Shown: positions 1 to 64,000 of the stretch, piece after piece
Layout: the number at the start of each line of letters is the position of its first letter
Position numbering within the stretch: position 1 is the stretch's first letter
Source of the DNA: Burkholderiales bacterium
Lineage (GTDB): Bacteria > Pseudomonadota > Gammaproteobacteria > Burkholderiales > SG8-39
NCBI GenBank assembly: GCA_050248795.1
Contig: JBFWRS010000001.1
Span: forward strand, 11,587-75,586
Direction of reading: 5' to 3'
Length of the DNA: 64,000 bases
Position numbers and translations under genes: made by a program
Notes under the pieces: model-generated
Seen by the model: only the letters and a program-made list of their open reading frames with translations
What the model was told of the DNA's origin: nothing
Databases searched by the model: none

Positions 1-914
1 GCCGCGATGGCCGCGAGGAAGGCGAGGAACTGCTCGCGCGCCATTCGGGCGACGCCGACAAGCCGAGGATACTTTCCACCTTCAACGAGCCGATCTCGGA
101 CTGGCTGTCGTTCTACTGCTTCACCTATTTCACCGATCGGGATGGCAAGTACCAGTTGAAGAGCCTTGCCGAGTCCGCGTTCGACCCGCTGTCGCGCACC
201 TGCAGGTTCATGCTCACCGAGGAAGCGCACCACATGTTCGTCGGCGAAACCGGCATCGGTCGCGTCGTCAGGCGCACGCTGGAAGCGATGAACGAACTGG
301 GCACCGACGACATCGCCGCGCTGCGCCGTGCGGGCGTGGTGGACCTGCCGCTGCTGCAGAAGTACCTGAACTTCTGGTGCTCGTCGTCGCTGGACCTGTT
401 CGGCAACGAGATTTCGTCCAACTCGGCATCCAACTTCGCCAACGGGCTGAAGGGCCGGCCCGACGAGGAGAGCTACCAGGACCACGTGCTGCGCGAAGCG
501 CAGTTCCGCATGGACACGCCGGAGGGCGCGCAGGAAGTACCGATGCTGAACGCGCTGAACGAAGTGATGCGCGAGTCCTACCTCAAGGACTGCGAGATCG
601 GGCTGCGACGCTGGAACCGCGCCATCGAACGCGCCGGGCATGCCGACCTGAAGCTCACGCTGCCTTCCAGCCGGTTCCGCCGCAGCATCGGCACCTGGGT
701 GAACCAGCCGGTGGATCCGTCAGGCAGGATGCTGTCGCGCGAGGAATACGCGGCACGGCTTGGCGACTGGGTCCCGAACGAGGTGGACCGCGCATACGTG
801 CGCTCGCTGATGCAGCGCGTCGCGGAGCCCGGAAAAGTCGCCGGCTGGGTCGCGCCGCCCGATCGCGGCATCAACAACCTGCCGGTAGACTACGAGTATG
901 TGAAGCTGCACTAG
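1..914 (+). CDS. boxB: benzoyl-CoA 2,3-epoxidase (oxygenase) subunit BoxB, C-terminal part; 5' end lies outside the window
   Basis: Frame of ORF 156..914 stays open to the window edge. The translation ...FTYFTDRDGKYQLKSLAESAFDPLSRTCRFMLTEEAHHMFVGETG... includes the EExH di-iron helix, and the overall wording is what I recognise from BoxB. Confidence 0.75.
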   Translation, partial: RDGREEGEELLARHSGDADKPRILSTFNEPISDWLSFYCFTYFTDRDGKYQLKSLAESAFDPLSRTCRFMLTEEAHHMFVGETGIGRVVRRTLEAMNELGTDDIAALRRAGVVDLPLLQKYLNFWCSSSLDLFGNEISSNSASNFANGLKGRPDEESYQDHVLREAQFRMDTPEGAQEVPMLNALNEVMRESYLKDCEIGLRRWNRAIERAGHADLKLTLPSSRFRRSIGTWVNQPVDPSGRMLSREEYAARLGDWVPNEVDRAYVRSLMQRVAEPGKVAGWVAPPDRGINNLPVDYEYVKLH

Positions 915-942
915 CCCGGCGCCACACGCTCAAGGAGGGGGA

Positions 943-2679
943 ATGGCCGCGCTGCACTCTGACCTGCGCTTCGCACCCGCGCGCGTCGATGTCGAGAAAC
1001 GCGCCGACGGAGCGCTGCTGCTGCGCTCCCCGCACGCCCTGGGCGGGCATGCCCGCTGCATCGGCGAATGGCTGGAGCACTGGGCGGACAAGGCGCCGGA
1101 CCGCGTGTTCCTCGCCGAGCGCGCGGGTGATGCCTGGCGCGAAGTCAGCTACCGCGACGCGCTGGATGCCGCACGCCGCATAGGCCAGTCGCTGCTCGAG
1201 CGCGGCCTCGGGCAGGATCGGCCGGTGGCAGTGCTGTCGGACAACGGCGTCGACCATGCCCTGCTGATGCTCGGTGCGATGCACGCCGGGGTCGCCTACG
1301 CGCCGGTTTCGCCGGCGTACTCGCTGATGAGCCAGGACCACGCCAAGCTCAGGCACATCTTCGAGTTGCTGCGCCCCGGTCTGGTCTACGTCTCCGACCC
1401 CGCCCGTTTCGCGCCGGCGCTCGCCGCGGTGAAGGCCACGCCGGTGCCGATCGCTGAACTGCTCGCCGCCACGCCGGACGACCGGATTGCCGACGCCTAT
1501 GCCCGGGTCACGCCCGACAGCATCGCCAAGATCCTGTTCACTTCCGGCTCCACCGGCATGCCCAAGGGCGTGATCAATACCCACCGCATGCTCTGTGCCA
1601 ACCAGGAGATGCTGGCGGTCGGCTGGCCCTGGGTGGCGGACAAGCCGCCCGTGCTCGTCGACTGGCTGCCGTGGAACCATACCTTCGGCGGCAACCACGA
1701 CTTCAACCTGGTGCTGCGCAATGGCGGCACGCTGTACGTGGACGGCGGCAAGCCGATGCCCGGCCTGATCGAGACCACGGTCAGGAACCTGAAGGAAGTC
1801 TCGCCCACCCAGTACTACAACGTGCCGCGCGGCTTCGACCTGCTGATGCCTTACCTAGAGAGCGACGCGGAACTGCGGCAGAGCTTCTTCCGCAGGCTCG
1901 ACATCGTGTTCTACGCCGGGGCGGCGCTGCCGCAGAACCTGTGGGAGCGCTTCGAGAAGCTGGTGGTCGCGGAAAAAGGCGGCAAGCTGGCGATGCTGTC
2001 CGCGTGGGGATCGACCGAGACCTCGCCGCTCGCCACGCAGGTGCACTTCCCCATCCAGCGCGCCGGCATCATCGGCCTGCCGGTCGCCGGCTGCGAGCTG
2101 AAGCTGGTGCCTACGGGAGGCAAGCTCGAGGTACGCGTGAAGGGACCCCACGTCACGCCCGGGTACTGGAAGCGCGACGATCTCACCCGCGCGGCCTTCG
2201 ACGAAGAAGGCTACTACCTCATCGGTGACGCGGTGAAGTTCGCCGACCCGGCGGATCCGGCGCAGGGCATCGTCTTCGACGGACGCGTCGCCGAGGATTT
2301 CAAGCTCAGCACCGGAACCTGGGTAAGCGTCGGCACGGTGCGCGTCAACCTGATCGCGGCCGGCAACCCGCTGATCCAGGACGCCGTGATCACCGGCCAC
2401 GACCGCAACGACATCGGCGCGCTGGTCTTCCTCAGCGCAGCGGCGAAGGACCTGCCGCGCGACGAGATCCGCGCCAGGCTGCAGCAGGCGCTCGCCGCCA
2501 CGGCGGGCGCGGGCAGTTCCACGCACCCGACGCGCCTGCTGGTGCTTGATTCTCCGCCCTCGATCGACGCCGGCGAGATCACCGACAAGGGCTACATCAA
2601 CCAGCGCGCGGTGCTGGAGAACCGCGCGGCACTGGTGGAAAAGCTCCATGCCGGCGAAGCCGGTGTGCTATTTCCTTGA
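943..2679 (+). CDS. AMP-dependent acyl-CoA synthetase/ligase (feruloyl-CoA-synthase-like)
   Basis: 578-aa ORF starting 28 nt after the boxB stop. AMP-binding signature [11 protein letters not shown] and a later GYWKRDD motif. Confidence 0.85.
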
Positions 2680-3552
2680 GCCCATCAGGATTACCGCGCC
2701 GATGACGATGAAGGCCCCGAGCACCTGCAGCGGCTTCACGCTCTGCCCCAGGATCGCCCAGCCCATGAACAGCAGCGCGATCGGCTCGAAGTTGAGTGCG
2801 GCGGTATAGCGCGACACGCCCGGCATCGGCTGCACCGTGAACACCGCGGTAAGCGCCAGTCCGTACAGCAGGCTCATCAGTGCAAGGCTCGCCCAGCCCG
2901 TGGTGCTCGCGGGCAGCGAGAAGCTCACGCCCCCAAGCGCCGCGGCAAGCATCACCACGGCGGTCACGCTGACGGTGAGGAAAGTCCGCATGCGCCCGTC
3001 CACGTCCTGCAGCCAGCGGCCGGTTAGATAGAGCGCGAGCGCATAGGACACCGCGGCCCCGAGGCCGAATGTCACGCCGACGCCGATGTCCTGCCAGCGT
3101 CCGGCAAGATCGGCGCCCACCAGGTCCAGCGCGAGGCCGAGCCCGAACAGCGCGAGGAACATCGCGGCGACGATGCGCGCGCTCGGCCGCTTGCCGTCCA
3201 GCACCCACGCCAGGATCGCGAGCAGCACCGGGAAGGCATTGAACGCGAGCAGCGCCAGCGCGACCGGAATCCGCGCCACCGCGGAGAAGATGCAGAAACT
3301 CTGCGCGCAGATGAGCAGCCCGATGACAAGGCCGCGTGCCAGGGTGCCTCCGCGCAGCGACATCCTGACGCCGCCCAGGCGCATCAGCATGAACAGCAGC
3401 ACCGCCGTGACGCCCGCCCTGGCGAAGACCGCGGTCGCGACGCTCGCGCCATGTTCGAAGCTGATGCGCGCGGCGATATGGTTGGCGCCGAACACCGTGG
3501 CGATGACGAGCAATATCAGTACTGCGGTTCGCGGCGACAGCGTTGATTTCAT
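2668..3552 (-). CDS. DMT-superfamily (EamA-like) transporter
   Basis: 294 aa, almost entirely hydrophobic helices arranged as two similar halves. This is typical EamA/RhaT wording. Confidence 0.8.
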   Translation of the reverse strand: MKSTLSPRTAVLILLVIATVFGANHIAARISFEHGASVATAVFARAGVTAVLLFMLMRLGGVRMSLRGGTLARGLVIGLLICAQSFCIFSAVARIPVALALLAFNAFPVLLAILAWVLDGKRPSARIVAAMFLALFGLGLALDLVGADLAGRWQDIGVGVTFGLGAAVSYALALYLTGRWLQDVDGRMRTFLTVSVTAVVMLAAALGGVSFSLPASTTGWASLALMSLLYGLALTAVFTVQPMPGVSRYTAALNFEPIALLFMGWAILGQSVKPLQVLGAFIVIGAVILMGSRK

Positions 3553-3577
3553 CCGTCGATTCTGTCAGATTGGGGCC

Positions 3578-4174
3578 ATGGAAAACCTTGCCCGATTCAG
3601 GAGTTTCATTCAGGACGTGACGCGCCTTGCCGAGCGCCACGGTGGCGACGAGCCCCGCATGCTGGACGAAGGCGCGCGACTGCTCTCGTCGCTCGTGTCT
3701 ACGGACGACTGGCTGCCGGACGCCTTCGCCGTGCCGTCCGACGAGTCCTATCGCCAGTACCTGCTGTACTGCGACCCGCTGGAGCGCTTCTCTGCGGTGA
3801 GCTTCGTCTGGCAGCCCGGACAGAAGACGCCGGTGCACGACCACACCGTCTGGGGCCTGGTCGGCGTGATGCGCGGCGCGGAACTCTGCCAGGAATACGC
3901 CGATGCGGTCGCGGGCAAGCCGATGAACCAGACCGGCGAGCACCTGGTGAATCCGGGCGACGTGGACCGCGTATCGCCACGCATCGGCGACATTCATGTG
4001 GTGTCGAACGTCGGCGCGAAGACCGCCGTCAGCATCCATGTCTACGGCGGCAACATCGGCGCGGTGCGCCGCCACGTCTTCGATGCCGCCAGCGGGGCAC
4101 CCAGGGAATTCATCTCGGGCTACCACAACAGCGTGCTGCCCAATCCCTGGGACCGTTCGAAGGAATCCCGCTAG
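3578..4174 (+). CDS. cysteine-dioxygenase-like cupin protein
   Basis: Internal ATG at 3578 within track ORF 3086..4174; the upstream part of that ORF is antisense to the DMT gene. Motifs VWQPGQKTPVHDHTVWGLVGVMRG and IGDIHVVSN are typical of bacterial CDO-type cupins. Confidence 0.7.
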   Translation: MENLARFRSFIQDVTRLAERHGGDEPRMLDEGARLLSSLVSTDDWLPDAFAVPSDESYRQYLLYCDPLERFSAVSFVWQPGQKTPVHDHTVWGLVGVMRGAELCQEYADAVAGKPMNQTGEHLVNPGDVDRVSPRIGDIHVVSNVGAKTAVSIHVYGGNIGAVRRHVFDAASGAPREFISGYHNSVLPNPWDRSKESR

Positions 4175-4219
4175 AAAGGGCCGCGGCGCAGCGGTACGCA
4201 GCCAGCGGCGCGTGCCCGG

Positions 4220-4876
4220 CTACCTGGCGCCGCGCGACCTCAGCATCGCCGCCAGCGGCTGGTTGCGCGCCGCTTCGGCCATCGCCAGCGCGGTCACGCC
4301 GCTGGCGCTCTGCGCATTCACGTCGGCGCCGGCATCGATCAGAAGCTCGGCCACTTCCACGCGCGCGTAGAGCGCTGCGGTGTGCAGCGGCGTCGTACCC
4401 ATCCGCGTCCTGCTGTTGACGTCCGCACCGCGCGACAACAGCAGATCGATCATCGGCATGCGGCCCCGCATCACCGCGTAGTGCAGCACCGACGCGCCGG
4501 CACCCGGATCCTTCGCCTCGATGTCTGCGCCCTGCTCGATCAGCTTCAGGGCGGCGGTGTAGTCGCCCTTGGCGATGAATTCGTGCAGGCTGCCGGAGGT
4601 CGCCCGGGCGGAAGGCGAAGGCTTCACCGGCTGCGCCTGCACCTCTGCCCGCTCGGACGGGACAGTTCGCGTCTCCACCGGCGCCGGCGCCGCCGGAGGC
4701 GCGGGCTCGGCGGCAGGCGCCGGCTCCTCGGTGAATATGCGGTTGAAGAATCCGCGCAGCCGATCGAGTACGCCCGGTTCCTGCGCCGCCTGGGCGAAAG
4801 CGGGTGCGGCCACCGACACCGACAATGCCACCGCAATCAGTCGCAGAAAACCCATGCCGCCTCCCGCGGTCATCAT
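4220..4876 (-). CDS. secreted ankyrin-repeat protein
   Basis: C-terminal part of track ORF 4220..6118. Signal-like MGFLRLIAVALSVSVAAPAFAQ, a Pro/Ala-rich linker, then ankyrin repeats (SVLHYAVMRGRMPMIDLLLSRGADVNSRTRMGTTPLHTAA...). Start could be 4876, 4873 or 4855. Confidence 0.8.
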   Translation of the reverse strand: MMTAGGGMGFLRLIAVALSVSVAAPAFAQAAQEPGVLDRLRGFFNRIFTEEPAPAAEPAPPAAPAPVETRTVPSERAEVQAQPVKPSPSARATSGSLHEFIAKGDYTAALKLIEQGADIEAKDPGAGASVLHYAVMRGRMPMIDLLLSRGADVNSRTRMGTTPLHTAALYARVEVAELLIDAGADVNAQSASGVTALAMAEAARNQPLAAMLRSRGAR

Positions 4877-6066
4877 ACCGCCCTGCGTCGGGCGGCGCCC
4901 AGCAGCGCGGCGAGCATCAACGCCGCCACCAGCCAACCCAGGTGCGGCAGCCACGGCAGCAACGCCTTTGCCGGCGCTTGCGCGGCGACGCCTGTCGCGA
5001 ACGCGCCCACGCGCAGGAAGGCTGCAAGCGCCAGTACCGCGAACATGCTGCCGAGCAGCGCGCCCTCGCGTCGCGACCTGCCGAATGCAATCGCCGCCGA
5101 ATAGCTCGCCATGCTCATCGCGCCCCAGCACCCGCCGGCAAGGAACTGCGCGGTGCTCAATGCAGCCAATCCTGGCGCGAGCACGCTCGCCAGCGTGGCG
5201 ATCGCCCCCAGCGCGGCCGCCGCAGTCATTACCGCCACCGGCCCGTGCCGCGCGACCAGCCCGGACGCGGGAAACATCATGACGTTGAAGCCGATCCAGA
5301 ATATCGGCATCAGGTAGGGCAGTTCCGCAGGCGAGGCATAGCGCAGGTACTGGCCGGCGGAATTGAGCGCGAAATGGACCTGGAAGCCGAGCGCCATCAG
5401 CACCAGCGCGGCGAAGAACACGTACACCAGCCTGCGTCCCTCGGCCGAATCGAAGTCGAACGGCGGCTCCGATTCGCCGGCCGGCTGCGGCGCCGCGCCG
5501 GCGAGCCTGCGCTCGACCCACACCAGGCCTCCGACCGTGGCGAGCAGCGTCAGGCTGGACAATGCGAACGGAATGCGCGGGTCGATGTTGCGCAGCGTCA
5601 CCCCGAGGTAGGGACCGATCGCACCCGCAATCGCGGTGCCGGTCAGCACCAATGCCGACAGCCGCGGCACGCTGGGCCTGGCGGCGTAACGTCCTAGCAG
5701 CGCCCAGGTCGGCGAGCGCAGCGCGGAGGATGTCACCGCCCAGACCGCGATCAGCGCGAGCAGCACTGCAGGCGAGCCGCCGGCGAACGGCAGCACGAAG
5801 AAGGCTGCGCACGACACCGCGGTGACTGCCAGGATCCAGCCGCCGATGCGCGCGAGCCCGCGGCGCACGCGGTCCACCCAGAACCCGGTTAGCACGTCGG
5901 CGAGCGCGAACACCAGCTGGTCGGCGACGATGATCCAGGGCACCCATTCCTTCGCGATGCCTGCCTTCGCCGCCAGTTGCGGCAGGTAGATGACGTAGAT
6001 GGTCCAGGTCGTCGCGAACAGGAACTGGACAACGCCGAGGTAGATCGCGGCCGAGCGCGGCACCAT
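4873..6066 (-). CDS. MFS transporter
   Basis: 397 aa with about 12 hydrophobic segments and MFS-like loop motifs. Confidence 0.8.
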   Translation of the reverse strand: MVPRSAAIYLGVVQFLFATTWTIYVIYLPQLAAKAGIAKEWVPWIIVADQLVFALADVLTGFWVDRVRRGLARIGGWILAVTAVSCAAFFVLPFAGGSPAVLLALIAVWAVTSSALRSPTWALLGRYAARPSVPRLSALVLTGTAIAGAIGPYLGVTLRNIDPRIPFALSSLTLLATVGGLVWVERRLAGAAPQPAGESEPPFDFDSAEGRRLVYVFFAALVLMALGFQVHFALNSAGQYLRYASPAELPYLMPIFWIGFNVMMFPASGLVARHGPVAVMTAAAALGAIATLASVLAPGLAALSTAQFLAGGCWGAMSMASYSAAIAFGRSRREGALLGSMFAVLALAAFLRVGAFATGVAAQAPAKALLPWLPHLGWLVAALMLAALLGAARRRAV

Positions 6067-6071
6067 CCCGG

Positions 6072-6467
6072 TCAGGGCTTGAACTGCGGATCCACCGGAA
6101 AGCGCAGGCCGTTGGCAAGGCGGTTGGTCTCGTTGGCGAGGCCCACCACAGCCATCAGCTCCATGAACATGGCGTCGCTCATGCCTTTCCTGCGCGCCGA
6201 GGCCGTGTGCGAATACGTGCAGTACTCGCAGTTGTTGGTCGCGCTTACCGCGACGTAGACCATCTCCTTCACCAGCGGGTCGAGCGCACCCGGCGCCATC
6301 ACCTGCCTGACGTGGTCCCAGGTGCGCCTCAGCATCGCCGGATCATTCGCCAGCGCCTTCCAGAAGTTGTTGACCCAGTCCGTGTTCCGGGCCTGCATGA
6401 TCTCGTCGTAGACCGCGCGCACTTCGGGCGGCGCCTCGGCATACTCCACCAGTTTCACCAGCGACAT
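6072..6467 (-). CDS. carboxymuconolactone decarboxylase (AhpD-like) family protein
   Basis: 131 aa with the family redox motif NNCEYCTYSH (CxxC...H). Confidence 0.85.
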   Translation of the reverse strand: MSLVKLVEYAEAPPEVRAVYDEIMQARNTDWVNNFWKALANDPAMLRRTWDHVRQVMAPGALDPLVKEMVYVAVSATNNCEYCTYSHTASARRKGMSDAMFMELMAVVGLANETNRLANGLRFPVDPQFKP

Positions 6468-6499
6468 GGGATTTTCCTCCGTTGGGTAATAATAGCGCC

Positions 6500-6970
6500 A
6501 TGCTGCTGAAAGGCTCCTGCCACTGCGGGGCGGTGCGCTTCAGTCTGAAGTCCTCGACGCCCTGCCCGTACATGCATTGCTACTGCTCGATCTGCCGCAA
6601 GACAGCAGGGGGCGGCGGGTGCGCGATCAACATCATGGGCGACGCTCGGACCCTCAAGGTATGGGGAAGCAGCAACGTCGCGACGTACCGGGCGAGAATC
6701 GACGGCAAGCGCTCGCCCGCGCGGCGGAACTTCTGCCGCAAGTGCGGGTCAGCTTTGTGGGTAAGCGATCCGCGCTGGGCACAGTGGGTGTATCCGTTCG
6801 CCTCGGCCATCGATACCAGCCTGCCGGTGCCGCGCGAGCGCCAGCACATCTTCCTCGGCTCGAAGCCGGCCTGGGTGAAGCTGGCCGCAGGCGCGAAGGA
6901 CAGGCGGTTTCGCGCCTACCCGCGCGAATCCATCGCCGACTGGCACGAGAAGAGAGGTTTGCTGAAATGA
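6500..6970 (+). CDS. GFA (glutathione-dependent formaldehyde-activating-like) family zinc protein
   Basis: Starts [14 protein letters not shown], followed by CYCSICRK and CRKCGS cysteine clusters. ATG at 6500. Confidence 0.75.
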
Positions 6971-7509
6971 AGTTCCTGTTCGACCTGTTTCCGGTAATCC
7001 TCTTCTTCGCCGCGTTCAAGGTATGGGACATCTACGTCGCCACCGCGGTCGCGATAGCGGCCACCTTCGCACAGGTGGGCTGGCTCAAGCTGAGGAAGCG
7101 CCGGGTCGAGCCGATGCTGTGGGCGACGCTCGCCATCATCGTCGTGTTCGGCGGCGCGACGCTGTTGCTCCGCGACGAGCTGTTCATCAAGTGGAAGCCG
7201 ACCGTGCTGTACTGGCTCTTTGCCGCGGTGCTGGCCGTCGCGATGCTGGCGTGGAAGAAGAACCTGATCCGCAGCATGCTCGGGGCGCAGCTCAAGGTGC
7301 CGGAGCATGTCTGGACGACCCTGCTGTGGAGCTGGACCGGGTTCTTCGTCGCGATGGGCGTGCTGAACCTCGTCGTCGCGTTCAACTTCTCCACCGACCT
7401 GTGGGTCAGCTTCAAGCTCTTCGGCGGCATGGGGCTGATGCTTGCGTTCGTCATCGCGCAGGCGCTTTACATGTCGCGCTATATCGAAGAGGAAGGCAGC
7501 AAGCCATGA
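6967..7509 (+). CDS. yciB: intracellular septation protein A (YciB/IspZ)
   Basis: Starts [33 protein letters not shown], with 5 hydrophobic helices. ATGA overlap with the upstream stop. Confidence 0.85.
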
Positions 7510-7778
7510 ACTACGATGCCCGCATCCGCGAACGGCTGTCCGTGCTGGCGCCGCTCAGGCTGGAGCTTATCGACGAAAGCGAGAAGCACCGTGGTCATGC
7601 CGGCTGGAAGGAAGGCGGCGGCACGCACTGGCAGCTCGCCATCGTCGCCGCCGCATTCGACGGCAAGCCTACCGTCGCACGGCACCGCATGATCTACCAG
7701 GCGCTCGGCGATCTGATGGACACGCCGATCCACGCGCTTTCCATCCGCGCGCTGGCGCCCGGGGAAAACGGCGCATAA
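7506..7778 (+). CDS. BolA family protein
   Basis: 90 aa with [15 protein letters not shown]...[27 protein letters not shown], typical BolA wording. ATGA overlap with yciB. Confidence 0.85.
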
Positions 7779-7822
7779 TGCCGCCCGCATTCAACCCGCG
7801 CAGTAAAATCGAAAGGACAGTA

Positions 7823-8650
7823 ATGAAGCTCTCCCACCTTGCCCTGGCCGTTGCGCTCTGCCTGCCGCTGGCGGCAACCGCGCAGCCGACGCTGCCGACC
7901 AAGGCGCCCGCCAGACCCGCGGCCCCCACGGTGAAGGATCCGGTCGCGACCGTGAACGGCGTGGCGATCCCGAAGGCGCGCTCGGATGCGCTGGTGCGCC
8001 AGCAGGCGCAGCGCGGGCAGGCCGACTCCGCGGACCTGCGCGGCGCGGTCCGCGAGGAACTCATCAATCGCGAGATCCTCGCGCAGGAAGCCGCGCGCGC
8101 CGGCATCAGCAAGCGGCCGGAAGTCCAGGCGCAGATCGACGCCGTGCGCCAGGAGATCGTCGTCGGCACCTTCGTGAACGACTGGCTGCGCAAGAACCCG
8201 GTCACCGATGCCGAGGTGCAGAGCGAGTATGAACGCGTCAAAGGCGCCTCCGGCGACAGGGAATACAAGGCCAGGCACATCCTGGTGAAATCCGAAGACC
8301 AGGCGAAGTCGCTGATCGCCGACCTGAAGAAGGGCTCGAAATTCGAGGACCTCGCGAAGCAGCACTCCGAGGACACCGGGTCGAAGCCGCGCGGCGGCGA
8401 CCTCGACTGGAACGTGCCCGGCACCTTCGTCAAGGAGTTCGCCGAAGCGCTGGTAAAACTCGAGAAAGGCAAGGTCACCGAGGCACCGGTGAAGTCGCAG
8501 TACGGCTTTCATGTGATCCGGCTGGATGACGTGCGTCAGGCGCAGTTCCCGCCGCTGGCGCAGGTGAAGGGACAGATCCAGAAGCAGATCCAGCAGCAGA
8601 AGCTGCAGGCCTACGTCACCCAACTGCGCGCCAAGGCAAAAGTCGAGTAA
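7823..8650 (+). CDS. periplasmic PpiC/parvulin-type peptidyl-prolyl isomerase
   Basis: Signal peptide MKLSHLALAVALCLPLAATAQ and a parvulin core YKARHILVKSEDQAKSLI...FEDLAKQHSED...GGDLDW...SQYGFHVIRL. Confidence 0.85.
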   Translation: MKLSHLALAVALCLPLAATAQPTLPTKAPARPAAPTVKDPVATVNGVAIPKARSDALVRQQAQRGQADSADLRGAVREELINREILAQEAARAGISKRPEVQAQIDAVRQEIVVGTFVNDWLRKNPVTDAEVQSEYERVKGASGDREYKARHILVKSEDQAKSLIADLKKGSKFEDLAKQHSEDTGSKPRGGDLDWNVPGTFVKEFAEALVKLEKGKVTEAPVKSQYGFHVIRLDDVRQAQFPPLAQVKGQIQKQIQQQKLQAYVTQLRAKAKVE

Positions 8651-8688
8651 GTCAGCGGCAAGGCAGGCGGCGCCGGGAAGGAGCATTC

Positions 8689-9090
8689 ATGGCAATTCCC
8701 TGGCTGGTGGTACTGCAGAATGTGCCCTGGGCGGAAGTAGTGAAGAACGCGCCCAAGGTAGCCGATGGGGCGAAGAAGCTGTGGAACGCGGTCGGCAGGA
8801 AGTCGCCGATCGAAGAGCCGGCGCAGGCCGCGACAGCCGCCGATGCCACTGCCGAGGCGCAGAGCGTCCCTGCGCTCTTCGCCCGTGTCGCCGCGCTGGA
8901 GTCGTCCATGGCCAAGCTGCACGAACAGATGCTGGCCTCCTCGGAACTGATCAAGAGCCTGGCCGACCAGAACACGCAACTGGTTGCGCGCATCGAGGCC
9001 AATCGCACCCGGGTCGCCTGGCTGACCGCCGCCACCGTGGTGTTCGCGCTCCTGGCCATCCTCGGCCTTGGCCTGGCGCTGCTGCGCTGA
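8689..9090 (+). CDS. hypothetical protein with coiled-coil and C-terminal membrane anchor
   Basis: 133-aa ORF with plausible codon usage and a C-terminal hydrophobic WLTAATVVFALLAILGLGLALL. I recognise no family. Confidence 0.5.
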   Translation: MAIPWLVVLQNVPWAEVVKNAPKVADGAKKLWNAVGRKSPIEEPAQAATAADATAEAQSVPALFARVAALESSMAKLHEQMLASSELIKSLADQNTQLVARIEANRTRVAWLTAATVVFALLAILGLGLALLR

Positions 9091-9136
9091 GGTTGGCCCG
9101 GGGTATGCTGTAAGGAATGCCTGCCGGACCCGACCC

Positions 9137-9730
9137 ATGGCCATGATGAGAACGCTCCTGCTCGCCTCGCTGCTCGCCTTCGCCTCGGGCAGCGCATTCC
9201 CCCAGGCCACGGCCAAGGCAACCTTCGCCGGCGGCTGCTTCTGGTGCGTGGAGGAAGCCTTCGACAAGGTGCCTGGTGTGGTCGCCACCACCTCCGGCTA
9301 TATCGGCGGCAAGAAGGACAACCCGACCTACGAACAGGTGTCGACCGGGCGCACCGGGCACACCGAGGCGGTCGAGGTGGTGTTCGATGCGAAGAAAGTC
9401 AGCTACGAGCAACTGCTCGAGGTGTTCTGGAAGAACCACGACCCGACCTTCCTCGATCGCCAGTTCTGCGACCTCGGCGACCAGTACCGGCCGTCGATCT
9501 TCTGGCACGACGAGGCGCAGCGAAAGCTCGCGGAGGCGTCCAAGGCGCGCGTGGAGAAGACGAAGAAATTCAGCCGCAAGGTGGTGACCCCGATCGTCCA
9601 GGCGACGAAGTTCTGGCCCGCGGAGGAATACCATCAGGACTACCACCTGAAGAATCCAGCGCGCTACAAGTTCTACGCGGTGAACTGCGGCCGCTACTCG
9701 CGGCTCGCGGACCTGTGGGGCAAGAACTAG
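9137..9730 (+). CDS. msrA: peptide-methionine (S)-S-oxide reductase MsrA (secreted form)
   Basis: Signal peptide followed by the catalytic GGCFWCVE motif and GHTEAVEVVFD. Confidence 0.9.
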   Translation: MAMMRTLLLASLLAFASGSAFPQATAKATFAGGCFWCVEEAFDKVPGVVATTSGYIGGKKDNPTYEQVSTGRTGHTEAVEVVFDAKKVSYEQLLEVFWKNHDPTFLDRQFCDLGDQYRPSIFWHDEAQRKLAEASKARVEKTKKFSRKVVTPIVQATKFWPAEEYHQDYHLKNPARYKFYAVNCGRYSRLADLWGKN

Positions 9731-9739
9731 GCGGCCTGG

Positions 9740-10732
9740 CTAATCGGCGTAGCGCCCCAGCCTGACCATCGTGGTGCCGGGCTTGAGGTGGATCAGGGAC
9801 GGCATCACCATCACGCATTCGTCGTAAGGCGTCGACCACACCACGTCGCCGTCGGTGGCGACGACCGAACCCGCCTTCGGTATCACCTCCAGCCCTGCCC
9901 AGGGCCTGGCGAAGCGGAAGTCCATGGTCTTCGCAACCACCGCTTCGGTAACGCGAATGACGCGCTGGGGCGTCACCGGCTCCAGCCGCAACCTCGACTG
10001 TGCCCAGGACTCATCGACCGCGCCGGTGACCGCAAGGAACCGCAGCGCGGTGTCGATCGCGACGTCGGCGGAGCGCCTCTCCCAGTGGTGACCGCACTCG
10101 ATCAGCACTGCCCTCTTCGGGCTGCCGGGATCGCCGAAGCCGCCGCGCTCGATCATGCGCAGGCCGGCGGGATGCCCGGTGTCCAGCAGCAGCGCACGCG
10201 GCACGCCGATCTGGCGGGCGAACGCCGCGTTCTTGTCCACGGTGCCGCAGACCATGATCGGCTCGCACGGTTCGTGCATCGAGTGCAGATCCAGCAGCAG
10301 GTCGGCAGCATCGACGAACGGCCGCAGTTGCCTGGCGCGACGCAGCTCGACCGAGTCGCGCGGCCCGTCGAGCACCGTGTCTGACCAGACGCGATTGTAG
10401 TCCTCGTCGACATAGCGCGAGCGGTCGGGATCGTCGTAGTCGAAGCGCTCGAACGCAGCAATGTTGGCGAAGCTGAGTGTCAGCTTTCCCTGCCGGGGCG
10501 TGACGCCCTCGCGCATCAGGTAATCGATCGCGATGGCGCCGCAGATTTCGTTGCCGTGCGTCAATGCCTGGATCATCACGTTCGGCCCGGGCTTGCCCGA
10601 GTCGAGCACGTGCACGTAGTCCACGCCGGTGTTTCCCGCCTTGTAGGGCGCGATGTCCGGCGGGCTCAGTTCGATCCTGTACTGGGTGGACACGGCGTTC
10701 TCGCTCGATCGGGAGGCGGAAGAATAGCCCAA
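9740..10732 (-). CDS. succinylglutamate desuccinylase/aspartoacylase (M14-like) family zinc hydrolase
   Basis: [10 protein letters not shown] (HxxE zinc ligands) and LDLHSMHEP. Confidence 0.75.
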
Positions 10733-10771
10733 CTCGGCTATAGTGCTCGCCGGTCAAACGGAGGGTTCGCC

Positions 10772-11524
10772 ATGGCAAACAGGGTCGCAATCATCACCGG
10801 AGCGGGATCAGGCATCGGACGCGCGACGGCGCTCGCATTCCTCAAGGACGGCTGGTGCGTAGGCCTTGCGGGCCGGCGCGCCGAGGAGCTGGCGAAGACC
10901 AAGACGCAGGCCGGCGCGGACGGCGAGCGCGCGCTCGCGGTGCCCACCGACGTGGGCAACCCGGCGGCGGTGAAGAACCTGTTCGCGAAGACGGTCGAGG
11001 CCTTCGGCAGGCTGGATTTCCTCTTCAACAACGCCGGCATGGGCACGCCTGCGATCCCGCTGGAAGACCTGACCTACGAGCAGTGGAGCGCGGTGGTGGC
11101 AGCCAATCTCACCGGGCCGTTCCTGTGCACCCAGGAAGCCTTCCGCATCATGAAGGCGCAGTCGCCGCGCGGCGGGCGCATCGTCAACAACGGCTCCATC
11201 TCCGCGCACGCGCCGCGTCCGTTCTCGTCGCCCTACACCTCGACCAAGCACGCGATGAGCGGGCTTACCAAGTCGATCGCGCTGGACGGCCGCGCCCATG
11301 ACATTGCCGGCGGCCAGATCGACATCGGCAACGCCATCACAGAGATGACCGAGCGCATGACCAAGGGCGTGCCGCAGCCGAACGGCTCGACCCTGGTGGA
11401 GCCGCGCATGGACGTGAACCACGTTGCGCAGGCGGTGCTGCAGATGGCGAACCTGCCGCTGGAATCGAACATCCTCTTCATGACCATCATGGCCACGAAG
11501 ATGCCGTTCGTCGGCAGAGGCTGA
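10772..11524 (+). CDS. short-chain dehydrogenase/reductase (SDR)
   Basis: [10 protein letters not shown] cofactor motif, NNAG, and the YTSTKHA (YxxxK) catalytic motif. ATG at 10772 inside track ORF 10556..11524. Confidence 0.85.
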
Positions 11525-11553
11525 GCGCCTAACGAAGGCACCCAGGGGGTACG

Positions 11554-11602
11554 GGGGATTCGGGAGGGCCCCGCTGCTTTTGCGGAAGGGGCCCGAATCC
11601 CC
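11554..11602. terminator. imperfect long hairpin between convergent genes (possible bidirectional terminator)
   Basis: GGGGATTCGGG (11554-11564) is the reverse complement of CCCGAATCCCC (11592-11602). Inner CCCC/GGGG pairs are also possible, and the loop contains a T-run. Confidence 0.4.
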
Positions 11603-11605
11603 TGT

Positions 11606-12400
11606 TCAAGTCTTCGGCGGACCGGCGGTGCCGAGGCCGGTGCGGGTGGCCTCGGTGTCGATGATCGTCGTCGCCGCGACGTTCGCGATATTGAGGCCGG
11701 GGCCAAGCGCGGAGAACAGCGCCTTTTTCATGTCCTCGATGTCGCAGCTGCGTACGTCGCTGATCCACGGCCCGGGCAGCTCGATCATCACGCGGGACAT
11801 GTCCAGCGACTTCACCAGCAGGTCGACGGTGCGCTTGTGCAGCTTGCCGTTGCGGACCAGCTCCGCCGCCTCGACCAGCACCAGTGAGGCGCCGGCGGCA
11901 AAGCAGTCCTCGGCCTGCTTCACCAGCAGCGAGGGGTTGCTCAGCGTTTCCTTCGAGCCCACTTCGCCGTAGACCTCGAGCCCCGCCGCCACGGCGTTGC
12001 GGATCTGGCCGCGGCGCTGCGTCGGCGTAAGCGGCACGACGTTGTCGGAGATCTCGATCGCGGCAAAGCCGAGGGCGCGCGCCTCCTTGTAGTAGGCCGG
12101 CAGCGCCTTCGCTCCGAGCATCGCGAACACGTACTCGTGGAACTGGCCGCCGAGAAAGGGCTGGATGCGGTTCTTCCTGTACATGCGCAGCTTCGCCACC
12201 AGCTGCTCGCGCGGGTACAGGCGCGCAGTGCCGGTCTTGATCTTCGCCAGGTCGATGTACGCACCGGCGAGTGCGACGAGATCCTTCGCCGCGCCCAGCG
12301 GCATGCCGTCGTCGATCACCATGGTGCGCCCGGTCGTGCGCGGCTTCTTCAGCGGACGCCCCGCGGGCATGGGGACAAAATGAAATGGCGGCTTACGCAT
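11606..12400 (-). CDS. (2R)-phospho-3-sulfolactate synthase (ComA) family protein
   Basis: 264 aa with YIDLAKIKTGTARLY...FLGGQFHEY...AIEISDN, which resembles the ComA family aldolase-type TIM barrel. Confidence 0.75.
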   Translation of the reverse strand: MRKPPFHFVPMPAGRPLKKPRTTGRTMVIDDGMPLGAAKDLVALAGAYIDLAKIKTGTARLYPREQLVAKLRMYRKNRIQPFLGGQFHEYVFAMLGAKALPAYYKEARALGFAAIEISDNVVPLTPTQRRGQIRNAVAAGLEVYGEVGSKETLSNPSLLVKQAEDCFAAGASLVLVEAAELVRNGKLHKRTVDLLVKSLDMSRVMIELPGPWISDVRSCDIEDMKKALFSALGPGLNIANVAATTIIDTEATRTGLGTAGPPKT

Positions 12401-12446
12401 TGACCCTCCTGTTGAGCATAATGCTAGCAGTCAAAGTGGAGAAAAA

Positions 12447-13895
12447 ATGGCAAAAGCGCGAAACGTCCTGGTCATCATGTCCGACGAGCACAACCCGAGG
12501 GTACTCGGCTGCGCAGGGCATCCGGTGATCCACACGCCGCACCTCGACGCGCTCGCCGCGCGCGGCACGATGTTCTCCTCTGCCTACACCACCAGTCCGG
12601 TGTGCATCCCGGCGCGCGCGGGCTTCGCCTGCGGCAAGTACATCCACCAGATCGGCTACTGGGACAATGCCGACGCCTACGATGGCGCAACGCCGTCCTG
12701 GCATCACATGCTGCGCGACAGCGGGCACCGCACGGTGTCGATCGGCAAGCTCCACTTCCGCGCGCCGGGCGAGGACCACGGATTTTCGGAAGAGCAGATC
12801 CCGATGCACATCTACGAGGCCAAGGGCGACCTGCTCGGGCTGATCCGCGACGACATGCCCAGGCGCGGCAACTCGAAGAAGATGGCCGCGATGGCCGGGC
12901 CCGGCGAATCGACCTACACCTTCTACGACAAGGACATCTGCTCGCGCGCGCAGGTCTGGCTGCACGAGGAGGCGACCAAGCCCGGCGACAAGCCCTGGGT
13001 GCTGTTCGTCTCCTTCGTCGCACCGCACTTCCCGCTCACCGCGCCGCCGGAGCACTACTACCGCTACTGGAACCGGGAACTGCCGATGCCGCTGCTGTAC
13101 GCGCGCGAGCACCGGCCCCGGCACCCTTACCTGGAGGAGTACGGCCGGACCTTCTGTTACGACGATTTCTTCGAGTCCGAGGCGGACGTAAAGCGCGCGC
13201 TGTCGGGCTACTTCGGGCTGGTGTCCTACCTCGACGAGCACGTCGGCAAGGTGCTGACGGCGCTGGAGGAAACCGGGCTCGCGCGCGACACGGTGGTGAT
13301 GTACACCAGCGACCATGGCGACAACCTCGGCGCGCGCGGACTGTGGGGCAAGTCGACCATGTACGAGCAGATCGCCGGCGTGCCGATGATCCTCGCCGGT
13401 CCGGACATCCCGCGCGGCCGCAGGGTCGACACCCCGGTCAGCCACGTCGATGCGCTGCCCACCATCCTGGAGGCCGCGGGAGAGCAGGTGCCGCCCGGCT
13501 TCCCCGGCGTATCGCTGCACGCCATCGCGCACGGCGCCACGCCCGAGCGCACGGTGCTGTCCGAGTATCACGGCATGGGTTCGTCCACCGCCGCCTTCGC
13601 CATCCGCGTCGGCAAGTGGAAGTACGTGCACTACGCCAAGTACCCGCCGCAGCTGTTCGACCTCGAGGACGATCCGGACGAGATCCACGACCTCGCCGCG
13701 GATCCCGGCCATGCCACGACGCTGGAGGACTGCCGCAGGAAGCTCTACGCGATGCTGGACCCCGAGGAAGTGGATCGGCGCGCGAAGGCGCGGCAGGCCG
13801 AGCTGCTGGCCGCGAACGGCGGCCGCGAGGCGGTGATCAAGCGCGGCGACTTCGGCTTCACCCCGGCGCCGGGCACCGTGGCGGACTTCAAGTAG
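12447..13895 (+). CDS. sulfatase (formylglycine-dependent, choline/aryl-sulfatase-like)
   Basis: N-terminal NVLVIMSDEH and the sulfatase signature SPVCIPARAG (CxPxR). No signal peptide seen. Confidence 0.85.
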   Translation: MAKARNVLVIMSDEHNPRVLGCAGHPVIHTPHLDALAARGTMFSSAYTTSPVCIPARAGFACGKYIHQIGYWDNADAYDGATPSWHHMLRDSGHRTVSIGKLHFRAPGEDHGFSEEQIPMHIYEAKGDLLGLIRDDMPRRGNSKKMAAMAGPGESTYTFYDKDICSRAQVWLHEEATKPGDKPWVLFVSFVAPHFPLTAPPEHYYRYWNRELPMPLLYAREHRPRHPYLEEYGRTFCYDDFFESEADVKRALSGYFGLVSYLDEHVGKVLTALEETGLARDTVVMYTSDHGDNLGARGLWGKSTMYEQIAGVPMILAGPDIPRGRRVDTPVSHVDALPTILEAAGEQVPPGFPGVSLHAIAHGATPERTVLSEYHGMGSSTAAFAIRVGKWKYVHYAKYPPQLFDLEDDPDEIHDLAADPGHATTLEDCRRKLYAMLDPEEVDRRAKARQAELLAANGGREAVIKRGDFGFTPAPGTVADFK

Positions 13896-13901
13896 CCGCG
13901 G

Positions 13902-14096
13902 CTACTCGCTTTCCTCGATCCACATCATCTGGATCGCCTCGAGGATCTTCTCGCCCGAGTGGTTCGGGTCATCGTCGAATCCGGGCAGCGCCAGCACCCA
14001 CTGGCGCAGGTCGGTAAAGCGCACAGTCTTCGGATCGACGTCGGGATGCGCCTCGGTGAGCGCGATCGCGATGTCGCGCGAGTCGGTCCATTTCAT
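13902..14096 (-). CDS. iscX: Fe-S assembly protein IscX
   Basis: 64 aa, [38 protein letters not shown] overlap with the fdx stop. Confidence 0.9.
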
Positions 14097-14434
14097 GAGT
14101 TCAGCTCGCGGGCGTGGTTGATGGTGTACTTGGGGATCTCGATGACGAGGTCCTTGTCCGCCATTCTTGCCTGGCAGGAAAGCCGGGAGTTCGCTTCCAG
14201 CCCCCAGGCCTTGTCCAGCATGTCCTCTTCCTTTTCCTCCGCCTCGGCGAGCGAGTCGAAGCCTTCGCGCACGACGACATGGCAGGTGGTGCACGCGCAG
14301 GACTTCTCGCAGGCATGCTCGATGGCGATTCCGTGTTCCAGCAGCGCGTCGCACAGCGACCCGCCCGCAGGCACCTCGAACTCCGCCCCCTGCGGGCACA
14401 GCTGCTGATGCGGCAGTACCTTGAGCTTCGGCAT
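14093..14434 (-). CDS. fdx: ISC-system [2Fe-2S] ferredoxin
   Basis: MPKLKVLPH...[14 protein letters not shown]...SRLSCQ cysteine pattern, in isc context. Confidence 0.95.
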
Positions 14435-14436
14435 GC

Positions 14437-16305
<1,869 letters not shown>

Positions 16306-16329
16306 GATGCTCCTATGGGTGGAACGCAC

Positions 16330-16857
16330 TCATGCGCCAGCCTCGATCTCGTCGTGCATGGCGTCTATCTCGTCCTCGAGGCGTTCGAGAAACTTCAGCT
16401 TGCGCACCAGGCCGCTGGCGCCAGCGTAGTCGTGCTCGCGGTCTATCAGCGCGCCCACGTCGGCCTCGATGCCGCGCCGCAGCACGGCGAGTTCGGCACG
16501 CAGCGCATCGAGCGCTGCGGCGTCCTTCTTCGCCGCCGCCTCCTCGAGGCTCTCGCGCAACTCCATTTGCTGCACAAGGAACTCGCCCGGCATCGCGGTA
16601 TTGGTCTCGAAACCCACGTCCACCCCATTCAGCTCGAGCAGGTACTTCGCGCGCGCAAGCGGGTCCTTCAGCGTCCGATAGGCCTCGTTCGCCCGCGTGG
16701 TCCACTGCATCGCCGCGCGCCTGTCGGCGTCGCCGGCGCTGGCGTGGCGATCCGGGTGGACCTGCGCCTGGATCTCGCGGTATGCGCGCTCCAGCAACTG
16801 GGCGTCGAGCGCGAAGGCCGGCTCGAGGCCGAAGAGTTCAAAGTGGTTCCGCATCAC
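16330..16857 (-). CDS. hscB: co-chaperone HscB
   Basis: J-domain with HPD (NHFELFGLEP...QVHPDR), in isc context. Confidence 0.95.
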   Translation of the reverse strand: MMRNHFELFGLEPAFALDAQLLERAYREIQAQVHPDRHASAGDADRRAAMQWTTRANEAYRTLKDPLARAKYLLELNGVDVGFETNTAMPGEFLVQQMELRESLEEAAAKKDAAALDALRAELAVLRRGIEADVGALIDREHDYAGASGLVRKLKFLERLEDEIDAMHDEIEAGA

Positions 16858-16933
16858 CGTTGCAGCGACGTCTCACGCGCCTCCGCATGCGCATCCCGCA
16901 TGTCGGCCGGCAGCGCGAGCGTCGTGCAATCTG

Positions 16934-17257
16934 CTAGACGTTGAAGCTTTCCCCGCAGCCGCACTCGTCCTTCACGTTGGGGTTGCGGAACTTGAAACCC
17001 TCGTTCAGCCCTTCGCGGGTGTAGTCGAGCTCGGTGCCATCTATGTACGGCAGGCTCTTCGGGTCCACCAGCACCCGCACGCCGTGGCTCTCGAACTGCA
17101 CGTCCTCGGGCGACGCCTGGTCGGCAAACTCGAGCTTGTAGGCAAGTCCCGAGCATCCGGTCGTGCGCACGCCCAGGCGCAGGCCGTAGCCCTTGCCGCG
17201 CTTCTGCATGAAGCCCTGGACGTGGTTGGCGGCCTTCTCGGTAAGCGTGATCGACAT
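16934..17257 (-). CDS. iscA: Fe-S cluster assembly protein IscA
   Basis: 107 aa with GCSGLAY...CGCGESF. Confidence 0.95.
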
Positions 17258-17262
17258 GGCTT

Positions 17263-17673
17263 TCAGGCCGCCTCTGTTTCAGCCTTCTGCGGCGCGCCGT
17301 GCTTCTTGCGGTAGTCCTCGACCGCGGCCTTGATGGCGTCCTCCGCGAGGATGGAGCAGTGGATCTTCACCGGCGGCAGCGCGAGTTCCTCGGCGATCTG
17401 CGTGTTCTTGATCGTCGCCGCCTCGTCCAGCGTCTTGCCCTTGACCCATTCGGTCACCAGCGAGGACGATGCGATCGCCGAGCCGCAGCCATAGGTCTTG
17501 AAGCGCGCGTCCTCGATGACGCCGTCAGGCCCCACCTTGATCTGAAGTTTCATCACGTCGCCGCAGGCCGGGGCGCCGACCATGCCGGTGCCCACGGACT
17601 CGTCGCCCTTTTCGAAGGCGCCGACGTTGCGCGGATTTTCGTAGTGATCGATGACCTTGTCGCTGTATGCCAT
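17263..17673 (-). CDS. iscU: Fe-S cluster scaffold IscU
   Basis: [18 protein letters not shown]...[11 protein letters not shown]...[11 protein letters not shown]...LPPVKIHCS. Confidence 0.95.
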
Positions 17674-17683
17674 TTTCAGTACC

Positions 17684-18901
17684 TCAATGTGCGGCCCACT
17701 GGACCGAGTTCAAGTCTACGCCATCCTTGTACATTTCCCAGAGCGGCGACATCTCGCGCAGCTTGCCCACCTTCGACTTCACGTGATCGATGGTGTAGGC
17801 GACCTCTTCCTCGGTGGTAAAGCGCCCGAGCGTGAAGCGGATCGAGGAATGCGCGAGTTCGTCCGAGCGCCCCAGCGCGCGCAGCACGTACGAGGGCTCG
17901 AGCGAAGCCGAGGTGCACGCCGAGCCCGAGGACACCGCGATGTCCTTGACTGCCATGATCAGCGACTCGCCCTCGACGAAGTTGAAGCTGACGTTCAGGT
18001 TGTGCGGCACGCGCCGCTCGAGGTCGCCGTTGACGAACACCTCTTCCATCTGCTGCAGGCCGCCGAGCAGCTTCCCGCGCAGCATCCTGATGCGCTCGTT
18101 CTCCACCGCCATCTCGAGCCTCGCCAGTCGGAACGCCTCGCCCATGCCGGCGATCTGGTGCGTCGCCAGCGTCCCGGAACGAAAGCCCCTCTCGTGGCCG
18201 CCGCCGTGAATCTGCGCTTCCAGCCGCACGCGCGGCTTCCTGCGCACGTACAGCGCGCCCACGCCCTTGGGGCCGTAGGTCTTGTGCGCCGAGAACGACA
18301 TCAGGTCCACCTTCAGCGCGGCGAGGTCTATGGCGACCTTGCCCGTGGCCTGCGCGCTGTCGACGTGGAAGATGATCCCTTTCGAACGGCAGATCTCCGC
18401 CATCGCGGGGATGTCCTGGATGACGCCGATTTCGTTGTTCACGTACACCACCGAGGCAAGGATGGTGTCGGGGCGCAGCGCCGCCTTGAACCGGTCCAGG
18501 TCGACAATGCCGTCGGCGTCCACGTCGAGGTAAGTCGCCTCGAAGCCGCGCCGTTCCAGCTCCCGTACCGTGTCCAGCGTCGCCTTGTGCTCGGTCTTCA
18601 CCGTGACGATGTGCCTGCCCTTGGACTTGTAGAACTCCGCTGCACCCTTCAGCGCCAGGTTGATCGACTCGGTGGCGCCGGAGGTCCAGACGATCTCCTT
18701 CGCGTCGCAGTTCACCAGCCGCGCGACGTTCTCGCGCGCCTCCTCCACCGCTTCCTCGGCCTTCCAGCCGAATACGTGCGAGCGGCTCGCGGGATTGCCG
18801 AAATCCTCGCGGATGTACTGGATCATCTTGTCGGCGACACGCGGGTCTACCGGCGTGGTGGCCGAGTAATCCAGATAGATCGGCAGCTTCAGCGCGCTCA
18901 T
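17684..18901 (-). CDS. iscS: cysteine desulfurase IscS
   Basis: Starts at ATG 18901 ([22 protein letters not shown]). Contains the PLP-lysine region [12 protein letters not shown] and the active-site loop SSGSACTS. The track ORF runs further upstream into iscR. Confidence 0.95.
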
Positions 18902-19377
18902 ACCGCTTCCGCCAGTTCGGGATTCTGCGATGACTTGCTCGCGCGCAGGTCCACCAGCACGGCAACCTGCTTGCCGCTCTGGTGCGCGACCAGGTCGGCC
19001 AGCGTCACCGACGCAAGGTACTCGTAGATCTTCTCGTTCAGCCGCGTCCACAGGTCATGCGTCATGCAGCGCTTGTCGTCGTGGCAGTTCTCCTTGCCGC
19101 CACAACTGGTGGCATCCAGCGGCTCGTCCACGGCGACGATGATTTCGGCGACGGAAATGTCCTGCGCGGCCATGGCGAGGTTGTACCCGCCTCCTGGCCC
19201 GCGCACGCTGTTCACCAGCTTGCGGCGGCGCAGCTTGCCGAACAGTTGCTCGAGGTACGACAGCGAGATCCGCTGCCTTTCGCTGATCCCGGCGAGCGTC
19301 ACCGGCCCGCGCGACTGCCGCATGGCCACGTCCACCATCGCCGTCACTGCGAACCGTCCTTTTGTCGTCAGCCTCAT
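18898..19377 (-). CDS. iscR: Fe-S cluster assembly transcriptional regulator IscR (Rrf2 family)
   Basis: [18 protein letters not shown]... wHTH, cluster-ligand cysteines in [19 protein letters not shown]. 4-nt overlap with the iscS start. Confidence 0.95.
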
Positions 19378-19390
19378 GCAGACTCCCTCA

Positions 19391-19415
19391 ATACCCGATT
19401 AACGGGCTCAACTAT
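19391..19415. promoter_or_regulatory. candidate type-1 IscR box upstream of iscR
   Basis: ATACCCGATTAACGGGCTCAACTAT. Its half-sites ATACCCGATT and ATAGTTGAGC (reverse complement) match the remembered half-site ATASYYGACT at about 9/10 and 8/10. It lies 14 nt upstream of the iscR start codon in a low-GC 86-bp intergenic region. Confidence 0.4.
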
Positions 19416-19463
19416 AACAAAGACCCACGGAAAACGTCAACTATTCAAGCCATTGATTAAAAG

Positions 19464-20165
19464 CTATTTCACCACGCGAAGCGGGCTGGATTCGCGCTCC
19501 GACTCGAGCCGGGACAGCTTCTCGCTGAGCGCCGCGAGCGCATGTTCCAGCTCCTGTGAATGCGCCACCAGCGACTGGATCGCCTTGGCATATGGATCGT
19601 CCTGCCCCTGCACGACCGCATAGGCGGCGAAGCGTTCGGCCTGGGTAGCGCCGCCCTCGACGATGCGGCCCGGAATGCCCACCACGGTGGCGCCCGCCGG
19701 GACTTCCTTCACCACGACCGCGTTCGACCCGATCTTCGCGCCCGCGCCGACATTGAAGCCGCCCAGCACCTTAGCGCCCGCACCGACGACGACGCCGGCG
19801 CCGAGCGTCGGATGGCGCTTGGTGCCCCGATACAGCGACGTGCCGCCCAGCGTCACGCCCTGGTAGATGGTGGCGCCGTCGCCGACCTCGGCGGTTTCGC
19901 CTATCACCACGCCCATACCGTGATCGATGAACACGCGCCGGCCGATCACCGCCCCGGGATGGATCTCGATGCCGGTGAGCCAGCGGCCGAACTGGGAGAT
20001 GACCCGGCCCAGCCAGCGCAATCGCCGCCGCCAGAACCAGTGCGCGAACTTGTGCACGTAAATGGCGTGCAAGCCCGGGTAGCAGGTCAGCACCTCGAAG
20101 GCGGAACGTGCCGCGGGGTCGCGCGCCATGATGCTGGCAATGTCTTCGCGCAGGCGCCTGAACAT
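19464..20165 (-). CDS. cysE: serine O-acetyltransferase
   Basis: [28 protein letters not shown] followed by hexapeptide repeats [32 protein letters not shown]. Confidence 0.9.
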
Positions 20166-20203
20166 GCTTGAATTCTAATTTACCCGACGAATGTGATCAA
20201 CTA

Positions 20204-20926
20204 TTATTTCCCCTTTCTGGTCAATGACTTGAGCAGCCCACGCAGAATGTTCACCTCTTCGCGCTCGAGCGCTGCGCGCGAGAACATGCGGCGAAAACGC
20301 TCGCGCAGGCGCTTGGGTTCGGCAGGGTCGAAAAACCCGCTGTCGGCGGCGACCTGCTCGAGGTGCGCGTACAAGCCCTCGAGGTCCTCGACCGTCGCGG
20401 GCTTCTCCTCACGCGGCGGCGGCACCTTCCCCTCCCCGGCGGCGCAGCGCAGTTCGTAGGCCACCACCTGCACCGCCTGCGCGAGGTTCAGGGAGGTGTA
20501 CGCGGGATCGGCCGGAATGTGCACCAGTACCTGGCAGGCGAGCAGTTCCTCGTTGGTCAGGCCCGCAGTCTCGTTGCCGAACACAAACGCGATCGGCCCG
20601 GCCTGCGCGCGCGACAAGGCCGGCGCGGCCGCTTCGCGCACGGACTTCACCTCCAGCGACCACTCGCGCGGGCGTGCCGTGAGTCCGTACGCGGCTGCGC
20701 AGTCGCCTATCGCCTCGACCAGCGTTCCATGAATGCGCGCCGCGTGCAGCACATCCACGGCGCTGCTCGCCAGCCACTCCGCCTCCGGTGCCGGATAGCG
20801 CTCAGGCGCCACGAGCCGCAGGTCGGCAAGCCCCATGTTCTTCATCGCCCGTGCGGCCGATCCGATGTTTCCCGGATGGCTGGGCCGGCACAGCACTACG
20901 CGCACGCGTTCCAGTATCGATGGCAT
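20204..20926 (-). CDS. trmJ: tRNA (cytidine/uridine-2'-O-)-methyltransferase TrmJ (SpoU class)
   Basis: [25 protein letters not shown]...[10 protein letters not shown]...[16 protein letters not shown]. Conserved position next to suhB/cysE. Confidence 0.85.
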
Positions 20927-20964
20927 GCGCGCAGTGTACCCAGAGTAGAATGCGCGCCTCCCAT

Positions 20965-21744
20965 ATGCATCCAGTCCTCAATATCGCCGTAAAGGCCGCG
21001 CGGCGCGCGGGCGCCGTGATCGCGCGCGCGTCGATGGACGGCACCGCGCTGGAAGTGCACTCGAAGCGCGCGAACGATTTCGTCACCCAGGTGGACAAGG
21101 CAGCAGAGGCCGCCGCGATCGACATCATCCGCAAGGCATACCCGGATCACGGCATCCTCGCCGAGGAATCCGGCGAGAGCGCCGATGCGTCCAGGGCGGA
21201 GTACCTGTGGATCATCGATCCGCTGGATGGCACCACCAATTTCATCCACGGCTTTCCGCAGTACTGCGTGTCGATCGGCGTGCAGCATCGCGGCGTAATG
21301 ATCCAGGCGGTGGTGTACGACCCGAACAAGAACGAACTCTTCACCGCGACCCGCGGGCGCGGCGCGTTCCTCAACGACCGGCGGATCCGCGTCACGCGCT
21401 GCATCCGGCTCGCCGACGCGCTGGTTGCCACCGGATTCCCGTTCAAGGAACTGTCGCGCATCGACCGCTACATGGCGCAGCTACGCACCGTGATGACCTC
21501 GTCGGCAGGCATGCGCCGCGCAGGTTCCGCGGCGCTGGACCTCGCCTACGTTGCCGCCGGGCGCTTCGACGCGTTCTGGGAACTGGGACTGTCCAAATGG
21601 GACATGGCGGCGGGATCGCTGCTCATCACTGAAGCCGGCGGCCTGGTCGCCGACCCGCAGGGCGGGCAGGAGTTCATGGAATCCGGCGACATCGTCGCCG
21701 GCACGCCCAAGGTATTCGCACAGTTGCTGGAGGCGCTGAAATGA
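20965..21744 (+). CDS. suhB: inositol monophosphatase family protein SuhB
   Basis: [16 protein letters not shown]...LAEESG...[12 protein letters not shown]...[13 protein letters not shown] at 20965 within track ORF 20788..21744. Confidence 0.9.
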
Positions 21745-22019
21745 AGCTGCGCATCATGGTTCTCGCTGCCGCGCTGCTGCTCGCGGCCTGCGGCTCGAAG
21801 CTGAGCGAGGAGAACTTCGCCAAGGTGAAGGAAGGCATGAGCGAGCAGGAAGTCATCGCCATACTCGGCACGCCTGCCGAAACGAACAGCGTGCAGATCC
21901 TCGCCGTGTCCGGCACCTCGTCGACCTGGAAGGACGACACTGCGACGGTGTCGATCCAGTTCGTCAACGGCCAGGTACGGCTGAAGTCCTACTCGAAAGC
22001 GCGGGCCGCCGCTAAGTAG
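21741..22019 (+). CDS. small lipoprotein (BamE/SmpA-OmlA-like fold likely)
   Basis: Lipobox LLLAACG and [16 protein letters not shown] wording. ATGA overlap with suhB. Confidence 0.65.
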
Positions 22020-22560
22020 CGTCGATGCCGCGCCGTTCGCGCATCGCGCGACCGACGACGGCGAGTTCCGCGTCGGTCAGCAGGCGCGCCGCCATCGGCA
22101 GCAGCTCGCTTTCCTCGCGCGCGATGTGGCGCTCGTAGAGCCCCGCCAGCGCCGCCACGTCCTCCTGCGGCAGGGACACCGGGTTTCCGGCGGCAATCTG
22201 CGCGAGCGGCCCTCGCACCCGCGCCCACAGGATCTCCAGTTCGCGATGCTCAGCGCTGAGCGCCGCGGTGAGCTCGCGGATGCACACCGCGTCCGAGCCG
22301 GCCATCGCCTCGATGAGCGCGGGGAACAGATCCTCTTCCTCGTCCGCGTGATGCTGCGCGCCGGAGGTATCGAAGTAGCGCATCACGCGCGCCGCCGCCG
22401 CGCGCGCTTCGTCGTCGGCGCCATGCGCGGCAACGTGCGGCACCAGCCGTCGCAGCGTCGCGCACTGGCGTTCGACGCGGCCATGGCAGGCAGCAAGCAT
22501 TTCCAGCGGCGCTTCCGGGCCGGCCGCGGGCGTAGGGAATCCGGGAAAATCGTCGCTCAT
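22012..22560 (-). CDS. hemerythrin-domain protein
   Basis: Starts at ATG 22560 (MSDDFPG...). Contains LAACHGRVE...HHADEEEDLFPAL...HIAREESELLP (HHE cation-binding type). Confidence 0.7.
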   Translation of the reverse strand: MSDDFPGFPTPAAGPEAPLEMLAACHGRVERQCATLRRLVPHVAAHGADDEARAAAARVMRYFDTSGAQHHADEEEDLFPALIEAMAGSDAVCIRELTAALSAEHRELEILWARVRGPLAQIAAGNPVSLPQEDVAALAGLYERHIAREESELLPMAARLLTDAELAVVGRAMRERRGIDAT

Positions 22561-22666
22561 CTGCCTGGATCGCCTGTCGTGCCCCGCCGGAAGCATCACG
22601 TGTATCGGAGTGTAAATCATGTAAAACCGCTCGACGTTCGATTGTCGCGTGCGTCAAATAGGCATC

Positions 22667-23143
22667 ATGAAAAACATCGCGAAATCCAAGGCAGCACTGG
22701 CGCTGGTCGCGACAGCCGCGATCGGCTTGTGCATCCCCGCGTACGCGGCGCCGCCGGCAAAGTATCGCCATGGCGGGCAACAGGTGCAGCACTCGCACCG
22801 TGCGCCCGCGCATCGGGCGCCGCAGCGGCACCCGCGCCATGATCGGGATGGCGGTTCCGGGCTCGGCGTGCTGCTCGGCATCGCCGCGCTGGGCGCGCTG
22901 ATCATCGCCTCGCAGGCGGATGACGAGCCCGTGCCGGCGCCGGCGTATGGACCGCAATACGGACCCCGATATGCGCCGCAATCGGTCCCGCCGGCGGTCT
23001 ACGGCCCGACCGCCCCGCCGCCGCCTGTCGTGGAGCAGCGACTGCCCGCAGGCTACTGGTACTACTGCGCCGAGGCCAACGCCTACTATCCACAGATACA
23101 GCACTGCGACGGCGGCTGGCAGCAGGTCGCGCCGAACCGCTGA
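22667..23143 (+). CDS. secreted Pro/His-rich hypothetical protein with C-terminal YWYYC...YYP...C.GGW motif
   Basis: Signal peptide MKNIAKSKAALALVATAAIGLCIPAYA, one internal hydrophobic helix, and a Cys-pair C-terminal motif that I have seen in betaproteobacterial hypotheticals. Confidence 0.55.
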   Translation: MKNIAKSKAALALVATAAIGLCIPAYAAPPAKYRHGGQQVQHSHRAPAHRAPQRHPRHDRDGGSGLGVLLGIAALGALIIASQADDEPVPAPAYGPQYGPRYAPQSVPPAVYGPTAPPPPVVEQRLPAGYWYYCAEANAYYPQIQHCDGGWQQVAPNR

Positions 23144-23162
23144 CGCCTCTGGCACGCCACCG

Positions 23163-23196
23163 CCTGCGCTTGGTGCGAAAGCGCACCAAGCGCAGG
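23163..23196 (+). terminator. perfect 15-bp stem / 4-nt loop hairpin after 22667..23143
   Basis: CCTGCGCTTGGTGCG-AAAG-CGCACCAAGCGCAGG. It is followed by a pyrimidine-rich stretch (ttcctttcc) rather than a clean U-tract. Confidence 0.45.
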
Positions 23197-23260
23197 AACT
23201 GCTTCCTTTCCCGCCTGTCTGCCAGCAGCACAATCGACCTTTGACCGGGAAGGAAGGAAC

Positions 23261-24607
23261 ATGGCCTACGGCATGTACCTCGTGGTGGCGCCGGGCGCGG
23301 CGCTGGATGAGCTCGCCGACAACATACGTGATCGCATAGGCGGCGCTTCGGGCGACCCGCTGGCGGCAGTGGGCGCCAATCGCGGCCTGGTGCCCGCCGC
23401 GGTCGCGCAGGCACTCGCGGACGCGCAGCCCGGCACGTCGGTTACTGACCAGTTGATGACGCTGGGCGCCGAAAGCGCCGAGCCGGTGACCACCGCGCGC
23501 GCCGCTGAACTGATGCGCTCGCGCGAGCCCACCGAGCTGGCGCTCGAGCGTGGCGACGGCAGCGCCGCGCTGGTCAGGAACGGCATCGACTGGCACCTGG
23601 CGAGAACCAGACTCGCCGACGCATGGAGCCTGGTGGGAGGGCGCGACCACATCGACTGGGAAGGCATCCTCGTCGGCCAGATCGACACCGGCTTCACGCA
23701 GCACCCGGCGCTTGGTTTCGTCAACGGCACGCCGGCGTGGATCGACAGCGACCGCGACGCCAATTACTTCTACGCCGAGACCTGGCCGGAACCCGGTTCG
23801 CACGAAGCACCCGCACCCATGGATTCGGCGCTGGATCCGCTCACCGGCCCGAACGGCGGCCACGGCACGCGCACCGCGACGGTGCTGGCGGGACACGACC
23901 CGGCGCAGAGCTACTACGGCGCCGCGCCCAGGGTCCCGGTGCTGCCGGTGAGGCTGTCCAACTGCATCGAGATCGGCACCGACATCGCCGGCCTGCACGA
24001 GGCGATCGCGCACCTGATCGACATCGGCGGCTGCGACGTCATCACCATGAGCATGGGCACTGCGCCGGGCGGCATGATGCCCGAGGCGCGCCGCGAACTG
24101 CGTCGCGCCTACGACAACGGCATCATCGTCTGCTGCGCGGCAGGCAACTACGCGCCCTTCGTCGTCGTGCCTGCGCGTGAGCGCTACACCATCGCCGTTG
24201 CGGGCAGCGCGCCGAACGACGAGCCCTGGAGCGGCTCGAGCTGCGGCCCGCAGGTGGACATATCCGCACCCGCCTGGCCGATCCGTCGCGGCAACGCGCA
24301 CCGCAACCGCGATGCGCCGCCGACCTACGACTACGGCTACGGCGACGGCACCTCCTTCGCCACGCCGCAGGTCGCCGCCGCAGCGGCGCTGTGGCTAGCG
24401 CGCCACCGCGGCCGCCTGCGCAGCAAGTACCCGCAGAACTGGATGCGCGTGGAAGCTTTCAAGCGGCTGCTGAAGCGCACCGCCGACACCGTCGGCGGCG
24501 CCTGGGACACGGAAAGCCACGGTGCCGGCATCCTCGATGCGCGTGCACTGCTCGAAGCTTCCTTGCCAAATGCAAATACCCTGGAACGCGAGGAAGACCA
24601 GGCCTGA
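23261..24607 (+). CDS. S8 (subtilisin-like) serine peptidase without recognisable signal peptide
   Basis: Catalytic triad contexts VGQIDTGF (Asp), GHGTRTATVLAG (His) and GDGTSFATPQVAAAAAL (Ser). About 130-aa N-terminal extension of unknown type. Confidence 0.85.
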   Translation: MAYGMYLVVAPGAALDELADNIRDRIGGASGDPLAAVGANRGLVPAAVAQALADAQPGTSVTDQLMTLGAESAEPVTTARAAELMRSREPTELALERGDGSAALVRNGIDWHLARTRLADAWSLVGGRDHIDWEGILVGQIDTGFTQHPALGFVNGTPAWIDSDRDANYFYAETWPEPGSHEAPAPMDSALDPLTGPNGGHGTRTATVLAGHDPAQSYYGAAPRVPVLPVRLSNCIEIGTDIAGLHEAIAHLIDIGGCDVITMSMGTAPGGMMPEARRELRRAYDNGIIVCCAAGNYAPFVVVPARERYTIAVAGSAPNDEPWSGSSCGPQVDISAPAWPIRRGNAHRNRDAPPTYDYGYGDGTSFATPQVAAAAALWLARHRGRLRSKYPQNWMRVEAFKRLLKRTADTVGGAWDTESHGAGILDARALLEASLPNANTLEREEDQA

Positions 24608-24692
24608 ACATTGAAACAGGGGCTGGCGCCCGGCCGCCGTTAGGCGTGAAATCCGGATTCGCCGGACGCCCCGGCAGACCGGAGACGCACAG

Positions 24693-25844
24693 ATGATCGA
24701 AGCCCCAGCCGACTTCCTCGACCCACGGCACTACGCCGGCGTGAGGAAGCCCCTGCTCGAAGCCGGGACGATGCCGGTCTGGACCTACACCTCGGACGCC
24801 TTCTACCGGCGCGAAGTCGAGCGCATCTTCATGAAGGTGTGGAACTTCCTCGGCCGCGCCGAGCAGGTGCCCAATCCCGGCGACTACTTTGCCGCCAACT
24901 TCGCCGGCGTGCCCATCATCGTGGTGCGCGGCGAGGACGGCCAGGTACGCGCCTTCGCCAACACCTGCAGGCATCGCGGCTCTGAACTGCTCGAAGGCAA
25001 GGGCAACTGCCGCGCCATCGTCTGCCCGTACCACAGCTGGACCTACGCGCTGGACGGGCGCCTGGTCGGCGCGCCGGAGATGGGCAAGACCGATGGCTTC
25101 AGGAACGAGGAGAACGGCCTCGTTCCGGTGCGCCTGGAAACCTGGGAAGGCTTCATCTTCGTCTGCTTCGATCCGAAGGCCGCACCGCTGTCTGCCTATC
25201 TGGGTGGCCTCGGCGACAAAGTGGCGCCCTACCGGCTTGGCGACATGGTGCTCGCGCGGCGTCGCGAGTACGTCATGGACTGCAACTGGAAGCTCTTCGT
25301 CGAGAACGCGAAAGAGTCGTACCACATCGCCACGGTGCACAAGAGCACCATCAACAAGTACGCGTCGGCCCGCACCGCCGGCTACTGGGTGGAGGAAGCA
25401 AAGGGCGAGTACTGCGTCACTTTCGCGCAGCACGAGGGCAGCATGGCGCTGCTGCAGGGCGACGCCGGCTTTCCGGTGATGGAGTCGCTCGCCGGGCTGC
25501 GCGAAGCGGGCGGCACCTGCGCGCCGCTGATCTATCCGAGCACCTACCTCGCCTGCACCATCGACTGCGCGTGGTACCTGGAACTGCACCCCATGGGCCC
25601 CGGCCGCACCAAGCTGATCCACGGCGCGCTGTTTCCGAAAGACCGCCTCGCGCGCGCGGATTTCGACGCCATCGCGGCCAACTACTACAAGCGCTGGGAC
25701 ATCACCATCGACGAGGACATCGTCGCCTCCGACCGCCAGCAGCGCGGCCTCAGTTCGCCCTTCGCCCTCCCCGGCCGCTTTTCGCACCGCGAGCCGCTGG
25801 TGCACGAAATAGACAACTGGGTCCTTAACCGCGTACTGGACTGA
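24693..25844 (+). CDS. Rieske [2Fe-2S] aromatic-ring-hydroxylating oxygenase, alpha subunit-like
   Basis: Rieske motif CRHRGSELL...CPYHSWTY and a C-terminal catalytic domain with NWKLFVEN...SYH. Confidence 0.85.
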   Translation: MIEAPADFLDPRHYAGVRKPLLEAGTMPVWTYTSDAFYRREVERIFMKVWNFLGRAEQVPNPGDYFAANFAGVPIIVVRGEDGQVRAFANTCRHRGSELLEGKGNCRAIVCPYHSWTYALDGRLVGAPEMGKTDGFRNEENGLVPVRLETWEGFIFVCFDPKAAPLSAYLGGLGDKVAPYRLGDMVLARRREYVMDCNWKLFVENAKESYHIATVHKSTINKYASARTAGYWVEEAKGEYCVTFAQHEGSMALLQGDAGFPVMESLAGLREAGGTCAPLIYPSTYLACTIDCAWYLELHPMGPGRTKLIHGALFPKDRLARADFDAIAANYYKRWDITIDEDIVASDRQQRGLSSPFALPGRFSHREPLVHEIDNWVLNRVLD

Positions 25845-25944
25845 ACGTGCCCCGGATTGCACGCGAAGTGACAAAACGCACCTGAAGCGGAACTGGTTCA
25901 CGGCTTGCGTCTTGCCAGATCGCCGCGCGAGGCGTTAGAAGGGG

Positions 25945-27525
25945 GTGCCACCACCCGACAAGGAGTCTCCGATCGACCAACGTGCGCAGCAGCAGGTGGG
26001 CGACCCGCTCAAGCAGGCGGCGCTGTACAGGACGCTGCTCGGCGTTGACGATGCGCTGATCGGCGCGCACGACGAGGTCGCGATGCTGCAGCGGGTGTGC
26101 GACACCGCGTTCGCCGCGCAAGCCTTTGCCGCCGCATGGGCCAGCCTGAGCCATCCCGCCAGCGGCATCTTCGAGCCTGTCGCGTTCCCCCACAGCCTGG
26201 CGCCGTTCCGGCAACTGGTGCGCTCGCTGCTGCTGGCGTCGAACAGCCGCGACTACTCGCCGACGCGGCACGCGCTGGATTCCGGCGAGGCAAAGTTCGT
26301 GGAGCGCATGCGCGAACTGCCGTGGCCAGCGGCAGCGAAGCCGCTGATCGCGATGTTCGGCATTGGCGGCGTGGCTGCTCTGCCATTGCGCCGCAACGGC
26401 AAGGTCGTCGGCGCGCTCACGCTGTACGTGGCCGAGCCGGACTATTTCGATGCCGACACCCGCCGCGCGCTGGTCTCGATCTCGCGGCGCATCGGGTCCG
26501 CGCTGGACGCGATAGACGCCAACCGCCAGCTGCATCAGGCACTGGCCCGGTTGAGCGCCCGCGAAGCGCAGTTCCGCGCGCTGGTCGAGCAGTCGCTCAC
26601 CGGCATCTACATGATCGAGGGCGCGCGTTTCAGCTATGTGAATCCGCGCCTGTGCGAAATCCTCGGCTATTCCGCCGAAGCGCTGCTGCAGATGGGACCG
26701 CACGATGTGACACTGGAGGAAGACCGCGCGCTGGTGGACACCCAACTGCGCCGCAGGCAGGCGGGCGAACTGGCCGCAGCGCGCTACGAGTTCCGCGTCC
26801 GGCGGCCGAGCGGAGAGATCCGCCACGTCGGCGTGCACGGCTCGGTAGCGGAGATCGACGGACGCCGCGTGATCATCGGCGTGCTGCAGGACATCACCGC
26901 CCGGGTGCAGGCGGAACTACTCGCCAACACGCAGATCGCCCGGCTTGGAAACGCCATGCGCGGTACTGTCGGCGCAGTGTCCCGCATGGTCGAGCTGCGC
27001 GACCCGTACACCGCCGGCCACGAAAGCCGCGTCGCGGCCTTGATGCGCGAGATCGGCCGCACGATGGACTACGCACCGGACCGGCGAGAAGGACTGGAAG
27101 TGATCGGCGGCCTGCACGACATCGGCAAGATCGCGGTGCCCGCCGAGATCCTGGTCAAGCCTTCGAAGCTCACTGGCGCCGAGTTCGACCTGATCAGGGA
27201 GCATCCGCTCCGCGGCTACGAGATCCTCGCCGGCCTGGAGTTTCCCTGGCCGGCGGCGCAAGCAACGCTGCAGCACCACGAACGCATCGACGGCAGCGGC
27301 TACCCGCATGGCCTGAAGGGGACAGACATCCTGCCCGAGGCGCGCGTGCTGGCGGTCGCGGATACGGTCGAGGCAATGGCCTCGCACCGCCCATATCGCG
27401 CCGGCCTTGGCATCGACGCCGCACTCGCCGAGATCGAGCGCGGCCGCGGCAGCGCCTACGATGCAGATGTCGCCGATGCCTGTCTTGCGCTGTTCGGCGA
27501 GAAGGGCTATCGACTCCCGGCCTGA
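25945..27525 (+). CDS. GAF-PAS-HD-GYP signalling protein (c-di-GMP phosphodiesterase type)
   Basis: PAS-like FRALVEQSLTGIYMIEG... then HD-GYP: HESRVAAL...GGLHDIGK...HHERIDGSGYPHGL. Confidence 0.8.
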   Translation: MPPPDKESPIDQRAQQQVGDPLKQAALYRTLLGVDDALIGAHDEVAMLQRVCDTAFAAQAFAAAWASLSHPASGIFEPVAFPHSLAPFRQLVRSLLLASNSRDYSPTRHALDSGEAKFVERMRELPWPAAAKPLIAMFGIGGVAALPLRRNGKVVGALTLYVAEPDYFDADTRRALVSISRRIGSALDAIDANRQLHQALARLSAREAQFRALVEQSLTGIYMIEGARFSYVNPRLCEILGYSAEALLQMGPHDVTLEEDRALVDTQLRRRQAGELAAARYEFRVRRPSGEIRHVGVHGSVAEIDGRRVIIGVLQDITARVQAELLANTQIARLGNAMRGTVGAVSRMVELRDPYTAGHESRVAALMREIGRTMDYAPDRREGLEVIGGLHDIGKIAVPAEILVKPSKLTGAEFDLIREHPLRGYEILAGLEFPWPAAQATLQHHERIDGSGYPHGLKGTDILPEARVLAVADTVEAMASHRPYRAGLGIDAALAEIERGRGSAYDADVADACLALFGEKGYRLPA

Positions 27526-28811
27526 GCCGACACATCGGCCCGGCTGGCCAGGATCGGCGGCGAGCCGTTCAACTTTTCGATGGCGAAGCCGGCCGCGGCC
27601 TGGTAGGTCTGCATGAACGCATTGCGCTCGGCGAGCGGGATGACGCTTTCGATGTCGTCGAACACGCCGCCGCAGCGCTCGTCCAGCAGGTTGAGCAGGC
27701 CGAACGGCCCCGCGCCGCGATTACGCAGCACCACGGCCGAGATGTCCTTGCACAGTTTCGCGTCGTAGGCCTGCAGCGCGGCGGGCGTGATGCCGTGCTC
27801 CAGCAGCGCCACGCCGAGCACCCGCGCGTCGATGACCGCCTGGCTGGCGCCGTTGGAGCCGGTGGGGTACATCACGTGGGCGGCGTCGCCGAGCAGCGCC
27901 ACGCGCCCGTCCACCCAGGTCGGCACCGGATCGCGGTCGATCATCGGATACTCGTACACGTCGGCGGCGCCGCGCAGCATGGCGGGAACGTCGAGCCAGT
28001 CGTATGTCCAGCGCTCGAAATGGTGGACAAAATCCTCGTGCCGCACCTTCTTGTTCCAGTCGCCCTCCGGCAGGCCGCCGGTGTTGTCGACCGTGATCTC
28101 GGCGATCCAGTTGATGTCGGAGAGGCCGCTCGCGGGATCGGCGCGCGAAATCGGATAGAACACCACACGATGCCGGTGGGTGCCGAAGCCGACGAACGAG
28201 GCGCCGGTGCGGATCGGCACGCCGCGGGTGACGCCGCGCCACATGATCGCGCCACCCCACTGGATCGGCGGCTGTTGCGGGTGCATCTGCGCGCGCACCG
28301 CGGAATGCAGCCCGTCTGCGCCGATCAGCAGCGACCCGGCGATTTCCTGCCGCTCTCCCGTGCGCGACTCCACCAGCGCGCTCACGCCCTTGCCGTCCGC
28401 GTGCTTGCGATAGCCGGTCACGCGCAGCCCCGTACGGATCGCGTCCGCGCCCAGCCTCTCGCGCGCCGCCTCGTAGAGCAGCATCTGCAACCCGCCGCGA
28501 TGCACCGAATACTGTGGCCAGTGGTAGCCCGCCTTGAGGCCGCGGGGCTCGGCGTAAACGTCCTTGCCGTTCAGCCCGACGAGCGCCCACTCCTGGGTCT
28601 GGATGCCGATGCCATCGAGCGCGTCCGCGCCGAACCCCATCTCGTACAGTTCGCGCACCGCGTTGGGCTGCACGTTGATGCCCACGCCCAGCGGCTTCAG
28701 CGTCGCTACCGACTCCAGCACCAGGCACGGCACGCCGATCTCGTGCAGCGTCAACGCGGTGGCGAGGCCGCCGATGCCGGCGCCGGCGACCAAGACAGGG
28801 GCTTGTCTCAT
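27507..28811 (-). CDS. FAD-dependent aromatic monooxygenase (salicylate/3-hydroxybenzoate hydroxylase-like)
   Basis: Starts at ATG 28811 (MRQAPVLVAGAGIGGLA). Contains LIGADGLHSAVR and LLGDAAHVMYPTGSNGASQA. Confidence 0.85.
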   Translation of the reverse strand: MRQAPVLVAGAGIGGLATALTLHEIGVPCLVLESVATLKPLGVGINVQPNAVRELYEMGFGADALDGIGIQTQEWALVGLNGKDVYAEPRGLKAGYHWPQYSVHRGGLQMLLYEAARERLGADAIRTGLRVTGYRKHADGKGVSALVESRTGERQEIAGSLLIGADGLHSAVRAQMHPQQPPIQWGGAIMWRGVTRGVPIRTGASFVGFGTHRHRVVFYPISRADPASGLSDINWIAEITVDNTGGLPEGDWNKKVRHEDFVHHFERWTYDWLDVPAMLRGAADVYEYPMIDRDPVPTWVDGRVALLGDAAHVMYPTGSNGASQAVIDARVLGVALLEHGITPAALQAYDAKLCKDISAVVLRNRGAGPFGLLNLLDERCGGVFDDIESVIPLAERNAFMQTYQAAAGFAIEKLNGSPPILASRADVSAQAGSR

Positions 28812-28922
28812 CGCCGGCAATGCGTGCGCCTGCGTACCCCGGGCTGCGCGCGGCGCGCGGATCGACGCGCCAGACGCGCAAGGGTGTTCATCGGGCTGCA
28901 GCAACGGATGGATGGCGCGGGC

Positions 28923-29822
28923 ATGTCGTTCGCGAAACCGGTGTTCATGAAGACCACAATATACGGCGAACTCGTGTCAACATCGCAGTCGAACATGACA
29001 CCGATCCGCGCTTGGCTGATGCAGGCCGCGCAGCGCATCGACGCAGCACTCGGCCCGGCGCGCGTCGCGCGCAGCGCGCTTCCGCCGGTGATGAATGACC
29101 CGGGCAAGGAAGGCGAGTTCTGCGCCGTGCAGCTCGACGACGGCAGCGTCGGCCTCGCGTTCGCGATCCTGCAGGACACGCTCCCGACGCTGCACGCGCG
29201 CCTGCCGCCCGGCGTGCTCGCCGGACGCTCCGCGCTGGAGCTCGTGCGCGGCTACGCGTCCGGCGACCTCGCCGCCCGCACCATCGGCCTCGCAACCATC
29301 AACGCCCTCGCCCGCCGCCTCTACGACCGCGCAGGCTTCGTCCCCGGGGATTCCGCCGACTCCTTCTCCGTCACGCTCGCCCGTGGCGACCGCCTCGGCC
29401 TCATCGGGCACTTCCGGCCGCTCATCAGGGAGGCCCGCACCCTCGGCATCCCGGTCACGGTCCTGGAGCTGCGCGCCGAACTCGTCCGCGAAGAACCCGG
29501 GCTCTCGGTCACCCTCGACCCCGCGCGGCTCGCCGCCTGCAACAAGATCGTCTCGACCAGCACCCTCCTGCTCAACGACAGCTTCGAAGCGGTGCGCGTG
29601 CTCTGGAAGAACGCCCAGGAGGTGGCCATCGTCGGCCCTTCCGCCTGCGGCCCGCCCGATCCGCTGTTCGCCGCCGGCGTCTCGGCCGTCGGAACTACCT
29701 GGGTCAGCAATGCCGAAGCGCTTCTCGCGCACGTCGTCGCGGGCGAGAAGTGGGGCGACTCGGCCCGGAAAGTGACTTTCACGCCAGCACGGTATCCGGG
29801 GCTGGACGCGCTGCTCCGCTAG
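28923..29822 (+). CDS. DUF364/DUF4213-type Rossmann-like protein (putative chelatase-like)
   Basis: Real 3' part of the 1241-aa track ORF. Contains LGLIGHFRPL...VTVLELR...IVSTSTLLLN...AIVGPSA...G..W. Start uncertain: 28923, 28947 or later. Confidence 0.55.
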   Translation: MSFAKPVFMKTTIYGELVSTSQSNMTPIRAWLMQAAQRIDAALGPARVARSALPPVMNDPGKEGEFCAVQLDDGSVGLAFAILQDTLPTLHARLPPGVLAGRSALELVRGYASGDLAARTIGLATINALARRLYDRAGFVPGDSADSFSVTLARGDRLGLIGHFRPLIREARTLGIPVTVLELRAELVREEPGLSVTLDPARLAACNKIVSTSTLLLNDSFEAVRVLWKNAQEVAIVGPSACGPPDPLFAAGVSAVGTTWVSNAEALLAHVVAGEKWGDSARKVTFTPARYPGLDALLR

Positions 29823-30039
29823 CTGCGCAAGCATCGGGGCGCGTCTCCCGGGAGATGCCCGCGGGTTCGCGCTACACGCTGGCGGCATCGCATGCATGCC
29901 GCATGGCGGTTCCCGCGCCTGCGGCGCCACCAGCGCATCGCCCGCATACAGGCGCGACTCGAGATTGGCGACGGTCCTGCCCCGATTCCGAGTGGCGAGG
30001 CATTAGAATGCAACGCCCGAACCTTGGAGGAGACCGTCC

Positions 30040-30594
30040 ATGCCAAGAGTCAGCGAAATCGACGACGACGCCGGGGACCTGGTTCTCGCCGAGTTGTTCG
30101 CCAGGGAGCGCGCTTCCTTTGGCGAACTGCTCAACTCGACGCGCGTGATGGCCCATTGCCCGGCGATCTTGCGCGCCGCCAAGCAGCTCGGCGCCGCTAT
30201 CGCGGAATCGGGCCGGCTGCCGAAGGGCCTGGTTGCGCTGGTGTCGCTGCGCGTCGCGGCGATCAACGGCTGCCCGTTCTGAGTCGACATCAACTCCGTC
30301 CGTGTGGCGGAGGTCGAGGGCGGCGCGGCGAAGCTCGCCGAGCTCCCCGCGTGGCGCGAGAGCGGTGCGTTCAGCGAGCTCGAGCGAGCGGCGCTCGAGT
30401 GCGCCGAGCGCATGACCTATACCGGCCAGCGGGTCGACGACGCGCTGTTCGCGCGCTTGCGAGCGCTGCTGGACGACCCGGAGATCGTCGAGCTGGCGGC
30501 CGCAATCGCGCTGGAGAATTTCCGCAGCAAGCTCAACTCCGCGCTAGGCGTGGAGGCGCAGGGCTTTTGCCTGCTGCCGCGGCGCGAGCGATGA
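30040..30594 (+). CDS. AhpD/carboxymuconolactone-decarboxylase family protein, probable selenoprotein (Sec at 30280-30282)
   Basis: Track ORFs 30040..30282 and 30304..30594 are in the same frame. The TGA replaces the second Cys of the family CxxC (INGCPF-TGA-VDIN), and the downstream part (AWRESGAFSELERAALECAERMT) continues the same fold. Confidence 0.7.
30284..30317 (+). promoter_or_regulatory. SECIS-like hairpin immediately 3' of the in-frame UGA
   Basis: UCGAC (30284-88) pairs with GUCGA (30313-17), followed by a 5-nt bulge. CUCCGUC (30294-300) pairs with GGCGGAG (30306-12). The loop CGUGU (30301-05) contains GU and starts 19 nt after the UGA. Confidence 0.6.
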
Positions 30595-31456
30595 GCCCGC
30601 GGAGGTGGCCGCTGTCCTGCGGCTGCTTGGCGACATGCCGCAGCCCGGTCAGCGCGGGCATGAGCAGCTTAGGATCGGCGTCCTCCGCGTAGACTGCGTA
30701 GGCTGGATAAAGGAACTCCGGGGCGCCCCGCACGAGCTTCAGCTTGCCCGTACGCAGATAGGGCGCGGCGGCGTGCTGGCGGAAGTAGCCTGAGCCGCCC
30801 GCGCGCAGGATGTACTGCAGGCCGAGCGGACCGAGATCCACGTAGGTGCCGGGACTGGAGAGTTCGGGGTAGGTGAGATTGTGCTGCGTGGCGAACTCCG
30901 GGCCCCAGTCCACGTAGATGTAGTCGCCGCCACGCACCGCCTTGCCGCGGGTGGTGACGAGGAGCAGCTTCTCTTTCATCAGCAGCTCCACTTTCAACCC
31001 GGGCCGCTGCTGCGGCGTGTACAGCACGCCGATATCGACGATGCCTGCCCCGACCTGGTCCATGAGCTGCTGCGGCAGCGCGACGCGGGCGCGCACGGCG
31101 AGCTCGGGCACCGAGCGCCTCATCCACACCATCCACTCGAGCAGCAGGGGATCCCACAGGCTGAGCTCGCCAGCCACTGCGATGACCGCGCGCCGCCCGT
31201 GCGGCACCGCGACCTGGTGGCGCGCGCGCTCCCAGAGCTGCACCAGCGAGGGGGCAAAGCGCAGGAACTCCTCGCCCGCCGCGGTGAGCGCAGCGCCGGA
31301 CTTGCTGCGCTCGAACAGCTTGCGCCCGAGAAGCGATTCGAGCTTGCGCACGCGCACGCTCACGGCAGTCTGCGTGACGTGCAGGCGCTCTGCGGCGCGG
31401 ATGAAGCTGCCGCTGCCGACGATCTCCAGAAAGGTGCGGGCGAGGGCGATCTCCAT
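30533..31456 (-). CDS. LysR-family transcriptional regulator
   Basis: N-terminal HTH MEIALARTFLEIVGSGSFIRAAERLHVTQTAVSVRVRKLE plus a LysR substrate-binding domain. Divergent from sodB. Confidence 0.9.
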   Translation of the reverse strand: MEIALARTFLEIVGSGSFIRAAERLHVTQTAVSVRVRKLESLLGRKLFERSKSGAALTAAGEEFLRFAPSLVQLWERARHQVAVPHGRRAVIAVAGELSLWDPLLLEWMVWMRRSVPELAVRARVALPQQLMDQVGAGIVDIGVLYTPQQRPGLKVELLMKEKLLLVTTRGKAVRGGDYIYVDWGPEFATQHNLTYPELSSPGTYVDLGPLGLQYILRAGGSGYFRQHAAAPYLRTGKLKLVRGAPEFLYPAYAVYAEDADPKLLMPALTGLRHVAKQPQDSGHLRGLIARAAAAGKSPAPPRLARS

Positions 31457-31579
31457 GCTGGTCCTCCGTTCGGACTTATATAACCGATAGTTTACTTAAA
31501 CAAGATTTAGTTTCGTTTTACTTCACAAAGCACTGAGGCCATGATCGACGGCACTAGAACCGACGCGCCTGGAGAGCCC

Positions 31580-32212
31580 ATGCCACTGACCTTGCCTTCA
31601 CTGCCCTACGAGCACGCCGCACTCGCGCCGTTCATGTCGGACGCAACGCTCAAGCTGCACCACGGCGTGCACCACGCCGGCTACGTGGATCGGGTGAACG
31701 CGCTCGCCCGCGGCACCGCGCTGGCGGACTTGCCGTTGCGCTCGATCGTCGAGCGCAGCGCGCGCGACCCGGCGGCGCGTGGCCTGTTCAACAGCGCGGC
31801 GCAGGCCTGGAATCACGACTTCTTCTGGCGCTCGCTGCGCCCCGCCGGGGAGCGGTCAGCGGTGCCTGCGCGCCTGGCGGCGCGCATCGCGAAGGATTTC
31901 GGCGGCCAGGAGCGTCTGATCGCGCTGCTCAAGAGCACGGCGCTCTCGGTCTTCGGCAGCGGCTGGGTGTGGCTGATCGAGCGCGACGGGCGCCTGCGCG
32001 TCGAAGCGACGGCGAACGCCGACGGCCCGATCGTGTCCGGCGGCGTACCCGGCCTCGTGATCGACGTCTGGGAGCACGCGTACTACCTCGACTACCAGGC
32101 TCGGCGCGCGGACTACGTCTCCGCGGTGATCGAGCACCTGCTCGACTGGGATTTCGCCGAGCGCAACCTGTTCGCCAACCAGCGGGAACGAGGCCATGAG
32201 GCCAACGTGTGA
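31580..32212 (+). CDS. sodB: Fe/Mn superoxide dismutase
   Basis: LPSLPYEHAALAPFMS...LHHGVHHAGYV...WNHDFFW...DVWEHAYYLDYQ. ATG at 31580. Confidence 0.9.
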   Translation: MPLTLPSLPYEHAALAPFMSDATLKLHHGVHHAGYVDRVNALARGTALADLPLRSIVERSARDPAARGLFNSAAQAWNHDFFWRSLRPAGERSAVPARLAARIAKDFGGQERLIALLKSTALSVFGSGWVWLIERDGRLRVEATANADGPIVSGGVPGLVIDVWEHAYYLDYQARRADYVSAVIEHLLDWDFAERNLFANQRERGHEANV

Positions 32213-32586
32213 AGCGTGGCTCGCCCAAGCGGGTACAGGTCAAGTCCGTCGCCGTGCGCGCGGAACCGCAGGACGGCATGCGGGTCCTGGTGGAGCGGCG
32301 CTGGCCGCGCGGGGCGTACCGACAGGGTGCAGCCATCGACCTGTGGCTGCGGGATGCCGCGCCGAGCCCCGCGCTGTCCCTGTGGTACCGCCGCTACCCG
32401 CGACGCTGGAAGCGCTTCCGCCATTGCTATTGGGCGGAGCTCGCGAGGCGGCCGCGCATCGTGCACCTGCTCGAGGATCTGCGGCGGCGCACTCCCGTGA
32501 CACTGCTATTTGGCGCGCAGGACGATTCGCGCAACCACGCGGAACTGCTGCGCGAGTTCATTGACCGTAAAGGAGATCTGCCATGA
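32209..32586 (+). CDS. DUF488 family protein
   Basis: VLVERRWPRG...DLWLRDAAPSPAL..W......W..F...Y..EL......LLFGA.D...NHA. GTGA overlap with the sodB stop. Confidence 0.7.
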   Translation: MKRGSPKRVQVKSVAVRAEPQDGMRVLVERRWPRGAYRQGAAIDLWLRDAAPSPALSLWYRRYPRRWKRFRHCYWAELARRPRIVHLLEDLRRRTPVTLLFGAQDDSRNHAELLREFIDRKGDLP

Positions 32587-33281
32587 AAGCCAGAGACATC
32601 ATGACTTCGCCGGTGATCACCGTCGCGCCCGAGACCACTGTGAAAGAGGTCGCGACGCTGCTCTACGAGTGCCGCATCGGCGCGCTGCCAGTCGTGCAGG
32701 ACGGAAGCGTGGTCGGGATCGTGAGCGAGTCAGACCTGCTACGCCGCCACGAGATCGGCACCGATCGCTTCGAGCGTGCCGGATCGTGGTGGCTGTGCCT
32801 GTTCGGGACGGACGGGTCCCTGCATGACTACGTGCGCTCCCATGCGCGCTTCGCGCGCGACGTGATGACACGCGGGGTGGTGACCGTCACGCCCGATACG
32901 TCGCTCGCGGAGACCGCGCAGTTGCTCGAAGGCCGCAGGATTGGTCGCGTGCCTGTCGTGGACGCCGGCAAGCTCATCGGCATTGTGAGCCGCGCAAACC
33001 TGGTCCAGGCGCTCGCGGCGCGCGCGCCCGCGCCCGCCGAGCCGCAAGCCGTGGATGACGAGAGCATCCGGCGCGCACTGCTCGAGGAGCTGGAGCGTCA
33101 GACGTGGTGGCGCATCGATCGCGCGGCCGTGCTGGTCACCAACGGCGTGGTGCAATTCCAGGGCATGGTTGACACCGACGCCGGCCGTCCGGCCGCGCGC
33201 GTGGCGGCCGAGAATATCCCCGGCGTGCGCGCCGTGGAGGATCACCGTTTCCTCAGCTCGAACGCGCCCACGATGACATGA
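32583..33281 (+). CDS. CBS-pair plus BON domain protein
   Basis: Two CBS motifs (ARDIMTSPVITV...GALPVV, ARDVMTRGVVTV...GRVPVV) and a C-terminal BON-like VVQFQGMVD...AAENIPGVRAVED. ATGA overlap upstream. Confidence 0.8.
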   Translation: MKARDIMTSPVITVAPETTVKEVATLLYECRIGALPVVQDGSVVGIVSESDLLRRHEIGTDRFERAGSWWLCLFGTDGSLHDYVRSHARFARDVMTRGVVTVTPDTSLAETAQLLEGRRIGRVPVVDAGKLIGIVSRANLVQALAARAPAPAEPQAVDDESIRRALLEELERQTWWRIDRAAVLVTNGVVQFQGMVDTDAGRPAARVAAENIPGVRAVEDHRFLSSNAPTMT

Positions 33282-33324
33282 GCGCGAGCGGCCTTTCCTC
33301 AACGTCATCCCCAAGGAGACAGTC

Positions 33325-33897
33325 ATGCATTCGTTCCTGACCATCGCCGATCCCCACGCAGCGCGCAGGATGTTTCTTGCGCGCTCGGGCCTCGTCCTTT
33401 CGGGCGCGGCCGTCGCGCTGCTCGCCGGCCGCGACGCGCTCGCCGCGCGCAGCGGCGCCGGCCGCGCCGACGACGTGCGAATCCTGAACACCGCGCTCGG
33501 CGCGGAGCACGAGGCGGTGGCCGCCTACCAGCTCGGCGCCGAGAGCGGCCTGCTGGAGAAGCCGGCGCTCTCGCTCGCGCTGCAATTCCAGGGCCACCAC
33601 AAGGAGCACGTCGAGCTGCTCGCGCAGACCGTGCGCAAGCTCGGCGGCAGCGCGGTGTCGGCGCGCTCCAAGTACGATTTCCCCGCGCACCAGCTGAAGA
33701 CCCAGGCCGATGTGCTGCGCTTCGCGGCGCAGCTCGAGCGCGGCGCGGTAAGCGCGTACCTCGGCGCGGTTCCCCTGTTCGGCAACCGCGACCTCGCCAA
33801 GGCCGCGGCGAGCATCCTCGGCGACGAAGCGATGCACTGGGCGGTCCTGCGCAACGCGCTAGGCGAGGACCCTGTTCCGGTCGCGTTCGTGTCGTGA
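33325..33897 (+). CDS. Tat-signal ferritin-like domain protein
   Basis: Twin-arginine-like ARRMFLARSGLVLSGAAVALLAG, then ferritin-like helices LNTALGAEHEAVAAY, QGHHKEHV, ERGAVSAY and GDEAMHWAVL. Confidence 0.65.
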   Translation: MHSFLTIADPHAARRMFLARSGLVLSGAAVALLAGRDALAARSGAGRADDVRILNTALGAEHEAVAAYQLGAESGLLEKPALSLALQFQGHHKEHVELLAQTVRKLGGSAVSARSKYDFPAHQLKTQADVLRFAAQLERGAVSAYLGAVPLFGNRDLAKAAASILGDEAMHWAVLRNALGEDPVPVAFVS

Positions 33898-34277
33898 CTG
33901 CGGCGCCGCTTGCGCTCGCCGTGGTCCTGGCGCTCGCCGCGCTGCCCGCGGCGGGGGACGAGGCGCGCGGCGAGCAGGTGTACGCGCGCTGCCTCGCCTG
34001 CCACGCGCTCGCCTATGACCGGGTCGGGCCGCGCCACTGCGGCCTGATCGGCCGGCGCGCCGGCACGGTCCCGGGGTTCGCGTACTCGGAGGCGATGCGG
34101 CAGTCGGGAATCGTGTGGAGCGCGAAGACGATGGATCGCTTCCTGGCCGATCCGTCGGGTGTGGTACCCGGTACGACGATGACCTACGCGGGAGTCCCGG
34201 ATGCACGCGATCGCGCCGATCTGATCGCGTACCTTGCGCGCGCGGGTCGTTCCCCCGAATGCAGCGCGTCGCGATGA
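33894..34277 (+). CDS. class I c-type cytochrome
   Basis: Signal peptide, heme site CLACH, distal Met region GTTMTY. GTGA overlap with the ferritin-like gene. Confidence 0.8.
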   Translation: MTAAPLALAVVLALAALPAAGDEARGEQVYARCLACHALAYDRVGPRHCGLIGRRAGTVPGFAYSEAMRQSGIVWSAKTMDRFLADPSGVVPGTTMTYAGVPDARDRADLIAYLARAGRSPECSASR

Positions 34278-34289
34278 TGGTGCCGTGAC

Positions 34290-34643
34290 GTGATCCACAT
34301 CAAGCGCACCTACGAGCCGCGGGAGAAATCTGACGGGCGCCGCATTCTGGTGGAGCGGCTGTGGCCGCGCGGCATGAGGAAGGAGGCCCTTGCGGCCGAC
34401 GCCTGGGCGAAGGACGTCGCTCCCAGCACCAAGCTGCGCAAGTGGTTCGGGCACCGGGGGGAGCGATGGGCCGAGTTCAGGCGCCGATACCGTACCGAGC
34501 TGGACACGGTTCCCGCCGCGTGGGCGCCGATTCTGGAGGCGGCTGCGCGGGGACGCGTGACGCTGCTCTACAGCGCGCGCGATACCGTTCACAATTGCGC
34601 CGTCGTGCTGCAGGAGTACCTCGGCGAAAGGGCGAAGCGATGA
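34290..34643 (+). CDS. DUF488 family protein (second copy)
   Basis: GTG start. IHIKRTYEP....DG.RILVERLWPRG...AWAKDVAPS..LRKWF.H....W.EF...Y..EL. Confidence 0.75.
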   Translation: MIHIKRTYEPREKSDGRRILVERLWPRGMRKEALAADAWAKDVAPSTKLRKWFGHRGERWAEFRRRYRTELDTVPAAWAPILEAAARGRVTLLYSARDTVHNCAVVLQEYLGERAKR

Positions 34644-34951
34644 CCACGCACCCGGCTGACGTTTCGATCGTCGGCGGCGCACCGAAGCCTGCTGCCCCGA
34701 GCCTTCTCGAGAAGGTTCTGCGCAGCCTCTCCGTGATCACCATGCTGCTGACCGTGCCGCAGGTGCTGGCGGTGTGGGTCGGACCGCATCCCGGCGGCGT
34801 CTCGCTCGTATCCTGGGTCGCGTACCTGGTCGCCGCGTGCCTGTGGTTCGTCTACGGGCTGCAGAGGCGCGACAAGACGATCTACCTCGCCTGCGTCGGC
34901 TGGGTCGTGCTGGATGCGGCGATCGTGGCCGGCGTGATCGTGCGCACCTGA
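34640..34951 (+). CDS. small 3-TM membrane protein, PQ-loop/SemiSWEET-like
   Basis: 103 aa with three hydrophobic segments. The first carries the motif LLTVPQVLAVW. ATGA overlap upstream. Confidence 0.45.
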   Translation: MTTHPADVSIVGGAPKPAAPSLLEKVLRSLSVITMLLTVPQVLAVWVGPHPGGVSLVSWVAYLVAACLWFVYGLQRRDKTIYLACVGWVVLDAAIVAGVIVRT

Positions 34952-34991
34952 AACCGGCGCAACTTCTGGCTTGGCGCGAGGTCATTCAAGT

Positions 34992-35663
34992 ATGGTAAGT
35001 GCTTCTATCGCCTTAGAGGAAGACCCGTCGCGCACTCCAGTGATGCTGTCGCTCCCCGTGCGTGCGCGGCTGCTCGACGCCCTCCTAGCGGGAGGAATCG
35101 GCCTGGCGCACGAATGCGGCGGCAAGCTGGCCTGCGCGACCTGCAGGGTCATCGTGCGCGAAGGCAGCGCCCATCTGGAGCCGGCGAGCGAAGACGAGCT
35201 GGACATGCTGGACGCCGCGGGCGTTCTGGCTCCGCAAGCACGCCTCGCATGCCAGGCGATCGGCCTTGGCGGCGACGTGGTGATCGAGATCCCGCTGATC
35301 GAAGCGGCGCCGCCCGTCGCGATCGCCGCGGGACCCGCGCTTCCCGTTGCGCTCACCGAGCACGCGGCGAGGCACATCGCGTCGCAGCTCGCGAGCCGGC
35401 CGGCTGGGGCCGCCGTGCGCCTCGGCGTCTCGCCCGCGGGCTGCTCGGGTTTCCGCTACCGCCTCGAGTTCGCCGACGCGATCCGCGAGAACGACGTGGT
35501 CTTCGAGAGCCGCGGCGTGCGCATCGCGGTCGAGTCCTCCAGCCTGCCGCACGTGCAGGGGACGAGGCTCGACCTGGTGCGGGAAGGGCTCGCCCGGCGC
35601 CTTCGCTTCGACAACCCGAACGTGCGCAGCACCTGCGGGTGCGGCGAGAGCTTCGGGGTATGA
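34992..35663 (+). CDS. fusion protein: [2Fe-2S] ferredoxin (Fdx/adrenodoxin type) N-terminal domain + IscA/HesB A-type carrier C-terminal domain
   Basis: The N-terminal half has ECGGKLACATCRV...RLACQ (4 Cys ligand pattern of Fdx-type ferredoxins). The C-terminal half has LTEHAARHI...GCSGFRY...CGCGESFGV. Compare iscA and fdx in the same window. Start is ATG 34992 or TTG 34971. Confidence 0.75.
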   Translation: MVSASIALEEDPSRTPVMLSLPVRARLLDALLAGGIGLAHECGGKLACATCRVIVREGSAHLEPASEDELDMLDAAGVLAPQARLACQAIGLGGDVVIEIPLIEAAPPVAIAAGPALPVALTEHAARHIASQLASRPAGAAVRLGVSPAGCSGFRYRLEFADAIRENDVVFESRGVRIAVESSSLPHVQGTRLDLVREGLARRLRFDNPNVRSTCGCGESFGV

Positions 35664-35664
35664 C

Positions 35665-35877
35665 ATGCAGGACGTCGAGCGCTTTCGCATCGGATTCCTC
35701 GTGACGCGCGACGGCGAGGCGGCGGCTGCGGCCTGGGTGCGGCGCACGCTCGCGATCTATCGGCGCGCGGTTCTCGACCCGAAGCATTTCGCGAGCAAGC
35801 CCGACTACCGGCACCTGTTCCTCGCCTCCTGCGCGGAGTTCAGGCGCTGGCTCGCCAAGCGGACGCTCCCGTGCTGA
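35665..35877 (+). CDS. small hypothetical protein
   Basis: 70 aa, starting 1 nt after the fusion-gene stop. Real 3' part of track ORF 35347..35877. No family recognised. Confidence 0.4.
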   Translation: MQDVERFRIGFLVTRDGEAAAAAWVRRTLAIYRRAVLDPKHFASKPDYRHLFLASCAEFRRWLAKRTLPC

Positions 35878-36026
35878 GCCAGGACGAAAAGCTGGACGAG
35901 GCGCTGAAGGACACGTTTCCTGCGAGCGACGCCTTCTACCTCGCACCGGATGACACGCGCGCAGCCGTGAGCGGGCAAGCGAGTACCCCGGGGCCATGCA
36001 TCGCACCCGCCGACCAATCAGGATGA
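35871..36026 (+). CDS. very small hypothetical protein (51 aa) with DEALKDTFPASDA motif
   Basis: Not in the track because it is under 60 aa. The GTG start overlaps the upstream stop by 7 nt. The motif resembles small conserved proteobacterial proteins that I recall only loosely. Confidence 0.3.
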   Translation: MLSQDEKLDEALKDTFPASDAFYLAPDDTRAAVSGQASTPGPCIAPADQSG

Positions 36027-36121
36027 AGCAGTCGCCGGACTCCGGTTTTGACGTAGCTCAATGTACCCTCGCGTTCACGGGATACCATTGCGAAACAGCG
36101 TTTTCAGCATAGGAGGATCCC

Positions 36122-36574
36122 GTGACAGTCGCCATCCCGCTCCCTCTCAAGAAGGAGCACAACGAACTCCACGAGGAGCTCGTACGTGCTACGAAGGAGC
36201 CCGGCGCGGTAGGCGAGGCCGCGAAGAAGGTCGCGCGCCTCCTCCATCCCCACTTCGTATCCGAGGAAGAATATGCCCTTCCGCCGCTCGGGCTGCTGGC
36301 GGCCGTCGCGCGCGGCGAGACGCCGGCTGAAGCCGGGCAAGGGCTTGCTATGGCCGAACGGCTTCGCAAGGAGTTGCCGCGGATGCTCCAGGAACACGGC
36401 GCAATCGTCGAGGCGCTCGCGGAGTTGAGCGAGGCCGCGCAGCGCGAGAGCAAAGCCTGGGTCGTGCGCTTCGCGGAGAATCTCACGCTGCATGCCCAGA
36501 CCGAGGAGGAAGTCCTCTACCCAGCGACGCTGGTTCTCGGAGAGATCCTTCGGCGCCGAGGCGTCAAAGGCTGA
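36122..36574 (+). CDS. hemerythrin-like (HHE-type) domain protein
   Basis: LKKEHNELHEEL...LLHPHFVSEEEYALPPLG...LQEHGAIVEAL...LHAQTEEEVLYPA. Confidence 0.6.
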   Translation: MTVAIPLPLKKEHNELHEELVRATKEPGAVGEAAKKVARLLHPHFVSEEEYALPPLGLLAAVARGETPAEAGQGLAMAERLRKELPRMLQEHGAIVEALAELSEAAQRESKAWVVRFAENLTLHAQTEEEVLYPATLVLGEILRRRGVKG

Positions 36575-36877
36575 CTGCGTCTTTCGGTGCCCCGGCAGGC
36601 GCCGCGGTGTCACATCGTTCCGTCGGGTGATCGCGGGGTCAGGTCTCGATTCACGGGCGAGGAGCCCGGCAAGCTGTGTCGCCTACCGCATACGCCGCCT
36701 GGCGCTCGGCCGCCCGCTCGCGCGCCGACCTGCGCGTGGTGGCGACAAACGAAGACCTACTTGCCCGTGGAGGAGCACCGGACACGCAATCCGGGCACCT
36801 GAGCGTCGCCACGCTCCCCCCCCGGGCGCATGTCGGCGATAATCGCCGAGGTCAGGGGCGTAGGCTTCCCCGGTGCA

Positions 36878-36937
36878 GGTGGCAGTGTAGGTCGTCGCGA
36901 CATCGAGCCTCCCGAGGTGTCGACCTACACCGCCACC
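36878..36937. repeat. 17-bp near-perfect inverted repeat with 26-nt spacer
   Basis: GGTGGCAGTGTAGGTCG (36878-36894) versus the reverse complement of CGACCTACACCGCCACC (36921-36937) matches at 16 of 17 positions. The right arm contains the 12-mer GACCTACACCGC. Confidence 0.85.
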
Positions 36938-37134
36938 GACACTGAAGAGCCCGACAAGGACTTGCAAGGTCTTGCCCAGACATGCCCGGATAAGCGGTCC
37001 GTGAAGGCCTGATTCCTTTGGAACGACAAAACCTCAAAGCGCAGAACGGCAGCGCCGACAAGACCCTGGGTCAGGTCGGAATCTCTGCCCACACTCCGGT
37101 GATGCAGCAGCGTTTTTTCCCTATGAGAATTGGC

Positions 37135-37170
37135 GTAGGTTTGGGTGACCTACACCGCGACCTACACCGC
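37135..37170. repeat. short hairpin plus perfect tandem 12-mer (GACCTACACCGC x2)
   Basis: GTAGGT (37135-40) N7 ACCTAC (37148-53), then GACCTACACCGC at 37147-37158 and again at 37159-37170. Confidence 0.85.
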
Positions 37171-37323
37171 TAATACTTGTCCAGTCTTGAACATCACGCG
37201 GTAACCATGCCTCCGCGCAGCGGCCGCAATCGGCCAGAAGCAGTCGTTCGCTGCCAAAATGATGCTTTGCGTCAGCACTTTCACCTCGTGCGCTTTGTTT
37301 ACGCAGGCCCGGATTTCGTAGGC

Positions 37324-39340
37324 CTACACCTTAAGTAGTTCATCGCATTGCCGGGTGATGTGTTCCGGCACTGAATCGAATCGGCGCGGATTCAACTGCA
37401 TGATGTATTCGTTCTCCACGTGGTAAGTCTCGTTGATATATTTCTTCACCAAGTCGTTATCCGGCACATCTGGTGTAACGATTCGGAATAGCTGCAACTT
37501 CTCATACCGATTCTTCGTCGCTTTATAGGCCGCGAGCATCTGTGCCTCATCTTTGACTCGGGCCAAGAGCTGAGCGTAGTCGAACGTCGACAACTTTTCC
37601 TTAATCCGCGCGGTGGCCTTTTCAATTTCCGCCGCCGTCATCGCTGTCCCGTCAGCTCTGGTCGGTAGTTCGCGCTTATGTAGAAGGCTCGACAGTAGGT
37701 TGTACTCATCTCCCTTATCGTCAGCGATTTCGTAGTTTCGCCGCAGATACACCAATTGGATGATCGGTTCGTTTACGGCCTGGAGATTCTCGCTGCAGAT
37801 CTGGCCGAACGACACGATATCGACCTTCGTAACAGGTAGCTCGGCTATGTGCCCGCTCTGCGCGGTTAGAAACGACGCGAGCGGCATGGGCTGGAAGCTG
37901 GCTCCGACGGTCTTGACTAGATCAATTACCGGCTCAATGTCGTGTGTAAGCATCAAGGCAGTGCGACCCTGAAAGCTATCCTTGCCTCGGAACAGCGTAG
38001 TCAAGATCGCGAATTTCTTGGTCTTATCAAATGACGAAATCGGATCGTCTAGAACGACTAAGTCGGGATTCTTCGTAAGGCAGTCGTACATGAAGAGGAC
38101 GAGCGCGAAAGCGTTCTTTTCGCCATAGCTGAGATGTGCCCCGCCGTTTTCTATGTAGTTGGCGAAATCCTCATGCTTGAGCTTCATCTTGTACGTCACA
38201 CCATCCAACTGAATATCGACCGCGTATCGGTAGCCAGCATTTCGCAGAAAGGTGTTTATCTCGGCTTTGTACTTGCCGATTGTTTTCTCAATAGCATGCT
38301 TCTGTTTGTTCACCTCCCCTTGTAGCTGTCCGGCCTTTGCCAGGACCTTATCCAAGCATTTGTTCACCTCATCCACTATCTTGCGGGTCGATTCCGCGTT
38401 GACGTGATGGAGAAGCGAGAGGTCTATTTTCATGTCGGAAAGAATCTGTTGAGCCTCTTGGACTTTCTCTATCTCACGCAAATAGAAGAACGAAATGCCC
38501 TTGGCACTACCTAGTTTTCCGCGCAGCGTATCCGTCTGGGCCTTGATCTCCTTCAGGTAGTTGATGGCCTCTGCGCTTGGTGCCTGGTGATGCCGCAAGA
38601 TCTCTTCTAGCTTCTTCAAAGTTTCGGCGCTGAAGTAAGTTCCTAAGCGCGAGACAATGCCCTGCAGCGCCACGAGATGTTCTATTGCTTTAGCGTCATA
38701 CTCGTCAGCGACGGCGAGGATGGTGTCCTTCTTATCGGCGGTAGGAGCCGTACAGAACGGACAGTTGTCCGACAGACCTAAGAACTCCTTACCTTGAAGC
38801 TGCCACTTAATCCACTGTATATTTGTGGGACTCTTAATGAAGTCGCTATAGCCCGTTAGCTTCTCTGGGACGTGCTCTAGTTTGTTTCCCTTAGCTAGTC
38901 CACGCGCAATTCGTCCGGACTTCGCATAGCCAGATTGCGACTTGCCAAAGCTCTCACTTAATGCAAGCAAGTCATTTATTACGCGATCAATGTCTTCATT
39001 CTTGCGAAAGATCTGCTGGATATCTTCAACCATTCCTTCGATCTCTTTCATCTTCGTGTCGTAATCGGCGTTGCGGACGAAGATGTCGAAGCTGTTCTTT
39101 ACGAGTTCATCCGGTTGAAAGACGAACTGGCTTATATAGCCTTCGTTGAACGTCGCCACCGACTTGAAGCCATCCGCCCCTTGTACTTGGGGTTGTTTGT
39201 CTGCTGATTTGTCGCCGCGAAATTTGAACGGCTGAAGTTCGGCCAGCTTCGCGCCTCCGCCTTCGGCGTTCAAGGCGATCGCTTTGGCAATCGTGCTCTT
39301 TCCCACACCATTCGGGCCGTACTTGACATTAAGTCGCCCC
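37324..39340 (-). pseudogene. 5'-truncated AAA_13-type (RloC/PrrC-like, Rad50-like) ABC ATPase, cut by the IS3 element
   Basis: In-frame codons GRLNVKYGPNGVGKST (Walker A) run directly into the IS end at 39341 with no N-terminus left. A CPFC zinc-hook-like motif sits in a long coiled-coil insert. Also present: LSYGEKNAF signature, LVVLDDPISSFD Walker B and MLTHD H-loop. GC is clearly lower than the surroundings. Confidence 0.75.
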
Positions 39341-39406
39341 TGAGCTGCCCGGCTTTTTCTGTACCAGGTTGAGTGTTGTAGTGTTCAACGTGGAAGGAGA
39401 AGGCGC

Positions 39407-39685
39407 ATGGCGAATAAAAAGTATAGCCCGGAGCAGGCGGTGGCGAGGCTTCGGCAGATCGAAGTGCTGCAGGCAGGGGGCAAGTCGATTCCGGCGGCAT
39501 GCAAGGAAGCGGGGATCACGGATGTCACGTACTACCGCTGGAGGAAGGAGTACGGCGGGCTGAAGGTGGACCAGGCCAGGAAGTTGAAGGACCTGGAGCG
39601 CGAGAACCAGCGGCTTAAAAAGTTGGTGGCGGACCTGTCGCTGGAGAAGGCGATCCTGAAGGACGTGGCCGAGGGAAACTTCTGA
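39407..39685 (+). CDS. IS3 transposase OrfA (HTH + leucine zipper)
   Basis: 92 aa with ...[57 protein letters not shown]. Confidence 0.9.
39673..39679 (+). promoter_or_regulatory. -1 programmed ribosomal frameshift heptamer G GGA AAC
   Basis: X XXY YYZ pattern in the orfA frame, 4 nt before the orfA stop. The orfB frame is open from here. Confidence 0.6.
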
Positions 39686-40545
39686 GCCCCGAGCGGCGGC
39701 GCAAAGCCGTCGCGCATGCTCGGGGCAAGTACGGTGTGTCGGAGAGGAAGGCCTGTGCGGTGCTCGCGCAGCCCAGAGGCACGCAGCGCTACGTGCCGAC
39801 GGTGCGAGCCGACGAGGACCTGCTCACGCAGGCGATCGTGCGCTTGGCGTGCCAGTACGGGCGCTACGGCTACCGGATGGTCGCCGGGATGCTCAGGTAC
39901 GGCGGCTGGCGGGTGGGCGAGGAGCGGGTACACCGGATCTGGAGGAAGGAAGGGCTGAAGGTGCCCAGGAAGCAAAAGCCCCGCGGGCGGCTGTGGCTGA
40001 ACGATGGCAGCTGCATACGGCTGAGAGCCGAGCGGGCGAACCACGTGTGGAGCTACGACTTCGTGACGACCTGGACGCACGACGGGCGGGTGCTGAGGCT
40101 CTTGACGCTGATCGACGAGTACACGCGCGAGTGCCTGGCGATCATGGTGGCAAGGAGCATCGGCGCGCAGCAGGTGATCGAGCTGCTGGCCGAGGTGATG
40201 TTGCGCAGGGGAATCCCGGAACACATCCGCTCGGACAACGGGCCGGAGTTCACCGCCAAGGTGCTGCGGCAGTGGTTGGGGCAGATCGGCGCGAACACGC
40301 TTTACATCGCGCCGGGCAGCCCGTGGGAGAACGGCTACTGCGAGAGCTTCAACGGCACGCTGAGGGATGAGCTGCTGAACGGGGAGATCTTCTACAGCCT
40401 TAACGAGGCGCGGATCGTGATCGAGCGCTGGCGGCGCGAGTACAACGAGGTGAGGCCGCACAGCTCGCTGGGCTACAGGCCGCCGGCGCCGGCGGCCTGT
40501 AGCCACTACCCCGCTGCGCTCGATGAGCCGCAGGCTATGCAGTAA
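39673..40545 (+). CDS. IS3 transposase OrfB frame (DDE integrase core), expressed as an OrfAB fusion by -1 frameshift
   Basis: The -1 frame reads ...[30 protein letters not shown]... Later come WSYDFV (D), IRSDNGPEF (D) and [16 protein letters not shown] (E). Confidence 0.85.
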
Positions 40546-40583
40546 AGTATCAATGGGACTGGTACAAAAAACCTAGCAGTTCA

Positions 40584-40871
40584 GATCTGCAAGCTGCCCT
40601 TGCGCTCCGGGATGTAGACCTGCGACACCAGGTCGTCCGGCGCGACCTTGGCGCCGGTTGCTGCGAGCGTCGTGGCGAGCGCCGCCGGTCCGCATTGATA
40701 CTCCACCTGGGGGAAAAACGGCACCTCCGTAAGCTCGACGCGCTCCGGCAGGCCTTGCGGCAAGCCCTCGCGCAACTCCGCGGTTTGGGGCCAAAGGCTG
40801 GCGCAACCAGACACCGCGAGTGCACAGAGACAAGCAAAAGCAATTGTTCCGAGCCTGGATTTCATACGCAC
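40584..40871 (-). pseudogene. 3'-truncated C39-like (PA2778-family) cysteine peptidase lipoprotein, N-terminal 96 codons only
   Basis: Lipobox ALAVSGCAS and the peptidase motif VPFFPQVEYQCGPAALATTL. The reading frame ends in a TGA supplied by the IS right end (40581-83). Confidence 0.6.
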
Positions 40872-40932
40872 TCCGCTTTCGTCACTGCGAACAACCCGTC
40901 AACGCCGACCGGGCGGAAGAAAAGCTCGAGCA

Positions 40933-41286
40933 TCAGTTCACGGGCTCGATGCTCATTACGGTGAACGCCCCGCCGATGACATCAACGTGGAATCTCACCT
41001 TGTCGCCCGGCTTGACTCTCTCAATGAGGGCGGGATCCCCGACCTGGAAGCCCATCGTCATCGGCGGCATGCCGAGGTTGTGGAGCGGGCCGTGGCTGAT
41101 GGTGAGCGCATTGGAGCGCCTGTCCACCGACAGCACCACGCCGTCGGCAAGCGCGCTCGGGTCTCCCGCGTGGCTCGCGTGGCCGCCCGAAGGCGCTTCG
41201 CCCGGGGGCCTGGGGGCACTGGGAAGAGAAAACCAGGCGAAAGCGCCCACCGCCAGGACGAATGCCGCGACGAACAGCTTCTTCAT
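40933..41286 (-). CDS. CusF-like periplasmic copper-binding protein (copy 1)
   Basis: Signal peptide and HGPLHNLGMPPMTMGFQV...GDKVRF...GGAFTV. Confidence 0.8.
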   Translation of the reverse strand: MKKLFVAAFVLAVGAFAWFSLPSAPRPPGEAPSGGHASHAGDPSALADGVVLSVDRRSNALTISHGPLHNLGMPPMTMGFQVGDPALIERVKPGDKVRFHVDVIGGAFTVMSIEPVN

Positions 41287-41348
41287 CGGCGCTTGACCGG
41301 TACTTCTGCTGCTGCCAGTACGCGGCTGCTTCCTGCCATTGCCGCGCC

Positions 41349-41681
41349 CTACTTCGCCGGCTCGAGCTTGGTGATCGTGAACGCGCCGCCGACCTTGTCG
41401 GCCTGGAACTTCACCTTGTCGCCCGCCTTGACCTGGTCGAGCATCGCCGGGTCCTTGACCTGGAACACCATGGTCATGGGCGGCATGTCGAGGTTTGCGA
41501 GCGGGCCGTGCTTTATGGTGATCTTCTTGGCGTCCTTGTCGACCTTGCGCACCTCGCCTTCGCTCAGCGCAGCATCCGCCTGCGCCAAGGCAACGCCCGG
41601 CTTATGGTGCGCCTCCTCGGCATGGGCGAGCGGCGCGAGCAGCGCGCCGGCAAGCAGTACTGCGGAAAAGGTCTTCATCAT
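41349..41681 (-). CDS. CusF-like periplasmic copper-binding protein (copy 2)
   Basis: Signal peptide and HGPLANLDMPPMTMVFQV...GDKVKF...GGAFTI. ATGA overlap with the upstream Ldt stop. Confidence 0.8.
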   Translation of the reverse strand: MMKTFSAVLLAGALLAPLAHAEEAHHKPGVALAQADAALSEGEVRKVDKDAKKITIKHGPLANLDMPPMTMVFQVKDPAMLDQVKAGDKVKFQADKVGGAFTITKLEPAK

Positions 41682-42919
41682 GATCCTGCTCCTTTGGTTG
41701 TGACTGCGGATTTGAAGGACTCCGGCAGGCGCAGCTTCTGCCCGCCGAGCGTATTCTCGTAAGCGATCTTCCAGCGACCGCCCTCCTCGACCCAGTACTG
41801 GCGCTTGCGCGCGCGCTGCGAGAGGTTGCTCGAGCGGTAGTCCTGGTCGAAGGTGACCTCGATGACTTCATCCTGTCCTGCCGAGCGCAGCACGCTTACG
41901 TTGGACAGGCCGACCTTGATCCACTTCTTGCCCGCGTTCACCCTGCGCTTGTGCGCGCTCCAGGCGGCGAGATCCATCGCGCCGGCACGGAAGTCGCGCG
42001 CATAGTGAGCGAGGTATCTTTCCGCATCGCGGCTTTCCCAGTCGCTGCGCCAGGCCTCGAGCTGGCGCATGAAGCGCTCGCGCTCGGCGCGCAATTCCCC
42101 GGGCGTCACCCAGTCGACGCGCTCGGCGATCACCACCGGGGTGGCCCCCGGCTGCACCCGCTTCGCGAGCTCGGCGATCTCGTCGTTGGCGAGCGCGATG
42201 CAGCCGTCGCTCGAGCGCGGCGCGCGCGCGTAGTTCTCCCGCGGCACGCCGTGCAGCCAGATGCCGTAACCGGTCTTGCCGGCACGCCGGTCCCAGTCGT
42301 TCGGATAGTTGATCGGAAAGGCGCCCCAGCCGTACAGGTCGGGGAGCTTCGCACCCGGAATCATCGAGGTGACGTGATAGACGCCGAGCGGCGTCTTCTG
42401 GTCGCCTTCGCGAAGCTTGTCGATGCCCTGCTTGCCGAGCGTGCTGTAGTAGTCGGCGACCAGGCGCGGCTCGCCGCGGTCGTTCTCGTAGACATAGACC
42501 CTCGAGCGGCTCGCGTCGACGATGATCGCGTGCGCCTGGCCCGGGGCGAGAACCAGGAGATGCCGCGGGACGGTACCCGGAGGCGGCGCCTCGCGCGCCG
42601 CCTGAAGCCGCGCCCGCGCCTCGGCCCGCAGGTCCTCCAGCCTCCCAGTCGCCGCATGCCCCGTGTTGCCCAATACTTTGAGGGGCTGCGCGCGAGCCAG
42701 CATCAGATCGCCGCGCACGAGATGCGCCAGGCGGAAGTTGGGATGACGCTGGATCAGGCGATCGAGGCCATCGATGGCGTCACTCAGGCGCCCCTCGGCG
42801 ACGGTTGCAACAACCCGCCGCAACTGCGCCTCTGCCGATTCGGCGAGCGCAGCCGGCGCCGCAGCGGCCATCACGCCCGCCGAGACGCCGCAGAGCAGCA
42901 GTGCCGGCGCGAATCTCAC
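41678..42919 (-). CDS. L,D-transpeptidase (YkuD) family protein
   Basis: GTG start at 42919 gives the signal peptide VRFAPALLLCGVSAGVMAAAAPAALA. Catalytic region GIWLHGVP...RSSDGCIALAN. GTGA overlap with the cupredoxin stop. Confidence 0.8.
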   Translation of the reverse strand: MRFAPALLLCGVSAGVMAAAAPAALAESAEAQLRRVVATVAEGRLSDAIDGLDRLIQRHPNFRLAHLVRGDLMLARAQPLKVLGNTGHAATGRLEDLRAEARARLQAAREAPPPGTVPRHLLVLAPGQAHAIIVDASRSRVYVYENDRGEPRLVADYYSTLGKQGIDKLREGDQKTPLGVYHVTSMIPGAKLPDLYGWGAFPINYPNDWDRRAGKTGYGIWLHGVPRENYARAPRSSDGCIALANDEIAELAKRVQPGATPVVIAERVDWVTPGELRAERERFMRQLEAWRSDWESRDAERYLAHYARDFRAGAMDLAAWSAHKRRVNAGKKWIKVGLSNVSVLRSAGQDEVIEVTFDQDYRSSNLSQRARKRQYWVEEGGRWKIAYENTLGGQKLRLPESFKSAVTTKGAGS

Positions 42920-43479
42920 TTGACCGTGATCTTCGCGATCATGCCCGCCTCCATGTGGCCCGGGATCAGACAGGCGTAATTGAACTCCCCGGCCTGGGTG
43001 AACTGCCACACGATCTCCCCCTCCTTGCCCGGCGCGACATGCGACATGTACGCCTCCTCATGCTCCATGGTGGGGAACTTGCGCATCAGCTCGGCGTGCT
43101 CCTTCAGCTGCTTCATGCTGCCAATCACCATCTCGTGCATCACCTTGCCGTCGTTGCGCACGATGAACCGCACCGTTTCGCCCTTCTTCACCACGATGTC
43201 CGCCGGCATGCTGTGCGGAGGGTTGCCCATGCGCGCGTCGGTGGTGCGCCCAGGCGCCACGGCCGCGACAAAACGCATCGTGTCGTGCATCCCTACGCGG
43301 ATGGTGCGGTCGACTTTCTTGGGGTTGCCGGCGCGGCCGAACGGTGTTTCCTCGGCCTTCGAATAGTCGACGGCCTTGGGCTTGGTGTGCCCGCTGTCGC
43401 CATGCCCGAAGGCGGCGGGAGCGAGCGACATCAGGGAGGTGGCCACCAGGGCGGCCAGAACGGGTCTTGCATAGTGCAT
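42916..43479 (-). CDS. periplasmic cupredoxin (CopI-like copper-tolerance protein)
   Basis: Signal peptide, His-rich N-terminus (GHGDSGH) and type-1 Cu ligands ...HEMVI...YACLIPGHMEAGM. Confidence 0.75.
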   Translation of the reverse strand: MHYARPVLAALVATSLMSLAPAAFGHGDSGHTKPKAVDYSKAEETPFGRAGNPKKVDRTIRVGMHDTMRFVAAVAPGRTTDARMGNPPHSMPADIVVKKGETVRFIVRNDGKVMHEMVIGSMKQLKEHAELMRKFPTMEHEEAYMSHVAPGKEGEIVWQFTQAGEFNYACLIPGHMEAGMIAKITVK

Positions 43480-43528
43480 TGCACTGCTCCTTTTCAGAAG
43501 GTAAACAACAAATCAACGCTGGACTTCA

Positions 43529-44905
43529 TCAATGGCCGGCATGACCTGTCGGCTTCCTCGCTTGCAGAATCGGCGCCTGCCGCCCCGCTGCTGCAGGCTG
43601 CTTGCGGGCGGCGGGCGGCGCTTCCCCCTGCCACTCGTAGGCGACGGTGCCGGCGGGATGCTTGTACCAGCCGGGATCCTTGTAATCGTTGCGGGCGAGC
43701 CCCTCGCGCACCTTGACCACCGTGAACATGCCGCCCATTTCAATGGCGCCGAAAGGGCCGCTGCCGGTCATCATGGGCAGCGTGTTGTCGGGCAGCGGCA
43801 TCTCCATCTCGCCCATGTCGGCCATGCCGCGCTCGCCCATCACCATGTAGTCGGGCACCAGGCGGCCGATCTTCTCGACGATCCCGCGATGATCCACGCC
43901 GATCATGGTCGGCACGTCGTGGCCCATGGCGTTCATCACGTGGTGCGACTTGTGGCAATGGAACGCCCAGTCGCCCGGGTTGTCGGCGACGAACTCGATG
44001 GCGCGGATCGAGCCCACCGGGAGATCGATGGTGGTTTCGGGCCAGCGGGCCGACTTCGGTACCCAGCCGCCATCGGTGCACGCGACGCCGAAGTTGTGGC
44101 CGTGGATGTGGATCGGGTGGTTGGTCATGGTGAGGTTGGCGATGCGGATGCGCACGCGATCGTCCTTGCGGACCGGCAGATGGTCGATGCCGGGAAAGAC
44201 GCGGCTGTTCCAGGTCCAGAGATTGAAGTTCAGCATCTCCGCGACCTTCGGCGTGTAGGCGCCCGGCTCGATCTCGTAGGCCGCCATGACGAAGGCGAAA
44301 TCGCGATCGACCGGCGCGAACTTCGCGTCGCGCGGATGCACGATGAGCGAGCCCATCATGCCCATCGCCATCTGCACCATCTCGTCGGCGTGCGGGTGGT
44401 ACATGAAGGTGCCCGAGTGCTTCATCTCGAACTCGTAGACGAAAGTCTTGCCGACGGGGATGTGCGGCTGCGTCAGGCCGCCGACGCCGTCCATGCCGTT
44501 CGGCAGCAGGATGCCGTGCCAGTGGATGGTGGTGTGCTCGGGAAGCTTGTTGGTGACGAAGATCCTCACCTTGTCGCCCTCGACGCATTCGATGGTCGGC
44601 CCCGGCGACTGGCCGTTGTAGCCCCACAGATGCGCCGTCATGCCCGGCGCAAGCTGCCGGCGCACCGGCTCGGCGACGAGGTGGAATTCCTTCCAGCCGT
44701 TGTTCATGCGCCAGGGCAGCGACCAGCCGTTCAGCGTTACCACCGGGTTGTACGACCGGCCGGTGCTCGGGAAGAGCGGCGGCGCCATCTCCGCGCTTTC
44801 GCGAATGGGCGCCTCCGGGAGCGACGCCGCGCCCGCGCGCGAGACAAGCGCGGCCCCGAAGAAGCCCGCCGCCGATGTCCTCAGGAATTGCCTTCTGGAA
44901 CTCAT
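43529..44905 (-). CDS. Tat-exported multicopper oxidase (CopA family)
   Basis: Twin-arginine MSSRRQFLRTSAAG. Cu sites TIHWHG, HPHADEM, HPIHIHGH and HCHKSHHVMNAM. Confidence 0.9.
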   Translation of the reverse strand: MSSRRQFLRTSAAGFFGAALVSRAGAASLPEAPIRESAEMAPPLFPSTGRSYNPVVTLNGWSLPWRMNNGWKEFHLVAEPVRRQLAPGMTAHLWGYNGQSPGPTIECVEGDKVRIFVTNKLPEHTTIHWHGILLPNGMDGVGGLTQPHIPVGKTFVYEFEMKHSGTFMYHPHADEMVQMAMGMMGSLIVHPRDAKFAPVDRDFAFVMAAYEIEPGAYTPKVAEMLNFNLWTWNSRVFPGIDHLPVRKDDRVRIRIANLTMTNHPIHIHGHNFGVACTDGGWVPKSARWPETTIDLPVGSIRAIEFVADNPGDWAFHCHKSHHVMNAMGHDVPTMIGVDHRGIVEKIGRLVPDYMVMGERGMADMGEMEMPLPDNTLPMMTGSGPFGAIEMGGMFTVVKVREGLARNDYKDPGWYKHPAGTVAYEWQGEAPPAARKQPAAAGRQAPILQARKPTGHAGH

Positions 44906-44906
44906 G

Positions 44907-46304
44907 TCAGTGTCCTCCTCCGGAGGGCGCCGCGGCGGGCGCGGCGCTCCTCGTCGTTTGCATGGCCCCGGGCGAGCGGCCGGTCAGCGCCATCTGGAAG
45001 TCCGATTCCGCCATCCAGAAGTCGCGCAAGGTCTCGATGTAGGCGTTCACCGCGGCGACCTGCTCGCGCGAATCGGCGAGCAGCTCGAACACGCTGGCAA
45101 GCATGCCGTTGTAGCGCAGCACCATCTCTTCCGAGATGCGCTTTCGGAGCGGCACGATCTCGTCGCGGTAGTGCTGCGCCACGTCGAAATTGGTGCGGTA
45201 AGCCGTGTACGCGTCGCGCACTTCCGAGCGCGCCTGGATCGCCGCCTCGGCCACGCGATTGACCGACTGCATGTACAGCCGCTCCGCCCGCGCGGTGCGC
45301 GCAGTGCCGAAGTCGAAGATGGGAATCCCGATTTCGACCTCCCAGCCGCGCTGGTTCTCCTGCCCGGTCTCGCTGTTGTTGATGAGGCCGAACTCGAGCA
45401 GGCTGACAAAGCGGGTGGCCTTGGTGAGCCCGAGCGAGCGCGCCAGCGCCTCGGTGTCGCGCCGCGCCGCCTGGACGTCCAGGCGCTGTGCGAGCGCCTG
45501 CGCCTCCAGATCCGGTCCGAACTCCCGCGGCGCCTGCGGCAGCTCCGGCAGGCGCCCCGGAAGCTGGAACGCGAGATCATCGCCCCACAGGCCCATGAGC
45601 CGCGCGAGCCGCTCCCGCGCGCTCGCTGCCGCCTGCCGCGCGCGGGCGAGCTGCGCAGTGGCTTCGGCGTAGAAGGCCTGCTCTCGCGCGAGCCCGAGCT
45701 TCGGCACGTTGCCGACCGCGGCCATGCGCCGCGCGAGCTCGGCGCTCGCTTCAGCGGCCTCCTTGACCTGCTCCGCGTACCTGGCGCTCTCTGCGGCTGA
45801 AACCGCCGTGAACCAGGCCTTGCGCGTCTCGAGGGCCACACGCAGGCCCTCCGAGGCCGCGCGGCTCTTCGCCGCAGCGAAGCGCGCTTCCTCGCCGCGC
45901 ACCGAGAGCGGGATGGTGAGGAGCCCGAGCACATCGAAGAACACGCTGCGCTCGCGCTCGATTTCGTCGCCGCGGCGCAGCCTGGCGAAGGAGAACGTCG
46001 GTCCGCGCCAGCGGCTCGCCTGCACCAGGTCGGCCTCGGCGATGCCGACTTCGGCGTACCCGGCCTGCAGGCCCGGGTTGTTGAGCAGCGCCACCTGGAC
46101 CGCTTCCTGGGGCCCGAGGGGCTTTGCGAGCAGCTCCTTCAGGCGCCCCCGCACCGTATTGGCTTCGTCTTCCGAGCGCACCCATTTGGTCTCAACGCCG
46201 GCCCGCTCCTGGACGGCCTTCTCCACGTCGGAAAATCCGGCGTCCTCGCTCAGGCTGGCGCATCCGCCGAGCAACACGATCGCCCCCACGACAAGGCGTC
46301 TCAT
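44907..46304 (-). CDS. TolC-family outer-membrane efflux lipoprotein
   Basis: Lipobox VLLGGCAS, two long coiled-coil repeats, 465 aa. Confidence 0.85.
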   Translation of the reverse strand: MRRLVVGAIVLLGGCASLSEDAGFSDVEKAVQERAGVETKWVRSEDEANTVRGRLKELLAKPLGPQEAVQVALLNNPGLQAGYAEVGIAEADLVQASRWRGPTFSFARLRRGDEIERERSVFFDVLGLLTIPLSVRGEEARFAAAKSRAASEGLRVALETRKAWFTAVSAAESARYAEQVKEAAEASAELARRMAAVGNVPKLGLAREQAFYAEATAQLARARQAAASARERLARLMGLWGDDLAFQLPGRLPELPQAPREFGPDLEAQALAQRLDVQAARRDTEALARSLGLTKATRFVSLLEFGLINNSETGQENQRGWEVEIGIPIFDFGTARTARAERLYMQSVNRVAEAAIQARSEVRDAYTAYRTNFDVAQHYRDEIVPLRKRISEEMVLRYNGMLASVFELLADSREQVAAVNAYIETLRDFWMAESDFQMALTGRSPGAMQTTRSAAPAAAPSGGGH

Positions 46305-46621
46305 CGGTGATGCCCTCCATGTCCACCGGCGGGCGGCTGCTGCGCGGGCGCCGTTTCAGGCTTCGCCGCGGGCTTCGTACTCCCGGACTCGGGTTTCGCC
46401 CCCTGTCCCCTGTGGCCACCCAGGTCCCTGGCCTGGTCGTTCATTTCGCGCCACTTCTCGATCTCCGGCTCGCGAAACGGCTGATACTCGGTGAACGCGG
46501 AGCGGTATTGCACCGCCGGCACACGCGCCTGCGCGTCGGACGGATCGCGCCGCACGTCGCTCTGCGCGGCGGCGCTCCCGCCGACGCACAGCAGGAACGT
46601 GCTCAAAATCACTCTTTGCAT
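46301..46621 (-). CDS. small secreted protein with His-rich C-terminus
   Basis: Starts at ATG 46621 (MQRVILSTFLLCVGGSAAAQ) and ends ...GGHGGHHR. 4-nt overlap with the TolC start. Confidence 0.5.
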   Translation of the reverse strand: MQRVILSTFLLCVGGSAAAQSDVRRDPSDAQARVPAVQYRSAFTEYQPFREPEIEKWREMNDQARDLGGHRGQGAKPESGSTKPAAKPETAPAQQPPAGGHGGHHR

Positions 46622-46715
46622 GGCTCTCCCGAAAGTCACAATCTCAGCTTGCGCGTGCGTTGATGCGGCACGCGCGGGCACGGCGCGCGGTCAGCGCGCC
46701 ACGAGCGTCTAGGAC

Positions 46716-47078
46716 TTAGAGAGCGAGAGGAGGACGGTCGAGGCTGTCGGGAAGAATCCCGGCGACACCCTCGGCGTGGTGCGGCTGGACTGCAAGGCCC
46801 GGAACAACAGGCACAACTAGAGGCGCCGATGAAGCGATCGAGCCGGCACCGCAGCACGCCACGCACGGTCCGCAATGCGCGCCGCCGGAATGGGCGTCGC
46901 CGTCGCCGGAATCTGTCTCCGCGATGGCCGCTGGTACGTGGTCGTGATCGGCAAGCTGACCTGGAGCGTCATGGTGGCCGAACGCCATGCAGATGCCCGA
47001 GCTCACCGCCGCCATGCCCTGTACAGGCACGGCGAAGGCGATCATCAACATCAGCAGAAAACGCTTGATCTGGATCAT
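46716..47078 (-). CDS. small secreted His/Cys-rich protein (DUF2946-like)
   Basis: Signal MIQIKRFLLMLMIAFAVPVQGMAA, then HHDAPG..DHDH and CGPCVACC. Confidence 0.5.
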   Translation of the reverse strand: MIQIKRFLLMLMIAFAVPVQGMAAVSSGICMAFGHHDAPGQLADHDHVPAAIAETDSGDGDAHSGGAHCGPCVACCGAGSIASSAPLVVPVVPGLAVQPHHAEGVAGILPDSLDRPPLAL

Positions 47079-47734
47079 GGCGCGGGCGAATCCTAGCACG
47101 GCTCAGGAACGCCTATTCGTTACCGATTGTTTCCGGACTCCGTCCGTTCGGCAGAGTTCCCTGGCGCCCCCATGCCGGACCAAAAATGTCACACGCCGCC
47201 TCCGCCCTCCCGTACGTGGAGGTAGATACCCACTACGGTCAGCGGCCGGCGCACCCGGCGCCTGAGCCGGGTCACGGCTGCCGCAGCCGCGGAAACGACG
47301 TCAGCGCCGGCGGCCTGTGTGCGCCAGATCGACAGCGTGTTGCTGCGGCTGGTGCGATAGGAAACGATGCAGCGGTAGCGCATCCAGGGTCCACTTGTTT
47401 TTCGGCGCGGCAGAGCATTGTAGTGTCGAGGTACAGGCCGTGGCCTACGGCGAAGGGCCGCATGTCGGCCGCCGGCTCAGTGATGCCCTTGGTGGACAAG
47501 AGATGCGGCATCACGCCGGCGTACATTACCAGCCAGTGCTCTTCGAGCTTGAGGCGCACCTCCTCGCGTCGCTCGCGTAGACGAGGTGCGGCCATGCCGC
47601 CGTCCTGTTCATCGACCGTCACATCGGCCGCGCTGGAATCCTTGATACACCGGCTCGAACTGGCGCCAGCAGGTCATGTCATCGCCGGGTACATGGGAAT
47701 TCGAGCGGGCTGCCACCGCTCGCCACCCTCATCT

Positions 47735-48862
47735 CTAAGCGTAGAGATGCCGCCGGAGGCGCCCTAGCCCGAGCAGCATGAGAACGCCACCGATTGCTGC
47801 AAGGGCTGCAAACTGCGGCCAGAGGGCTTCGAGCCCCACGCCCTTCAGGATCACGCCGAGCGCGATCTCCATGTAGTGGCGTACCGGGCTCGCCAGGGAG
47901 AGAACCTGCAGCGGCTGCGCCATGGTGTCGATCGGCACTACGGTTCCGGAAAGGAACATCATGGGAAAGAGCACGAAAAAGCCGATCAGCAGCGCCTGCT
48001 GCAGCGTGCGGGCGAAGGTCGAGATGAGGATGCCGATAGCGAGGCAGGCGGCTAGCGCCAGCGCCGAGGCAAGGACGAAGAGCGCGATGCTGCCCCGGAA
48101 AGGCACGCCGAACCAGGCCAGCACGCCGAGGCTCGGCCCGAGGGAGAGCATGCCGATCGTGAAAGGCGGCAGCATCTTGGCGGCCACTACCTCGCTGCGC
48201 CTGAGCGGGGTGAGCATGAGCTGCTCGGCGGTGCCGGTCTCCTTCTCGCGCACCATGCTCGCCGCGCTCGCCACCACGCCAACCACCAGCGCAGCCGCGA
48301 CGATCATGGAAATGGCCATGAAGTAGCGGAAATCGAGCGCCGGGTTGTACCAGACACGCGTGCGCAGCTCGACCTGAGGCAAGCGCACTGCCACGCCCGC
48401 GGCGCCGAGCTGCTCCCGCGCAAGCTCGTGCCCGAGCCGGGCGACGATGGAACTGGCATAGCCGCGCGCCACGTTCGCAGTGTTGGAATTGACTCCGGAG
48501 AGCACGAGCTGCAGCTCGCCGCCGTTACCTGCCGATACGGCGCGCGCGAAGCCGGGCGGGATTACGAGCGCGAGGTCGACGCGGCCGGCGTCGAGCACCC
48601 GGTCGATCTCGCGCGCGTCCTGGAGGGACGTCAAGCTGCCGAAATACTCGGTCGCCGTGAAGCGCTCGATCACGCGCTGGCTGAGCTGCGTGCGATCCTG
48701 GTCGTACACCGCGAGCCGCAGGTTCCTCACGTCGAAGCTGAGCGCGTACGTGCACACGATCACTTCCGCGGTGTACAGCCAGAGGACGAGCGCCATCAGC
48801 ATCCGGTCGCGCAGGAACTGCCGGAATTCCTTCGCCGCGGCGGCCGCGAGCCTTCCGCTCAT
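47735..48862 (-). CDS. ABC-2 type exporter permease (second permease)
   Basis: Begins MSGRLAAAAAKEFRQFLRDRML, has a large periplasmic loop, then 5 TM with REKETGTAEQL. ATGA overlap with the upstream permease. Confidence 0.85.
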   Translation of the reverse strand: MSGRLAAAAAKEFRQFLRDRMLMALVLWLYTAEVIVCTYALSFDVRNLRLAVYDQDRTQLSQRVIERFTATEYFGSLTSLQDAREIDRVLDAGRVDLALVIPPGFARAVSAGNGGELQLVLSGVNSNTANVARGYASSIVARLGHELAREQLGAAGVAVRLPQVELRTRVWYNPALDFRYFMAISMIVAAALVVGVVASAASMVREKETGTAEQLMLTPLRRSEVVAAKMLPPFTIGMLSLGPSLGVLAWFGVPFRGSIALFVLASALALAACLAIGILISTFARTLQQALLIGFFVLFPMMFLSGTVVPIDTMAQPLQVLSLASPVRHYMEIALGVILKGVGLEALWPQFAALAAIGGVLMLLGLGRLRRHLYA

Positions 48863-49975
48863 GCCACCTTCTTGCGCAGCCGCAGGCTGGCGATGCCGAC
48901 AAGGATCGCTGCATAAAGCGCCAGCAGCGCGAGGTTGCCGGCGAGGTACTCGATGCCTGCACCCTTGAGAAAGATGTCCCGGCTCACGTCGTTGAAGTAG
49001 CGCGCGGAAGAAGTACGTGTAAAGCTGCAGCACGTAGGGCATGGTGAGGATGGGGAACAGGAAGCCCGAGAATAGGAACGAAGGCATGAGCGTGGCGATG
49101 AAGGAAAGGAACACCGCCGCCACCTGGGTGCGGACCATGGTCGAGATGAACACGCCCAGCCCCACCGTGACGAACACGTAGAGCGCGGAGGCACCCAGGA
49201 GCAGCCCGAGGCTGCCCCTGAATGGAATGTCGAACCACAACGTGCCCGCGGCGAGAATGAGCAGCATCTCGACGAAAGCGATCGCGGCGTAAGGGACGAT
49301 CTTGCCGATGATGAAGAGCGGCGGCGTGAGCGGCGAGACGTAGATCTGCTCGATGGTGCCGCGCTCCTTCTCGCGCACGATCGAGAGCGCCGTGAGCATC
49401 GGCGGAAACGCCATCAGCAGCACCGCGAACAGGCCGGGCACGATGTAATTCACGCTTCTCATCGGCGCGTTGTACCAGACGCGCGCGGACAGCCGGAGCG
49501 TTGCCGGCATCGCGAGCCCCGCCTGGCTGGCGCGGCTTTCGGCAAGACGCATCGCATGGCGGTCGACGACGGCGGCGGCGTAGTTCGCGACGATGAGGGC
49601 GGTGGCGGAGAACGACCCGTCGACGATGGCCTGCACCGCCACGGTGTCGCCGGCGGCGACGCGGCGCGAGAAGCCGGGCGGGATCGCCAGTACCACGGTT
49701 GCCTCGCCGCGATCGAGCGCTCGATCGACCTCGAGCGGCGAGGCGAGGTCGGCGCGCAGGCTGAAGTAGCCGCTCGCGGTGAACGCCTCGACGAGGCGCG
49801 CGCTCTCCTGGCTGCGGTCCTGGTCGTAGACCGCGAGCGGCGTGTCCTCCACGTCGAGCGAGATGCCGTAGCCGAAGATGAACAGCATCACGAGCGGCAG
49901 GAACACTGCGACAGCGAGCGTGATCGGGTCGCGCACAAGCTCGGTAAATTCCTTGCGCAGGAGCGCGGCGAGCAT
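48859..49975 (-). pseudogene. ABC-2 type exporter permease (first permease) with disrupted frame near 49006
   Basis: MLAALLRKEFTELVRDPI...REKERGTIEQI...YVLQLYTYFF, then the frame changes to ARYFNDVSRDIFLKGAG...RLRKKVA. The span is 1117 nt, not a multiple of 3. Confidence 0.75.
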
Positions 49976-51450
49976 CACGACGCCTCCAGCAGGCGGAAGA
50001 ACACTTCCTCGAGCGGCACGCCGCCGTGCGCGGAGCGCAGCCGCTGGGGCGTATCGAGCGCGAGGAGGCGTCCGCGGTCGATAAAGGCGACCCGGTCGCA
50101 GCCTTCGGCCTCGCGCAGGTAGTGCGTGGTAACGAGGACCGCCGTGCCGCTTCGCGCGATGGCGGCGACCAGCGTCCAGAAGGCGCGGCGAGATGCGGGG
50201 TCGACCCCGGCCGTGGGCTCGTCGAGGAAGAGCACCTGCGGCTGGTGCAGCAGCGCGCAGCCGAGCGCGAGGCGCTGGCGCAGCGCCCCCGAGAGGCTGC
50301 GCGTGAGCATGCCTTCGCTCCCCTGGAGCCCGGCGGCGGCGAGCACCCACCGCGCGCGCTCCTCGATCTCGCCCCTGTCCAGGCCGTATGCCCCACCGAA
50401 GAAGGCGATGTTCTCGCGCACGGTGAGATCGAGGTAGAGCGAGAACTTCTGCGACATGTAACCGATGCGCCCCCGCACCGCTTCGGCCTGCCGGACGACG
50501 TCGATGCCGGCGACGCGCACCTCGCCCGCGCTCGGCTCGAGGATCCCGCACAGCATGCGGATCGTCGTGCTCTTGCCCGAGCCGTTGGGTCCGAGCAGCC
50601 CGAACACTTCGCCGCGGCGTACTTCGAAGGAAATGCCGTCGACCGCCTTGAAGCTGCCGAAGGATCGCGCGAGGCCGCGCACCGCGATCGCGTCGCCGGT
50701 GACGGTCCGTGAGGGGAAAGACACGACGGCCGCCGGCGCTCGGGCAGGCAGCATGGCGGCGAGCGCCGCCTCGAGATCGGCGCCGAACGCCGCCGGGCGA
50801 TCGCAGGCGATCATCCGCCCGGCGTCGAAGAATGCCACCCGGTCGCAGCGCTCGGCCTCGTCGATGTAGGAGGTGGCAATCACCACGGTCTTCTCCGCGG
50901 TGCGGGACTCCTCGAGGATGCGCCACAGCTCGCGGCGCGAGCGCGGATCGACGCCCAGCGTCGGCTCGTCGAGCACCAGGATGTCGGGCTCATGGATCAG
51001 GCTGCAGCACAGCGCGAGCTTCTTCTGCATCCCGCCCGAGAGATCGCGGGCGAGCCGCCGCAGGAACGCCGACAGGCCGGCAAAGCGCATCAGACGCGCG
51101 ATGCGTGCCTGCGCCGCGGGTCCGGGCACCCGGTGCAGGGCGGCAAAAAAGCGCAGGTTCTCCTCCACCGTGAGGTCCCCATAGAGCGAGTAGGCCTGCG
51201 ACATGTAGCCGAGCTGCGCGGTGATGCGAGCGGCGTCCTTCACGCTGTCGAGTCCCGCCACGCTCACCCGGCCTTCGGTCGGATCGAGGATCGCGCACAG
51301 CGACTGCATGAGGGTGGTCTTCCCCGAGCCGTCGGCGCCAACTACGGCGAACATCTCGCCGCGGCGCACCTTCAGTGTCACTCCACGCAGCGCCCAGCGC
51401 TCGCCGAAGCGCCGAGAGAGGCCGTTCACGACGATGACATCGTTGCTCAC
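49975..51450 (-). CDS. ABC transporter ATP-binding protein with two fused ATPase domains (YbhF-like)
   Basis: GTG start at 51450 (GTGA overlap with the HlyD stop). Walker A GADGSGKTT and GPNGSGKST; signatures LSGGMQKKL and LSGALRQRL. Confidence 0.9.
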   Translation of the reverse strand: MSNDVIVVNGLSRRFGERWALRGVTLKVRRGEMFAVVGADGSGKTTLMQSLCAILDPTEGRVSVAGLDSVKDAARITAQLGYMSQAYSLYGDLTVEENLRFFAALHRVPGPAAQARIARLMRFAGLSAFLRRLARDLSGGMQKKLALCCSLIHEPDILVLDEPTLGVDPRSRRELWRILEESRTAEKTVVIATSYIDEAERCDRVAFFDAGRMIACDRPAAFGADLEAALAAMLPARAPAAVVSFPSRTVTGDAIAVRGLARSFGSFKAVDGISFEVRRGEVFGLLGPNGSGKSTTIRMLCGILEPSAGEVRVAGIDVVRQAEAVRGRIGYMSQKFSLYLDLTVRENIAFFGGAYGLDRGEIEERARWVLAAAGLQGSEGMLTRSLSGALRQRLALGCALLHQPQVLFLDEPTAGVDPASRRAFWTLVAAIARSGTAVLVTTHYLREAEGCDRVAFIDRGRLLALDTPQRLRSAHGGVPLEEVFFRLLEAS

Positions 51451-52573
51451 CAGGCCGCGTCGTCCTGCCACTTGATGTGTACGTCGGCAGGCATGCCGGG
51501 CTTGAGGTAGCCCTCGGGATTGTCGATGCGCACCTTGACGCCGAAGACGAGCTTCTCGCGCTCGTCCTGCATGTGCACTTCCTTCGGCGTAAATTCGGCC
51601 TGCTGCGCCACTTCGACCACCCGGCCGGCAAAGAAGCGTCCCGGGAATGCGTCCACATGGATGCGCACCGGGTTGCCCAGGCGCAGCTTTCCGAGGTCCT
51701 TCTGCGCCACATAGACCCTCACGAACAGCTCCTCGAGATCGATGAGGGTGGCGATGGGTCTTCCCGGCGCCGCAAGCTCGCCGGGCTCGGCGAGGCGGCT
51801 GACCAGCGTGCCCTCGGAGGGGGCAACCAGGCGCGCATCGCGCAACGCCACCTCGACCTCGTCGGCCCGCGCGCGCGCGGCGTTGAGCTGGGCGGCGAGC
51901 GCGGCCCGCTCCGCCTGCAGCCTGCGCTCGTCCTTTTCCCGTACCGCGACTTCGCCGCTCGCCGCACCCGCCCGCTGCGCCGCCGCCCGCGCCTCCTCGC
52001 GCGCGCGCAGCGCGGCCTCGAGCCGCGCCGCCGATGTGCGGTTGCGCGCACGCACCTCGTCCATGTAGCTCTCGCTGACGAATCCTTCGCGACCGAGCTT
52101 CTCGAAGCGCTCGAGCGCCGCGCGATCCTGGCGCTGCTGCGCCTGCGCGACGAGCACTTCGGCCTCGGCTCGCTTGAGCGCCTCCTCGGCCTGGTGCACG
52201 CCGTGGGCGAGCGTGCCGCGCGTCACCTCCGTCCCAGGCGCGCCTGCTCGATCGCGGTGTCGATTCGGGCGATCTGCGCCTCGGCCGCCTCGGCGAGGGC
52301 TTTGGCCTGCGCCAGGCGCGCCTCGATGTCGGCCGCGCCGATCTGGGCGACGAGGTCACCCTTCGCCACTTGGGCGCCCTCGCGCACCGCGACGACTTCC
52401 ACGATGCCGCCGTTCTTCGCGCTTACCGTGACTTCAGTACCGCGCACCTGGCCGTTGGCCTGGAGGATGCCCGACGGCGGCCTCGGCCAGAGCCAGGCGA
52501 TGGCGGTCCCCACGAGCGCCGCCACGGCCAGCGCAAGCGCTGCGGCGGCAAGATATCGGCGCTCAATGCGCAT
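51447..52573 (-). pseudogene. HlyD-family membrane fusion protein split into two ORFs at 52223-52226
   Basis: The N-terminal ORF (TM, lipoyl half, coiled coil) ends ...AIEQARLGRR-TGA. The second ORF starts at an overlapping GTG (VTRGTLAHGVHQAEEAL...) and carries the rest of the hairpin plus the beta-barrel. Total span is 1127 nt, not a multiple of 3. Confidence 0.7.
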
Positions 52574-52916
52574 CCGCGCCCTCGGCGGCCTTGACCTTGA
52601 GCTTCAAGCCCGTAATCCCCACGACGAGCGCCTCCTCCCCGAGGGCCAGCCGCTTTCCGAGCATCTCGGCCGACCAGAGCTCGCCGTGAACGAGCAGTCT
52701 TGCGCTCCCGCCGTCGAGCTCGACCACCCGTCCGTGCTCGCCGATCATGCCCTCCGCTCCGGTCATGGCCGGCCTTCGCGCCGTCCTGACAGCGAGCACA
52801 TAGATCCAAAGGACGAGCGCCACGGCAAGCCCGTAGATCGGCAGGGCCACCGAGAGCGGCAGGAGCCACAACACGGGCAAGGCGATGACCGGCAAGAATA
52901 GCAGGACGTGGCACAT
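52563..52916 (-). CDS. NfeD-like membrane protein (TM + C-terminal OB domain)
   Basis: Starts at ATG 52916: MCHVLLFLPVIALPVLWLLPLSVALPIYGLAVALVLW... then EGMIGEHGRVVEL...LLVHGELWSAE. Confidence 0.6.
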   Translation of the reverse strand: MCHVLLFLPVIALPVLWLLPLSVALPIYGLAVALVLWIYVLAVRTARRPAMTGAEGMIGEHGRVVELDGGSARLLVHGELWSAEMLGKRLALGEEALVVGITGLKLKVKAAEGADAH

Positions 52917-52972
52917 GGCCGGTCGATCGTGCCGGGCGGCTCTAGCTCGAGTTAGGAAACATGGCCTTGAAG

Positions 52973-53227
52973 CTAGTGGCCGATGCGCCGGTTTTCGTTC
53001 TGGCTGTTGCTGTGGCGCGTTCTGAGCTGGTTCTCCCAGCTCTCGTGGTCGCCCTTTTCCCAGCCGCTCGAGCCGTACGCCGATGGGGCGTTTTCCCACG
53101 GCTGGGTGTCGGGCTTGCCGCGGTACTTGCCGTCCTTGTACAGCGCCGTCTGCTCGCGCTCGCCGCAGCCCGCAACGCCGACTGCGAGTAGCGCCGCCGC
53201 AATGGCCAAGCTAGATAAGCGTTTCAT
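52973..53227 (-). CDS. small lipoprotein
   Basis: Starts at ATG 53227. Lipobox AVGVAGCG. 84 aa with Trp/Glu-rich repeats (PWENAP, GWEKGDHESWEN). Confidence 0.5.
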   Translation of the reverse strand: MKRLSSLAIAAALLAVGVAGCGEREQTALYKDGKYRGKPDTQPWENAPSAYGSSGWEKGDHESWENQLRTRHSNSQNENRRIGH

Positions 53228-53616
53228 TCGAGCCTCCATCGGAAGGTGCGCGGTTTCGCCTCGCCCGGGCGGCTGATGCGCAGCTCGAGGGCCTGCGGCC
53301 GCGGCTCGATGGCATTGAACCTGAGCACGCCGCTGCGGTGGTGGCCTCCCGGCGCGGCGCCGTCCCAGGCGAGCGCCTTGAACTCGTTGCCGCGATCGTC
53401 CACCAGCACCGCGCTGCCCGCCAGGTCGTCCGAGAGATCCTGGCTGTGCGTGTCGAGCACGATGGAAAAGTCCCATGTCTTCGCGCCCGCAACGAGCTTG
53501 GCGGGCGTGACGGCAACCGTCACGCCGCCGGCGGAGTTCTTCTGCGCGGCGAGCTGCGCGGCGGCGTTGAACGCAAGCAGCGTTGCCGCTACGAGCCAGA
53601 GAAGTCGATAAGTCAT
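53224..53616 (-). CDS. secreted hypothetical protein (beta-rich)
   Basis: Starts at ATG 53616. Signal MTYRLLWLVAATLLAFNAAAQ. 130 aa. ATGA overlap with the downstream lipoprotein gene. Confidence 0.5.
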   Translation of the reverse strand: MTYRLLWLVAATLLAFNAAAQLAAQKNSAGGVTVAVTPAKLVAGAKTWDFSIVLDTHSQDLSDDLAGSAVLVDDRGNEFKALAWDGAAPGGHHRSGVLRFNAIEPRPQALELRISRPGEAKPRTFRWRLE

Positions 53617-53767
53617 TGCAGTCCTTTCTTCGATCGGTTCAGTCAATCCCGGGGCGATCTGTCGGTCGGCTCGCCTATCCCCTTCCGCCGCGTGAAGACG
53701 GCTACCAAAATTGCGGCGCAGATCACGAGAACCAGCAAACCCCAGTTGCTCGCAAGCCAGTCCATCC

Positions 53768-55615
53768 TCATGCCGCCTTTGGCAGGCCGGATGGCTGCGC
53801 CGCGTTCGCAAGCTGCGCGACGATGCTTGCGACGTCCGGCTCGGTCAGCGTCTCGCGCTCGAGGAGTCGTGCCGCCGCGCTTTCCAGCGTTTCCCGATGG
53901 TGCGTGAGAAGCTCCAGCGCACGCTTGAAGGCGGAGGCGACGATCTCGGTCACGGCCTTGTCGATGGCTTGCGCGGTGTGCTCGCTGTAGCTGCGCGGGG
54001 CGGTGTAGCCGGGCACCTGCAGCAGCGGCGAGGCTTCCTGCTCGAGCGAGAGGTTGGCGAGGGACGGGTGCATGCCGTAGCGCGTCACGATGGAGCGCGC
54101 GATGTCCGAGACCTTGGCGAGATCGTCTGCGGCGCCGGTCGAGACCCGGCCGAATACGAGCTGCTCCGCGGCGCGGCCGCCGAGCAGCACCGCCATCTTG
54201 TTCTCCAGCTCCTCGCGGGTCATGAGGAAGCGGTCCTCGGTCGGGCGCTGGATGGTGTAGCCGAGCGCGCCGATGCCGCGCGGGATGATGGAGACCTTGT
54301 GCACCGGATCGCTGCCCGGCAGGGTCATCGCCACCAGCGCGTGGCCCATCTCGTGATAGGCGACCGTGCGGCGCTCCATGGGGTTCAGGATGCGGCTCTT
54401 CTTCTCAAGTCCGGCGACGATGCGCTCCACCGCCATGGTGAAGTCGTCGAGCGTGACCGCATCGCTGCCCCGGCGCGTGGCGACGAGCGCCGCCTCGTTC
54501 ACCAGGTTGGCGAGATCGGCGCCCGAGAACCCGGGTGTCAGCGCTGCAATGCTGGCGAGCTCCACGCCGGGCGCAAGCCGGATCTTCTTGATGTGCACCT
54601 CCAGGATCTGCACGCGTCCGGACTTGTCCGGCCGGTCGACCAGCACCTGGCGGTCGAAGCGCCCGGCGCGCAGCAGGGCTGGATCGAGCACTTCGGGCCG
54701 GTTCGTGGCCGCCAGAAGCACCAGCCCGGTGGAGGGATCGAAGCCGTCCAGCTCGGCGAGGAGCTGGTTGAGCGTCTGCTCCTTCTCGTCGTGCCCGCCC
54801 GTGATACCGAAGCTGCCGCGTGCGCGTCCGAGCGCATCGAGCTCGTCGATGAAGATGATGGCAGGGGCCTTCTGCCGTGCCTGCTCGAAGAGGTCGCGCA
54901 CTCTCGCCGCGCCGACGCCGACGAACATCTCGACGAATTCAGAGCCCGAAATCGAGAAGAAGGGGACGCCCGCCTCGCCCGCCACCGCCCTCGCGAGCAG
55001 CGTCTTGCCGGTGCCCGGTGGGCCGACAAGGAGCACGCCCTTTGGCAGCCGGCCGCCGAGCCGCCCGTAGCGCCCGGGATCCTTCAGGAATCCCACCACC
55101 TCGCGCAGCTCGTCCTTCGCCTCGTCGACGCCTGCCACGTCGGCGAAGGTGACCTTGGTGTCGGTCTCGACGTAGACCTTCGCCTTGCTCTTGCCGATCG
55201 ACATCATCCCGCCCAGCCCGCCGTGCTGGCCCATCACGCGCTTGGCGAGGAACATCCAGATGCCGAAAAAGATCAGCGCCGGCAGCACCCAGCCGAGAAC
55301 GTCCCGCAGGAACGTGTTCTCCACGACACCGGTGAACTTGATGTCGTACTGCGAGAGGTCCTTGGCCAGCTCGGGGTCGACGCGTGTCGTGACGATGCGG
55401 GTGCGCCCGTCGGTGGTGGGTTTCTTGAGCTTGCCTTGGATGAGATTGTTCGAAATGGCGATCTCCTCCAGCTCGCCGTTCTTCAGGTGGTGCTGGAATT
55501 CGCTGTAGGGAATCGTCTGCACCTGGTTCATGTTGACCCAGGCGTCGCGCAGCAGGACCACCGCGGTCAGGGCGATCACCAGGTACCAGAGGTTGAACTT
55601 GGTCTGCTTTTCCAT
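53768..55615 (-). CDS. ftsH: ATP-dependent zinc metalloprotease FtsH (island-borne paralog)
   Basis: Two N-terminal TM segments, AAA+ Walker [21 protein letters not shown], and the zinc site [11 protein letters not shown] at 55615. Confidence 0.9.
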
Positions 55616-55743
55616 CTTCGCAGCGTGACACCGGCGGGCAAGGCAGGGTTGATCAAGGTCAAATTCGGGCGCCATAGCCGCCGGCGCGGCGCCCGAAACG
55701 CCGGAAAGGGGGTTACGGCACCACGCTCATGGCTGCGCTCTCG

Positions 55744-55995
55744 CTAGGAGCAGCAGCAACCGCTCTTCTTTGTCGTCGTGCCGGCGGCGGCTCCGGCCTC
55801 CGCGACGGCCGCGGGATAGCCGGCGTCGTCCAGGGCCCGGATCAGCGCCTGCGCCGGCGCGCCGCTTTCGACACGCACGCGCTTATTCTGGAGGTCGACA
55901 TCGACGTTGGCAGCGGCGTCGACAGATTTCACCGCGCGCGTCACGGCGCCGACGCAATGGCCGCACGTCATGTCCTTCACATTCAGCTCGATCAT
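55744..55995 (-). CDS. heavy-metal-associated (HMA) domain metallochaperone with Cys-rich tail
   Basis: MIELNVKDMTCGHCVGAV, with a C-terminus ending ...KKSGCCCS. ATG at 55995. Confidence 0.8.
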   Translation of the reverse strand: MIELNVKDMTCGHCVGAVTRAVKSVDAAANVDVDLQNKRVRVESGAPAQALIRALDDAGYPAAVAEAGAAAGTTTKKSGCCCS

Positions 55996-56121
55996 GGAAA
56001 TCTCCTTTTGAAGTGCATTCCACACAAGGAGGACTCTGCAGCCTCCCATAGTGGGAGGGTCAAGCGCTTGACACAGATCAAAAGGAGCCCGCCCGGCGCC
56101 GGGCGTCGGCGGGAAACGGCT

Positions 56122-56523
56122 TCAGCGCCAGGCTTGCTCGGCGCCGCCGCTCGTACGCGCTGTTCCGAGCGCTCGCCCGGCACCGGACGTCATGGAAGCC
56201 ATGCGGCGGCATGCCTCGGCGCACCGCCGGCACGCCTCGGCGCATTCGCGGCAGTGCTGCATCTTGCCGTGCTTGTCGCATTCGTCGGCGCACGCGTCGC
56301 ATACTTTGGCGCAGGTCTCGCAGACGGCCGCCGCAAGCTCGCTTCCGCGCCCCATGTAGCCGGCTGCAAGGCGACACATTTCGGCGCAGTCGATATCCAG
56401 CTGGATGCAGCGGGCCAGCATCTTGACGTCGCTTTCCCGAAGACAGGCGGCCGCGCAGTGGTCGCAGGCGGTGGCACAGGCATAGCAGGCATCGATGCAG
56501 GACTTCATCTGGTCATGGGGCAT
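56122..56523 (-). CDS. four-helix-bundle Cys-rich copper-binding protein (Csp/DUF326-like), no signal peptide
   Basis: Repeated CxxxC/CxxC on helices: CIDACYACATACDHCAAAC...CAEMC...CETCAKVCDACADEC...CRECAEACRRCAEAC. Confidence 0.8.
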   Translation of the reverse strand: MPHDQMKSCIDACYACATACDHCAAACLRESDVKMLARCIQLDIDCAEMCRLAAGYMGRGSELAAAVCETCAKVCDACADECDKHGKMQHCRECAEACRRCAEACRRMASMTSGAGRALGTARTSGGAEQAWR

Positions 56524-56804
56524 GGATCACTCCTTCTGGGCGGGCGCAGGGGCAAAGTCATCGCGGCGCCGCAGGCTCAGCCCGCATACAGGCTCAACGG
56601 CACGCCGTCCGGACCGCACTCGCTCACGGCACACTCTTCCGACTTCCGTGCCAGCAGAACCGGCGAGGATCGCCTGGACGCCAATCGTCGTCGCACCGCG
56701 ACGGCGGCAGCGAGGACGACCAGTCCGAGAGCGAGCAGGGTCCTGGAGCTCATGCCCGGGTGCCGCAAGTCGTGTGCCGTTGGCGGGCGCGCCGGAAGAG
56801 CGGG

Positions 56805-57203
56805 TCAAGCCTCATCGGCTCCCGAGGAGAGACTTTCGATGATCGGGCACCCGCGCCCTTGCCTTCCCGTCCGGCATGCGCGGATCAGCTTGGCGAGCGC
56901 GGCCTGAATCCGGCGCAGGTCAGAGATCTTGCTGTCCACGAGCCGCTTCTTCTGCTCGGCGAAGGTCCGTGTTTCCATGCAGTGCTCGCCCACCGACAGA
57001 TCGAGCAACAGTCTCACCTCGTCGAGCGCAAAGCCGAGCCCCTGGGCGCGCTTGATGAAGCGCAGCCGGTCCGCCGCCTCCGGGCCGTAGCGGCGCACCG
57101 AGCCGTGCGCGCGGGCGGGCCTGGGCATCAAGCCGAGGCGCTGGTAATAGCGGATGGTTTCCACATGCACGCCCGTCTGCTCGGCGAGCGCGCCTATCTT
57201 CAT
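56805..57203 (-). CDS. merR: MerR, Hg(II)-responsive transcriptional regulator
   Basis: MKIGALAEQTGVHVETIRYYQRLGL...GSVRRYG. Metal-ligand cysteines at ...GEHC... and ...CRTGRQGRGCPII. Divergent from merT. Confidence 0.85.
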   Translation of the reverse strand: MKIGALAEQTGVHVETIRYYQRLGLMPRPARAHGSVRRYGPEAADRLRFIKRAQGLGFALDEVRLLLDLSVGEHCMETRTFAEQKKRLVDSKISDLRRIQAALAKLIRACRTGRQGRGCPIIESLSSGADEA

Positions 57204-57239
57204 GTCCTGCGCTTTCTGCTGCGGCATGGGAAAGAGGCC

Positions 57240-57270
57240 TTGATTCCGTAGCTGACTACGGGAATAAGCT
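57240..57270 (+). promoter_or_regulatory. mer operator/promoter: -35 TTGATT, 19-bp spacer with dyad CCGTAG-N4-CTACGG, -10 TAAGCT
   Basis: TTGATTCCGTAGCTGACTACGGGAATAAGCT closely parallels the Tn501/Tn21 PmerT architecture (TTGACT-ccgtac...gtacgg-TAAGGT with a 19-bp spacer). Confidence 0.8.
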
Positions 57271-57276
57271 TACCGC

Positions 57277-57678
57277 GTGGAGAAGTCGTTCCGGCAAACC
57301 GCGTCTTTCGCAGCTGAGGAAGCGAGTACCGCTACGGCCAAGAGCGAGTCCGTGGCGCTTACGGCAGGTGGGCTCGCCGCCCTGCTCTCCGGCGCCTGCT
57401 GCGTTGCCCCGTTCCTTCTGGTCAGCGCAGGTCTCGGTGGCGCCTGGCTCGCGAACCTGCAGTTGCTCGAGCCTTATCAGCCCCTGTTCACCGGCATTGC
57501 GCTCGCCGCGCTCGGGTTCGCCGGCTGGCGCATCTACCGCCCCGCCACCGATTGCGGCCCTGGCGAGGCATGCGCCGTGCCGCGACTTCGGCGCAGCTTG
57601 CGCGTCGCGTTCTGGGCTGTCGCGGCACTCCTTGTCGCGATGCTCGGCTTCCCTTATCTCGCGCCGCTGCTTTACTGA
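57277..57678 (+). CDS. merT: mercuric ion transporter MerT
   Basis: GGLAALLSGACCVAPFLLVSAGLGGAW...LEPYQPLF...CGPGEAC. The start is uncertain: GTG 57277 abuts the predicted -10, and GTG 57352 is an alternative. Confidence 0.8.
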   Translation: MEKSFRQTASFAAEEASTATAKSESVALTAGGLAALLSGACCVAPFLLVSAGLGGAWLANLQLLEPYQPLFTGIALAALGFAGWRIYRPATDCGPGEACAVPRLRRSLRVAFWAVAALLVAMLGFPYLAPLLY

Positions 57679-57690
57679 GAGAACATCACG

Positions 57691-57969
57691 ATGAAGATGC
57701 TTCGCGCCGCAATCCTGCTCGCCCTGCTTGCCTCGCCGACCGCCTTCGCCGAAACGAAAACCGTCACGCTTTCGGTGCCGGGCATGAACTGCGACCTCTG
57801 CCCGCTCACCATCAAAAAGGCGATCTCCAGGGTTCCGGGAGTCGCCAGTGTGGAGGCAAGCTACGAGAAGAAGCAGGCCGTCGTGACCTTCGACGACAGC
57901 AAGACGTCGGTCGAGGCGCTCATGAGGGCGACGGCGAATGTCGGCTATCCGTCGACCGTGAGACCATGA
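57691..57969 (+). CDS. merP: periplasmic mercury-binding protein MerP
   Basis: Signal peptide and HMA fold with GMNCDLCP (a variant of GMTCxxC). Confidence 0.8.
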   Translation: MKMLRAAILLALLASPTAFAETKTVTLSVPGMNCDLCPLTIKKAISRVPGVASVEASYEKKQAVVTFDDSKTSVEALMRATANVGYPSTVRP

Positions 57970-58178
57970 CGTCACCGGTTCTCGAGTCCATCCTGACGTG
58001 CCCGAAGTGCGGCATCGCGAAGCAGGAGGCGATGCCGACTGACGCCTGCCAGTTCTACTACGAGTGCACGAGCTGCGGCGCACTGCTGCGGCCCAATCCA
58101 GGGGACTGCTGCGTTTTCTGCTCCTTCGGCTCGGTGAAGTGCCCGCCGATCCAGGCGCAGCGCTCCTGCTGCAGCTAG
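57966..58178 (+). CDS. GDCCVxC-domain small Cys-rich protein
   Basis: 70 aa: CPKCG...CQFYYECTSCGALLRPNPGDCCVFCSFGSVKCPP. ATGA overlap with merP. Real 3' part of track ORF 57552..58178. Confidence 0.75.
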   Translation: MTSPVLESILTCPKCGIAKQEAMPTDACQFYYECTSCGALLRPNPGDCCVFCSFGSVKCPPIQAQRSCCS

Positions 58179-58199
58179 CGCTTCGGCCTGGACAGGACA

Positions 58200-59543
58200 A
58201 TGGTGAAGGCCTTCGATCTCATTGTCATCGGAACCGGGACCGCCGCTGCCACGGCCGCACACCGCTGCGCCAACGCGGGCTGGCGGGTGGCAGTGATCGA
58301 TCATCTGCCCTACGGTGGCACCTGCGCCTTGCGCGGCTGCGATCCCAAGAAGGTGCTCGTCGGCGTCGCCGAAGCGCTGGATCAAGCGCGCCGCATGAAC
58401 GGCAGGGGACTGAGCGGCGAGCCGTCGATCGACTGGCGGGCGTTGATGGCCTTCAAGAGAAGCTTCACCGAGCCGGTTCCGGAAAACATGGAGCAGAGCT
58501 TCCGTGAGAAGGGCATCGCGACCTACCACGGCCGGGCGCGCTTTGCCGGCCCGCGCACGGTAGAGGTGGGCGAAACTCTCGAGGGACGTTTCGTGCTCAT
58601 CGCCACCGGCGCCGAGCCCGTCAAGCTCGGCATTCCGGGCGAAGAGCATCTCGCCACGAGCACCCAGTTTCTGGAACTGGAGGAGTTGCCAAGGCGCATC
58701 GTGCTCGTCGGCGGAGGCTATATCGCCGCCGAGTTCTCGCACATCGCGGCACGGGCAGGAGCCGCGGTCACGATCCTGCAGCGTGGAGAGAGGATGCTGA
58801 AGCCCTTCGACGCCGACGTCGTCGCCTGGCTCACCGAGAAATCGCGCGAAATCGACATCGACATCCGCCTGAAGACAACCGTTCAGCGCATCGAAAAGAC
58901 CTCCCGTGGGCTTGTGGTCCAGACGGTAGCGGACGGAAAGCCGGAATCGTTCACCGCCGACCTGGTCGTGCATGCCGCCGGCCGCGTTCCCGATCTCGAT
59001 TCCCTGGATCTGAAGACGGCGGGCGTCGAAGCCACGCAAGGCCGGCTCGAGCTCAACGACTATCTGCAAAGCGTTTCCAACCCCGCCGTGTACGCGGCCG
59101 GCGATGCCGCAGCCAAGGGACCGCCGCTCACGCCCGTCTCCGCGCACGACGGGCGCGTTGCATCGGCGAACATGCTGAAGGGCAATCATCGAAAGCCCAA
59201 CTATCTCGGCGTGCCGAGCGTCGCCTTCACCATTCCTCCCATCGCCGCCGTCGGCCTGACGGAAGAGGCGGCGCGGGCGCAAGGGCTCAAGTTCCAGGCG
59301 CGCGCGCAGAAGGCTTCGAGCTGGTACACCGCGCGGCGCGTCGCCGAGCCGGCCTACGGGTTGAAGGTGCTCGTCGAAGACGGCACGGACCGCATCCTCG
59401 GCGCTCACCTCGTCGGGCCGCATGCAGACGAAGTGATCAACATCTTCGCCTTCGCGATCCGTTCAGGGCATACAGCCGGGGACCTCCAAGACACGATGTT
59501 CGCCTACCCCACCGGCGCCTCGGACATCGGATATCTGCTATGA
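58200..59543 (+). CDS. class-I pyridine nucleotide-disulfide oxidoreductase in the MerA position (short, MerA-like but lacking NmerA and the C-terminal Cys pair)
   Basis: GTGTAA FAD motif, redox-active GGTCALRGCDPKK, second dinucleotide fold VGGGYIAAEF. The C-terminal interface motif reads FAYPTGASD (Tyr where GR/LipDH have His). Only 3 Cys in total. Confidence 0.7.
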   Translation: MVKAFDLIVIGTGTAAATAAHRCANAGWRVAVIDHLPYGGTCALRGCDPKKVLVGVAEALDQARRMNGRGLSGEPSIDWRALMAFKRSFTEPVPENMEQSFREKGIATYHGRARFAGPRTVEVGETLEGRFVLIATGAEPVKLGIPGEEHLATSTQFLELEELPRRIVLVGGGYIAAEFSHIAARAGAAVTILQRGERMLKPFDADVVAWLTEKSREIDIDIRLKTTVQRIEKTSRGLVVQTVADGKPESFTADLVVHAAGRVPDLDSLDLKTAGVEATQGRLELNDYLQSVSNPAVYAAGDAAAKGPPLTPVSAHDGRVASANMLKGNHRKPNYLGVPSVAFTIPPIAAVGLTEEAARAQGLKFQARAQKASSWYTARRVAEPAYGLKVLVEDGTDRILGAHLVGPHADEVINIFAFAIRSGHTAGDLQDTMFAYPTGASDIGYLL

Positions 59544-59630
59544 GCGCGCGCCGTTCCTTGCCGGCCATGCATCCCTTAAGTTCTCGGCAGCAGTAGCGCC
59601 CGCTGGCACGCGACTTGCCCTGCGAGCCTC

Positions 59631-59936
59631 ATGCAGCCCACAACGCCAGGTCCGGTGGCCTGTCCGGTCGACGCCACCATCCAAGAGGCGGCACGCCTCA
59701 TGGCGGAGCACGACCGCACGGAACTGCCCGTCGTCGATGCTGATTCCAAGCCCATCGGCGTCATCAGCGAGCGCGACATTACCCGCAGGGCGGTAGCCGC
59801 CGGCAAGGTGCCGATCACATCCGTACGGCAGGTGATGTCGCCCTCCCCCGCCCCCGCTGGCGGCGCGCCCAACCCTGCTGTCGACGACGACGAGGGCGCC
59901 TGCTGTGGGATGCTTTCCGGGCGCCGCGGCCCATGA
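59631..59936 (+). CDS. short CBS-domain protein (atypical, possibly degenerate)
   Basis: CPVDATIQEAARLMAEHDRTELPVVD...IGVISERDI is one good CBS motif. The second motif is compressed (VRQVMSPSPAPAGG...AVDDDEGACCGMLS). ATGA overlap with the next gene. Confidence 0.5.
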   Translation: MQPTTPGPVACPVDATIQEAARLMAEHDRTELPVVDADSKPIGVISERDITRRAVAAGKVPITSVRQVMSPSPAPAGGAPNPAVDDDEGACCGMLSGRRGP

Positions 59937-61370
59937 AGCACGGCAACGCCGGCGTGGCCGGGCACGACCACGGGCAGATGCTGCGGGACGAGCATCTCTC
60001 CACGCTGTGGCCGCACTACGCAAATCTGCTGCTCGGGCTGTGGCTCGTGACGAGCCCGTTCGCCTTCGGCTACCTCGGCGAGTTCGTGCCCGACGAGAAT
60101 CTGCTGCGCGTCATGCGGGAGCGCGGCCTGCCGTCCTTCGAGTGGCGCAACCTCGCCATGACCTGGAGCGACGTGGCGAGCCTGAGCGCTTATCGTGCTC
60201 TTCAGCGCGCTCGCCGCCTCGCCCTCGCGGCGCTACCCATGGTCACAGTGGGCCTGCGCGGTGGTGGGTTTCTGGCTGCTCTTCGCGCCGCTCGTGTTCT
60301 GGACGCCGCTGCCGGTGGCTTACGCGAACGACACCATCATCGGCGCGCTGGTGATCGCTTTCGCCGTTCTCATTCCGATGATGCCGGGAATGAGCATGGC
60401 CGGCATGATGGGCGGCCCCGATCTTCCGCCGGGCTGGGCCTATACGCCCTCGAGCTGGCTGCAGCGGCTGCCGATCGCCGTGCTCGCCGTGGTCGGCATT
60501 CTCATCGCGCGCTACCTCACCGCCTACCAGCTCGGCCACACCGACCGCGCGTGGGATCCGTTCTTCGGCGACGGCACCGAGACCATCATCACCTCCGACG
60601 TGTCGCGCGCCTTCCCCATCCCGGATGCGGGCCTCGGCACGGTGGCCTACATCATGGAGCTCCTTATGGCGGTGATGGGCGACAAGCGCCGCTGGCGCAC
60701 CATGCCGTGGATGGTGCTCGGCTTTTTCGTGCTGGTCGTGCCGCTGGGCGGGGTGAGCATCGGCTTCATCATCATCCAGCCCATCATCATCGGCACCTGG
60801 TGCACGCTCTGCCTCATCCAAGCGCTCGCCATGGCGGTGATGATCCCCTACTCGCTCGACGAGTTCGTCGCCATGGGGCAGTTCATGCTGGACGCGCGGC
60901 GCAAGGGCAAGCCGCTCTGGCGGATCTTGTGGATGGGCGACGCGATGGAGGGCGGCAGGGAGGACCCGGCCAAGGAGTTCCGCGGCGCCCCGCGCGAGAT
61001 GTGGCGGGAGGCGGTGCGGGGGGTGAACGTGCCCGTGGCGCTCGCGCTCAGTATCGCGCTCGGCGTGTGGCTGATGTTCACGCGGCTCGTCTTCGGCAAC
61101 TCGGGCGCGATGGCGAACAGCGACCACCTGGTGGGCGCGCTGGTCGTCACGTTCGCCATCATTGCCTGGGCGGAAGTGGCTCGGCCGGTGCGCTTCATCA
61201 ACATCCCCTTTGGCCTGTGGCTGGTCGCCGCGCCGTGGCTGCTCGACGGCGCAGGCTCGGCGCTCGCCGCTGCCAACAGCGTCGTGTCCGGCGTCCTGCT
61301 CATCGCGCTCTCTCTGCCGCGCGGGCCGGTGCGCGATTCGTACGCCGGCTGGGACCACTATATCTTTTAG
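59933..61370 (+). pseudogene. SPW-repeat / vitamin K epoxide reductase (VKOR) family membrane protein with frame disruption near 60183-60195
   Basis: Frame 1 reads MKHGNAGVAGHDHG...LLLGLWLVTSPFAFGY...MTWSDVAS, then continues in another frame as ALIVLFSALAAS...FWLLFAPLVFW...GTWCTLCLIQ (VKOR CxxC). The span is 1438 nt, not a multiple of 3. Confidence 0.7.
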
Positions 61371-62380
61371 GAGGGACGGCCGCGGCGCAGGGCGAGCAGC
61401 GCCGCCCCGCCGAGCGCCGCGGCGAGCGCCGCCGTCTTGAGCGGATTCAGCCGGGCCCGCGTATAAGCGCTGCGCTCGAACACGTGCATGTCGGAGATGC
61501 CGCTGCGCTCCTCGCCGTCGTGGTCTGGGCGATAGAGATTGTTCTCCTCGCGCGGGCGGGCGGGCTGCCTGGTCCGCTGGAAGTACGGCATGGTCCAGCG
61601 CATGCCAAGGTCCGTCAGCCGCGGAAACAGCATGCCGAAGGTCGAGATCAGGCGTCCGCCGCCGCCCACGACGATGTCGCGCACGCGATACTCGGCCGCG
61701 TAGAGGATGGCATCAGCGACCAGCTCGGGCGCATAGACCGGCGGCGGGTTCTTCGGCTGCACGTCGAGGTAGTTCTTCGCGTGGCGCATGTACGGGGTAT
61801 CGATGGCGCTCGGCTTGATGAGCGAGACGGAGATCGGCAGCCGGTCGGTCTCGATCTCCATGCGCAGCGCGTCGGTGAATCCCTTGACGGCGTGCTTCGA
61901 GGCCGAATAGACGCCCTGAATGGGGATCACCCGGTCGGAAAGCACGCTGCCCACGTTCACGATGGCACCGCCGCGCTCGGCCAGATGCTGCGCGGCAACG
62001 CGCGAGCCGTTGACCACGCCCCAGTAGTTCGTCTCGAAGAGCCGCCGCTGGTCCTCGAGCGTCACCTCGAGCACCTTGCCATAGATGGAGACTGCGGCGC
62101 CGTTCACCCAGGTGTCGAAACCGCCATAGCGCTCCACCGCGATCTGCGCCGCCCGCTGTAAATCCGGCTCGACGGCCACGTCGGCTACCGCGTAGCTCGC
62201 TTCGCCGCCGCGGGCAAGGATGTCGTCGCAGATCTCGCGCAGGGCTTCTTCGTTGCGCGATACCAGCAGCACCTTTGCGCCGCGGCCGGCGGCCTTGCGC
62301 GCCGCCACGAGGTTGATGCCGCTCGACGCACCGGTGATGACGATGACCTGGTTCTTGAGGGGCTTGAGCTGGGTTCGCAT
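61367..62380 (-). CDS. SDR-family oxidoreductase with C-terminal membrane anchor
   Basis: Starts at ATG 62380 (MRTQLKPLKNQVIVITGASSGIN). Contains YSASKHAV (YxxxK) and a C-terminal hydrophobic LKTAALAAALGGAALLAL. Confidence 0.85.
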   Translation of the reverse strand: MRTQLKPLKNQVIVITGASSGINLVAARKAAGRGAKVLLVSRNEEALREICDDILARGGEASYAVADVAVEPDLQRAAQIAVERYGGFDTWVNGAAVSIYGKVLEVTLEDQRRLFETNYWGVVNGSRVAAQHLAERGGAIVNVGSVLSDRVIPIQGVYSASKHAVKGFTDALRMEIETDRLPISVSLIKPSAIDTPYMRHAKNYLDVQPKNPPPVYAPELVADAILYAAEYRVRDIVVGGGGRLISTFGMLFPRLTDLGMRWTMPYFQRTRQPARPREENNLYRPDHDGEERSGISDMHVFERSAYTRARLNPLKTAALAAALGGAALLALRRGRPS

Positions 62381-62482
62381 GGCCGCAACCGCGCAAGCGG
62401 CGTGCCGGCTAGAACAGCACGGCGACTCGGGCACGTCTCCTGCTGATACCCAGGTCGGGAGCTTGAGGTCCTCAACATTGGA

Positions 62483-63103
62483 GTGGATCAGGTGGCGGAC
62501 AGGCACGAAAGACCGGTCGGGCGCGGCAAAAGGCCCGGCATCCTCGGAGGAGCGGCAGGCGCGCTGGGGGTCGCCGTGCTGCTGGGCATCATAGGCTTGA
62601 TCGTCGTCTACAGCGGCGCCTATAACGTGGCGGCGACGGAGGACCACGCCTCGTTCGTCCGCTGGGCATTCGACACGACGTTTCAGAACTCCGTCGCGCG
62701 CCGCGCGCCGGAGCCGGAACAACCCTTGGCGATCACGCAGGAGGCGCTCGCAGCCGGCGCAAGCGCCTACAAGTCGACCTGCCAGCACTGCCACGCCGGC
62801 CCGGGCGCGGAGCGGGCCTCGTGGGCAAGCGGCATGCGGCCGCGGCCGCCGCACCTTGCCGAGGCGGCGGCGCGCTGGGAGATCTCCGAGGTGTTCTGGA
62901 TCGCGAAGCACGGCGTGAAGATGACCGGCATGCCGGCGTTCGGCCCGACGCACGACGACCGCACGTTGTGGAGCATTGCCGCGTTCGTCAAGCAGCTGCC
63001 GGCGATGACGCCGCAGGAATACGCGGCGCTCGGCGACCAGGCCGGGCACGGCAGCTCCGCCGGCGGATCGAGTGCGAGCCATGACGGGAAGGCGCGTCCA
63101 TGA
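62483..63103 (+). CDS. membrane-anchored c-type cytochrome
   Basis: N-terminal TM GALGVAVLLGIIGLIVVY, heme site CQHCH, distal GVKMTGMPAF. Confidence 0.8.
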   Translation: MDQVADRHERPVGRGKRPGILGGAAGALGVAVLLGIIGLIVVYSGAYNVAATEDHASFVRWAFDTTFQNSVARRAPEPEQPLAITQEALAAGASAYKSTCQHCHAGPGAERASWASGMRPRPPHLAEAAARWEISEVFWIAKHGVKMTGMPAFGPTHDDRTLWSIAAFVKQLPAMTPQEYAALGDQAGHGSSAGGSSASHDGKARP

Positions 63104-63555
63104 GCATGTCCTACTGGCGCTTCGCGGCGATGATCGCAACCTCGACCGTCGTCATGTACGGGCTCATGTATCTGAACACCTACGCCTACGAGCACGTGTT
63201 CTGGAGCGAGACCCGTGCGTGGATGGCGCTCGTGATGGGCGCGACGATGTCGGTCATCATGCTCGGCTACATGCTCGGCATGTACAAGAAGACGTCCCTG
63301 AACCTCGCGATCTTCGGCGGCTCGATCGCCGTCTTCGCGCTCGCGCTATGGCTCGTGCGAAGCCAGGCCACGGTGGACGACGTCGATTACATGCGCGCGA
63401 TGATTCCCCACCACTCGATCGCGATACTGACGAGCGAGCGCGCCCAGATTTCGGACACGCGCGTGCGCAAGCTCTCCAGGGAGATCATCGAGGCGCAGGA
63501 GCGCGAGATCGCCGAGATGAAGTACCTCGTGCGCGACCTGGAGGCGCGCGACTGA
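63100..63555 (+). CDS. DUF305-family membrane protein
   Basis: Three TM segments, then YMRAMIPHHSIAILTSE...IIEAQEREIAEM, typical DUF305 wording. ATGA overlap upstream. Confidence 0.75.
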   Translation: MSMSYWRFAAMIATSTVVMYGLMYLNTYAYEHVFWSETRAWMALVMGATMSVIMLGYMLGMYKKTSLNLAIFGGSIAVFALALWLVRSQATVDDVDYMRAMIPHHSIAILTSERAQISDTRVRKLSREIIEAQEREIAEMKYLVRDLEARD

Positions 63556-64000
63556 TGCGCTGGCGTCCCTGGCTGGCCATTGGGCTGCTCGCGGGATGCA
63601 CGCAGGCCGATGCGCCGGATGATGATCTGCAGGCGATTCACCCGCCTGAAATCGCGCGCATCGCGTCCGCCGGCGAAGCGCTTGCCGGCGCGCACGTCCC
63701 GACGCTCGATCCGAGCACGCTGAACGACGCCGAGATTGCCAAGTCGCTCAAAGAAGGCCCGCGCTGCGATTTTCGCTACACCACGGCGGGCGCGCCGGTC
63801 CTCGCCGTCCGCATGGAACCGAAGGGCGCGGCGGTCTCCGCCATCGTCAAGCTGAACGGCCACCTCGTCCCGCTCGAGCCCGCCCGCATCGAGTCCAGCT
63901 CGGGGCCGGGCGACCGGCTGCTGATCGTCTCGGAACCGGTTCGTATCGTGGTCCAGCCCGATCCCGCGGCGCCCAAGAGCGCACGCCCCGGCATTCAGCG
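63555..64000 (+). CDS. hypothetical lipoprotein, 3' end outside the window
   Basis: ATG 63555 overlaps the DUF305 stop. Lipobox LLAGCTQ. The frame is open to the window edge. Not listed in the track because it has no stop. Confidence 0.5.
   Translation, partial: MRWRPWLAIGLLAGCTQADAPDDDLQAIHPPEIARIASAGEALAGAHVPTLDPSTLNDAEIAKSLKEGPRCDFRYTTAGAPVLAVRMEPKGAAVSAIVKLNGHLVPLEPARIESSSGPGDRLLIVSEPVRIVVQPDPAAPKSARPGIQ

Follow-up and report, generated by a model that had tools for sequence, protein, structure and literature searches.

A CMD/AhpD-like gene annotated as two fragments in a Burkholderiales genome is almost certainly a single selenoprotein gene with a covarying SECIS hairpin

AhpD-like (COG2128) and CMD-domain selenoproteins with a CxxU motif were described from the Sargasso Sea in 2005 (PMC1088965), appeared as 'AhpD-like 1' in GOS in 2008 (PMC2398784), and are also included in current reviews and in BSepDB. 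Two members, MCB9421940.1 and a protein of Occallatibacter (PMC12013277 supplements), were used as references in this study. In 2006, FdhA was reported as the sole selenoprotein of Alpha- and Betaproteobacteria (PMC1794560). The prototype SECIS element of bacteria, that of E. coli fdhF/fdnG, is a stem-loop within the ORF that directly follows the UGA, has a G and then a U in a small apical loop, and is spaced within the range of 16-37 nt (PMC13188914). The constraints published for bSECIS elements comprise an apical loop of 3-9 nt, an upper stem of 4-16 bp, a G in the first two loop positions, a distance of 16-37 nt from the UGA, and an MFE of -7.5 kcal/mol or lower (PMC13188914 Fig. 2A). With regard to the protein, the closest solved structure by sequence to the product described below is that of PA0269, an AhpD-like protein of P. 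aeruginosa with the catalytic relay Glu36-Cys48-Tyr50-Cys51-His55, of which the two Cys and the His have been described as family-invariant (PMC3141380).

The locus analyzed here lies in a 64,000-nt stretch of Burkholderiales DNA (the window). A sequence-only reading of this DNA had proposed a probable selenoprotein of the AhpD/CMD family, adding, correctly, that AhpD-like CxxU proteins as such are not new. The interpretation is supported by the conservation of the TGA among relatives, a covarying hairpin downstream of it, and the alignment of the TGA with Cys: the in-frame UGA almost certainly encodes selenocysteine, and the two fragments annotated in GenBank are almost certainly one selenoprotein gene. 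The locus resembles the AhpD-like CxxU selenoproteins of Zhang and Gladyshev in its superfamily, its fold, the placement of Sec at the second CxxC position, the SECIS directly 3' in the coding region, and the widespread occurrence of Cys-type homologs. We give a probability of about 90% to the explanation as a whole, namely that this is one gene decoded via the downstream SECIS, whose product is a thiol/selenol oxidoreductase of the CMD/AhpD-like superfamily (COG2128/YciW-like branch) with Sec81 in a CxxU active site of the motif Cys78-Pro-Phe-Sec81.

The region 30040-30594 of the forward strand contains a single open frame, interrupted only by the TGA at 30280-30282, in the context AAINGCPF-TGA-VDINS. 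The ORFs 30040..30282 (80 aa) and 30304..30594 (96 aa) share this frame, as had been noted, and their separation was the product of a mechanical ORF list. The expectation that gene callers would also split the gene was borne out by GenBank, in which the locus is represented by MGE0873669.1 (80 aa, hypothetical) and MGE0873668.1 (96 aa, CMD family protein). When the TGA was read as a residue, a single Pfam CMD domain (PF02627; 43.2 bits against a threshold of 23) was found at residues 41-123, across the TGA, in agreement with the earlier view that the 3' half continues the same fold. Orthologs from 80 species could be aligned with residues 1-182 of the window protein, and the N-terminus, MPRV(S/R)EI, is conserved among them. 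Over 14,858 nt, the window is 100% identical to contig JBFWYE010000004.1 of a Burkholderiales MAG (GCA_050186705.1). Identical proteins are encoded in a further, sibling assembly (MGE3676324-26), and the ORF is intact in two independent assemblies. A promoter and terminator scan of positions 29700-30800 returned no sites. The features of the locus are listed in Table 1.

Table 1. Features of the putative selenoprotein gene and its hairpin (positions in the window)
Feature	Position	Strand	Remarks
Complete CDS, almost certainly of a selenoprotein	30040..30594	+	184 codons, i.e. 183 residues (Sec at 81) and terminal TGA; CMD/AhpD-like fold
Shine-Dalgarno-like GGAGGAG	30026..30032	+	7 nt before the ATG at 30040; read off the sequence, putative function
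Cys78 codon TGC	30271..30273	+	first residue of the C-P-F-U redox motif; invariant in 82/82 Sec-type sequences and 44 full-length homologs
In-frame UGA, almost certainly read as selenocysteine 81	30280..30282	+	TGA in 81/81 related loci; opposite Cys in alignments with Cys-type homologs, and opposite Cys51 in PA0269
Possible extended SECIS	30284..30317	+	lower stem 30284-30288/30313-30317; tentative
SECIS core	30294..30312	+	7-bp upper stem 30294-30300/30306-30312, apical loop CGUGU 30301-30305; covariation, invariant loop Gs, bSECIS constraints
Cys177 codon, C-terminal Q-G-F-C motif	30568..30570	+	candidate third redox residue; Q174, G175, F176 and C177 invariant in Sec-type and Cys-type homologs
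Genuine terminator TGA	30592..30594	+	no SECIS after it; orthologs stop at the same place

Relatives of the gene were collected by a GTDB scan (one genome per species) with the pattern EL[TA]AA[IV]ALE, located 70 codons 3' of the TGA. This pattern selects the subfamily and not the TGA, and samples the Sec-clade subfamily rather than the whole family. The scan identified 189 relatives, the best 80 of which were fetched; with one JGI metagenome contig these gave 81 loci, and a set of 82 sequences including the window. A TGA was present at the same codon in all 81 fetched loci (the best 80 of 189 species genomes plus the metagenome contig; 58-76% protein identity), in each case within the context NGCPF-TGA-[V/I/M]-D-I-N. 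The hosts are MAGs of Burkholderiales and other Betaproteobacteria, Alphaproteobacteria (Stellaceae and the isolates Enhydrobacter aerosaccus, Vineibacter terrae and Reyranella), Methylomirabilota/Rokubacteria, and a few members of other phyla.

A search of 5.8 billion proteins gave a complementary picture, as all matches of at least 60% identity were fragments. About 80 of these, of ∼101 aa and 70-78% identical, begin exactly after the TGA (VDINS... or MDINS...) and are named 'alkylhydroperoxidase family enzyme' by JGI, while the N-terminal fragments end at ...NGCPF. The full-length matches are Cys-type proteins, 40-48% identical, reading C-x-F-C-V-D-I-N-S, with the exception of one Ser-type protein (53%). 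In protein alignments, 42 full-length homologs have the second Cys of their CxFC motif at the TGA position, where PA0269 (PDB 2ijc/2o4d) has Cys51, which confirmed the proposed location of the TGA at the second redox Cys.

The median dN/dS between the window gene and its relatives was 0.28 upstream and 0.34 downstream of the TGA, and both halves of the gene are thus under similar purifying selection. The ORF following the TGA is 98-106 aa long in most sequences, with no frameshifts and with a conserved C-terminus. The sequence-only reading had named relatives carrying the TGA with no conserved hairpin and with a decaying downstream part as evidence against a selenoprotein; the opposite was observed, that is, a covarying hairpin and a dN/dS of ∼0.3 in both halves. 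In at least 80 species, selection is acting on the UGA, on the frame before and after it, and on the hairpin.

The hairpin had been proposed as a 7-bp upper stem with a CGUGU loop above a 5-nt bulge and a 5-bp lower stem. The coordinates given for it proved exact and the upper stem was supported by RNAfold and by covariation, but the lower stem and the bulge are weakly conserved and had been overstated. The loop begins at the 19th nt after the UGA (a spacing of 18 nt). RNAfold reproduced the upper stem and favoured another lower pairing. The folding energy of the single sequence (-19.9 kcal/mol, compared to a shuffle mean of -19.2; z = -0.27) was equalled by 69 of 200 shuffles, and therefore the significance of the hairpin comes from the comparative data alone.

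A gapless DNA alignment of 63 columns was prepared from the 82 sequences, in which the hairpin occupies the same place throughout, in two registers. RNAalifold predicted no structure for all 82 sequences pooled, and the pair counts obtained from the pooled set were blurred, because the two registers are offset by 1 nt. This was resolved by splitting the set into group A (52 sequences including the window) and group B (the other 30, from Rokubacteria, Reyranella and Vineibacter). The stem of group A, in alignment columns 27-33/39-45, corresponds to the upper stem of the window; 96.2% of its cells are paired, four of the seven pairs show changes on both sides, and its covariation score was reached by none of 500 shuffles. 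For the 12-pair structure including the lower stem, pairing in group A fell from 86% to 34-54% once the partners were slid. The stem of group B has a different sequence (GCAUCC/GGAUGC), is shifted by 1 nt, and carries the loop CGGG or CGUG; it is 99.4% paired, with one swap of C-G to A-U. Both loop Gs (window positions 30302 and 30304) are invariant in the 82 sequences. In the window itself all seven pairs are intact, including a lineage-specific C-G at pair 27/45 and G-U at pair 32/40.

Several of the compensatory changes in group A can be followed at the codon level. Pair 30/42 changes from C-G to G-C via two synonymous substitutions (Ser TCC to TCG with Thr ACG to ACC), and synonymous pairing on both arms is also seen for Asn AAT/AAC with Glu GAA/GAG. 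Pair 27/45 switches from U-A to C-G, and GC, GU, CG and AU all occur at pair 31/41. Other compensations alter the protein non-conservatively on both arms (SVRVTE, SLRVRD, SYRVLE, SSRVLE). Synonymous codon entropy is 0.52 bits in codons 82-92, compared to 0.96 outside this stretch of the gene (p = 0.004), with Val87 always encoded by GTC and Val89 always by GTG. Genes of Cys-type homologs, which served as a negative control of only five sequences, formed no comparable hairpin (-0.3 to -5.2 kcal/mol, versus a mean of -8.6 for Sec-type genes over the same 24 nt). The lower stem covaries little, and only 71.5% (group A) and 67.6% (group B) of its cells are paired; it may at best be an optional part of the SECIS.

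With a 7-bp stem, a spacing of 18 nt, a 5-nt loop in which a G at position 2 precedes a U, and an MFE of -17.5 kcal/mol for the 45 nt following the UGA, the window element lies within the published bSECIS constraints. The match to the geometry of bacterial SECIS elements, which the sequence-only reading had pointed out, is confirmed. All of the constraints hold in the MFE fold of 67 of the 82 sequences, while in 15 the MFE fold of the 45 nt shows another structure or a stem that is interrupted. The position 3' of the UGA, the G and U of the loop, and the spacing are as in fdhF/fdnG; however, the window element has no sequence resemblance to that prototype, and within this single gene family the stem occurs in two registers that differ in sequence. 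Rfam searches of the whole window at the gathering threshold, and of 30200-30400 at E values up to 10, gave nothing relevant; the element is not represented by any Rfam model.

Among proteins of solved structure, those nearest in sequence are PA0269 (2ijc, 2o4d, 7xw1; E = 6e-13), Atu0492, D. radiodurans AhpD and Bmp8. P0001, the full-length relative closest to the window protein (53% identical, with Ser at the Sec position), was modelled with AlphaFold; the model is confident (pLDDT 93, pTM 0.89) and all-helical, and places the C-x-x-U position at the N-terminal end of helix 79-91. The PDB entries that match this model best are AhpD-like throughout (PA0269, D. radiodurans AhpD, Bmp8). PA0269 has its CxxC at the same helix N-terminus, and its fold matches that of the modelled relative with a TM of 0.9 on the target and an rmsd of 1.2 Å; it differs in having Cys in place of Sec and a complete Glu/His relay, whereas the window protein has an additional ∼40 N-terminal residues and the QGFC tail. 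AhpD of Mycobacterium tuberculosis (1knc, 1gu9) also belongs to the CMD superfamily and has a CxxC-type active site on a helix pair, but it is distant from the modelled relative (Foldseek E ∼0.15, TM ∼0.57) and of another topology; its relay His and Glu are not conserved in the window protein, and there is no ahpC adjacent to the window gene.

In the alignment, the relay positions of PA0269 correspond to Ala66, Cys78, Phe80, Sec81 and Asn85 of the window protein, and Asn85 is nearly invariant in Sec-type and Cys-type relatives. The strict AhpD proton relay, Glu...Cys-x-x-Cys-x-x-x-His, is accordingly absent from the window protein. As the relay Glu and His are replaced (Ala66, Asn85) and Phe80 occupies the Tyr/His position, this is not a textbook AhpD. 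The earlier label AhpD/CMD-family thus holds for the CMD superfamily but not for AhpD in the strict sense, and 'AhpD', judging from the aligned residues, should be read here as a superfamily label only.

The two reference selenoproteins are 19-26% identical to the window clade, with U aligned. They retain His at U+4 (U-I-T-H-H, U-L-D-S-H), where the window clade has Asn (U-V-D-I-N), and the clade further differs from them in lacking the relay Glu and in having the invariant C-terminal QGFC. The window protein contains the CxxU motif and scored 52.6 bits with TIGR01926 (cutoff 81.8). Its best NCBIfam match, end to end (residues 1-175; 179 model positions), was NF053654 'GroundWater_YciW', a YciW-related (seleno)protein model flagged as having selenoprotein members. 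At a cutoff of 310 bits, the window protein reached 124.5 and four orthologs 131-149, and the window clade is a sibling of NF053654 and not a member. This kind of selenoprotein has been known since 2005, and the window clade is a divergent branch below every NCBIfam cutoff.

The 3' end of the gene overlaps a convergent LysR gene (30533..31456, minus strand) by 62 nt, as previously stated, and the same overlap is present in the GenBank gene calls. The LysR regulator gene is itself divergent from a Fe/Mn superoxide dismutase gene. A DUF364/DUF4213 protein is also encoded in the flanking region, with DUF488, CBS/BON, ferritin-like, HesB-like and hemerythrin-like proteins further off. No peroxiredoxin (AhpC) gene adjoins the gene in the window. 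This neighbourhood fits a redox-stress (oxidative-stress) role, without proving one. Across the 81 loci there are no conserved gene neighbours: apart from clusters overlapping the gene itself, none was found in more than 15 loci.

Neither the 64-kb window nor the related loci (∼1.3 Mb in total, covering 10 kb to either side of each gene) yielded selA, selB, selD or tRNA-Sec in searches by ARAGORN and by tblastn with the SelA, SelB and SelD proteins of E. coli. Betaproteobacteria are a recognised Sec-decoding group (PMC1794560), and 63 selenoprotein genes have been predicted in one Methylomirabilota MAG (PMC13188914); Sec machinery is therefore plausible in these lineages, and we infer its presence in this organism. 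Since the machinery is unverified for this genome, and loss of selenoproteins and of the Sec trait is common in bacteria (PMC1794560), it could be argued that the family is genuine but that this MAG has lost Sec decoding, leaving the gene as a recent dead relic. We regard this as very improbable, given the perfect SECIS of the window (all seven pairs, including the lineage-specific C-G and G-U), the ORF intact in two independent assemblies, and the low dN/dS against relatives.

The same lack of sel genes in the window and related loci bears on the idea that the UGA is read through but not as Sec, either by hairpin-stimulated near-cognate insertion of Trp or Cys or because UGA has been reassigned, and the inserted residue is indeed not identifiable from sequence alone. 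However, TGA is the ordinary terminator of the window gene and of 40 of the 81 orthologs, which shows that the genetic code has not been reassigned. The position is moreover that of a redox Cys, the classic site of Cys/Sec exchange, the hairpin has SelB-type SECIS geometry with an invariant loop G, and Betaproteobacteria and Methylomirabilota are known Sec users (PMC1794560, PMC13188914). Read-through of another kind is accordingly very improbable.

A nonsense mutation in a CxxC CMD gene, with a decaying downstream half, would account for the two GenBank fragments and for the lack of Sec machinery in the window. Such a pseudogene is extremely improbable, as it would not explain the same TGA in 81 of 81 loci from 80 species (the best 80 of 189), a downstream dN/dS (∼0.34) close to that upstream, the absence of frameshifts together with a conserved C-terminus, and a covarying SECIS. 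Equally remote is the arrangement produced by the gene callers, in which an 80-aa protein ending at the TGA is followed by a ∼100-aa protein re-initiated by translational coupling: the codon after the TGA is GTG or ATG in 7 of the 82 sequences, but ATC, GTC (as in the window), ATT or ATA in 75, and the D-I-N that follows is nevertheless invariant, so that the C-terminal half is not an independent gene; in addition, the junction lies inside a single Pfam CMD domain and inside one helix-turn-helix active-site unit, and the Cys-type homologs are single chains.

By analogy with the established bacterial pathway, decoding of this selenoprotein gene would begin with the arrival of the ribosome at the in-frame UGA, where SelB-GTP with Sec-tRNA(Sec) would be held by the hairpin directly 3' and selenocysteine would be inserted in place of termination. 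The second UGA, at 30592, has no hairpin and would terminate translation. In the protein, Sec81 would lie in the first helix turn, like the second Cys of AhpD-like CxxC proteins, and would be the likely nucleophile acting on a peroxide or an oxidised partner thiol, after which Cys78 may resolve it as a selenenylsulfide. The missing relay would matter less for a selenol, given its low pKa. It should be noted that the Cys-type relatives also lack the relay, and the chemistry of the subfamily may therefore differ from AhpC recycling.

More tentatively, these genes may represent a distinct, uncodified selenoprotein subfamily of at least 80 species of soil and groundwater Burkholderiales, Alphaproteobacteria and Methylomirabilota, which, having no AhpD Glu/His relay, could employ a Cys78-Sec81-Cys177 relay in reactions other than AhpC recycling and would add a non-FdhA selenoprotein to Alpha- and Betaproteobacteria. 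Independently of this reading, the clade adds a second kind of selenoprotein to aerobic soil and groundwater Proteobacteria, classes in which formate dehydrogenase had long been regarded as the only user of Sec, although later surveys may already include the clade. In published supplements, nothing was found on the selenoproteomes of Enhydrobacter, Reyranella and Vineibacter.

GenBank wrongly presents the gene as two fragments, both at this locus and in dozens of related MAGs, and because no NCBIfam model reaches its cutoff for the clade, automated pipelines will go on splitting it. The alignment and SECIS obtained in this study would suffice to build an annotation model. For an AhpD-like enzyme without the usual proton relay, the clade also makes matched homologs of the Sec and Cys types available, and it is a tidy case of SECIS covariation inside a coding region. 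Knowledge of Sec decoding itself is unchanged, and no new principle is involved.

A scan for other in-frame TGA codons with high GC3 on both sides identified this gene alone in the window and gave noise in the related loci. A recurrent '*CAVTPT' match in the related loci, considered as a further selenoprotein, was found on checking to be an antisense artefact. Finally, the paralog with the motif NNCEYCTYSH that the sequence-only reading had placed at 6072..6467 is a real CMD gene (61 bits), with its strand corrected to minus.

In the selenoprotein gene and its orthologs, the SECIS element occurs in two registers. Loci L035, L040, L045 and others were compared with relatives L001-L034 in the gapless alignment of the SECIS region (A3), and within columns 27-45 the stem sequences of the two registers are unrelated. 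The first register has a UCCGUC/GACGGA stem with a 5-nt loop and encodes the peptide SVRVTE, while the second has a GCAUCC/GGAUGC stem with a 4-nt loop and encodes ASRGMQ. Because of these two registers with unrelated stems, RNAalifold predicted zero structure when both were pooled.

At its C-terminus, the protein carries a Q-G-F-C motif, which is invariant in the alignments of the subfamily (A2 and A6) across both Sec-type members (TGA at the redox position) and Cys-type members (Cys at that position). This motif is a feature of the subfamily of the window selenoprotein and is absent from AhpD-like proteins of the type of P. aeruginosa PA0269. Cys177 may be a third redox residue. In the window clade, the canonical AhpD proton relay is altered, with His replaced by Asn and Glu by Ala. 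Published AhpD-like selenoproteins retain the relay His, whereas the window clade has Asn instead; Asn also occupies this position in the Cys-type relatives.

Among full-length sequences in the database, the selenoprotein's nearest relative is a single sequence, P0001 (53% identity); it reads CPFS, with Ser at the position of Sec or Cys in the others. This Ser could be a genuine TGA-to-TCA variant or a translation artefact.

Features of the window discussed in this part (window coordinates)
Feature	Position	Strand	Basis or remark
Second CMD-family gene, canonical CxxC + His (NNCEYCTYSH)	6072-6467	minus	Pfam CMD, 61 bits
Ala66 codon, in place of the canonical AhpD relay Glu	30235-30237	+	
Asn85 codon, in place of the canonical AhpD relay His	30292-30294	+	
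3'-end overlap between the genes for the selenoprotein and the convergent LysR	30533-30594		62 nt
Cys177 codon, last residue of Q-G-F-C	30568-30570	+	alignments A2, A6

The C-terminal end of the selenoprotein agrees with the ends of its orthologs, and therefore the long C-terminal tail of LysR may be the over-extended one. The flank at about 31541-41456, viewed via locus L089 (1-9877), resembles a stress island for redox and metals, with genes for an Fe/Mn superoxide dismutase, two DUF488 proteins, CBS/BON, a ferritin-like DUF4439 protein, a HesB-like Fe-S assembly protein, a hemerythrin-like protein and an AAA_13 protein, together with one rve-type transposase and two CusF-like genes.

For the CxxC paralog, the sequence-only reading had placed the gene correctly but implied the plus strand, which is wrong.

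A 100% identical GenBank contig, JBFWYE010000004.1 (127,866 nt), stops at window position 26599, while the window runs on to position 1, so the window must stem from a longer assembly of this organism. A 163,222-nt contig encodes the same proteins. Three contigs with a high-GC, proteobacterial-type selenoprotein gene (loci L018, L044 and L047) lie in MAGs labelled 'Enterobacteriaceae', 'Klebsiella pneumoniae' and 'Nitrosotalea', the last an archaeon, and were probably mis-binned there.

Follow-up and report, generated by a model that had tools for sequence, protein, structure and literature searches.

A sodB-led candidate stress operon in a soil Burkholderiales bacterium, trimmed by deletions and stitched from separately conserved modules

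Introduction

In the Ferritin_2 family, which has been linked to desiccation tolerance, phosphatase activity has been shown for the tardigrade protein RvFeMP-1 and for Deinococcus DRB0118 (PMC11616004). For A-type Fe-S carriers, ferredoxin-driven reductive coupling is described in PMC9313013, which cites Weiler et al. 2020. Proteins of both kinds are encoded within a sodB-led block of 11 ORFs on a 64,000-nucleotide stretch of DNA from a Burkholderiales bacterium, hereafter called the window, which has a GC content of 67%. A literature search of limited reach found no published description of this 11-gene composition. Here, we compare the block with related loci, which are designated by L numbers.

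Results

The junctions and coordinates of the 11 same-strand ORFs (31580-36574, forward strand) reported in an earlier note were exact on re-checking, and its domain calls were borne out by Pfam and NCBIfam. Its wording that eleven ORFs follow sodB is right for the total, but only ten come after sodB. Family matches were obtained for nine of the 11 ORFs; the remaining two are tiny ORFs that are conserved elsewhere. Four junctions are 4-nt overlaps, namely GTGA at 32209 (SOD/DUF488a), ATGA at 32583 (DUF488a/CBS-BON), GTGA at 33894 (ferritin-like/cytochrome c) and ATGA at 34640 (DUF488b/3-TM protein), and a 7-nt overlap at 35871 joins the two tiny ORFs, small1 and small2. The other gaps measure 43, 12, 40, 1 and 95 nt, the 40-nt gap shrinking to 19 nt if an upstream TTG is used as start. 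All 11 ORFs have coding-type composition (GC3 0.73-0.91 vs GC2 0.42-0.61), and no intrinsic terminator-like site was found inside the block by a scan that is weak in DNA of this GC content. From these sequences we infer co-transcription, control by the adjacent LysR-type regulator and induction by stress.

The gene for this regulator (307 aa, 30533..31456, reverse strand), with HTH_1 and LysR_substrate domains, is divergent from sodB. The 123-bp spacer between them (31457..31579), which had been singled out as AT-rich, indeed has 48% GC with a core of 30% at 31470-31530, below the window value. This divergent control region holds an operator-like block, TTAGTTTCGTTTTACTTCA, at 31507-31525 that contains T-N11-A, and a related upstream half-site, TAGTTTACTT, at 31489-31498. 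When spacers were compared, the operator-like block was near-invariant across the window, L085 and L108 and the rest had diverged. Regulators with 75% and 72% identity are encoded in L085 and L108, respectively, divergent from SOD in both. It does not contain any cysteine and is therefore not OxyR-like; its best NCBIfam match is HdfR, below the model cut-off. By sequence it appears nearer to HdfR-type regulators than to any known stress regulator, which counts against reading the block as a stress operon. Convergent with the regulator gene, overlapping its 3' end and lying outside the operon, is an ORF for an AhpD/CMD-family, YciW-related (seleno)protein (30040..30594, forward strand). An in-frame TGA at 30280-30282 (AAC GGC TGC CCG TTC TGA GTC) yields a C-P-F-U redox motif. 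Pfam CMD covers the N-terminal half of this ORF; the read-through protein matches NF053654 over 175 of 179 positions (E 3.9e-36), and its AhpD core domain scores above cut-off. The split ORF pair is also kept in L085, L003 and L086.

The first gene of the block, sodB (31580..32212), encodes a superoxide dismutase of 210 aa with Sod_Fe_N and Sod_Fe_C domains, assigned to the Fe type with 161.5 bits for the FeSOD model against 135.6 for MnSOD, both below the equivalog cut-offs; identity to L085 is 68%. It is followed by DUF488 copy a (125 aa, 32209..32586; PF22752 at 3.2e-29; 81% identity in L177, 58% in L085) and by a CBS-CBS-BON protein of 232 aa (32583..33281) with Pfam CBS in two stretches plus BON (88% in L177, 67% in L085). 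For both DUF488 copies the top-scoring model is PF22752, "inactive DUF488-N3".

The next two genes encode exported proteins. The ferritin-like di-metal protein (190 aa, 33325..33897) matches Ferritin_2 (2.1e-36) and DUF4439 and carries an RR-x-F-L Tat motif. E61, H92-x-x-H95, E138 and E168-x-x-H171 are invariant in the alignment, and identity is 96% in L177 and 82% in L085. In a structure search its predicted model, of moderate overall confidence (pLDDT 75.8), had RvFeMP-1 (8kce/8w9k) and Rv2844 as nearest solved structures, followed by Bfr/Dps, which confirmed the ferritin-like fold. Translationally coupled to it by the GTGA overlap is a Sec-exported class I cytochrome c of the c550/c2-like type (127 aa, 33894..34277), identified by Pfam Cytochrom_C and a CLACH motif; its match to the CycA c550 model (1.2e-26) is below cut-off, and identity to L085 is 78%. 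In 63/63 loci the ferritin-like gene has a cytochrome c gene immediately after it, and in 49/57 it is preceded by an ECF sigma factor gene, which is deleted in the window. The cultured Variovorax sp. RA8 has this triad too, next to a hemerythrin and an FNR-like gene.

Downstream lies DUF488 copy b (117 aa, 34290..34643; PF22752 at 1.3e-43), which matches an NCBI protein of a Burkholderiales MAG (P0241) with 100% identity and L085 with 82%; its confident predicted model (pLDDT 94) had no significant match among PDB folds. The 3-TM PQ-motif membrane protein that follows (103 aa, 34640..34951) is SemiSWEET-like (SemiSWEET_3 at 1.5e-12, 47.6 bits, below the cut-off of 100). In L001, L085 and L177, too, its gene overlaps the end of DUF488b by 4 nt, and L003 also has it upstream of the Fdx-IscA fusion; identity is 92% in L177 and 77% in L085. 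The fusion (223 aa, 34992..35663) joins a [2Fe-2S] ferredoxin (Fer2) to an A-type Fe-S carrier (Fe-S_biosyn; TIGR00049 score 99, exceeding the cut-off of 58.8). Its seven cluster cysteines (C42, C48, C51, C87, C151, C215 and C217) are all invariant in the alignment, and it is 84% identical in L177 and 71% in L085. The window also has housekeeping copies of iscA and fdx, at about 14.1-17.3 kb, to which the fusion is paralogous with 44-46% identity.

No family match was found for small1 or small2. Small1 (70 aa, 35665..35877) has homologues in 232 representative clusters at E<=1e-3 and is 89% identical in L177 and 77% in L085; in both of these, and in L003 and L005, its gene comes after the fusion. 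Small2 (51 aa, 35871..36026; 92% identity to L177) carries a conserved N-terminal motif, EEKLDEALxxTFPASDAF, which a motif scan found in five other loci, and tblastn placed it after the fusion in L003, L006, L014, L015, L086 and L177. Because of these conserved homologues and motif, and because gene calling also finds both in L177, we regard them as real genes. The last ORF encodes a hemerythrin-like di-iron protein (150 aa, 36122..36574; Pfam Hemerythrin 36.1 bits, cut-off 25.3), the gene of which may have its own promoter within the preceding 95-nt gap; in L015 and L087, homologues with 58-59% identity are encoded immediately before the fusion.

The gene order of the block recurs only in close relatives (L085, L177 and, in part, L003 and L108), where extra genes are present. 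Three sequence scars mark the operon as a deletion-trimmed derivative of a longer one. In related contigs the ancestral order reads, after a divergent LysR gene, SOD, acs, DUF488, CBS-BON, DUF6306, NMO, ECF sigma, ferritin-like, cytochrome c, DUF488, 3-TM, hemerythrin, Fdx-IscA, small1, small2, SdhC, SdhD, SdhB-like, CDGSH and FNR-like, all in one direction; L108 keeps SOD, acs, DUF488a, sigma factor, ferritin-like and cytochrome c. When acs was lost in the window lineage, the 3' end of the SOD gene was joined in frame to that of acs: the SOD tail at 32183-32212 (RERGHEANV*, the last 9 codons plus stop) derives from the end of the acetyl-CoA synthetase gene, its DNA scoring 25 against the L177 acs tail and -6 against the native L108 SOD tail. 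Side-by-side comparison with L177 revealed that the spacer at 33282..33324 joins the sequence just after CBS-BON to that just before the ferritin-like gene; about 2.2 kb with DUF6306, NMO and the ECF sigma factor were lost in a clean deletion at a GCGnGAG microhomology. Likewise in comparison with L177, 34952..34991 proved to be what is left, at the 3' end, of a hemerythrin gene lost by deletion; in L003, L085 and L177 this gene separates the 3-TM gene from the fusion. The compactness of the operon is due to these three deletions; the 4-nt overlaps were inherited from the long operon, and L177 has overlaps of -4 and -7 as in the window.

After small2, the window has the different hemerythrin gene described above and then a low-GC inserted block of IS and defence genes (36900..40545, GC down to 0.46-0.56) that ends the operon, at the place where relatives have the SdhC, SdhD, SdhB-like, CDGSH and FNR-like genes. 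It contains a 5'-truncated AAA_13 gene (37324-39306, reverse strand) that matches PADLOC PDC-S06 at 2.7e-261 from model position 32, its P-loop lying upstream of any start codon, and an IS3-type transposase (~39407-40545) with rve and HTH_21 domains; an HTH_Tnp_1 domain was found in L001.

Co-conservation of the 11-gene set, whose absence the earlier note had named as refuting its proposal, largely fails: the full order was found only in close relatives and there with extra modules. Among 12 metagenome loci anchored on the ferritin-like gene and extending 5 kb or more to each side of it, ECF sigma factor and cytochrome c were present in 12/12, CBS-BON and Fdx-IscA in 1/12 each, and SOD or DUF488 in 0/12. 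Around the fusion, ferritin/cytochrome c genes were nearby in 3/18 genome loci, on the opposite strand. The units that are conserved are smaller than the set. One is the ferritin-like gene with its cytochrome c and sigma factor genes; another is the fusion, which recurs with small1/small2, hemerythrins or SdhCD/SdhB-like genes. Close DUF488 homologues (73-76% identity) occur in unrelated contexts, and DUF488 is without a fixed partner. The LysR-SOD pair with its conserved operator-like block forms a third unit. Because the gene set is not co-conserved beyond close relatives, functional coupling between modules is weak.

Discussion

The earlier note had proposed an oxidative-stress or Fe-S repair module. 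That theme agrees with the genes present here and with those of related loci, where Hsp33, OsmC, Usp, TerD, qNOR, CDGSH and an AhpD-like selenoprotein are added, but the set is not conserved as one unit. Its more specific proposal, a periplasmic couple paired with cytoplasmic cluster handlers, gives way to a lineage-specific juxtaposition of independent modules rather than one co-evolving system, because the set is not co-conserved and the compactness stems from deletions. We consider it somewhat probable that the block is a stress operon specific to its lineage and streamlined by deletions, belonging to an uncultured soil Burkholderiales bacterium and made up of at least three independently conserved modules on a sodB promoter that is probably LysR-controlled. 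Its most likely function, judging by gene content, would be LysR-driven oxidative/nitrosative defence and Fe-S maintenance. The regulator would probably bind the predicted operator TTAGTTTCGTTTTACTTCA and respond to a ligand rather than through a thiol switch. With the ECF sigma factor gone, the ferritin-like/cytochrome c pair would be read through from upstream, on the LysR/sodB promoter. In the cytoplasm, FeSOD would remove superoxide, and Fdx-IscA could be an A-type carrier that brings its own one-electron donor and builds or delivers [4Fe-4S] clusters through reductive coupling of [2Fe-2S] clusters, in the way that mitochondrial FDX2 acts on ISCA1-ISCA2. The hemerythrin-like protein may sense O2/NO or supply iron. 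In the periplasm, the Tat-exported, pre-metallated di-metal four-helix-bundle protein would exchange electrons with its dedicated c550-type cytochrome, the pair most likely reducing peroxide or another oxidant, in a role proposed to be analogous to that of rubrerythrin or cytochrome c peroxidase.

Part of the ancestral operon speaks against a role in defence: acs, NMO and the Sdh-like genes are metabolic and not obviously defensive. The block could instead be what remains of the accessory and maturation genes of an alternative membrane electron-transfer complex. In relatives, Fdx-IscA and the small proteins would then be a dedicated maturation factor for the downstream three-cluster SdhB-like subunit, which has SdhC/D-like anchors, CDGSH and an FNR-like reductase beside it and the cytochrome c in the same electron path; loss of the complex to the IS/defence insertion would have orphaned these helpers in the window. 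Two Sdh_cyt genes and Fer2_3/Fer4 indeed directly follow the fusion in L005, L007, L012, L082, L085 and L177 and adjoin it, inverted, in L009; CDGSH and NAD_binding_1 recur in L003, L005, L008, L085, L177 and L091-L096, and all of these are absent from the 64-kb window, the low-GC block occupying the expected place of the Sdh-like genes. However, the fusion occurs without Sdh-like genes in L002, L004, L008, L010, L011, L014-L018, L086 and L087, an SdhA-like flavoprotein is not consistently present, and Fdx-IscA is not decaying, because all its cofactor ligands are intact and it keeps its high identity to L177. We rate this explanation as unlikely.

Of the Ferritin_2 proteins that have been characterised, those nearest to the ferritin-like protein are metabolite phosphatases and not redox enzymes, which counts against a redox role and would suit a desiccation or dormancy island, in which the Ferritin_2 protein is a secreted di-metal metabolite phosphatase like RvFeMP-1 and DRB0118, and CBS-BON, hemerythrin and the Usp/TerD/Hsp33 neighbours serve survival in dry or hypoxic soil phases. 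RvFeMP-1 and Rv2844 being the closest solved relatives, the link of the family to desiccation tolerance, the nearby BON, CBS, Usp and TerD genes and the sources, all of them soil or sediment metagenomes, agree with this. Yet the protein shares only about 25% identity with RvFeMP-1, and its E/HxxH/E/ExxH site differs from that of the phosphatase relatives: the bridging Glu90 of RvFeMP-1 is replaced by the invariant H92 and Asp135 by Ala, and helix D has an ExxH motif. Moreover, the obligate, translationally coupled c-type cytochrome would have no role in a phosphatase, and we hold such an island to be very improbable. Finally, the block might be no functional unit at all, but small unrelated genes compacted by deletions in one lineage, with the overlaps reflecting genome streamlining. 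The modules are separate in most genomes, the DUF488 homologues sit in unrelated contexts, acs and NMO were mixed with stress genes in the ancestral operon, and three deletions plus an IS insertion mark a locus in flux. Chance alone is insufficient, though, to explain why the same families (SOD, DUF6306, CBS-BON, hemerythrin, CDGSH/FNR-like, Fdx-IscA and ferritin/cytochrome c) recur around both anchors in varied order and orientation, with fusion identities of 55-100% (for example in L009, L013, L019, L087, L091, L108, L114, L127, L138, L172 and L178), and L177 shares its overlaps with the window; we regard this explanation as quite improbable. Stitched from modules that are mostly separate elsewhere, the putative stress operon thus offers a useful lead rather than a new system.

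Organization of the operon

The eleven plus-strand ORFs within 31580-36574 proved to be arranged exactly as the earlier note had claimed. They encode, in this order, a superoxide dismutase (SOD, gene sodB), a first DUF488 protein (DUF488a), a CBS-BON protein, a ferritin-like protein (33325-33897), a cytochrome c (33894-34277), a second DUF488 protein (DUF488b), a protein with three hydrophobic segments (3TM), a ferredoxin-IscA fusion (Fdx-IscA, 34992-35663), two small proteins (small1, 35665-35877; small2, 35871-36026) and a hemerythrin. We verified the 4-nt overlaps GTGA at 32209, ATGA at 32583, GTGA at 33894 and ATGA at 34640, the 7-nt overlap at 35871 and the gaps of 43, 12, 40, 1 and 95 nt. 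The same applies to the divergent LysR gene (30533-31456, minus strand), which is separated from sodB by an AT-rich spacer of 123 bp with 48% GC and a core of 30% GC, in a window of about 67% GC. All eleven ORFs exhibit the third-position GC excess of real genes in this DNA (GC3 0.73-0.91 versus GC2 0.42-0.61). The assignments as Fe/Mn SOD, two DUF488 proteins, CBS-CBS-BON, Ferritin_2/DUF4439, cytochrome c, Fer2 plus IscA fusion and hemerythrin-domain protein were all borne out by Pfam and NCBIfam.

The two tiny ORFs are real as well, as homologues of both are conserved in other loci. While neither had a match in the family search, small1 is related to 232 representative clusters (E<=1e-3), which consist almost entirely of free-standing proteins of 65-100 aa, and a motif scan found the N-terminal motif EEKLDEALxxTFPASDAF of small2 strongly conserved in five other loci. 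PADLOC returned zero matches among the operon proteins, and the Rfam scan of the whole window yielded no family at gathering score. No promoter or terminator was detected by a scan that is weak at 67% GC. A single transcript over all junctions is indirectly suggested by the overlaps, by the lack of terminator-like sites and by the conservation of the overlaps in the closest relative, L177.

A longer operon in relatives and three deletion scars

Comparison with close relatives that carry a longer operon gave insight into the origin of this arrangement. In L085, a divergent LysR gene is followed by SOD, DUF488, CBS-BON, DUF6306, NMO, ECF sigma factor, ferritin-like, cytochrome c, DUF488, 3TM, hemerythrin and fusion genes and then by small1, SdhC, SdhD, SdhB-like, CDGSH, FNR-like and qNOR genes. 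L177, the ferritin-like protein and fusion of which are 96% and 84% identical to those of the window, has the same order from DUF488a through FNR-like with the same -4 and -7 overlaps as the window, and carries an acetyl-CoA synthetase gene (acs) upstream of DUF488a. L108 retains the divergent LysR gene, SOD, acs, DUF488a, sigma, ferritin-like and cytochrome c genes.

Three sites in the window match these longer operons piecewise. The 43-nt spacer at 33282-33324 consists of the sequence that follows CBS-BON in L177 (...ATGACATGAGCGCGAG) joined to the sequence that precedes the ferritin-like gene there (CGGCCTTTC...AAGGAG...ATG), which amounts to a clean loss of DUF6306, NMO and sigma genes at a GCGnGAG microhomology. 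The 40-nt spacer at 34952-34991 corresponds to the 3'-terminal sequence of the hemerythrin gene preceding the fusion in L177. The last 30 nt of sodB (32183-32212, RERGHEANV*) match the 3' end of L177 acs and not the native SOD end of L108; the last nine codons and the overlapping DUF488a start derive from the acetyl-CoA synthetase gene (L108 6296-8837; L177 1-1158). This indicates that acs was deleted in frame and that the GTGA overlap of SOD and DUF488a represents the old acs/DUF488a junction. The same SOD/acs-tail fusion is present in L085. In the loci L091-L096, SOD is succeeded by an ACAS_N remnant of 68 aa, so that acs seems to have eroded repeatedly and independently at this locus. The window operon is a trimmed version of the longer operon, with the three scars giving the direction of change. 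As a side observation, a gene at 22012-22653 (minus strand) encodes a 213-aa hemerythrin with 64% identity to the in-operon hemerythrin of L085, so that the 'deleted' hemerythrin type persists elsewhere in this genome.

Downstream end and upstream neighbours

The Sdh-like/CDGSH/FNR-like tail of the longer operon is absent from the whole window. Instead, small2 is followed by a different hemerythrin gene and then directly by a block of low GC content (36900-40545, 46-56% GC). The hemerythrin, of 150 aa, matches the generic Hemerythrin domain; its identity as a RIC/YtfE Fe-S repair protein was rejected at 19.5 bits with TIGR03652, the cut-off of which is 204.7. The block contains a gene for an AAA_13 ATPase matching the PADLOC candidate defence family PDC-S06 (E 2.7e-261). 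This gene is 5'-truncated, with its P-loop GPNGVGKST lying upstream of any start codon, just past a stop, and it is abutted by an IS3-type transposase (HTH_Tnp_1, rve). The block resembles a defence gene that was disrupted by an IS element and took the place of the operon tail.

On the other side, 30040-30594 (plus strand) carries a CMD/AhpD-family gene with an in-frame TGA (30280-30282) at the position expected for the second redox cysteine (INGCPF-TGA, CxxU). When read through, it matches the NCBIfam family 'YciW-related (seleno)protein' with an E value of 3.9e-36, and this split pair of ORFs is likewise conserved in L085 and in the related loci L003 and L086. The product is probably a selenoprotein; folding of a putative SECIS hairpin after the TGA was no better than that of shuffles (z = -0.36). 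Further upstream neighbours are genes for a GAF-PAS-HD(HD_5) signalling protein (25939-27525, plus strand) and a DUF364/DUF4213 'putative heavy-metal chelation' protein (28959-29822, plus strand), with a Rieske oxygenase and an FAD monooxygenase encoded between and around them.

LysR regulator, control region and superoxide dismutase

Within the LysR-sodB spacer, the block TTAGTTTCGTTTTACTTCA (31507-31525) has hardly changed between the window, L085 and L108, in contrast to the diverged sequence around it. It holds a T-N11-A motif with a related half-site upstream and is a plausible candidate LysR operator. The locus resembles divergent stress operons under OxyR-type regulators in its divergent LysR gene, T-N11-A block, AT-rich spacer and downstream antioxidant gene. 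However, the LysR protein of the window (307 aa) does not contain a single cysteine and therefore cannot be an OxyR-type thiol sensor. As the effector-domain cysteine pair is missing, the protein cannot use the thiol switch of OxyR, and we rejected this type of regulator. Its best NCBIfam match, under the cut-off, is HdfR, and OxyR is absent from the best 25 NCBIfam matches listed.

The SOD scored 77.1 with Sod_Fe_N (cut-off 27) and 103 with Sod_Fe_C (cut-off 20.9), and the metal-ligand motifs H..HH, NH and DVWEH are present as LHHGVHH, AQAWNH and DVWEHAYY. With the FeSOD and MnSOD models it reached 161.5 bits (cut-off 348) and 135.6 bits (cut-off 363), respectively, both under the equivalog cut-offs. 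The protein leans towards an Fe-type enzyme, albeit a divergent one with a chimeric C-terminus.

The sigma factor/ferritin-like/cytochrome c triad

The ferritin-like protein belongs to a strongly conserved family that abounds in soil metagenomes, with at least 6,851 homologues, of which the top 120 are 76-94% identical. Its gene was directly followed by a cytochrome c gene at all 63 testable loci and directly preceded by an ECF sigma factor gene at 49 of 57. In the window, the ferritin-like/cytochrome c part of this triad is present (33325-34277) and a sigma homologue is found nowhere, with the deletion scar at 33282-33324 in its place. The triad is very abundant and conserved in soil Betaproteobacteria (L087-L176, L178). 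It also resides on a plasmid of the cultured Variovorax sp. RA8, where the genes are annotated as sigma factor, ferritin-like domain protein and cytochrome c family protein and have as neighbours an FNR-like gene and one for a hemerythrin of 69% identity. The triad sigma factor ends in a short, conserved C-terminal stretch, the extension AFAFAG.RCDR.V..VL.RL, and its gene is not followed by a membrane anti-sigma gene. The position directly downstream of an ECF sigma gene in relatives resembles that of ECF sigma-controlled envelope stress modules, and so does the Ralstonia syzygii homologue, which is divergent from a different ECF sigma/anti-sigma pair with no cytochrome after it. The loss of the sigma gene in the window and the lack of a membrane anti-sigma gene in the triad are differences from such modules.

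The ferritin-like protein scored 125.5 bits with Ferritin_2 (PF13668, cut-off 24.7). Its structural model comprises helices 47-73, 81-105, 127-151 and 155-178, and Foldseek retrieved ferritin-like structures, the closest being RvFeMP-1 and Rv2844, followed by bacterioferritins and Dps. A site composed of E61, H92-x-x-H95, E138 and E168-x-x-H171 is invariant, and the canonical di-iron pattern E/ExxH/E/ExxH is thus altered in helix B, where an invariant H92-K-x-H95 stands for ExxH. The N-terminal motif AARRMFLARSGLVLSGAAVALLAG, with R14, R15 and F17 invariant and a hydrophobic stretch following, makes the protein a predicted Tat substrate. The cytochrome carries a CLACH haem motif, TTMTYAG for the distal Met and a hydrophobic N-terminus as expected for class I, resembles c550/c2 and has a Pfam score of 25.1 (cut-off 21.3).

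What could such a protein do? RvFeMP-1 and Deinococcus DRB0118, which belong to the same family as plant PCC13-62 and M. tuberculosis Rv2844, are metabolite phosphatases (PMC11616004). The window protein shares with these Ferritin_2/DUF4439 proteins a family score above the cut-off, a predicted four-helix-bundle fold with a buried di-metal site and export in a stress-associated setting (PMC11616004). However, it is only about 25% identical to RvFeMP-1, carries a Tat signal, and is accompanied by a cytochrome c as obligate partner and in most loci by an upstream ECF sigma factor gene. The RvFeMP-1 ligands are Glu51, Glu90, His93, Glu132, Asp135 and Asp162 (PMC11616004), and in a HMMER alignment three of them are replaced in the window protein (Glu90 by His92, Asp135 by Ala141, Asp162 by Glu168). 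The pattern is E/HxxH/E/ExxH with a histidine for the bridging glutamate, compared to E/ExxH/ExxD/D in RvFeMP-1, and the phosphatase ligand set is not retained. The name AMNP for the PDB match RvY_06210 was rejected, since AMNP (g12777) is an unrelated beta-sandwich and RvY_06210 is the phosphatase RvFeMP-1.

A rubrerythrin, the label given by the JGI pipeline, is unsupported, as neither a Rubrerythrin nor a rubredoxin Pfam match was obtained and the mature protein lacks cysteines. As functional analogues, rubrerythrin and cytochrome c peroxidase nevertheless have in common with the window pair a di-metal carboxylate/His centre and a dedicated one-electron donor, and by this analogy its location would suit peroxide removal. 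Unlike rubrerythrin, the window protein has no rubredoxin domain, would be periplasmic rather than cytoplasmic and would receive electrons from a separate c-type cytochrome. The Tat leader implies that the protein would be exported after metal loading, and the obligate c550-type partner that the two would exchange electrons. Given the Tat leader, the obligate partner and the differing ligand set, we favour a periplasmic cytochrome c-linked di-metal oxidoreductase, for which reduction of peroxide or a related oxidant appears most likely.

The Fdx-IscA fusion

In the fusion protein, C42, C48, C51 and C87 of the ferredoxin part and C151, C215 and C217 of the A-type carrier part are invariant in 23 sequences. 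The N-terminal half has kept the [2Fe-2S] ligands C-x5-C-x2-C-x35-C (Fer2 46.6, cut-off 21), and the C-terminal half the C...C-G-C of A-type Fe-S carriers (TIGR00049 99, cut-off 58.8). The same two partners, with ligand sets kept, occur as IscA and Fdx of the ISC system and as mitochondrial ISCA1-ISCA2 and FDX2. In contrast to these, they form one polypeptide here, which is encoded outside the isc operon, and both halves stay under the equivalog cut-offs (fdx_isc 66.6 versus 132.1; IscA, TIGR02011, 116.6 versus 150.6 bits). The housekeeping isc genes (about 14129-17314, minus strand) lie 18 kb upstream, and their iscA (16943-17314) and fdx (14129-14395) are paralogues of the fusion halves with 44-46% identity.

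Full-length fusions in genome assemblies were confined to MAGs of uncultured Burkholderiales/Betaproteobacteria among the matches listed (80 of 577). In mitochondria, two [2Fe-2S] clusters on ISCA1-ISCA2 are fused reductively with electrons from FDX2 (PMC9313013, citing Weiler et al. 2020), and the fusion protein joins the counterparts of precisely this pair. Its recurrent neighbours, hemerythrins, an SdhB-like potential client and CDGSH, suggest that it builds or delivers clusters, either in oxidative or nitrosative conditions or to serve a dedicated client. The two Sdh_cyt genes and the SdhB-like gene downstream of the fusion in six loci (L005, L007, L012, L082, L085, L177) have no adjacent SdhA-type flavoprotein gene and are often followed by genes for a CDGSH protein and an FNR-like NAD_binding_1 reductase; we regard this trio as a putative uncharacterised membrane Fe-S complex. 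Near it, L082, L085 and L086 have a three-gene nitrile-hydratase-like set and an OYE flavoprotein gene.

DUF488 proteins and genes without assigned role

Both DUF488 copies belong to the family (76.9 and 110.9 bits, cut-off 22.2) and agree best with PF22752, the 'inactive DUF488-N3 subclade'. The model of DUF488b, though confident (pLDDT 94), had no significant fold match in the PDB, and a placement in the SGNH clan was dismissed because the apparent match was a word-start match to DUF4886. Close homologues (73-76% identity) occur beside OsmC/AlkA or CstA in other genomes, and these differing contexts indicate that DUF488 has no fixed partner. In two unrelated genomes, homologues are located near DNA glycosylase genes, of the AlkA type in the related locus L180 (5001-6845) and of the uracil-DNA glycosylase family in Variovorax (L178 8093-8716, 14115-14564), and many homologues end in Arg/Lys/Ser-rich tails, hinting that DUF488 proteins may bind nucleic acid. 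Literature searches (DUF488, YeaO, DUF488-N3) yielded nothing functional, in agreement with the earlier view of these copies. The description of 3TM (103 aa) as PQ-loop-like stands with respect to its three hydrophobic segments and its PQ motif, visible as TVPQV, but it fell short of the SemiSWEET family cut-offs (SemiSWEET_3 47.6 versus 100; MtN3_slv 18.6 versus 23.7). CBS-BON, both DUF488 proteins, the SemiSWEET-like protein, small1 and small2 have no assignable role.

Co-conservation of the gene set

Co-conservation of the operon genes was assessed from two anchors. With the fusion as anchor, a genome scan yielded 18 full-length fusions among the matches listed (80 of 577 relatives), the rest being ordinary iscA genes of isc operons, and neighbourhoods were read around these 18 loci and in metagenome contigs. 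The order DUF488b-3TM-[hemerythrin]-fusion-small1-small2 recurred in L003, L085 and L177, 3TM-fusion-small2 in L006, and small2 after the fusion in L014, L015 and L086. In L003, L015, L085, L087 and L177, the gene immediately before the fusion encodes a hemerythrin. In L009, L013, L019 and L087, the ferritin-like/cytochrome c genes are located within 1-8 kb of the fusion, on the other strand. The most frequent downstream neighbours, two Sdh_cyt genes and one for an SdhB-like Fe-S protein, are absent from the window. With the ferritin-like gene as anchor, a metagenome scan gave 80 loci at 72-82% identity. Among the 12 that extend for 5 kb or more to either side, sigma and cytochrome c genes were present in all 12, CBS-BON and the fusion in one each, and SOD and DUF488 in none. 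All close homologues stem from soil, sediment or sludge metagenomes and MAGs of uncultured Burkholderiales/Betaproteobacteria; an NCBI protein of a Burkholderiales MAG (P0241) matches DUF488b at 100% identity, and the exact fusion protein is also encoded on a 6-kb Logan contig (L001).

The genes thus recur only in part, and the eleven do not form one co-evolving system. Of the proposed oxidative-stress or Fe-S-repair module, the theme survives, fitting the gene families and the stress-type neighbours in relatives, but not the notion of a single unit. The searchable literature contains nothing relevant to an ECF sigma/ferritin-like/cytochrome c system and no description of an Fdx-IscA fusion, in line with the initial impression of an undescribed composition. 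For genome scans, the lesson is that tight packing and overlaps alone do not make a functional system; here they are the trace that deletions left in a longer, mosaic operon.

Functional implications

The locus is a LysR-linked antioxidant operon built of known families, and its anatomy is well explained as that of a streamlined, mosaic operon. A theme of stress defence and Fe-S maintenance is the best functional reading of the gene families and of the stress-type neighbours in relatives, which comprise Hsp33, OsmC, Usp, TerD, qNOR and, next to LysR, an AhpD/YciW-like selenoprotein. The ancestral operon also holds the metabolic genes acs, NMO and Sdh-like. We put forward only tentatively, as a rather improbable combination, that the triad constitutes a novel kind of cytochrome c-dependent di-metal oxidoreductase in the periplasm (peroxide/oxidant reductase or metal oxidase) and that, at the same time, the fusion is a stress-dedicated, self-sufficient cluster-building unit.

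Two units merit further work, namely the triad of sigma factor, ferritin-like protein and cytochrome c, and the Fdx-IscA fusion. The ferritin-like/cytochrome c pair, available in cultured Variovorax, and the fusion are tractable, widespread and unstudied. If the functional reading holds, deletion of the sigma gene puts a pair of periplasmic redox proteins under the control of a cytoplasmic LysR/SOD promoter, and the locus would be an example of the rewiring of defence genes in a soil bacterium. If the proposal for the fusion is true, this protein would be a natural 'Rosetta stone' for bacterial ferredoxins providing A-type carriers with electrons for [4Fe-4S] formation, as in mitochondria, and would offer a simple single-protein system in which ferredoxin-driven [4Fe-4S] assembly on A-type carriers can be tested.

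Follow-up and report, generated by a model that had tools for sequence, protein, structure and literature searches.

A single reading frame joins a ferredoxin to an A-type carrier

Does one gene of a Burkholderiales bacterium join a ferredoxin to an iron-sulfur (Fe-S) cluster carrier, and if so, what would such a protein do? The question is raised by a reading frame in a window of 64,000 nt (the whole stretch of DNA analysed here), for which a preliminary description had proposed that an IscA/HesB A-type carrier (ATC) is naturally fused to an Fdx-type [2Fe-2S] ferredoxin. According to the ORF list and the sequence, the Fdx::ATC fusion gene (34992..35663, + strand; 223 aa plus stop codon) is a single open reading frame that starts at TTG 34971 or ATG 34992, ends with the TGA at 35661..35663 and has no internal stop. 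ATG 34992 is the likely start, the in-frame TTG 34971 being the alternative: homologues share a Met at this position as their start, and a putative Shine-Dalgarno-like GAGG (34978..34981, +) can be read 10 nt 5' of this ATG.

The proposed fusion is borne out, since both Pfam domains, PF00111 and PF01521, score above their cut-offs. An N-terminal ISC/adrenodoxin-type [2Fe-2S] ferredoxin is followed by a Pro/Ala linker of 16 residues and, at the C-terminus, by an A-type carrier of the IscA/SufA-like kind, an assignment on which Pfam, NCBIfam, a PDB sequence search and an AlphaFold model agree. The model, of a kind that the preliminary description had called for, has a ferredoxin fold and an IscA/SufA fold as two confident domains with a disordered linker. 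No interdomain contact is predicted in it and, given a pTM of 0.49, no fixed orientation of the two domains towards each other.

The NCBI annotation lists for this gene only a 113-aa IscA-like protein and leaves out the ferredoxin half. As this call begins at an ATC codon within the linker, it reflects a choice of start site and not a different sequence. Under automated annotation, members of the family receive only the generic label of an Fe-S assembly protein, and such labels, together with the truncation to the IscA half, hide the architecture in public records. A housekeeping isc operon is present in the same window, so that we regard the fusion gene as an accessory paralogue.

Ferredoxin domain

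The ISC/adrenodoxin-type [2Fe-2S] ferredoxin domain (aa 1-102; 34992..35297, +) was delimited with Fer2, fdx_isc and the E. coli Fdx structure 1i7h. An N-terminal half that is not ferredoxin-like by profile had been named beforehand as evidence against a fusion; it is ferredoxin-like, Fer2 (PF00111) matching aa 21-89 with 46.6 bits (Pfam cut-off 21, E=3e-12). The ligand motifs quoted earlier, HECGGKLACATCRV (C42, C48, C51) and RLACQ (C87), are present in the spacing C-x5-C-x2-C-x35-C, with the ligand codons (sequence, +) at 35115..35117 (C42), 35133..35135 (C48), 35142..35144 (C51) and 35250..35252 (C87). Across 127 fusion proteins there is no variation in these four cysteines, nor in E69 and D71 of the acidic docking helix EDELDMLD (aa 67-74). 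The domain is predicted to bind a redox-active [2Fe-2S] cluster.

Within NCBIfam, fdx_isc (TIGR02007) is the best model for this domain, at 66.6 bits and below its equivalog cut-off of 132.1; with this score and a gene located outside the isc operon, the protein does not belong to the housekeeping ISC ferredoxins that TIGR02007 defines. The fold of the modelled domain matches 1i7h (TMt 0.70, rmsd 2.0 A) and, in the fold search, also FDX2, adrenodoxin and putidaredoxin. The fdx gene with which it had been compared is genuine: it encodes a 112-aa Fdx in the isc operon (14093..14431, -) that is 48% identical to the fusion's N-domain.

The earlier impression that the ferredoxin is N-terminally shortened does not hold for this protein. 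Its domain is full length, the first ligand Cys being residue 42 as in E. coli Fdx; in sequence, residues 25-102 of 1i7h align in register to residues 25-102 of the fusion, and the alignment of TIGR02007 positions 26-102 to residues 25-101 supports the same conclusion. Truncation is true only of a sister subfamily of 204-212 aa, which is without the first strand: in 47 of the 127 family sequences 28 residues precede the first Cys, a shortening by 13 residues. At the other end, the C-terminal tail of about 10 residues typical of ISC Fdx is missing from the fusion, and the linker stands in its place.

Linker and A-type carrier domain

The Pro/Ala-rich linker (aa 103-118; 35298..35345, +) has the sequence LIEAAPPVAIAAGPALP, rich in Pro and Ala as had been stated, and AlphaFold gives a pLDDT < 50 at aa 104-113. 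Its length is strongly conserved, at 16 aa in 95 of the 127 family members.

The A-type carrier domain (IscA/SufA-like, ATC-II-like; aa 119-223; 35346..35660, +) was assigned through Fe-S_biosyn, TIGR00049 and PDB relatives. Fe-S_biosyn (PF01521) covers aa 119-218 with 60.4 bits (Pfam cut-off 26.3, E=2e-16), and the general NCBIfam model TIGR00049 is passed with 99 bits (cut-off 58.8). Scores stay below the cut-offs of the specific models for IscA (TIGR02011; 116.6 bits, cut-off 150.6), SufA (TIGR01997; 96.6 bits, cut-off 136.2) and ErpA (NF010147; 69.5 bits, cut-off 117). Judged by sequence, the domain is closest to IscA/SufA (ATC-II-like) yet a distinct paralogue. The carrier had been described as complete, and both motifs cited for it, GCSGFRY (C151) and CGCGESFGV (C215 and C217), are indeed found, with ligand codons (sequence, +) at 35442..35444, 35634..35636 and 35640..35642, respectively. 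These cysteines, too, are invariant across the 127 fusion proteins, so that all seven cluster ligands are conserved without exception.

E. coli IscA (1s98/1r94) and SufA (2d2a) are PDB relatives of the C-domain by sequence and by fold (1r94, TMt 0.90, rmsd 1.6 A; 2d2a, TMt 0.82). The iscA gene used for comparison is likewise real (16934..17254, -), and its 106-aa product is 52% identical to the fusion's C-domain. Vinella et al. 2009 (PMC2682760) defined an A-type carrier sensu stricto as one complete PF01521 domain without any additional domain; because of its extra N-terminal Fer2 domain, the fusion falls into their category 'other'.

Distribution and origins of the fusion

An identical fusion protein was found in an independent Logan assembly. 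The domain-architecture search that had been suggested returned more than 120 clusters (90% identity) with the Fdx+ATC architecture, both domains being present in all of the best 120 (120/120); at 50% identity, about 8-10 clusters span both domains. The frame is unbroken in 41 fetched loci from many samples and assemblers, and the architecture is kept intact over a family spanning 48-84% identity. A pattern scan of genome contigs that included the IscA C-terminus returned mostly ordinary iscA matches, the only true fusion being L001, a relative in a long-read MAG with its Fdx domain divided between two frames. Although this relative and the 113-aa NCBI entry would suit an artefact, in which an indel from assembly or sequencing had run adjacent fdx and iscA genes together, we reject it as hardly credible, given the stop-free frame, the identical ORF in an independent assembly, the single frame kept in >120 clusters and 41 loci, and the lack of a conserved internal start codon (no Met is conserved in the linker, and 114 of 127 linkers are free of Met).

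A second fusion, P0135, was found in a marine genome of 34% GC. This 242-aa Fdx::IscA protein is encoded in an operon of the order iscS-iscU-[fusion]-iscX-ndk, where it replaces both fdx and iscA of the core isc operon. Like the fusion in the window, it has the Fdx part before the carrier and all ligands are present. It differs in that its Fdx part has the full canonical ISC form, C-terminal tail included, with 59% identity to E. coli Fdx, and in that it belongs to a housekeeping isc operon, whereas the window fusion is an accessory paralogue. Overall identity between the two is only ~31-36%, in line with an independent origin. From these comparisons, fusions have arisen at least twice, in the high-GC Burkholderiales family and in the marine 34% GC lineage of P0135. 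SAR86 genomes were considered as fusion carriers and rejected; their iscA and fdx are neighbouring but separate genes.

Gene neighbourhood in the window and in relatives

In the window the fusion gene follows an array on the + strand (31541..34951) in which genes are separated by gaps of about 40 nt or less or overlap by 4 nt. According to Pfam and NCBIfam, the array encodes an Fe/Mn superoxide dismutase (SOD; 31541..32212), a DUF488 protein (32209..32586), a CBS+BON protein (32583..33281), a Ferritin_2/DUF4439 protein with a Tat signal (33325..33897), a cytochrome c (33894..34277), a second DUF488 protein (34290..34643) and a SemiSWEET-like membrane protein (34640..34951). Because of its Tat signal the ferritin-like protein is probably periplasmic, and so, probably, is the cytochrome c. 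We infer that the array is co-transcribed from SOD to the fusion; in 31300-36700 a simple consensus scan detected neither a sigma-70-like promoter nor an intrinsic terminator. Divergent from the array and upstream of it lies the gene of a LysR-family regulator (HTH_1 + LysR_substrate; 30533..31456, -), whose counterpart in the related locus L086 shares its position and is 75% identical.

A 70-aa gene (35665..35877, +; called in L081) begins 1 nt past the stop codon of the fusion. It has no Pfam or NCBIfam match and is 77% identical to an 86-aa gene that follows the fusion in L086. As an obligate partner it was rejected: only the window and L086 have it beside the fusion, L082 has it at another place, and the other loci lack it. 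Further downstream, a hemerythrin-domain protein is encoded (36122..36574, +; PF01814, E=1e-8), which has very weak similarity to the Fe-S repair protein RIC. The hemerythrin neighbours in general were rejected as RIC/YtfE orthologues, with 19-33 bits against a cut-off of 204.7.

For the relatives, neighbours were counted only where Pfam confirmed the gene calls. The window and L086 have in common the order SOD, DUF488, CBS/BON, ferritin-like, cytochrome c, DUF488, SemiSWEET-like, fusion; L086 has its hemerythrin gene just 5' of the fusion, in the window it lies 3', and L086 also has Hsp33, NorB and Usp. Hemerythrin genes flank the fusion in five loci (the window, L082, L086, L104 and L106), and NnrS is encoded at most two genes from the fusion in 4 of 34 non-redundant loci. 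The order in L106 is DNR box, hemerythrin/DUF2249, nirS, cytochrome c, fusion, nnrS, and in L104 DNR box, hemerythrin/DUF2249, fusion, then an Rrf2 regulator and nnrS. Other recurrent neighbours are a trio of two Sdh_cyt proteins and an SdhB-like protein (L082, L086, L091), a Rieske oxygenase (L112) and a CDGSH + NAD_binding_1 pair, the last recurring 2-8 kb from the fusion in only three loci. A universally conserved operon was not found: the context varies, many loci have no shared neighbours, and most fusion loci with enough flanking DNA are without stress or denitrification neighbours. No tightly linked ferredoxin reductase occurs at the fusion loci, and no YgfZ/IBA57-like partner was seen beside the fusion.

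DNR/FNR-type boxes are located ~40 nt upstream of the first gene in the fusion operons of L104 and L106, and also upstream of the DUF6448-hemerythrin-fusion array in L082; these would be candidate members of an NO-responsive DNR/NnrR regulon. In 217 kb of fusion loci there are 10 occurrences of the pattern TTGAYN4RTCAA, compared to 0.25 expected from first-order Markov simulations. Six of the ten sites fit, save one or two positions, the beta-proteobacterial DNR consensus, the FNR-type box CTTGATnnnnATCAAG (PMC1274295). The window itself contains no DNR/FNR box between 29 and 37 kb, and no NsrR-type palindromes matching the search pattern were detected there or in any fusion locus.

Known partnerships of ferredoxins and A-type carriers

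On how [4Fe-4S] clusters are made from [2Fe-2S] clusters on A-type carriers, and on the source of the electrons, the clearest evidence comes from human proteins in vitro (FDX2 on ISCA1-ISCA2). According to PMC9551070, which refers to Weiler 2020, FDX2 and its reductase FDXR reductively fuse the [2Fe-2S] clusters bound to ISCA1-ISCA2 into [4Fe-4S], and the mitochondrial reaction also requires IBA57. For bacteria, the title of Ollagnier-de-Choudens 2001, as it stands among the references of PMC2682760, records a specific IscA-Fdx complex. The Rosetta-stone logic of the preliminary description, which took the fusion to link electron donor and cluster carrier, is thus sound, but the link is not new: both the IscA-Fdx and the FDX2/ISCA1-ISCA2 partnerships had already been demonstrated experimentally, so that the fusion corroborates this link rather than discovering it. 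The architecture itself had been thought uncharacterised, in agreement with our literature search, which yielded no published description of an Fdx::ATC fusion.

With IscA and Fdx of the E. coli operon iscRSUA-hscBA-fdx, the fusion shares families, ligand motifs and folds (best PDB relatives 1s98/1r94 and 1i7h). The E. coli-type proteins are encoded separately, whereas the window fusion is one polypeptide with a Pro/Ala tether, encoded outside the isc operon. Neither of its halves reaches the equivalog cut-off of the respective model (IscA, fdx_isc), and its cluster loop is CGGxLACATC where the E. coli type has CExSCACTTC. The likeness to ISCA1-ISCA2-IBA57/FDX2/FDXR would lie in the mechanism that we propose, in which an adrenodoxin-type [2Fe-2S] ferredoxin gives electrons to an A-type carrier. 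The mitochondrial system, however, consists of separate components, with a heterodimeric carrier and an essential IBA57, while the fusion has a single ATC domain, presumably forming a homodimer, and a tethered donor.

Proposed function and alternatives

Our preferred reading, to which we give a probability of roughly 45%, is that the fusion is an accessory Fe-S biogenesis protein beside the housekeeping isc system, linked to stress or denitrification, in which an electron donor tethered to the carrier would serve reductive [2Fe-2S]-to-[4Fe-4S] coupling or repair. The IscA/SufA-like C-domain would dimerise and hold labile clusters via C151, C215 and C217, and the ISC-type N-domain would keep a stable, redox-active [2Fe-2S] cluster on C42, C48, C51 and C87. 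Swinging on its length-conserved 16-residue Pro/Ala tether, the ferredoxin could deliver electrons to the carrier site in cis or across the dimer, where they would drive the conversion of two [2Fe-2S] into one [4Fe-4S] cluster or the reductive rebuilding of damaged clusters, by analogy to free FDX2 serving ISCA1-ISCA2 in mitochondria. Which clusters are bound, which way electrons flow, how the dimer is arranged, which reductase feeds the ferredoxin and that expression depends on stress are all inferred. The sequence would equally allow the opposite flow, with a cluster passing from IscA to apo-Fdx; such a transfer has reportedly been seen in vitro. The stress and denitrification genes in the neighbourhood suggest that the fusion is used when Fe-S clusters are attacked, be it under superoxide stress or by nitric oxide (NO) derived from denitrification; they also suggest a specialised route of Fe-S maintenance in soil Burkholderiales.

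A more far-reaching version, which we regard as doubtful, would make the fusion a self-contained module that repairs or re-assembles NO- or superoxide-damaged Fe-S clusters and is expressed with NirS, NorB and NnrS under DNR-type control, the neighbouring hemerythrin-type di-iron protein supplying iron and the tethered ferredoxin electrons. If true, this would give denitrifying Burkholderiales a third, dedicated route next to ISC and SUF, and bacteria would for the first time offer a system for watching, in a single polypeptide, how a ferredoxin drives [2Fe-2S]-to-[4Fe-4S] coupling on an A-type carrier.

Alternatively, the ferredoxin may be the end product, an electron carrier for a neighbouring enzyme (the SdhCD/SdhB-like module or denitrification enzymes), with the fused carrier loading and reloading its [2Fe-2S] cluster. 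Built-in reloading would be helpful where NO or superoxide keeps destroying the cluster; the reported specific IscA-Fdx complex, the cluster transfer from IscA to apo-Fdx reported in vitro, the recurrent Fe-S-rich or redox neighbours (the Sdh trio and the Rieske oxygenase mentioned above) and the conserved acidic docking helix, consistent with an external redox partner, would all fit. We nevertheless consider it unlikely, since A-type carriers usually serve many clients, ISC matures ferredoxins without any fusion, and the genes beside the fusion include no client enzyme that is conserved. Moreover, the marine fusion takes the place of fdx and iscA in a core isc operon, which fits a role in biogenesis better than one as end user.

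Rather unlikely, too, is that two ISC components were joined for co-expression only, the benefit being 1:1 stoichiometry alone and the domains acting in trans. The modelled structure, with a disordered linker and no predicted domain interface, is compatible with this, and each domain is ~50% identical to its free-standing paralogue. On the other hand, the fusion has stayed intact over 48-84% identity and has two independent origins, the length of the linker is conserved, and the divergence of both domains below the housekeeping NCBIfam equivalog cut-offs suggests specialisation.

Quite improbable, finally, is an iron-handling module in which the A-type domain binds mononuclear ferric iron and the ferredoxin reduces it to Fe2+ for cluster rebuilding, in concert with the hemerythrin and ferritin-like neighbours. 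The affinity of IscA for Fe3+ is high (Kd about 1e-19 M), and it has been proposed as one of several iron donors, a role that is itself contested (PMC9268430). The hemerythrins at five loci and the ferritin-like gene in the array of the window and L086 would agree with iron handling; against it, the ferritin-like protein and the cytochrome c are probably periplasmic, and the hemerythrins score far under the RIC cut-off.

That a natural fusion of ferredoxin and carrier evolved at least twice is evidence from evolution, independent of the biochemistry of the human proteins, for the importance of their partnership in bacteria too. As a compact single chain with a fixed 1:1 stoichiometry and two spectroscopically distinct sites, the protein would be suited to the study of intramolecular reductive coupling, a useful natural model of a known partnership rather than a new kind of system.

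Related multidomain proteins

NifU, which consists of an IscU-like, a permanent [2Fe-2S] ferredoxin-like and an Nfu domain, shares with the fusion the design of an assembly or carrier domain joined to a permanent redox [2Fe-2S] domain. Its assembly domains are non-homologous to that of the fusion (NifU_N and Nfu versus PF01521), its central domain comes from a different ferredoxin-like family, and the NifU models of Pfam and NCBIfam do not match the fusion. The NfuA models TIGR03341/NF008392 give only 20-22 bits with the fusion, against cut-offs of ~268, and it has no Nfu domain. NfuA-type proteins were also placed in the category 'other' (Vinella et al. 2009, PMC2682760). Built from a degenerate ATC domain and Nfu, NfuA is a precedent for an A-type-carrier fold joined to a second Fe-S domain; its ATC domain is without Cys ligands and has an Nfu carrier as partner, whereas the partner in the fusion is a redox ferredoxin.

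Fusion gene and domain assignment

The fusion of an Fdx-type [2Fe-2S] ferredoxin with an IscA/SufA-like A-type carrier is a real gene. As the preliminary description had proposed, a single reading frame on the plus strand (34971/34992..35663) is open throughout, with zero internal stops; counted from the ATG at 34992, 10 nt upstream of which lies a GAGG, it encodes 223 aa. The objection raised there, a merging of two genes by an assembly indel, is countered by the identical 223-aa protein called on an independent Logan assembly, and an artefact in place of a true fusion is extremely improbable.

Pfam assigns Fer2 to aa 21-89 (46.6 bits) and Fe-S_biosyn to aa 119-218 (60.4 bits), both well over the gathering threshold. 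In the NCBIfam ranking, the C-terminal domain scores 116.6 bits with IscA, 96.6 with SufA and 99 with the generic A-type carrier model TIGR00049, whose cut-off it passes, and the N-terminal domain scores 66.6 bits with the ISC ferredoxin model; no NCBIfam equivalog cut-off is reached by either. Both domains belong to their own Pfam families, and neither is the housekeeping equivalog. Every motif quoted in the preliminary description was found in the fusion sequence, and the genes it used for comparison are genuine: fdx (14093..14431, minus strand) is 48% identical to the N-terminal domain and iscA (16934..17254, minus strand) 52% identical to the C-terminal one. With housekeeping isc genes present at ~14-17 kb of the window, the fusion is an extra paralogue. 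The suspected N-terminal shortening of the ferredoxin does not apply to the window protein: the first ligating Cys stands at position 42 both here and in E. coli Fdx, and residues 25-102 of the latter (1i7h) align with fusion residues 25-102. The first 13 residues are absent in 47 of 127 family sequences (proteins of 204-212 aa), and the window fusion lacks the short tail with which ISC Fdx ends, the linker being in its place.

An AlphaFold model based on a 127-sequence alignment (mean pLDDT 80.6) has two confident domains, with pLDDT <50 at residues 104-113 and 1-13; its pTM of 0.49 means that no defined interdomain orientation is predicted. The structures that Foldseek paired with the modelled domains are E. 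coli IscA (TMt 0.90) and SufA for the C-terminal one, and E. coli Fdx (TMt 0.70), FDX2 and adrenodoxin for the N-terminal one. Sequence and fold comparison with the PDB returned no solved chain spanning both domains.

Conservation, annotation and a second fusion

Both Pfam domains are present in all of the best 120 matches from a database of 5.8 billion clusters (58-84% identity, 194-243 aa), and ~8-10 representatives span both domains in a library clustered at 50% identity. By a regular-expression test, 41 loci retrieved from many samples have an unbroken ferredoxin-then-carrier frame. Across the alignment of 127 fusion proteins, the ferredoxin ligands C42, C48, C51 and C87, the carrier ligands C151, C215 and C217, and likewise H40, E69 and D71 are invariant; the linker is 16 aa long in 95 of the 127 and has no conserved Met.

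In the public record, the fusion gene appears as a 113-aa 'HesB/IscA family protein' of a Burkholderiales MAG (P0272 = MGE0873659.1 / MGE3676334.1), which corresponds to window 35319..35663 and begins at an ATC codon (I110) within the linker. Since the ferredoxin half lies outside this annotation, the fusion is invisible there. The record does not speak for two genes; it reflects a start-site choice that conceals the fusion. The only carrier among species-representative genome matches is an uncultured betaproteobacterium (L001, long-read MAG), in which the ferredoxin domain is spread over two reading frames (6040..6223), probably owing to a sequencing frameshift.

Marine contigs of 34% GC (L087 1734..2462; L088 1831..2559; L089 1990..2718) carry a second fusion of independent origin, P0135 (242 aa), whose 90%-identity cluster has 797 members. 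Its N-terminal half corresponds to canonical ISC Fdx over the full length (59% identity to E. coli Fdx across all 111 residues), the C-terminal half is an IscA domain, and the setting a streamlined iscS-iscU-[fusion]-iscX-ndk operon without hscBA. In SAR86 genomes, iscU, iscA and fdx are separate neighbouring genes. That two fusions arose independently strengthens the inference that Fdx and IscA work on one another.

An A-type carrier sensu stricto has no additional domain (Vinella et al., PMC2682760), and because of its extra domain the fusion falls outside this definition. NifU and NfuA are precedents for a carrier/scaffold domain joined to a second Fe-S domain, though they are built from different parts. 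In agreement with the earlier impression that this architecture is uncharacterised, we found no paper on a ferredoxin-IscA fusion in a literature coverage that was incomplete; subscription journals or domain-architecture databases may mention one.

Gene neighbourhood and FNR/DNR-type boxes

In the window, the fusion closes a dense run of genes on one strand, in which neighbours overlap by 4 nt or are separated by at most ~40 nt. This array encodes, in this order, an Fe/Mn SOD, a DUF488 protein (32209..32586), a CBS+BON protein, a ferritin-like protein with a Tat signal, a cytochrome c, a second DUF488 protein (34290..34643), a SemiSWEET-like membrane protein and the fusion. A 70-aa gene starts 1 nt past the fusion stop codon and is followed, after a 244-nt gap, by a hemerythrin gene; a LysR-family regulator lies divergently upstream of the array. 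No promoter-like or terminator-like sites were found between 31300 and 36700. Metagenome locus L086, whose fusion is 71% identical, has the same gene order. It additionally carries Hsp33 and an ECF sigma factor, with a hemerythrin directly 5' of its fusion and two Sdh_cyt genes, an SdhB-like protein, zf-CDGSH, NAD_binding_1, NorB and Usp downstream.

Among 34 non-redundant fusion loci, surveyed from 80 metagenome loci fetched with an N-domain-plus-linker profile, the neighbourhood differs, and many loci are without any common neighbour. Those neighbours that recur suggest denitrification and oxidative-stress loci as a common theme, an unexpected tie. NnrS lies at most two genes from the fusion in L095, L104, L106 and L114, and a hemerythrin adjoins it in the window, L082, L086, L104 and L106 (as a hemerythrin-DUF2249 fusion in L104 and L106). 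L106 also has NirS and a small cytochrome c, L086 has NorB, and L104 an NsrR- and RirA-like Rrf2 regulator. Further genes recur besides these: a CDGSH and NAD_binding_1 pair is found in L082, L083 and L086. Two Sdh_cyt genes with an SdhB-like Fe-S protein, no flavoprotein gene being called alongside, accompany the fusion in L082, L086 and L091-93, in three distinct contexts (L086 8940..10343; L082 4867..6267; L091 8774..10201); this trio might supply the fusion with electrons or be one of its clients.

The FNR-type motif TTGAYN4RTCAA occurs at 10 sites in 217 kb of fusion loci, whereas first-order Markov simulations yielded 0.25 on average and never more than 1. Putative CTTGAC-N4-ATCAAG boxes lie ~40 nt 5' of the leading gene in the L104 and L106 operons that contain the fusion, and another upstream of the DUF6448-hemerythrin-fusion array of L082; these predicted boxes match the beta-proteobacterial DNR consensus CTTGATnnnnATCAAG (PMC1274295). 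In L106, box, hemerythrin/DUF2249, nirS, cytochrome c, fusion and nnrS follow one another on one strand. No FNR-type box was found near the fusion in the window.

Proposed role

Ollagnier-de-Choudens reportedly described a specific IscA-Fdx complex in 2001 (among the references of PMC2682760 and PMC7144353). The fusion, which the preliminary description had presented as a Rosetta-stone link, corroborates this functional connection but does not newly reveal it, and offers a clean experimental handle on the partnership. The most economical reading, to which we give a probability of roughly 0.45, is that the ferredoxin half would serve as an electron donor tethered to the carrier, so that [2Fe-2S]-to-[4Fe-4S] coupling or reductive repair would proceed in cis, the protein being deployed while superoxide or NO damages clusters. 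Coupling of this kind is known for ISCA1-ISCA2, where FDX2 with its reductase FDXR drives it and IBA57 is required (PMC9551070, citing Weiler 2020). Among the alternatives, a ferredoxin that matures itself through its own carrier domain is unlikely, and slightly more doubtful is a fusion that would merely secure stoichiometric co-expression, without chemistry in cis. Less probable again is an iron-release module acting with the hemerythrin or ferritin-like proteins encoded nearby.

Further observations

Both DUF488 paralogues of the window (32209..32586 and 34290..34643) have an 'inactive N3' subclade as best model and are kept in L086. The array is followed by a low-GC island (~36600..40500; GC 0.55-0.60 vs ~0.68) in which an AAA_13 ATPase is encoded on the minus strand (37324..39306) and a transposase of the HTH_Tnp_1 type at ~39407..39685; it lies at the position where the syntenic L086 has its genes from Sdh_cyt through SdhB-like, zf-CDGSH and NAD_binding_1 to NorB. 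No tRNA genes were found anywhere in the window. The hemerythrin directly upstream of the L086 fusion has its closest homologue (64% identity) in a second hemerythrin of the window (22030..22620, minus strand), which matches RIC weakly (32.7 bits, cut-off 204.7). The window's two FNR-type boxes (55649..55662, TTGATCAAGGTCAA; 56068..56081, TTGACACAGATCAA; 0.06 expected by chance) are located between ftsH (53768..55675, minus strand) and a gene for a DUF326 Cys-rich four-helix protein (56122..56523, minus strand).

In other loci, a 206-aa hemerythrin and DUF2249/TusA-like protein (L104 7398..8015; L106 5189..5809) is the first gene past the DNR/FNR-type box CTTGACTCACATCAAG, and in L106 it heads the operon with nirS, the small cytochrome c, the fusion and nnrS. 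A gene for a TrpRS-like class Ib aminoacyl-tRNA synthetase (334-344 aa; L083 6930..7964, L085 6993..7997) lies on the same strand 3-36 nt 5' of fusions of a 210-aa subfamily. On one soil contig, a small Cys-rich protein with a Tat signal, HiPIP-like as far as its sequence can be judged by eye, is encoded 21 nt 3' of the fusion (L100 746..1012).

Follow-up and report, generated by a model that had tools for sequence, protein, structure and literature searches.

The stretch 36678-37170 of the window, i.e., of the entire 64,000-nucleotide (64-kb) Burkholderiales sequence analysed, was identified as a probable (about 80%) decayed, attP-like joint of two islands arrayed in tandem at the mutS 5' end, with the 12-mer repeats of this stretch likely being arm-type integrase sites. 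This reading builds on observed homology, breakpoints, gene fragments and architecture, whereby synteny and breakpoints together lead to an island-island joint in the order P arm, core and P' arm. The joint would comprise four parts: (i) the defunct 5' end of the tyrosine integrase gene belonging to the upstream island, (ii) the P arm of the same island, in which two repeat doublets (A and B) surround the start codon of the integrase and which also includes the mutS promoter and leader supplied by the island, (iii) a 12-bp crossover core, GTGATGCAGCAG, and (iv) the P' arm of the downstream island, whose doublet C lies 36 nt from the core. Judged by sequence, both islands belong to the HTPMMQQ-targeting mutS family of Chu et al. 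(2017). What had been an unexplained gene-free stretch can now be annotated: it comprises the pseudogene of an integrase, two att arms together with a crossover core, and a mutS leader that is orphaned. Although the initial annotation had matched no known att site here, a match does exist, namely to those of the mutS-targeting family (Chu et al. 2017, PMC5296598). Among the candidates it had listed, recombinase arm sites at an island end agree well with the evidence, as the 12-mers flank a recombination core and adjoin the fragment of an integrase whose homologues possess an arm-binding domain.

A pattern search of the window located three perfect copies of the 12-mer GACCTACACCGC on the plus strand (36922-36933, 37147-37158 and 37159-37170) and a one-mismatch copy, GACCTACACTGC, on the minus strand (36882-36893), exactly where they had been annotated initially. 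No further perfect copy of GACCTACACCGC occurs elsewhere in the 64-kb window; when up to two mismatches were allowed, 20 matches were counted versus 5.7 +/- 2.3 in shuffled sequences. The inverted repeat described earlier was recovered by the repeat search and is longer than noted, its arms of 35 nt each (36860-36894 and 36921-36955) being 26 nt apart. Read in register, the 12-mers form three tandem doublets, each of which is a putative arm-type integrase site: doublet A (GACCTACACTGC plus CACCTGCACCGG; 36870-36893, minus strand), doublet B (GACCTACACCGC plus CACCGACACTGA; 36922-36945, plus strand) in the P arm, and doublet C (two copies of GACCTACACCGC; 37147-37170, plus strand) in the P' arm. 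The consensus of the 12-mers is GACCTACACYGN, and the units can also be written as GACCTACAC. Next to the doublets, a tandem palindromic motif without assigned strand, GACAAGGACTTGCAAGGTCTTGCC (36953-36976), is conserved in the P-arm alignment and may be a candidate accessory-factor site or promoter element. A motif scan returned a second short motif, CAAGACTGGACAA (37177-37189, minus strand), resembling CAAGAATGGACAA, which follows the doublet in the P' arms of L134, L147 and L223, is inverted in the window and is common to one P'-arm subfamily only. Two weaker copies of the repeat had been proposed as well; alignment of the P arms shows no conservation of the one near 36859, and the one at 37322-37330 is present but belongs to the neighbouring ATPase module and is coincidental, because it also occurs, as GTGTAAGCC, in L003, a contig without att arms. 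The compositional drop noticed at the outset is real, with the GC content of the region falling from 0.66 to 0.54, and the window holds no tRNA genes.

On the minus strand, a P4-like tyrosine integrase pseudogene fragment (36678-36903) was identified by tblastn and by a DNA match. Codons 1-61 of the integrase correspond to 36903-36721 (70% identity over 61 aa to the N-terminus of the L188 integrase, E = 2e-21, tblastn) and contain an in-frame TAG at 36757-36759, while a 46-nt DNA match at 36678-36723 (E = 3e-6) aligns with a region further along the integrase gene of L188 and thus implies an internal deletion. With its gene truncated and carrying a stop codon, the integrase of the window is dead, and no intact integrase was found in the window or in the ~9.6 kb past its right end. 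The 26-nt spacer between the arms of the inverted repeat contains the integrase ATG (36901-36903) and a GGGAGG ribosome-binding site, hence doublet A overlaps integrase codons 4-11; doublet B resides directly upstream of the ribosome-binding site. As doublets A and B overlap the integrase start region, they could autoregulate the integrase. A Pfam search with the short and decayed window fragment alone gave no match, and the same was true for the ORFs in the gap at 36683-37033 (minus strand) and 36631-36945 (plus strand). The L188 integrase fragment matches PF13356 (Arm-DNA-bind_3, E = 1.7e-13), a domain that is likewise found in P0123, P0142 and most of the 95 integrase homologues, the domains of this set being PF13356, PF22022 and PF00589. 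Six loci which were retrieved through the protein alone (L217-L222) carry the integrase gene 195-270 bp from mutS in divergent orientation, and in L188 the integrase homologue is likewise divergent and within about 300 bp of the mutS start. In the window, the 61-codon fragment is found 195 bp from the core, while no mutS adjoins. The initial impression that the stretch holds no convincing ORF therefore stands in part, the exceptions being this pseudogene fragment and a 51-codon chimeric ORF (37018-37173).

This ORF results from an island-borne replacement mutS leader at 37018-37110 (plus strand), recognized by its homology to fused leaders, which starts with TTG, proceeds to ...NGSADKTLGQVGISAHTPVMQQ and ends in HTPVMQQ, encoded by 37090-37110, the family motif being HTPMMQQ. 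In the window the leader is orphaned and its frame continues through the P' arm up to a TAA at 37171-37173, which makes the ORF a chimera of orphaned mutS leader and P' arm. In L188, L121, L138, L217, L220, L221 and L222, the homologous leader forms a fusion with full-length mutS. A mutS start and promoter supplied by the element are hence seen at the sequence level only, with the leader orphaned in the window.

Metagenome contigs were scanned with the doublet consensus, and the true homologues that remained fell into two classes. Class 1 (L188, L121 and L138) matches 36720-37110 of the window, with 77% identity over 393 nt in L188 and L121. Here, MAFFT alignment documented that the matched stretch runs straight into the mutS ORF (ATGATGCAGCAG joined to TACCTGCGCATCAAG, i.e., MMQQYLRIK...), and the opposite strand ahead of it carries a gene whose product starts like a P4-type integrase. 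Class 2 (L134 and ~25 others) matches 37089-37170 in the order ATGATGCARCAG, CGTTTTTTCYCTATGARRA and, 36 nt past the core, GACCTACACYGCGACCTACACYG, whereby BLAST similarity to the window always ends at 37169-37171. Similarity to the integrase-mutS loci thus ends at 37110 and that to the island left ends begins at 37099, and these breakpoints delimit the core GTGATGCAGCAG at 37099-37110 (plus strand), which differs by one mismatch from the family consensus ATGATGCARCAG, i.e., from the MMQQ codons of mutS. Within the 64 kb, GTGATGCAGCAG is the sole such sequence, with no second core present. The junction of element and host therefore lies within the mutS codons for HTPMMQQ. Some 19 different left flanks, all of them ending in ...HTP-ATGATGCARCAG, join the same right-hand arm at the core, and between L134-type island copies similarity mostly stops at -48/-49 from doublet C, which is the core start, some copies sharing a further upstream stretch. 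Complete islands bounded by core direct repeats and with mutS on their right were found in L107 (7.9 kb), L109 (10.4 kb), L179 (4 kb) and L221 (4.2 kb). Taken together, the shared breakpoints and the core direct repeats identify ATGATGCARCAG as the crossover region. The doublet-C side corresponds to the island left end (P' arm) and the side of doublets A and B, which adjoins the integrase gene, to the right end (P arm).

Comparison of the arms revealed that P' arms of 11 distinct elements, L221 and L223 among them, possess two to three tandem units 36-45 nt from the core, beyond which the sequences of the elements are unrelated to each other. The P' arm spacer (37111-37146, plus strand) holds a conserved block, CGTTTTTTCCCTATGAGAA, which is kept in 10 of 11 different P' arms. 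Doublet B was found at the same aligned position in all nine P arms compared, with variants such as ACCTATAC, four of these arms (L217, L220, L221 and L222) having been found by protein homology only; doublet A is present with two units in three, with one unit in another three and not at all in the remaining three. The doublet pattern itself served to retrieve most of the metagenome loci, only L217-L223 being independent of it, hence doublet conservation in the former is by construction. Among the independent loci, L221, found by integrase homology and encoding an integrase whose N-terminus is 55% identical to the query, carries doublets on both arms with spacers unrelated to those of the window, and L223, found by core-gene synteny, has a doublet in its P' arm. 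Diverged elements share a repeat other than the core, which occurs in both arms and keeps its distance to the core, whereby many of the P' arms are motif-retrieved. Joints similar to that of the window occur in L167 and L109. Three core-bounded islands, L107, L109 and L179, carry P' doublets but neither an integrase nor P-arm 12-mers, and for these a simple two-arm model is insufficient; their cargo comprises an SDR dehydrogenase, an RND efflux pump, TetR and HipBA (L107 and L109) or a two-component system (L179). Most of the more than 120 metagenome matches and all 17 viral matches to GACCTACACYGCSACCNNCACYG were rejected, as they come without the flanks conserved in homologous loci. Many of them are coding PKD-like 'TYTATLTVTD' repeats, and those in L132 and L215 are other non-coding repeats.

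The position of the joint within the genome was derived from a relative (L223, GCA_964612335.1) that matches the window from 13260 to 28817 with 91.5% DNA identity. About 100 nt past its last syntenic gene, the relative possesses an orphan native mutS start, MESPPSHTPVMQQ, followed by a P' arm with GACCTACACCGCGACCTATACCGG and by a different island with AlpA and NACHT genes. The native mutS site and the true border of core and island are therefore placed at ~28817 of the window, and everything from 28818 rightwards is taken to be island DNA. Alignment to a relative, as had been proposed for locating the junction, thus put the border ~8 kb further left than the initially assumed boundary at 36575-37323, where two islands meet instead. 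The remnant of the upstream island (E1; 28818-37098, no strand assigned, its left limit being the end of synteny with L223 at 28817) comprises LysR, SOD, DUF488, CBS/BON, ferritin-like, Fe-S and hemerythrin genes, described as oxidative-stress genes, with the integrase fragment at its end. At the synteny break, E1 lacks an attL and an orphan mutS start, which the relative does have there, hence the upstream island is truncated. The downstream island (E2) starts at 37111 and contains, in order, the PDC-S06 ATPase with the IS3 element, copper resistance genes, an ABC-2 transporter, FtsH, a mer operon and further cargo. It continues past the window end and through ~9.6 kb more (L224), where DUF6692, Na/H antiporter, PGM, PGK, PLD and Usp genes follow. 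No mutS was found in the window or in these ~9.6 kb beyond its right end, so that the tandem-array reading is founded on the synteny of the relative and not on a distal attR. Conjugation genes are absent among the genes examined, i.e., those at ~28.8-46 kb, those of the larger ORFs between 44.9 kb and the end of the window, and those in the ~9.6 kb that follow.

The joint is flanked by a hemerythrin-domain gene, ending at 36574, and by the AAA_13 ATPase module (37229-39340, minus strand; ORF 37324-39306), a cargo of the downstream island that was annotated with Pfam and PADLOC. Over its entire length, the ATPase (660 aa) matches PDC-S06, a candidate defence system of PADLOC (E = 2.7e-261). Its homologues comprise ~690 aa, and the window gene is without its first 59 nt, which were lost to an IS3-family insertion sequence (39341-40584, plus strand) recognized by the Pfam domains rve, rve_3 and HTH_21 and by terminal inverted repeats, with no target-site duplication visible. 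A 97%-identical ATPase (P0001) is encoded on L003 in a different context, where only 39340-37229 is common to the window (95% DNA identity) and the alignment collapses ~60 nt short of doublet C. An assignment of the repeats to the PDC-S06 module was rejected, since similarity to L003 ends at 37229 and the homologues in L003-L005 are without the motif; the link of repeats and ATPase suggested earlier is thereby contradicted. A function as regulatory element of the hemerythrin gene found no support either, its 72 relatives (at most 61% identical, across bacteria and archaea) being without the motif. A 52-bp match to Burkholderia chromids (36692-36743), located there inside an aepY-like thiamine-diphosphate enzyme gene, was dismissed as a gene remnant and taken as chance GC-rich similarity, because tblastn gave only E = 0.06.

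The most likely role of the 12-mers (GACCTACACYGN) is that of arm-type sites bound by the N-terminal Arm-DNA-binding domain of the integrase, as the motif resides on both arms, is unlike the core, keeps a conserved distance to it and accompanies a recombinase with an arm-binding domain. In a live element the integrase would bridge arm sites and core, and the intasome thus formed would exchange strands within ATGATGCARCAG. Tandem direct repeats beside the core are also typical of Xis sites in the attP of phage lambda. It is conceivable, though quite unlikely, that the att joint is as described while its 12-mers bind another protein, either an Xis/AlpA-like RDF or a repressor of the divergent integrase and mutS promoters. 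The Phage_AlpA gene in the island of the relative, the overlap of doublets A and B with the integrase start region and the integrase-less islands that retain their P' doublets are all in line with such a protein, these islands being the observation that agrees least with the simple model. Lambda Xis sites, however, are located on one arm only, and a motif that recurs in both arms and in either orientation agrees with integrase arm sites more than with Xis sites. The integrase is moreover the one protein always found with the sites and has a dedicated arm-binding domain, and the small L221 island, which encodes an integrase, HipBA and a 150-aa protein without domain match but no recognisable excisionase, possesses doublets on both arms.

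A structured RNA was among the candidates of the initial annotation. Such an RNA, formed by the inverted repeat of doublets A and B and by the GTAGGT-N7-ACCTAC hairpin at 37135-37153 and acting as a mutS leader element or as an antisense RNA to the integrase, is very improbable. The hairpin does exist, and within the window folding is strong, the A/B region reaching -44 to -50 kcal/mol (z = -5.5 to -6.2 versus shuffles) and the segment 37125-37175, which contains the hairpin, z = -4.5. The equivalent regions of L217 and L221, however, fold no better than shuffles (z ~0), the hairpin is not conserved among homologous P' arms, several of which lack it, and arm A is reduced to one unit or absent in six of nine homologous P arms while B is kept. 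Further, the window gave no match to any Rfam family at gathering score, the only hits being spurious plant miRNA matches of ~20 bits, and a promoter/terminator scan of the region returned no terminator-like or promoter-like site. Even less credible is the idea that the repeats are transposase-binding ends (Tn7-, IS21- or Mu-like), iterons of a replication origin or a dispersed REP-like element. Short repeats clustered at an edge of foreign DNA do resemble transposon ends and an IS3 element resides 2 kb away, but the only DDE transposase seen in the vicinity belongs to this IS3 element, whose inverted repeats are unrelated. The elements are furthermore bounded by a conserved direct repeat of 12 bp that is part of the mutS coding region, and not by inverted termini with target-site duplications, which speaks against the transposase ends proposed earlier. 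Iterons, another earlier candidate, find no counterpart in a rep gene among the genes examined or in an iteron array. A REP-like nature is contradicted by the motif occurring at a single spot of the 64-kb window, where all perfect copies form one cluster, and not recurring in the ~10 kb to the right of the window, L224 having no ACCTAYAC unit.

Returning to the joint of two islands with integrase arm sites, the window site is read as a scar: its integrase is truncated and has a stop codon, its core carries a mismatch, mutS is not adjacent and the left end of the upstream island is lost. As the integrase is a pseudogene, excision and restoration of attB are unlikely here. An unlikely extension of this reading would regard the core, the spacer and the tandem-12-mer P' arm as a portable landing pad for unrelated cargo modules, with the integrase acting in trans on satellite or mobilisable islands. 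In that case, the trans-acting integrase of a resident mutS element would insert, excise or stack islands at mutS, and the scar of the window may be another such integrase-less case. If true, the mutS promoter and leader would be swapped repeatedly, which could alter mismatch-repair expression and the mutation rate. As far as the genome itself is concerned, cargo for stress tolerance, metal resistance and defence that amounts to at least 45 kb is located in stacked islands at the mutS hotspot of a Burkholderiales genome. For the mutS family, an att architecture can be described which consists of the 12-bp core ATGATGCARCAG and GACCTACACYGN repeats on both arms, and which could be used to automate the finding of island ends and scars.

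The attP of phage lambda possesses arm sites P1, P2 and P'1-P'3, which are bound by the N-terminal domain of the integrase. The architecture described here is similar to that of lambda- and P4-type attP sites in that a short non-core motif is found on both arms, with tandem sites on P' and mixed orientation on P, and in that the integrase has an arm-binding domain. It differs in that the units of the window are 12 bp long with a 12-bp period, that the P-arm sites straddle the integrase start codon and that no sites for accessory factors (IHF, Xis) were identified. Insertion into the 5' end of a housekeeping gene is known as well from SXT/R391 elements at prfC and from islands and prophages at dusA, and these share with the window that the element supplies a new 5' end and promoter, while the target gene and the integrase clade differ.

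The closest likeness is to the mobile elements reported within mutS of Vibrio and of hundreds of Beta- and Gammaproteobacteria, all of which are inserted in the HTPMMQQ motif (Chu et al. 2017, mBio; PMC5296598). In these elements, the integrase gene adjoins mutS and a new promoter and start are supplied, and excision was demonstrated for V. splendidus 12B01, E. coli 536, P. putida F1 and B. multivorans CF2 (PMC5296598). The islands described here agree with them in the insertion point inside the HTPMMQQ codons at the mutS start, in an integrase within ~300 bp of mutS as far as the homologous loci are concerned, in the new mutS promoter and start, in the orphaned start at the far end as present in the relative L223, in the hosts (Beta- and Gammaproteobacteria, the window being derived from a Burkholderiales MAG) and in a variable size and cargo, with 4 kb to >150 kb reported there versus 4-10 kb and >36 kb here. 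This likeness is one of site, layout, hosts and size. Unlike those elements, the window retains no more than a scar, its integrase being dead and mutS not adjacent, and its joint is one between two islands, i.e., a tandem accretion, and not a simple attL or attR. Arm-type sites are not mentioned in the text on the mutS elements, in which 'arm' has 0 occurrences (PMC5296598), and the 12-mer att architecture is described here while being absent from that text. The kind of system was thus already known, and its att architecture is a small new descriptive detail.

Synteny between the window and L223, a relative whose DNA is 91.5% identical, ends at position 28817, right at the start of an FAD-dependent oxidoreductase gene. 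On the L223 side an intact attL is preserved (L223 15558-15734), in which the orphan mutS start MESPPSHTPVMQQ is followed by the P' arm, and the island found there at the matching site differs from that of the window in carrying AlpA together with a NACHT protein of 2095 aa. In the first island of the window, both the orphan mutS start and the P' arm have been lost.

At the joint further downstream, a 51-codon ORF with a TTG start (37018-37173) runs across the core and is a chimera of the island-borne mutS leader, which ends in ...AHTPVMQQ, and a read-through of the P' arm, whereby the two perfect 12-mers of doublet C (37147-37170) are translated as DLHRDLHR and the TAA stop follows directly 3' of them. 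A gene caller could list this chimeric ORF as a hypothetical protein. Adjoining doublets B (36922-36945) and C, a second short motif, CAAGRNYKKRCAA, was identified at 36955-36967 (plus strand), 36962-36974 (minus strand) and 37177-37189 (minus strand), these being three of its four matches in the whole window. A related sequence, CAAGAATGGACAA, lies 3' of the doublet in the P' arms of L223 and of two further compared loci (L134 and L147), there in the opposite orientation, and CAAGRNYKKRCAA may serve as an accessory-factor site.

The doublet consensus also matches many unrelated coding sequences among the metagenome and viral loci L080-L216, the clearest such group being the G-TYTATLTVTD segment of PKD-like repeat domains (e.g., in L105, L117 and L151, where the copies are spaced about 265 nt apart); the 23-nt GC-rich doublet pattern is by itself not specific. 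Within the joint, the 52 nt at 36692-36743 show 84-89% identity to a portion of an aepY-like thiamine-diphosphate enzyme gene on the chromids of four Burkholderia, while in Mycetohabitans the identity is 85% over 45 of these nucleotides. As the likeness does not reach significance at the protein level (E = 0.06), it is probably due to chance.

Islands of 4-10 kb located at mutS and bounded by direct repeats of ATGATGCARCAG were found on four metagenome contigs (L107, L109, L082 and L179), each retaining the 12-mer doublets of the P' arm but possessing neither an integrase nor 12-mers on the mutS-proximal side. One island type among them carries an SDR dehydrogenase, an RND efflux pump, TetR and HipBA, while the cargo of L179 is a two-component system. 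About 350 nt from upstream of the left core, taking in the start of a HigA-like gene, recur at the mutS-proximal end of both L107 and L109. HipA/HipB toxin-antitoxin pairs directly adjoin an integrase or an integrase remnant in L167, L221 and L082, mutS islands which differ in sequence, and integrase fragments truncated like that of the window were seen again in L167 and L221.

Beyond the joint, an IS3-family element (39341-40584) with the inverted repeats TGAGCTGCCCGGCTTTTTCTGTACCAG and TGAACTGCTAGGTTTTTTGTACCAG truncates the 5' end of the gene of a PDC-S06-type AAA_13 ATPase (37324-39340). Compared with the 97%-identical homologue on L003, which has them, the first 59 nt of the gene (about 20 codons) are gone, and since no target-site duplication is visible at the element, an IS-mediated deletion is suggested. 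This candidate defence gene may be dead. Over 41349-64000 and on L224, beyond the right end of the window, the downstream island holds a large stress and metal cargo. Two CusF-like gene copies, which account for a direct repeat of 143 nt (40937/41353), are grouped there with genes for a YkuD transpeptidase, a cupredoxin and a multicopper oxidase, and the island further encodes an exporter of the OEP/HlyD/ABC-2 kind, a protease resembling FtsH, MerR, MerT and MerP with a MerA-like reductase, and VKOR and DUF305 proteins. In its cargo, this island is similar to stress-tolerance islands.
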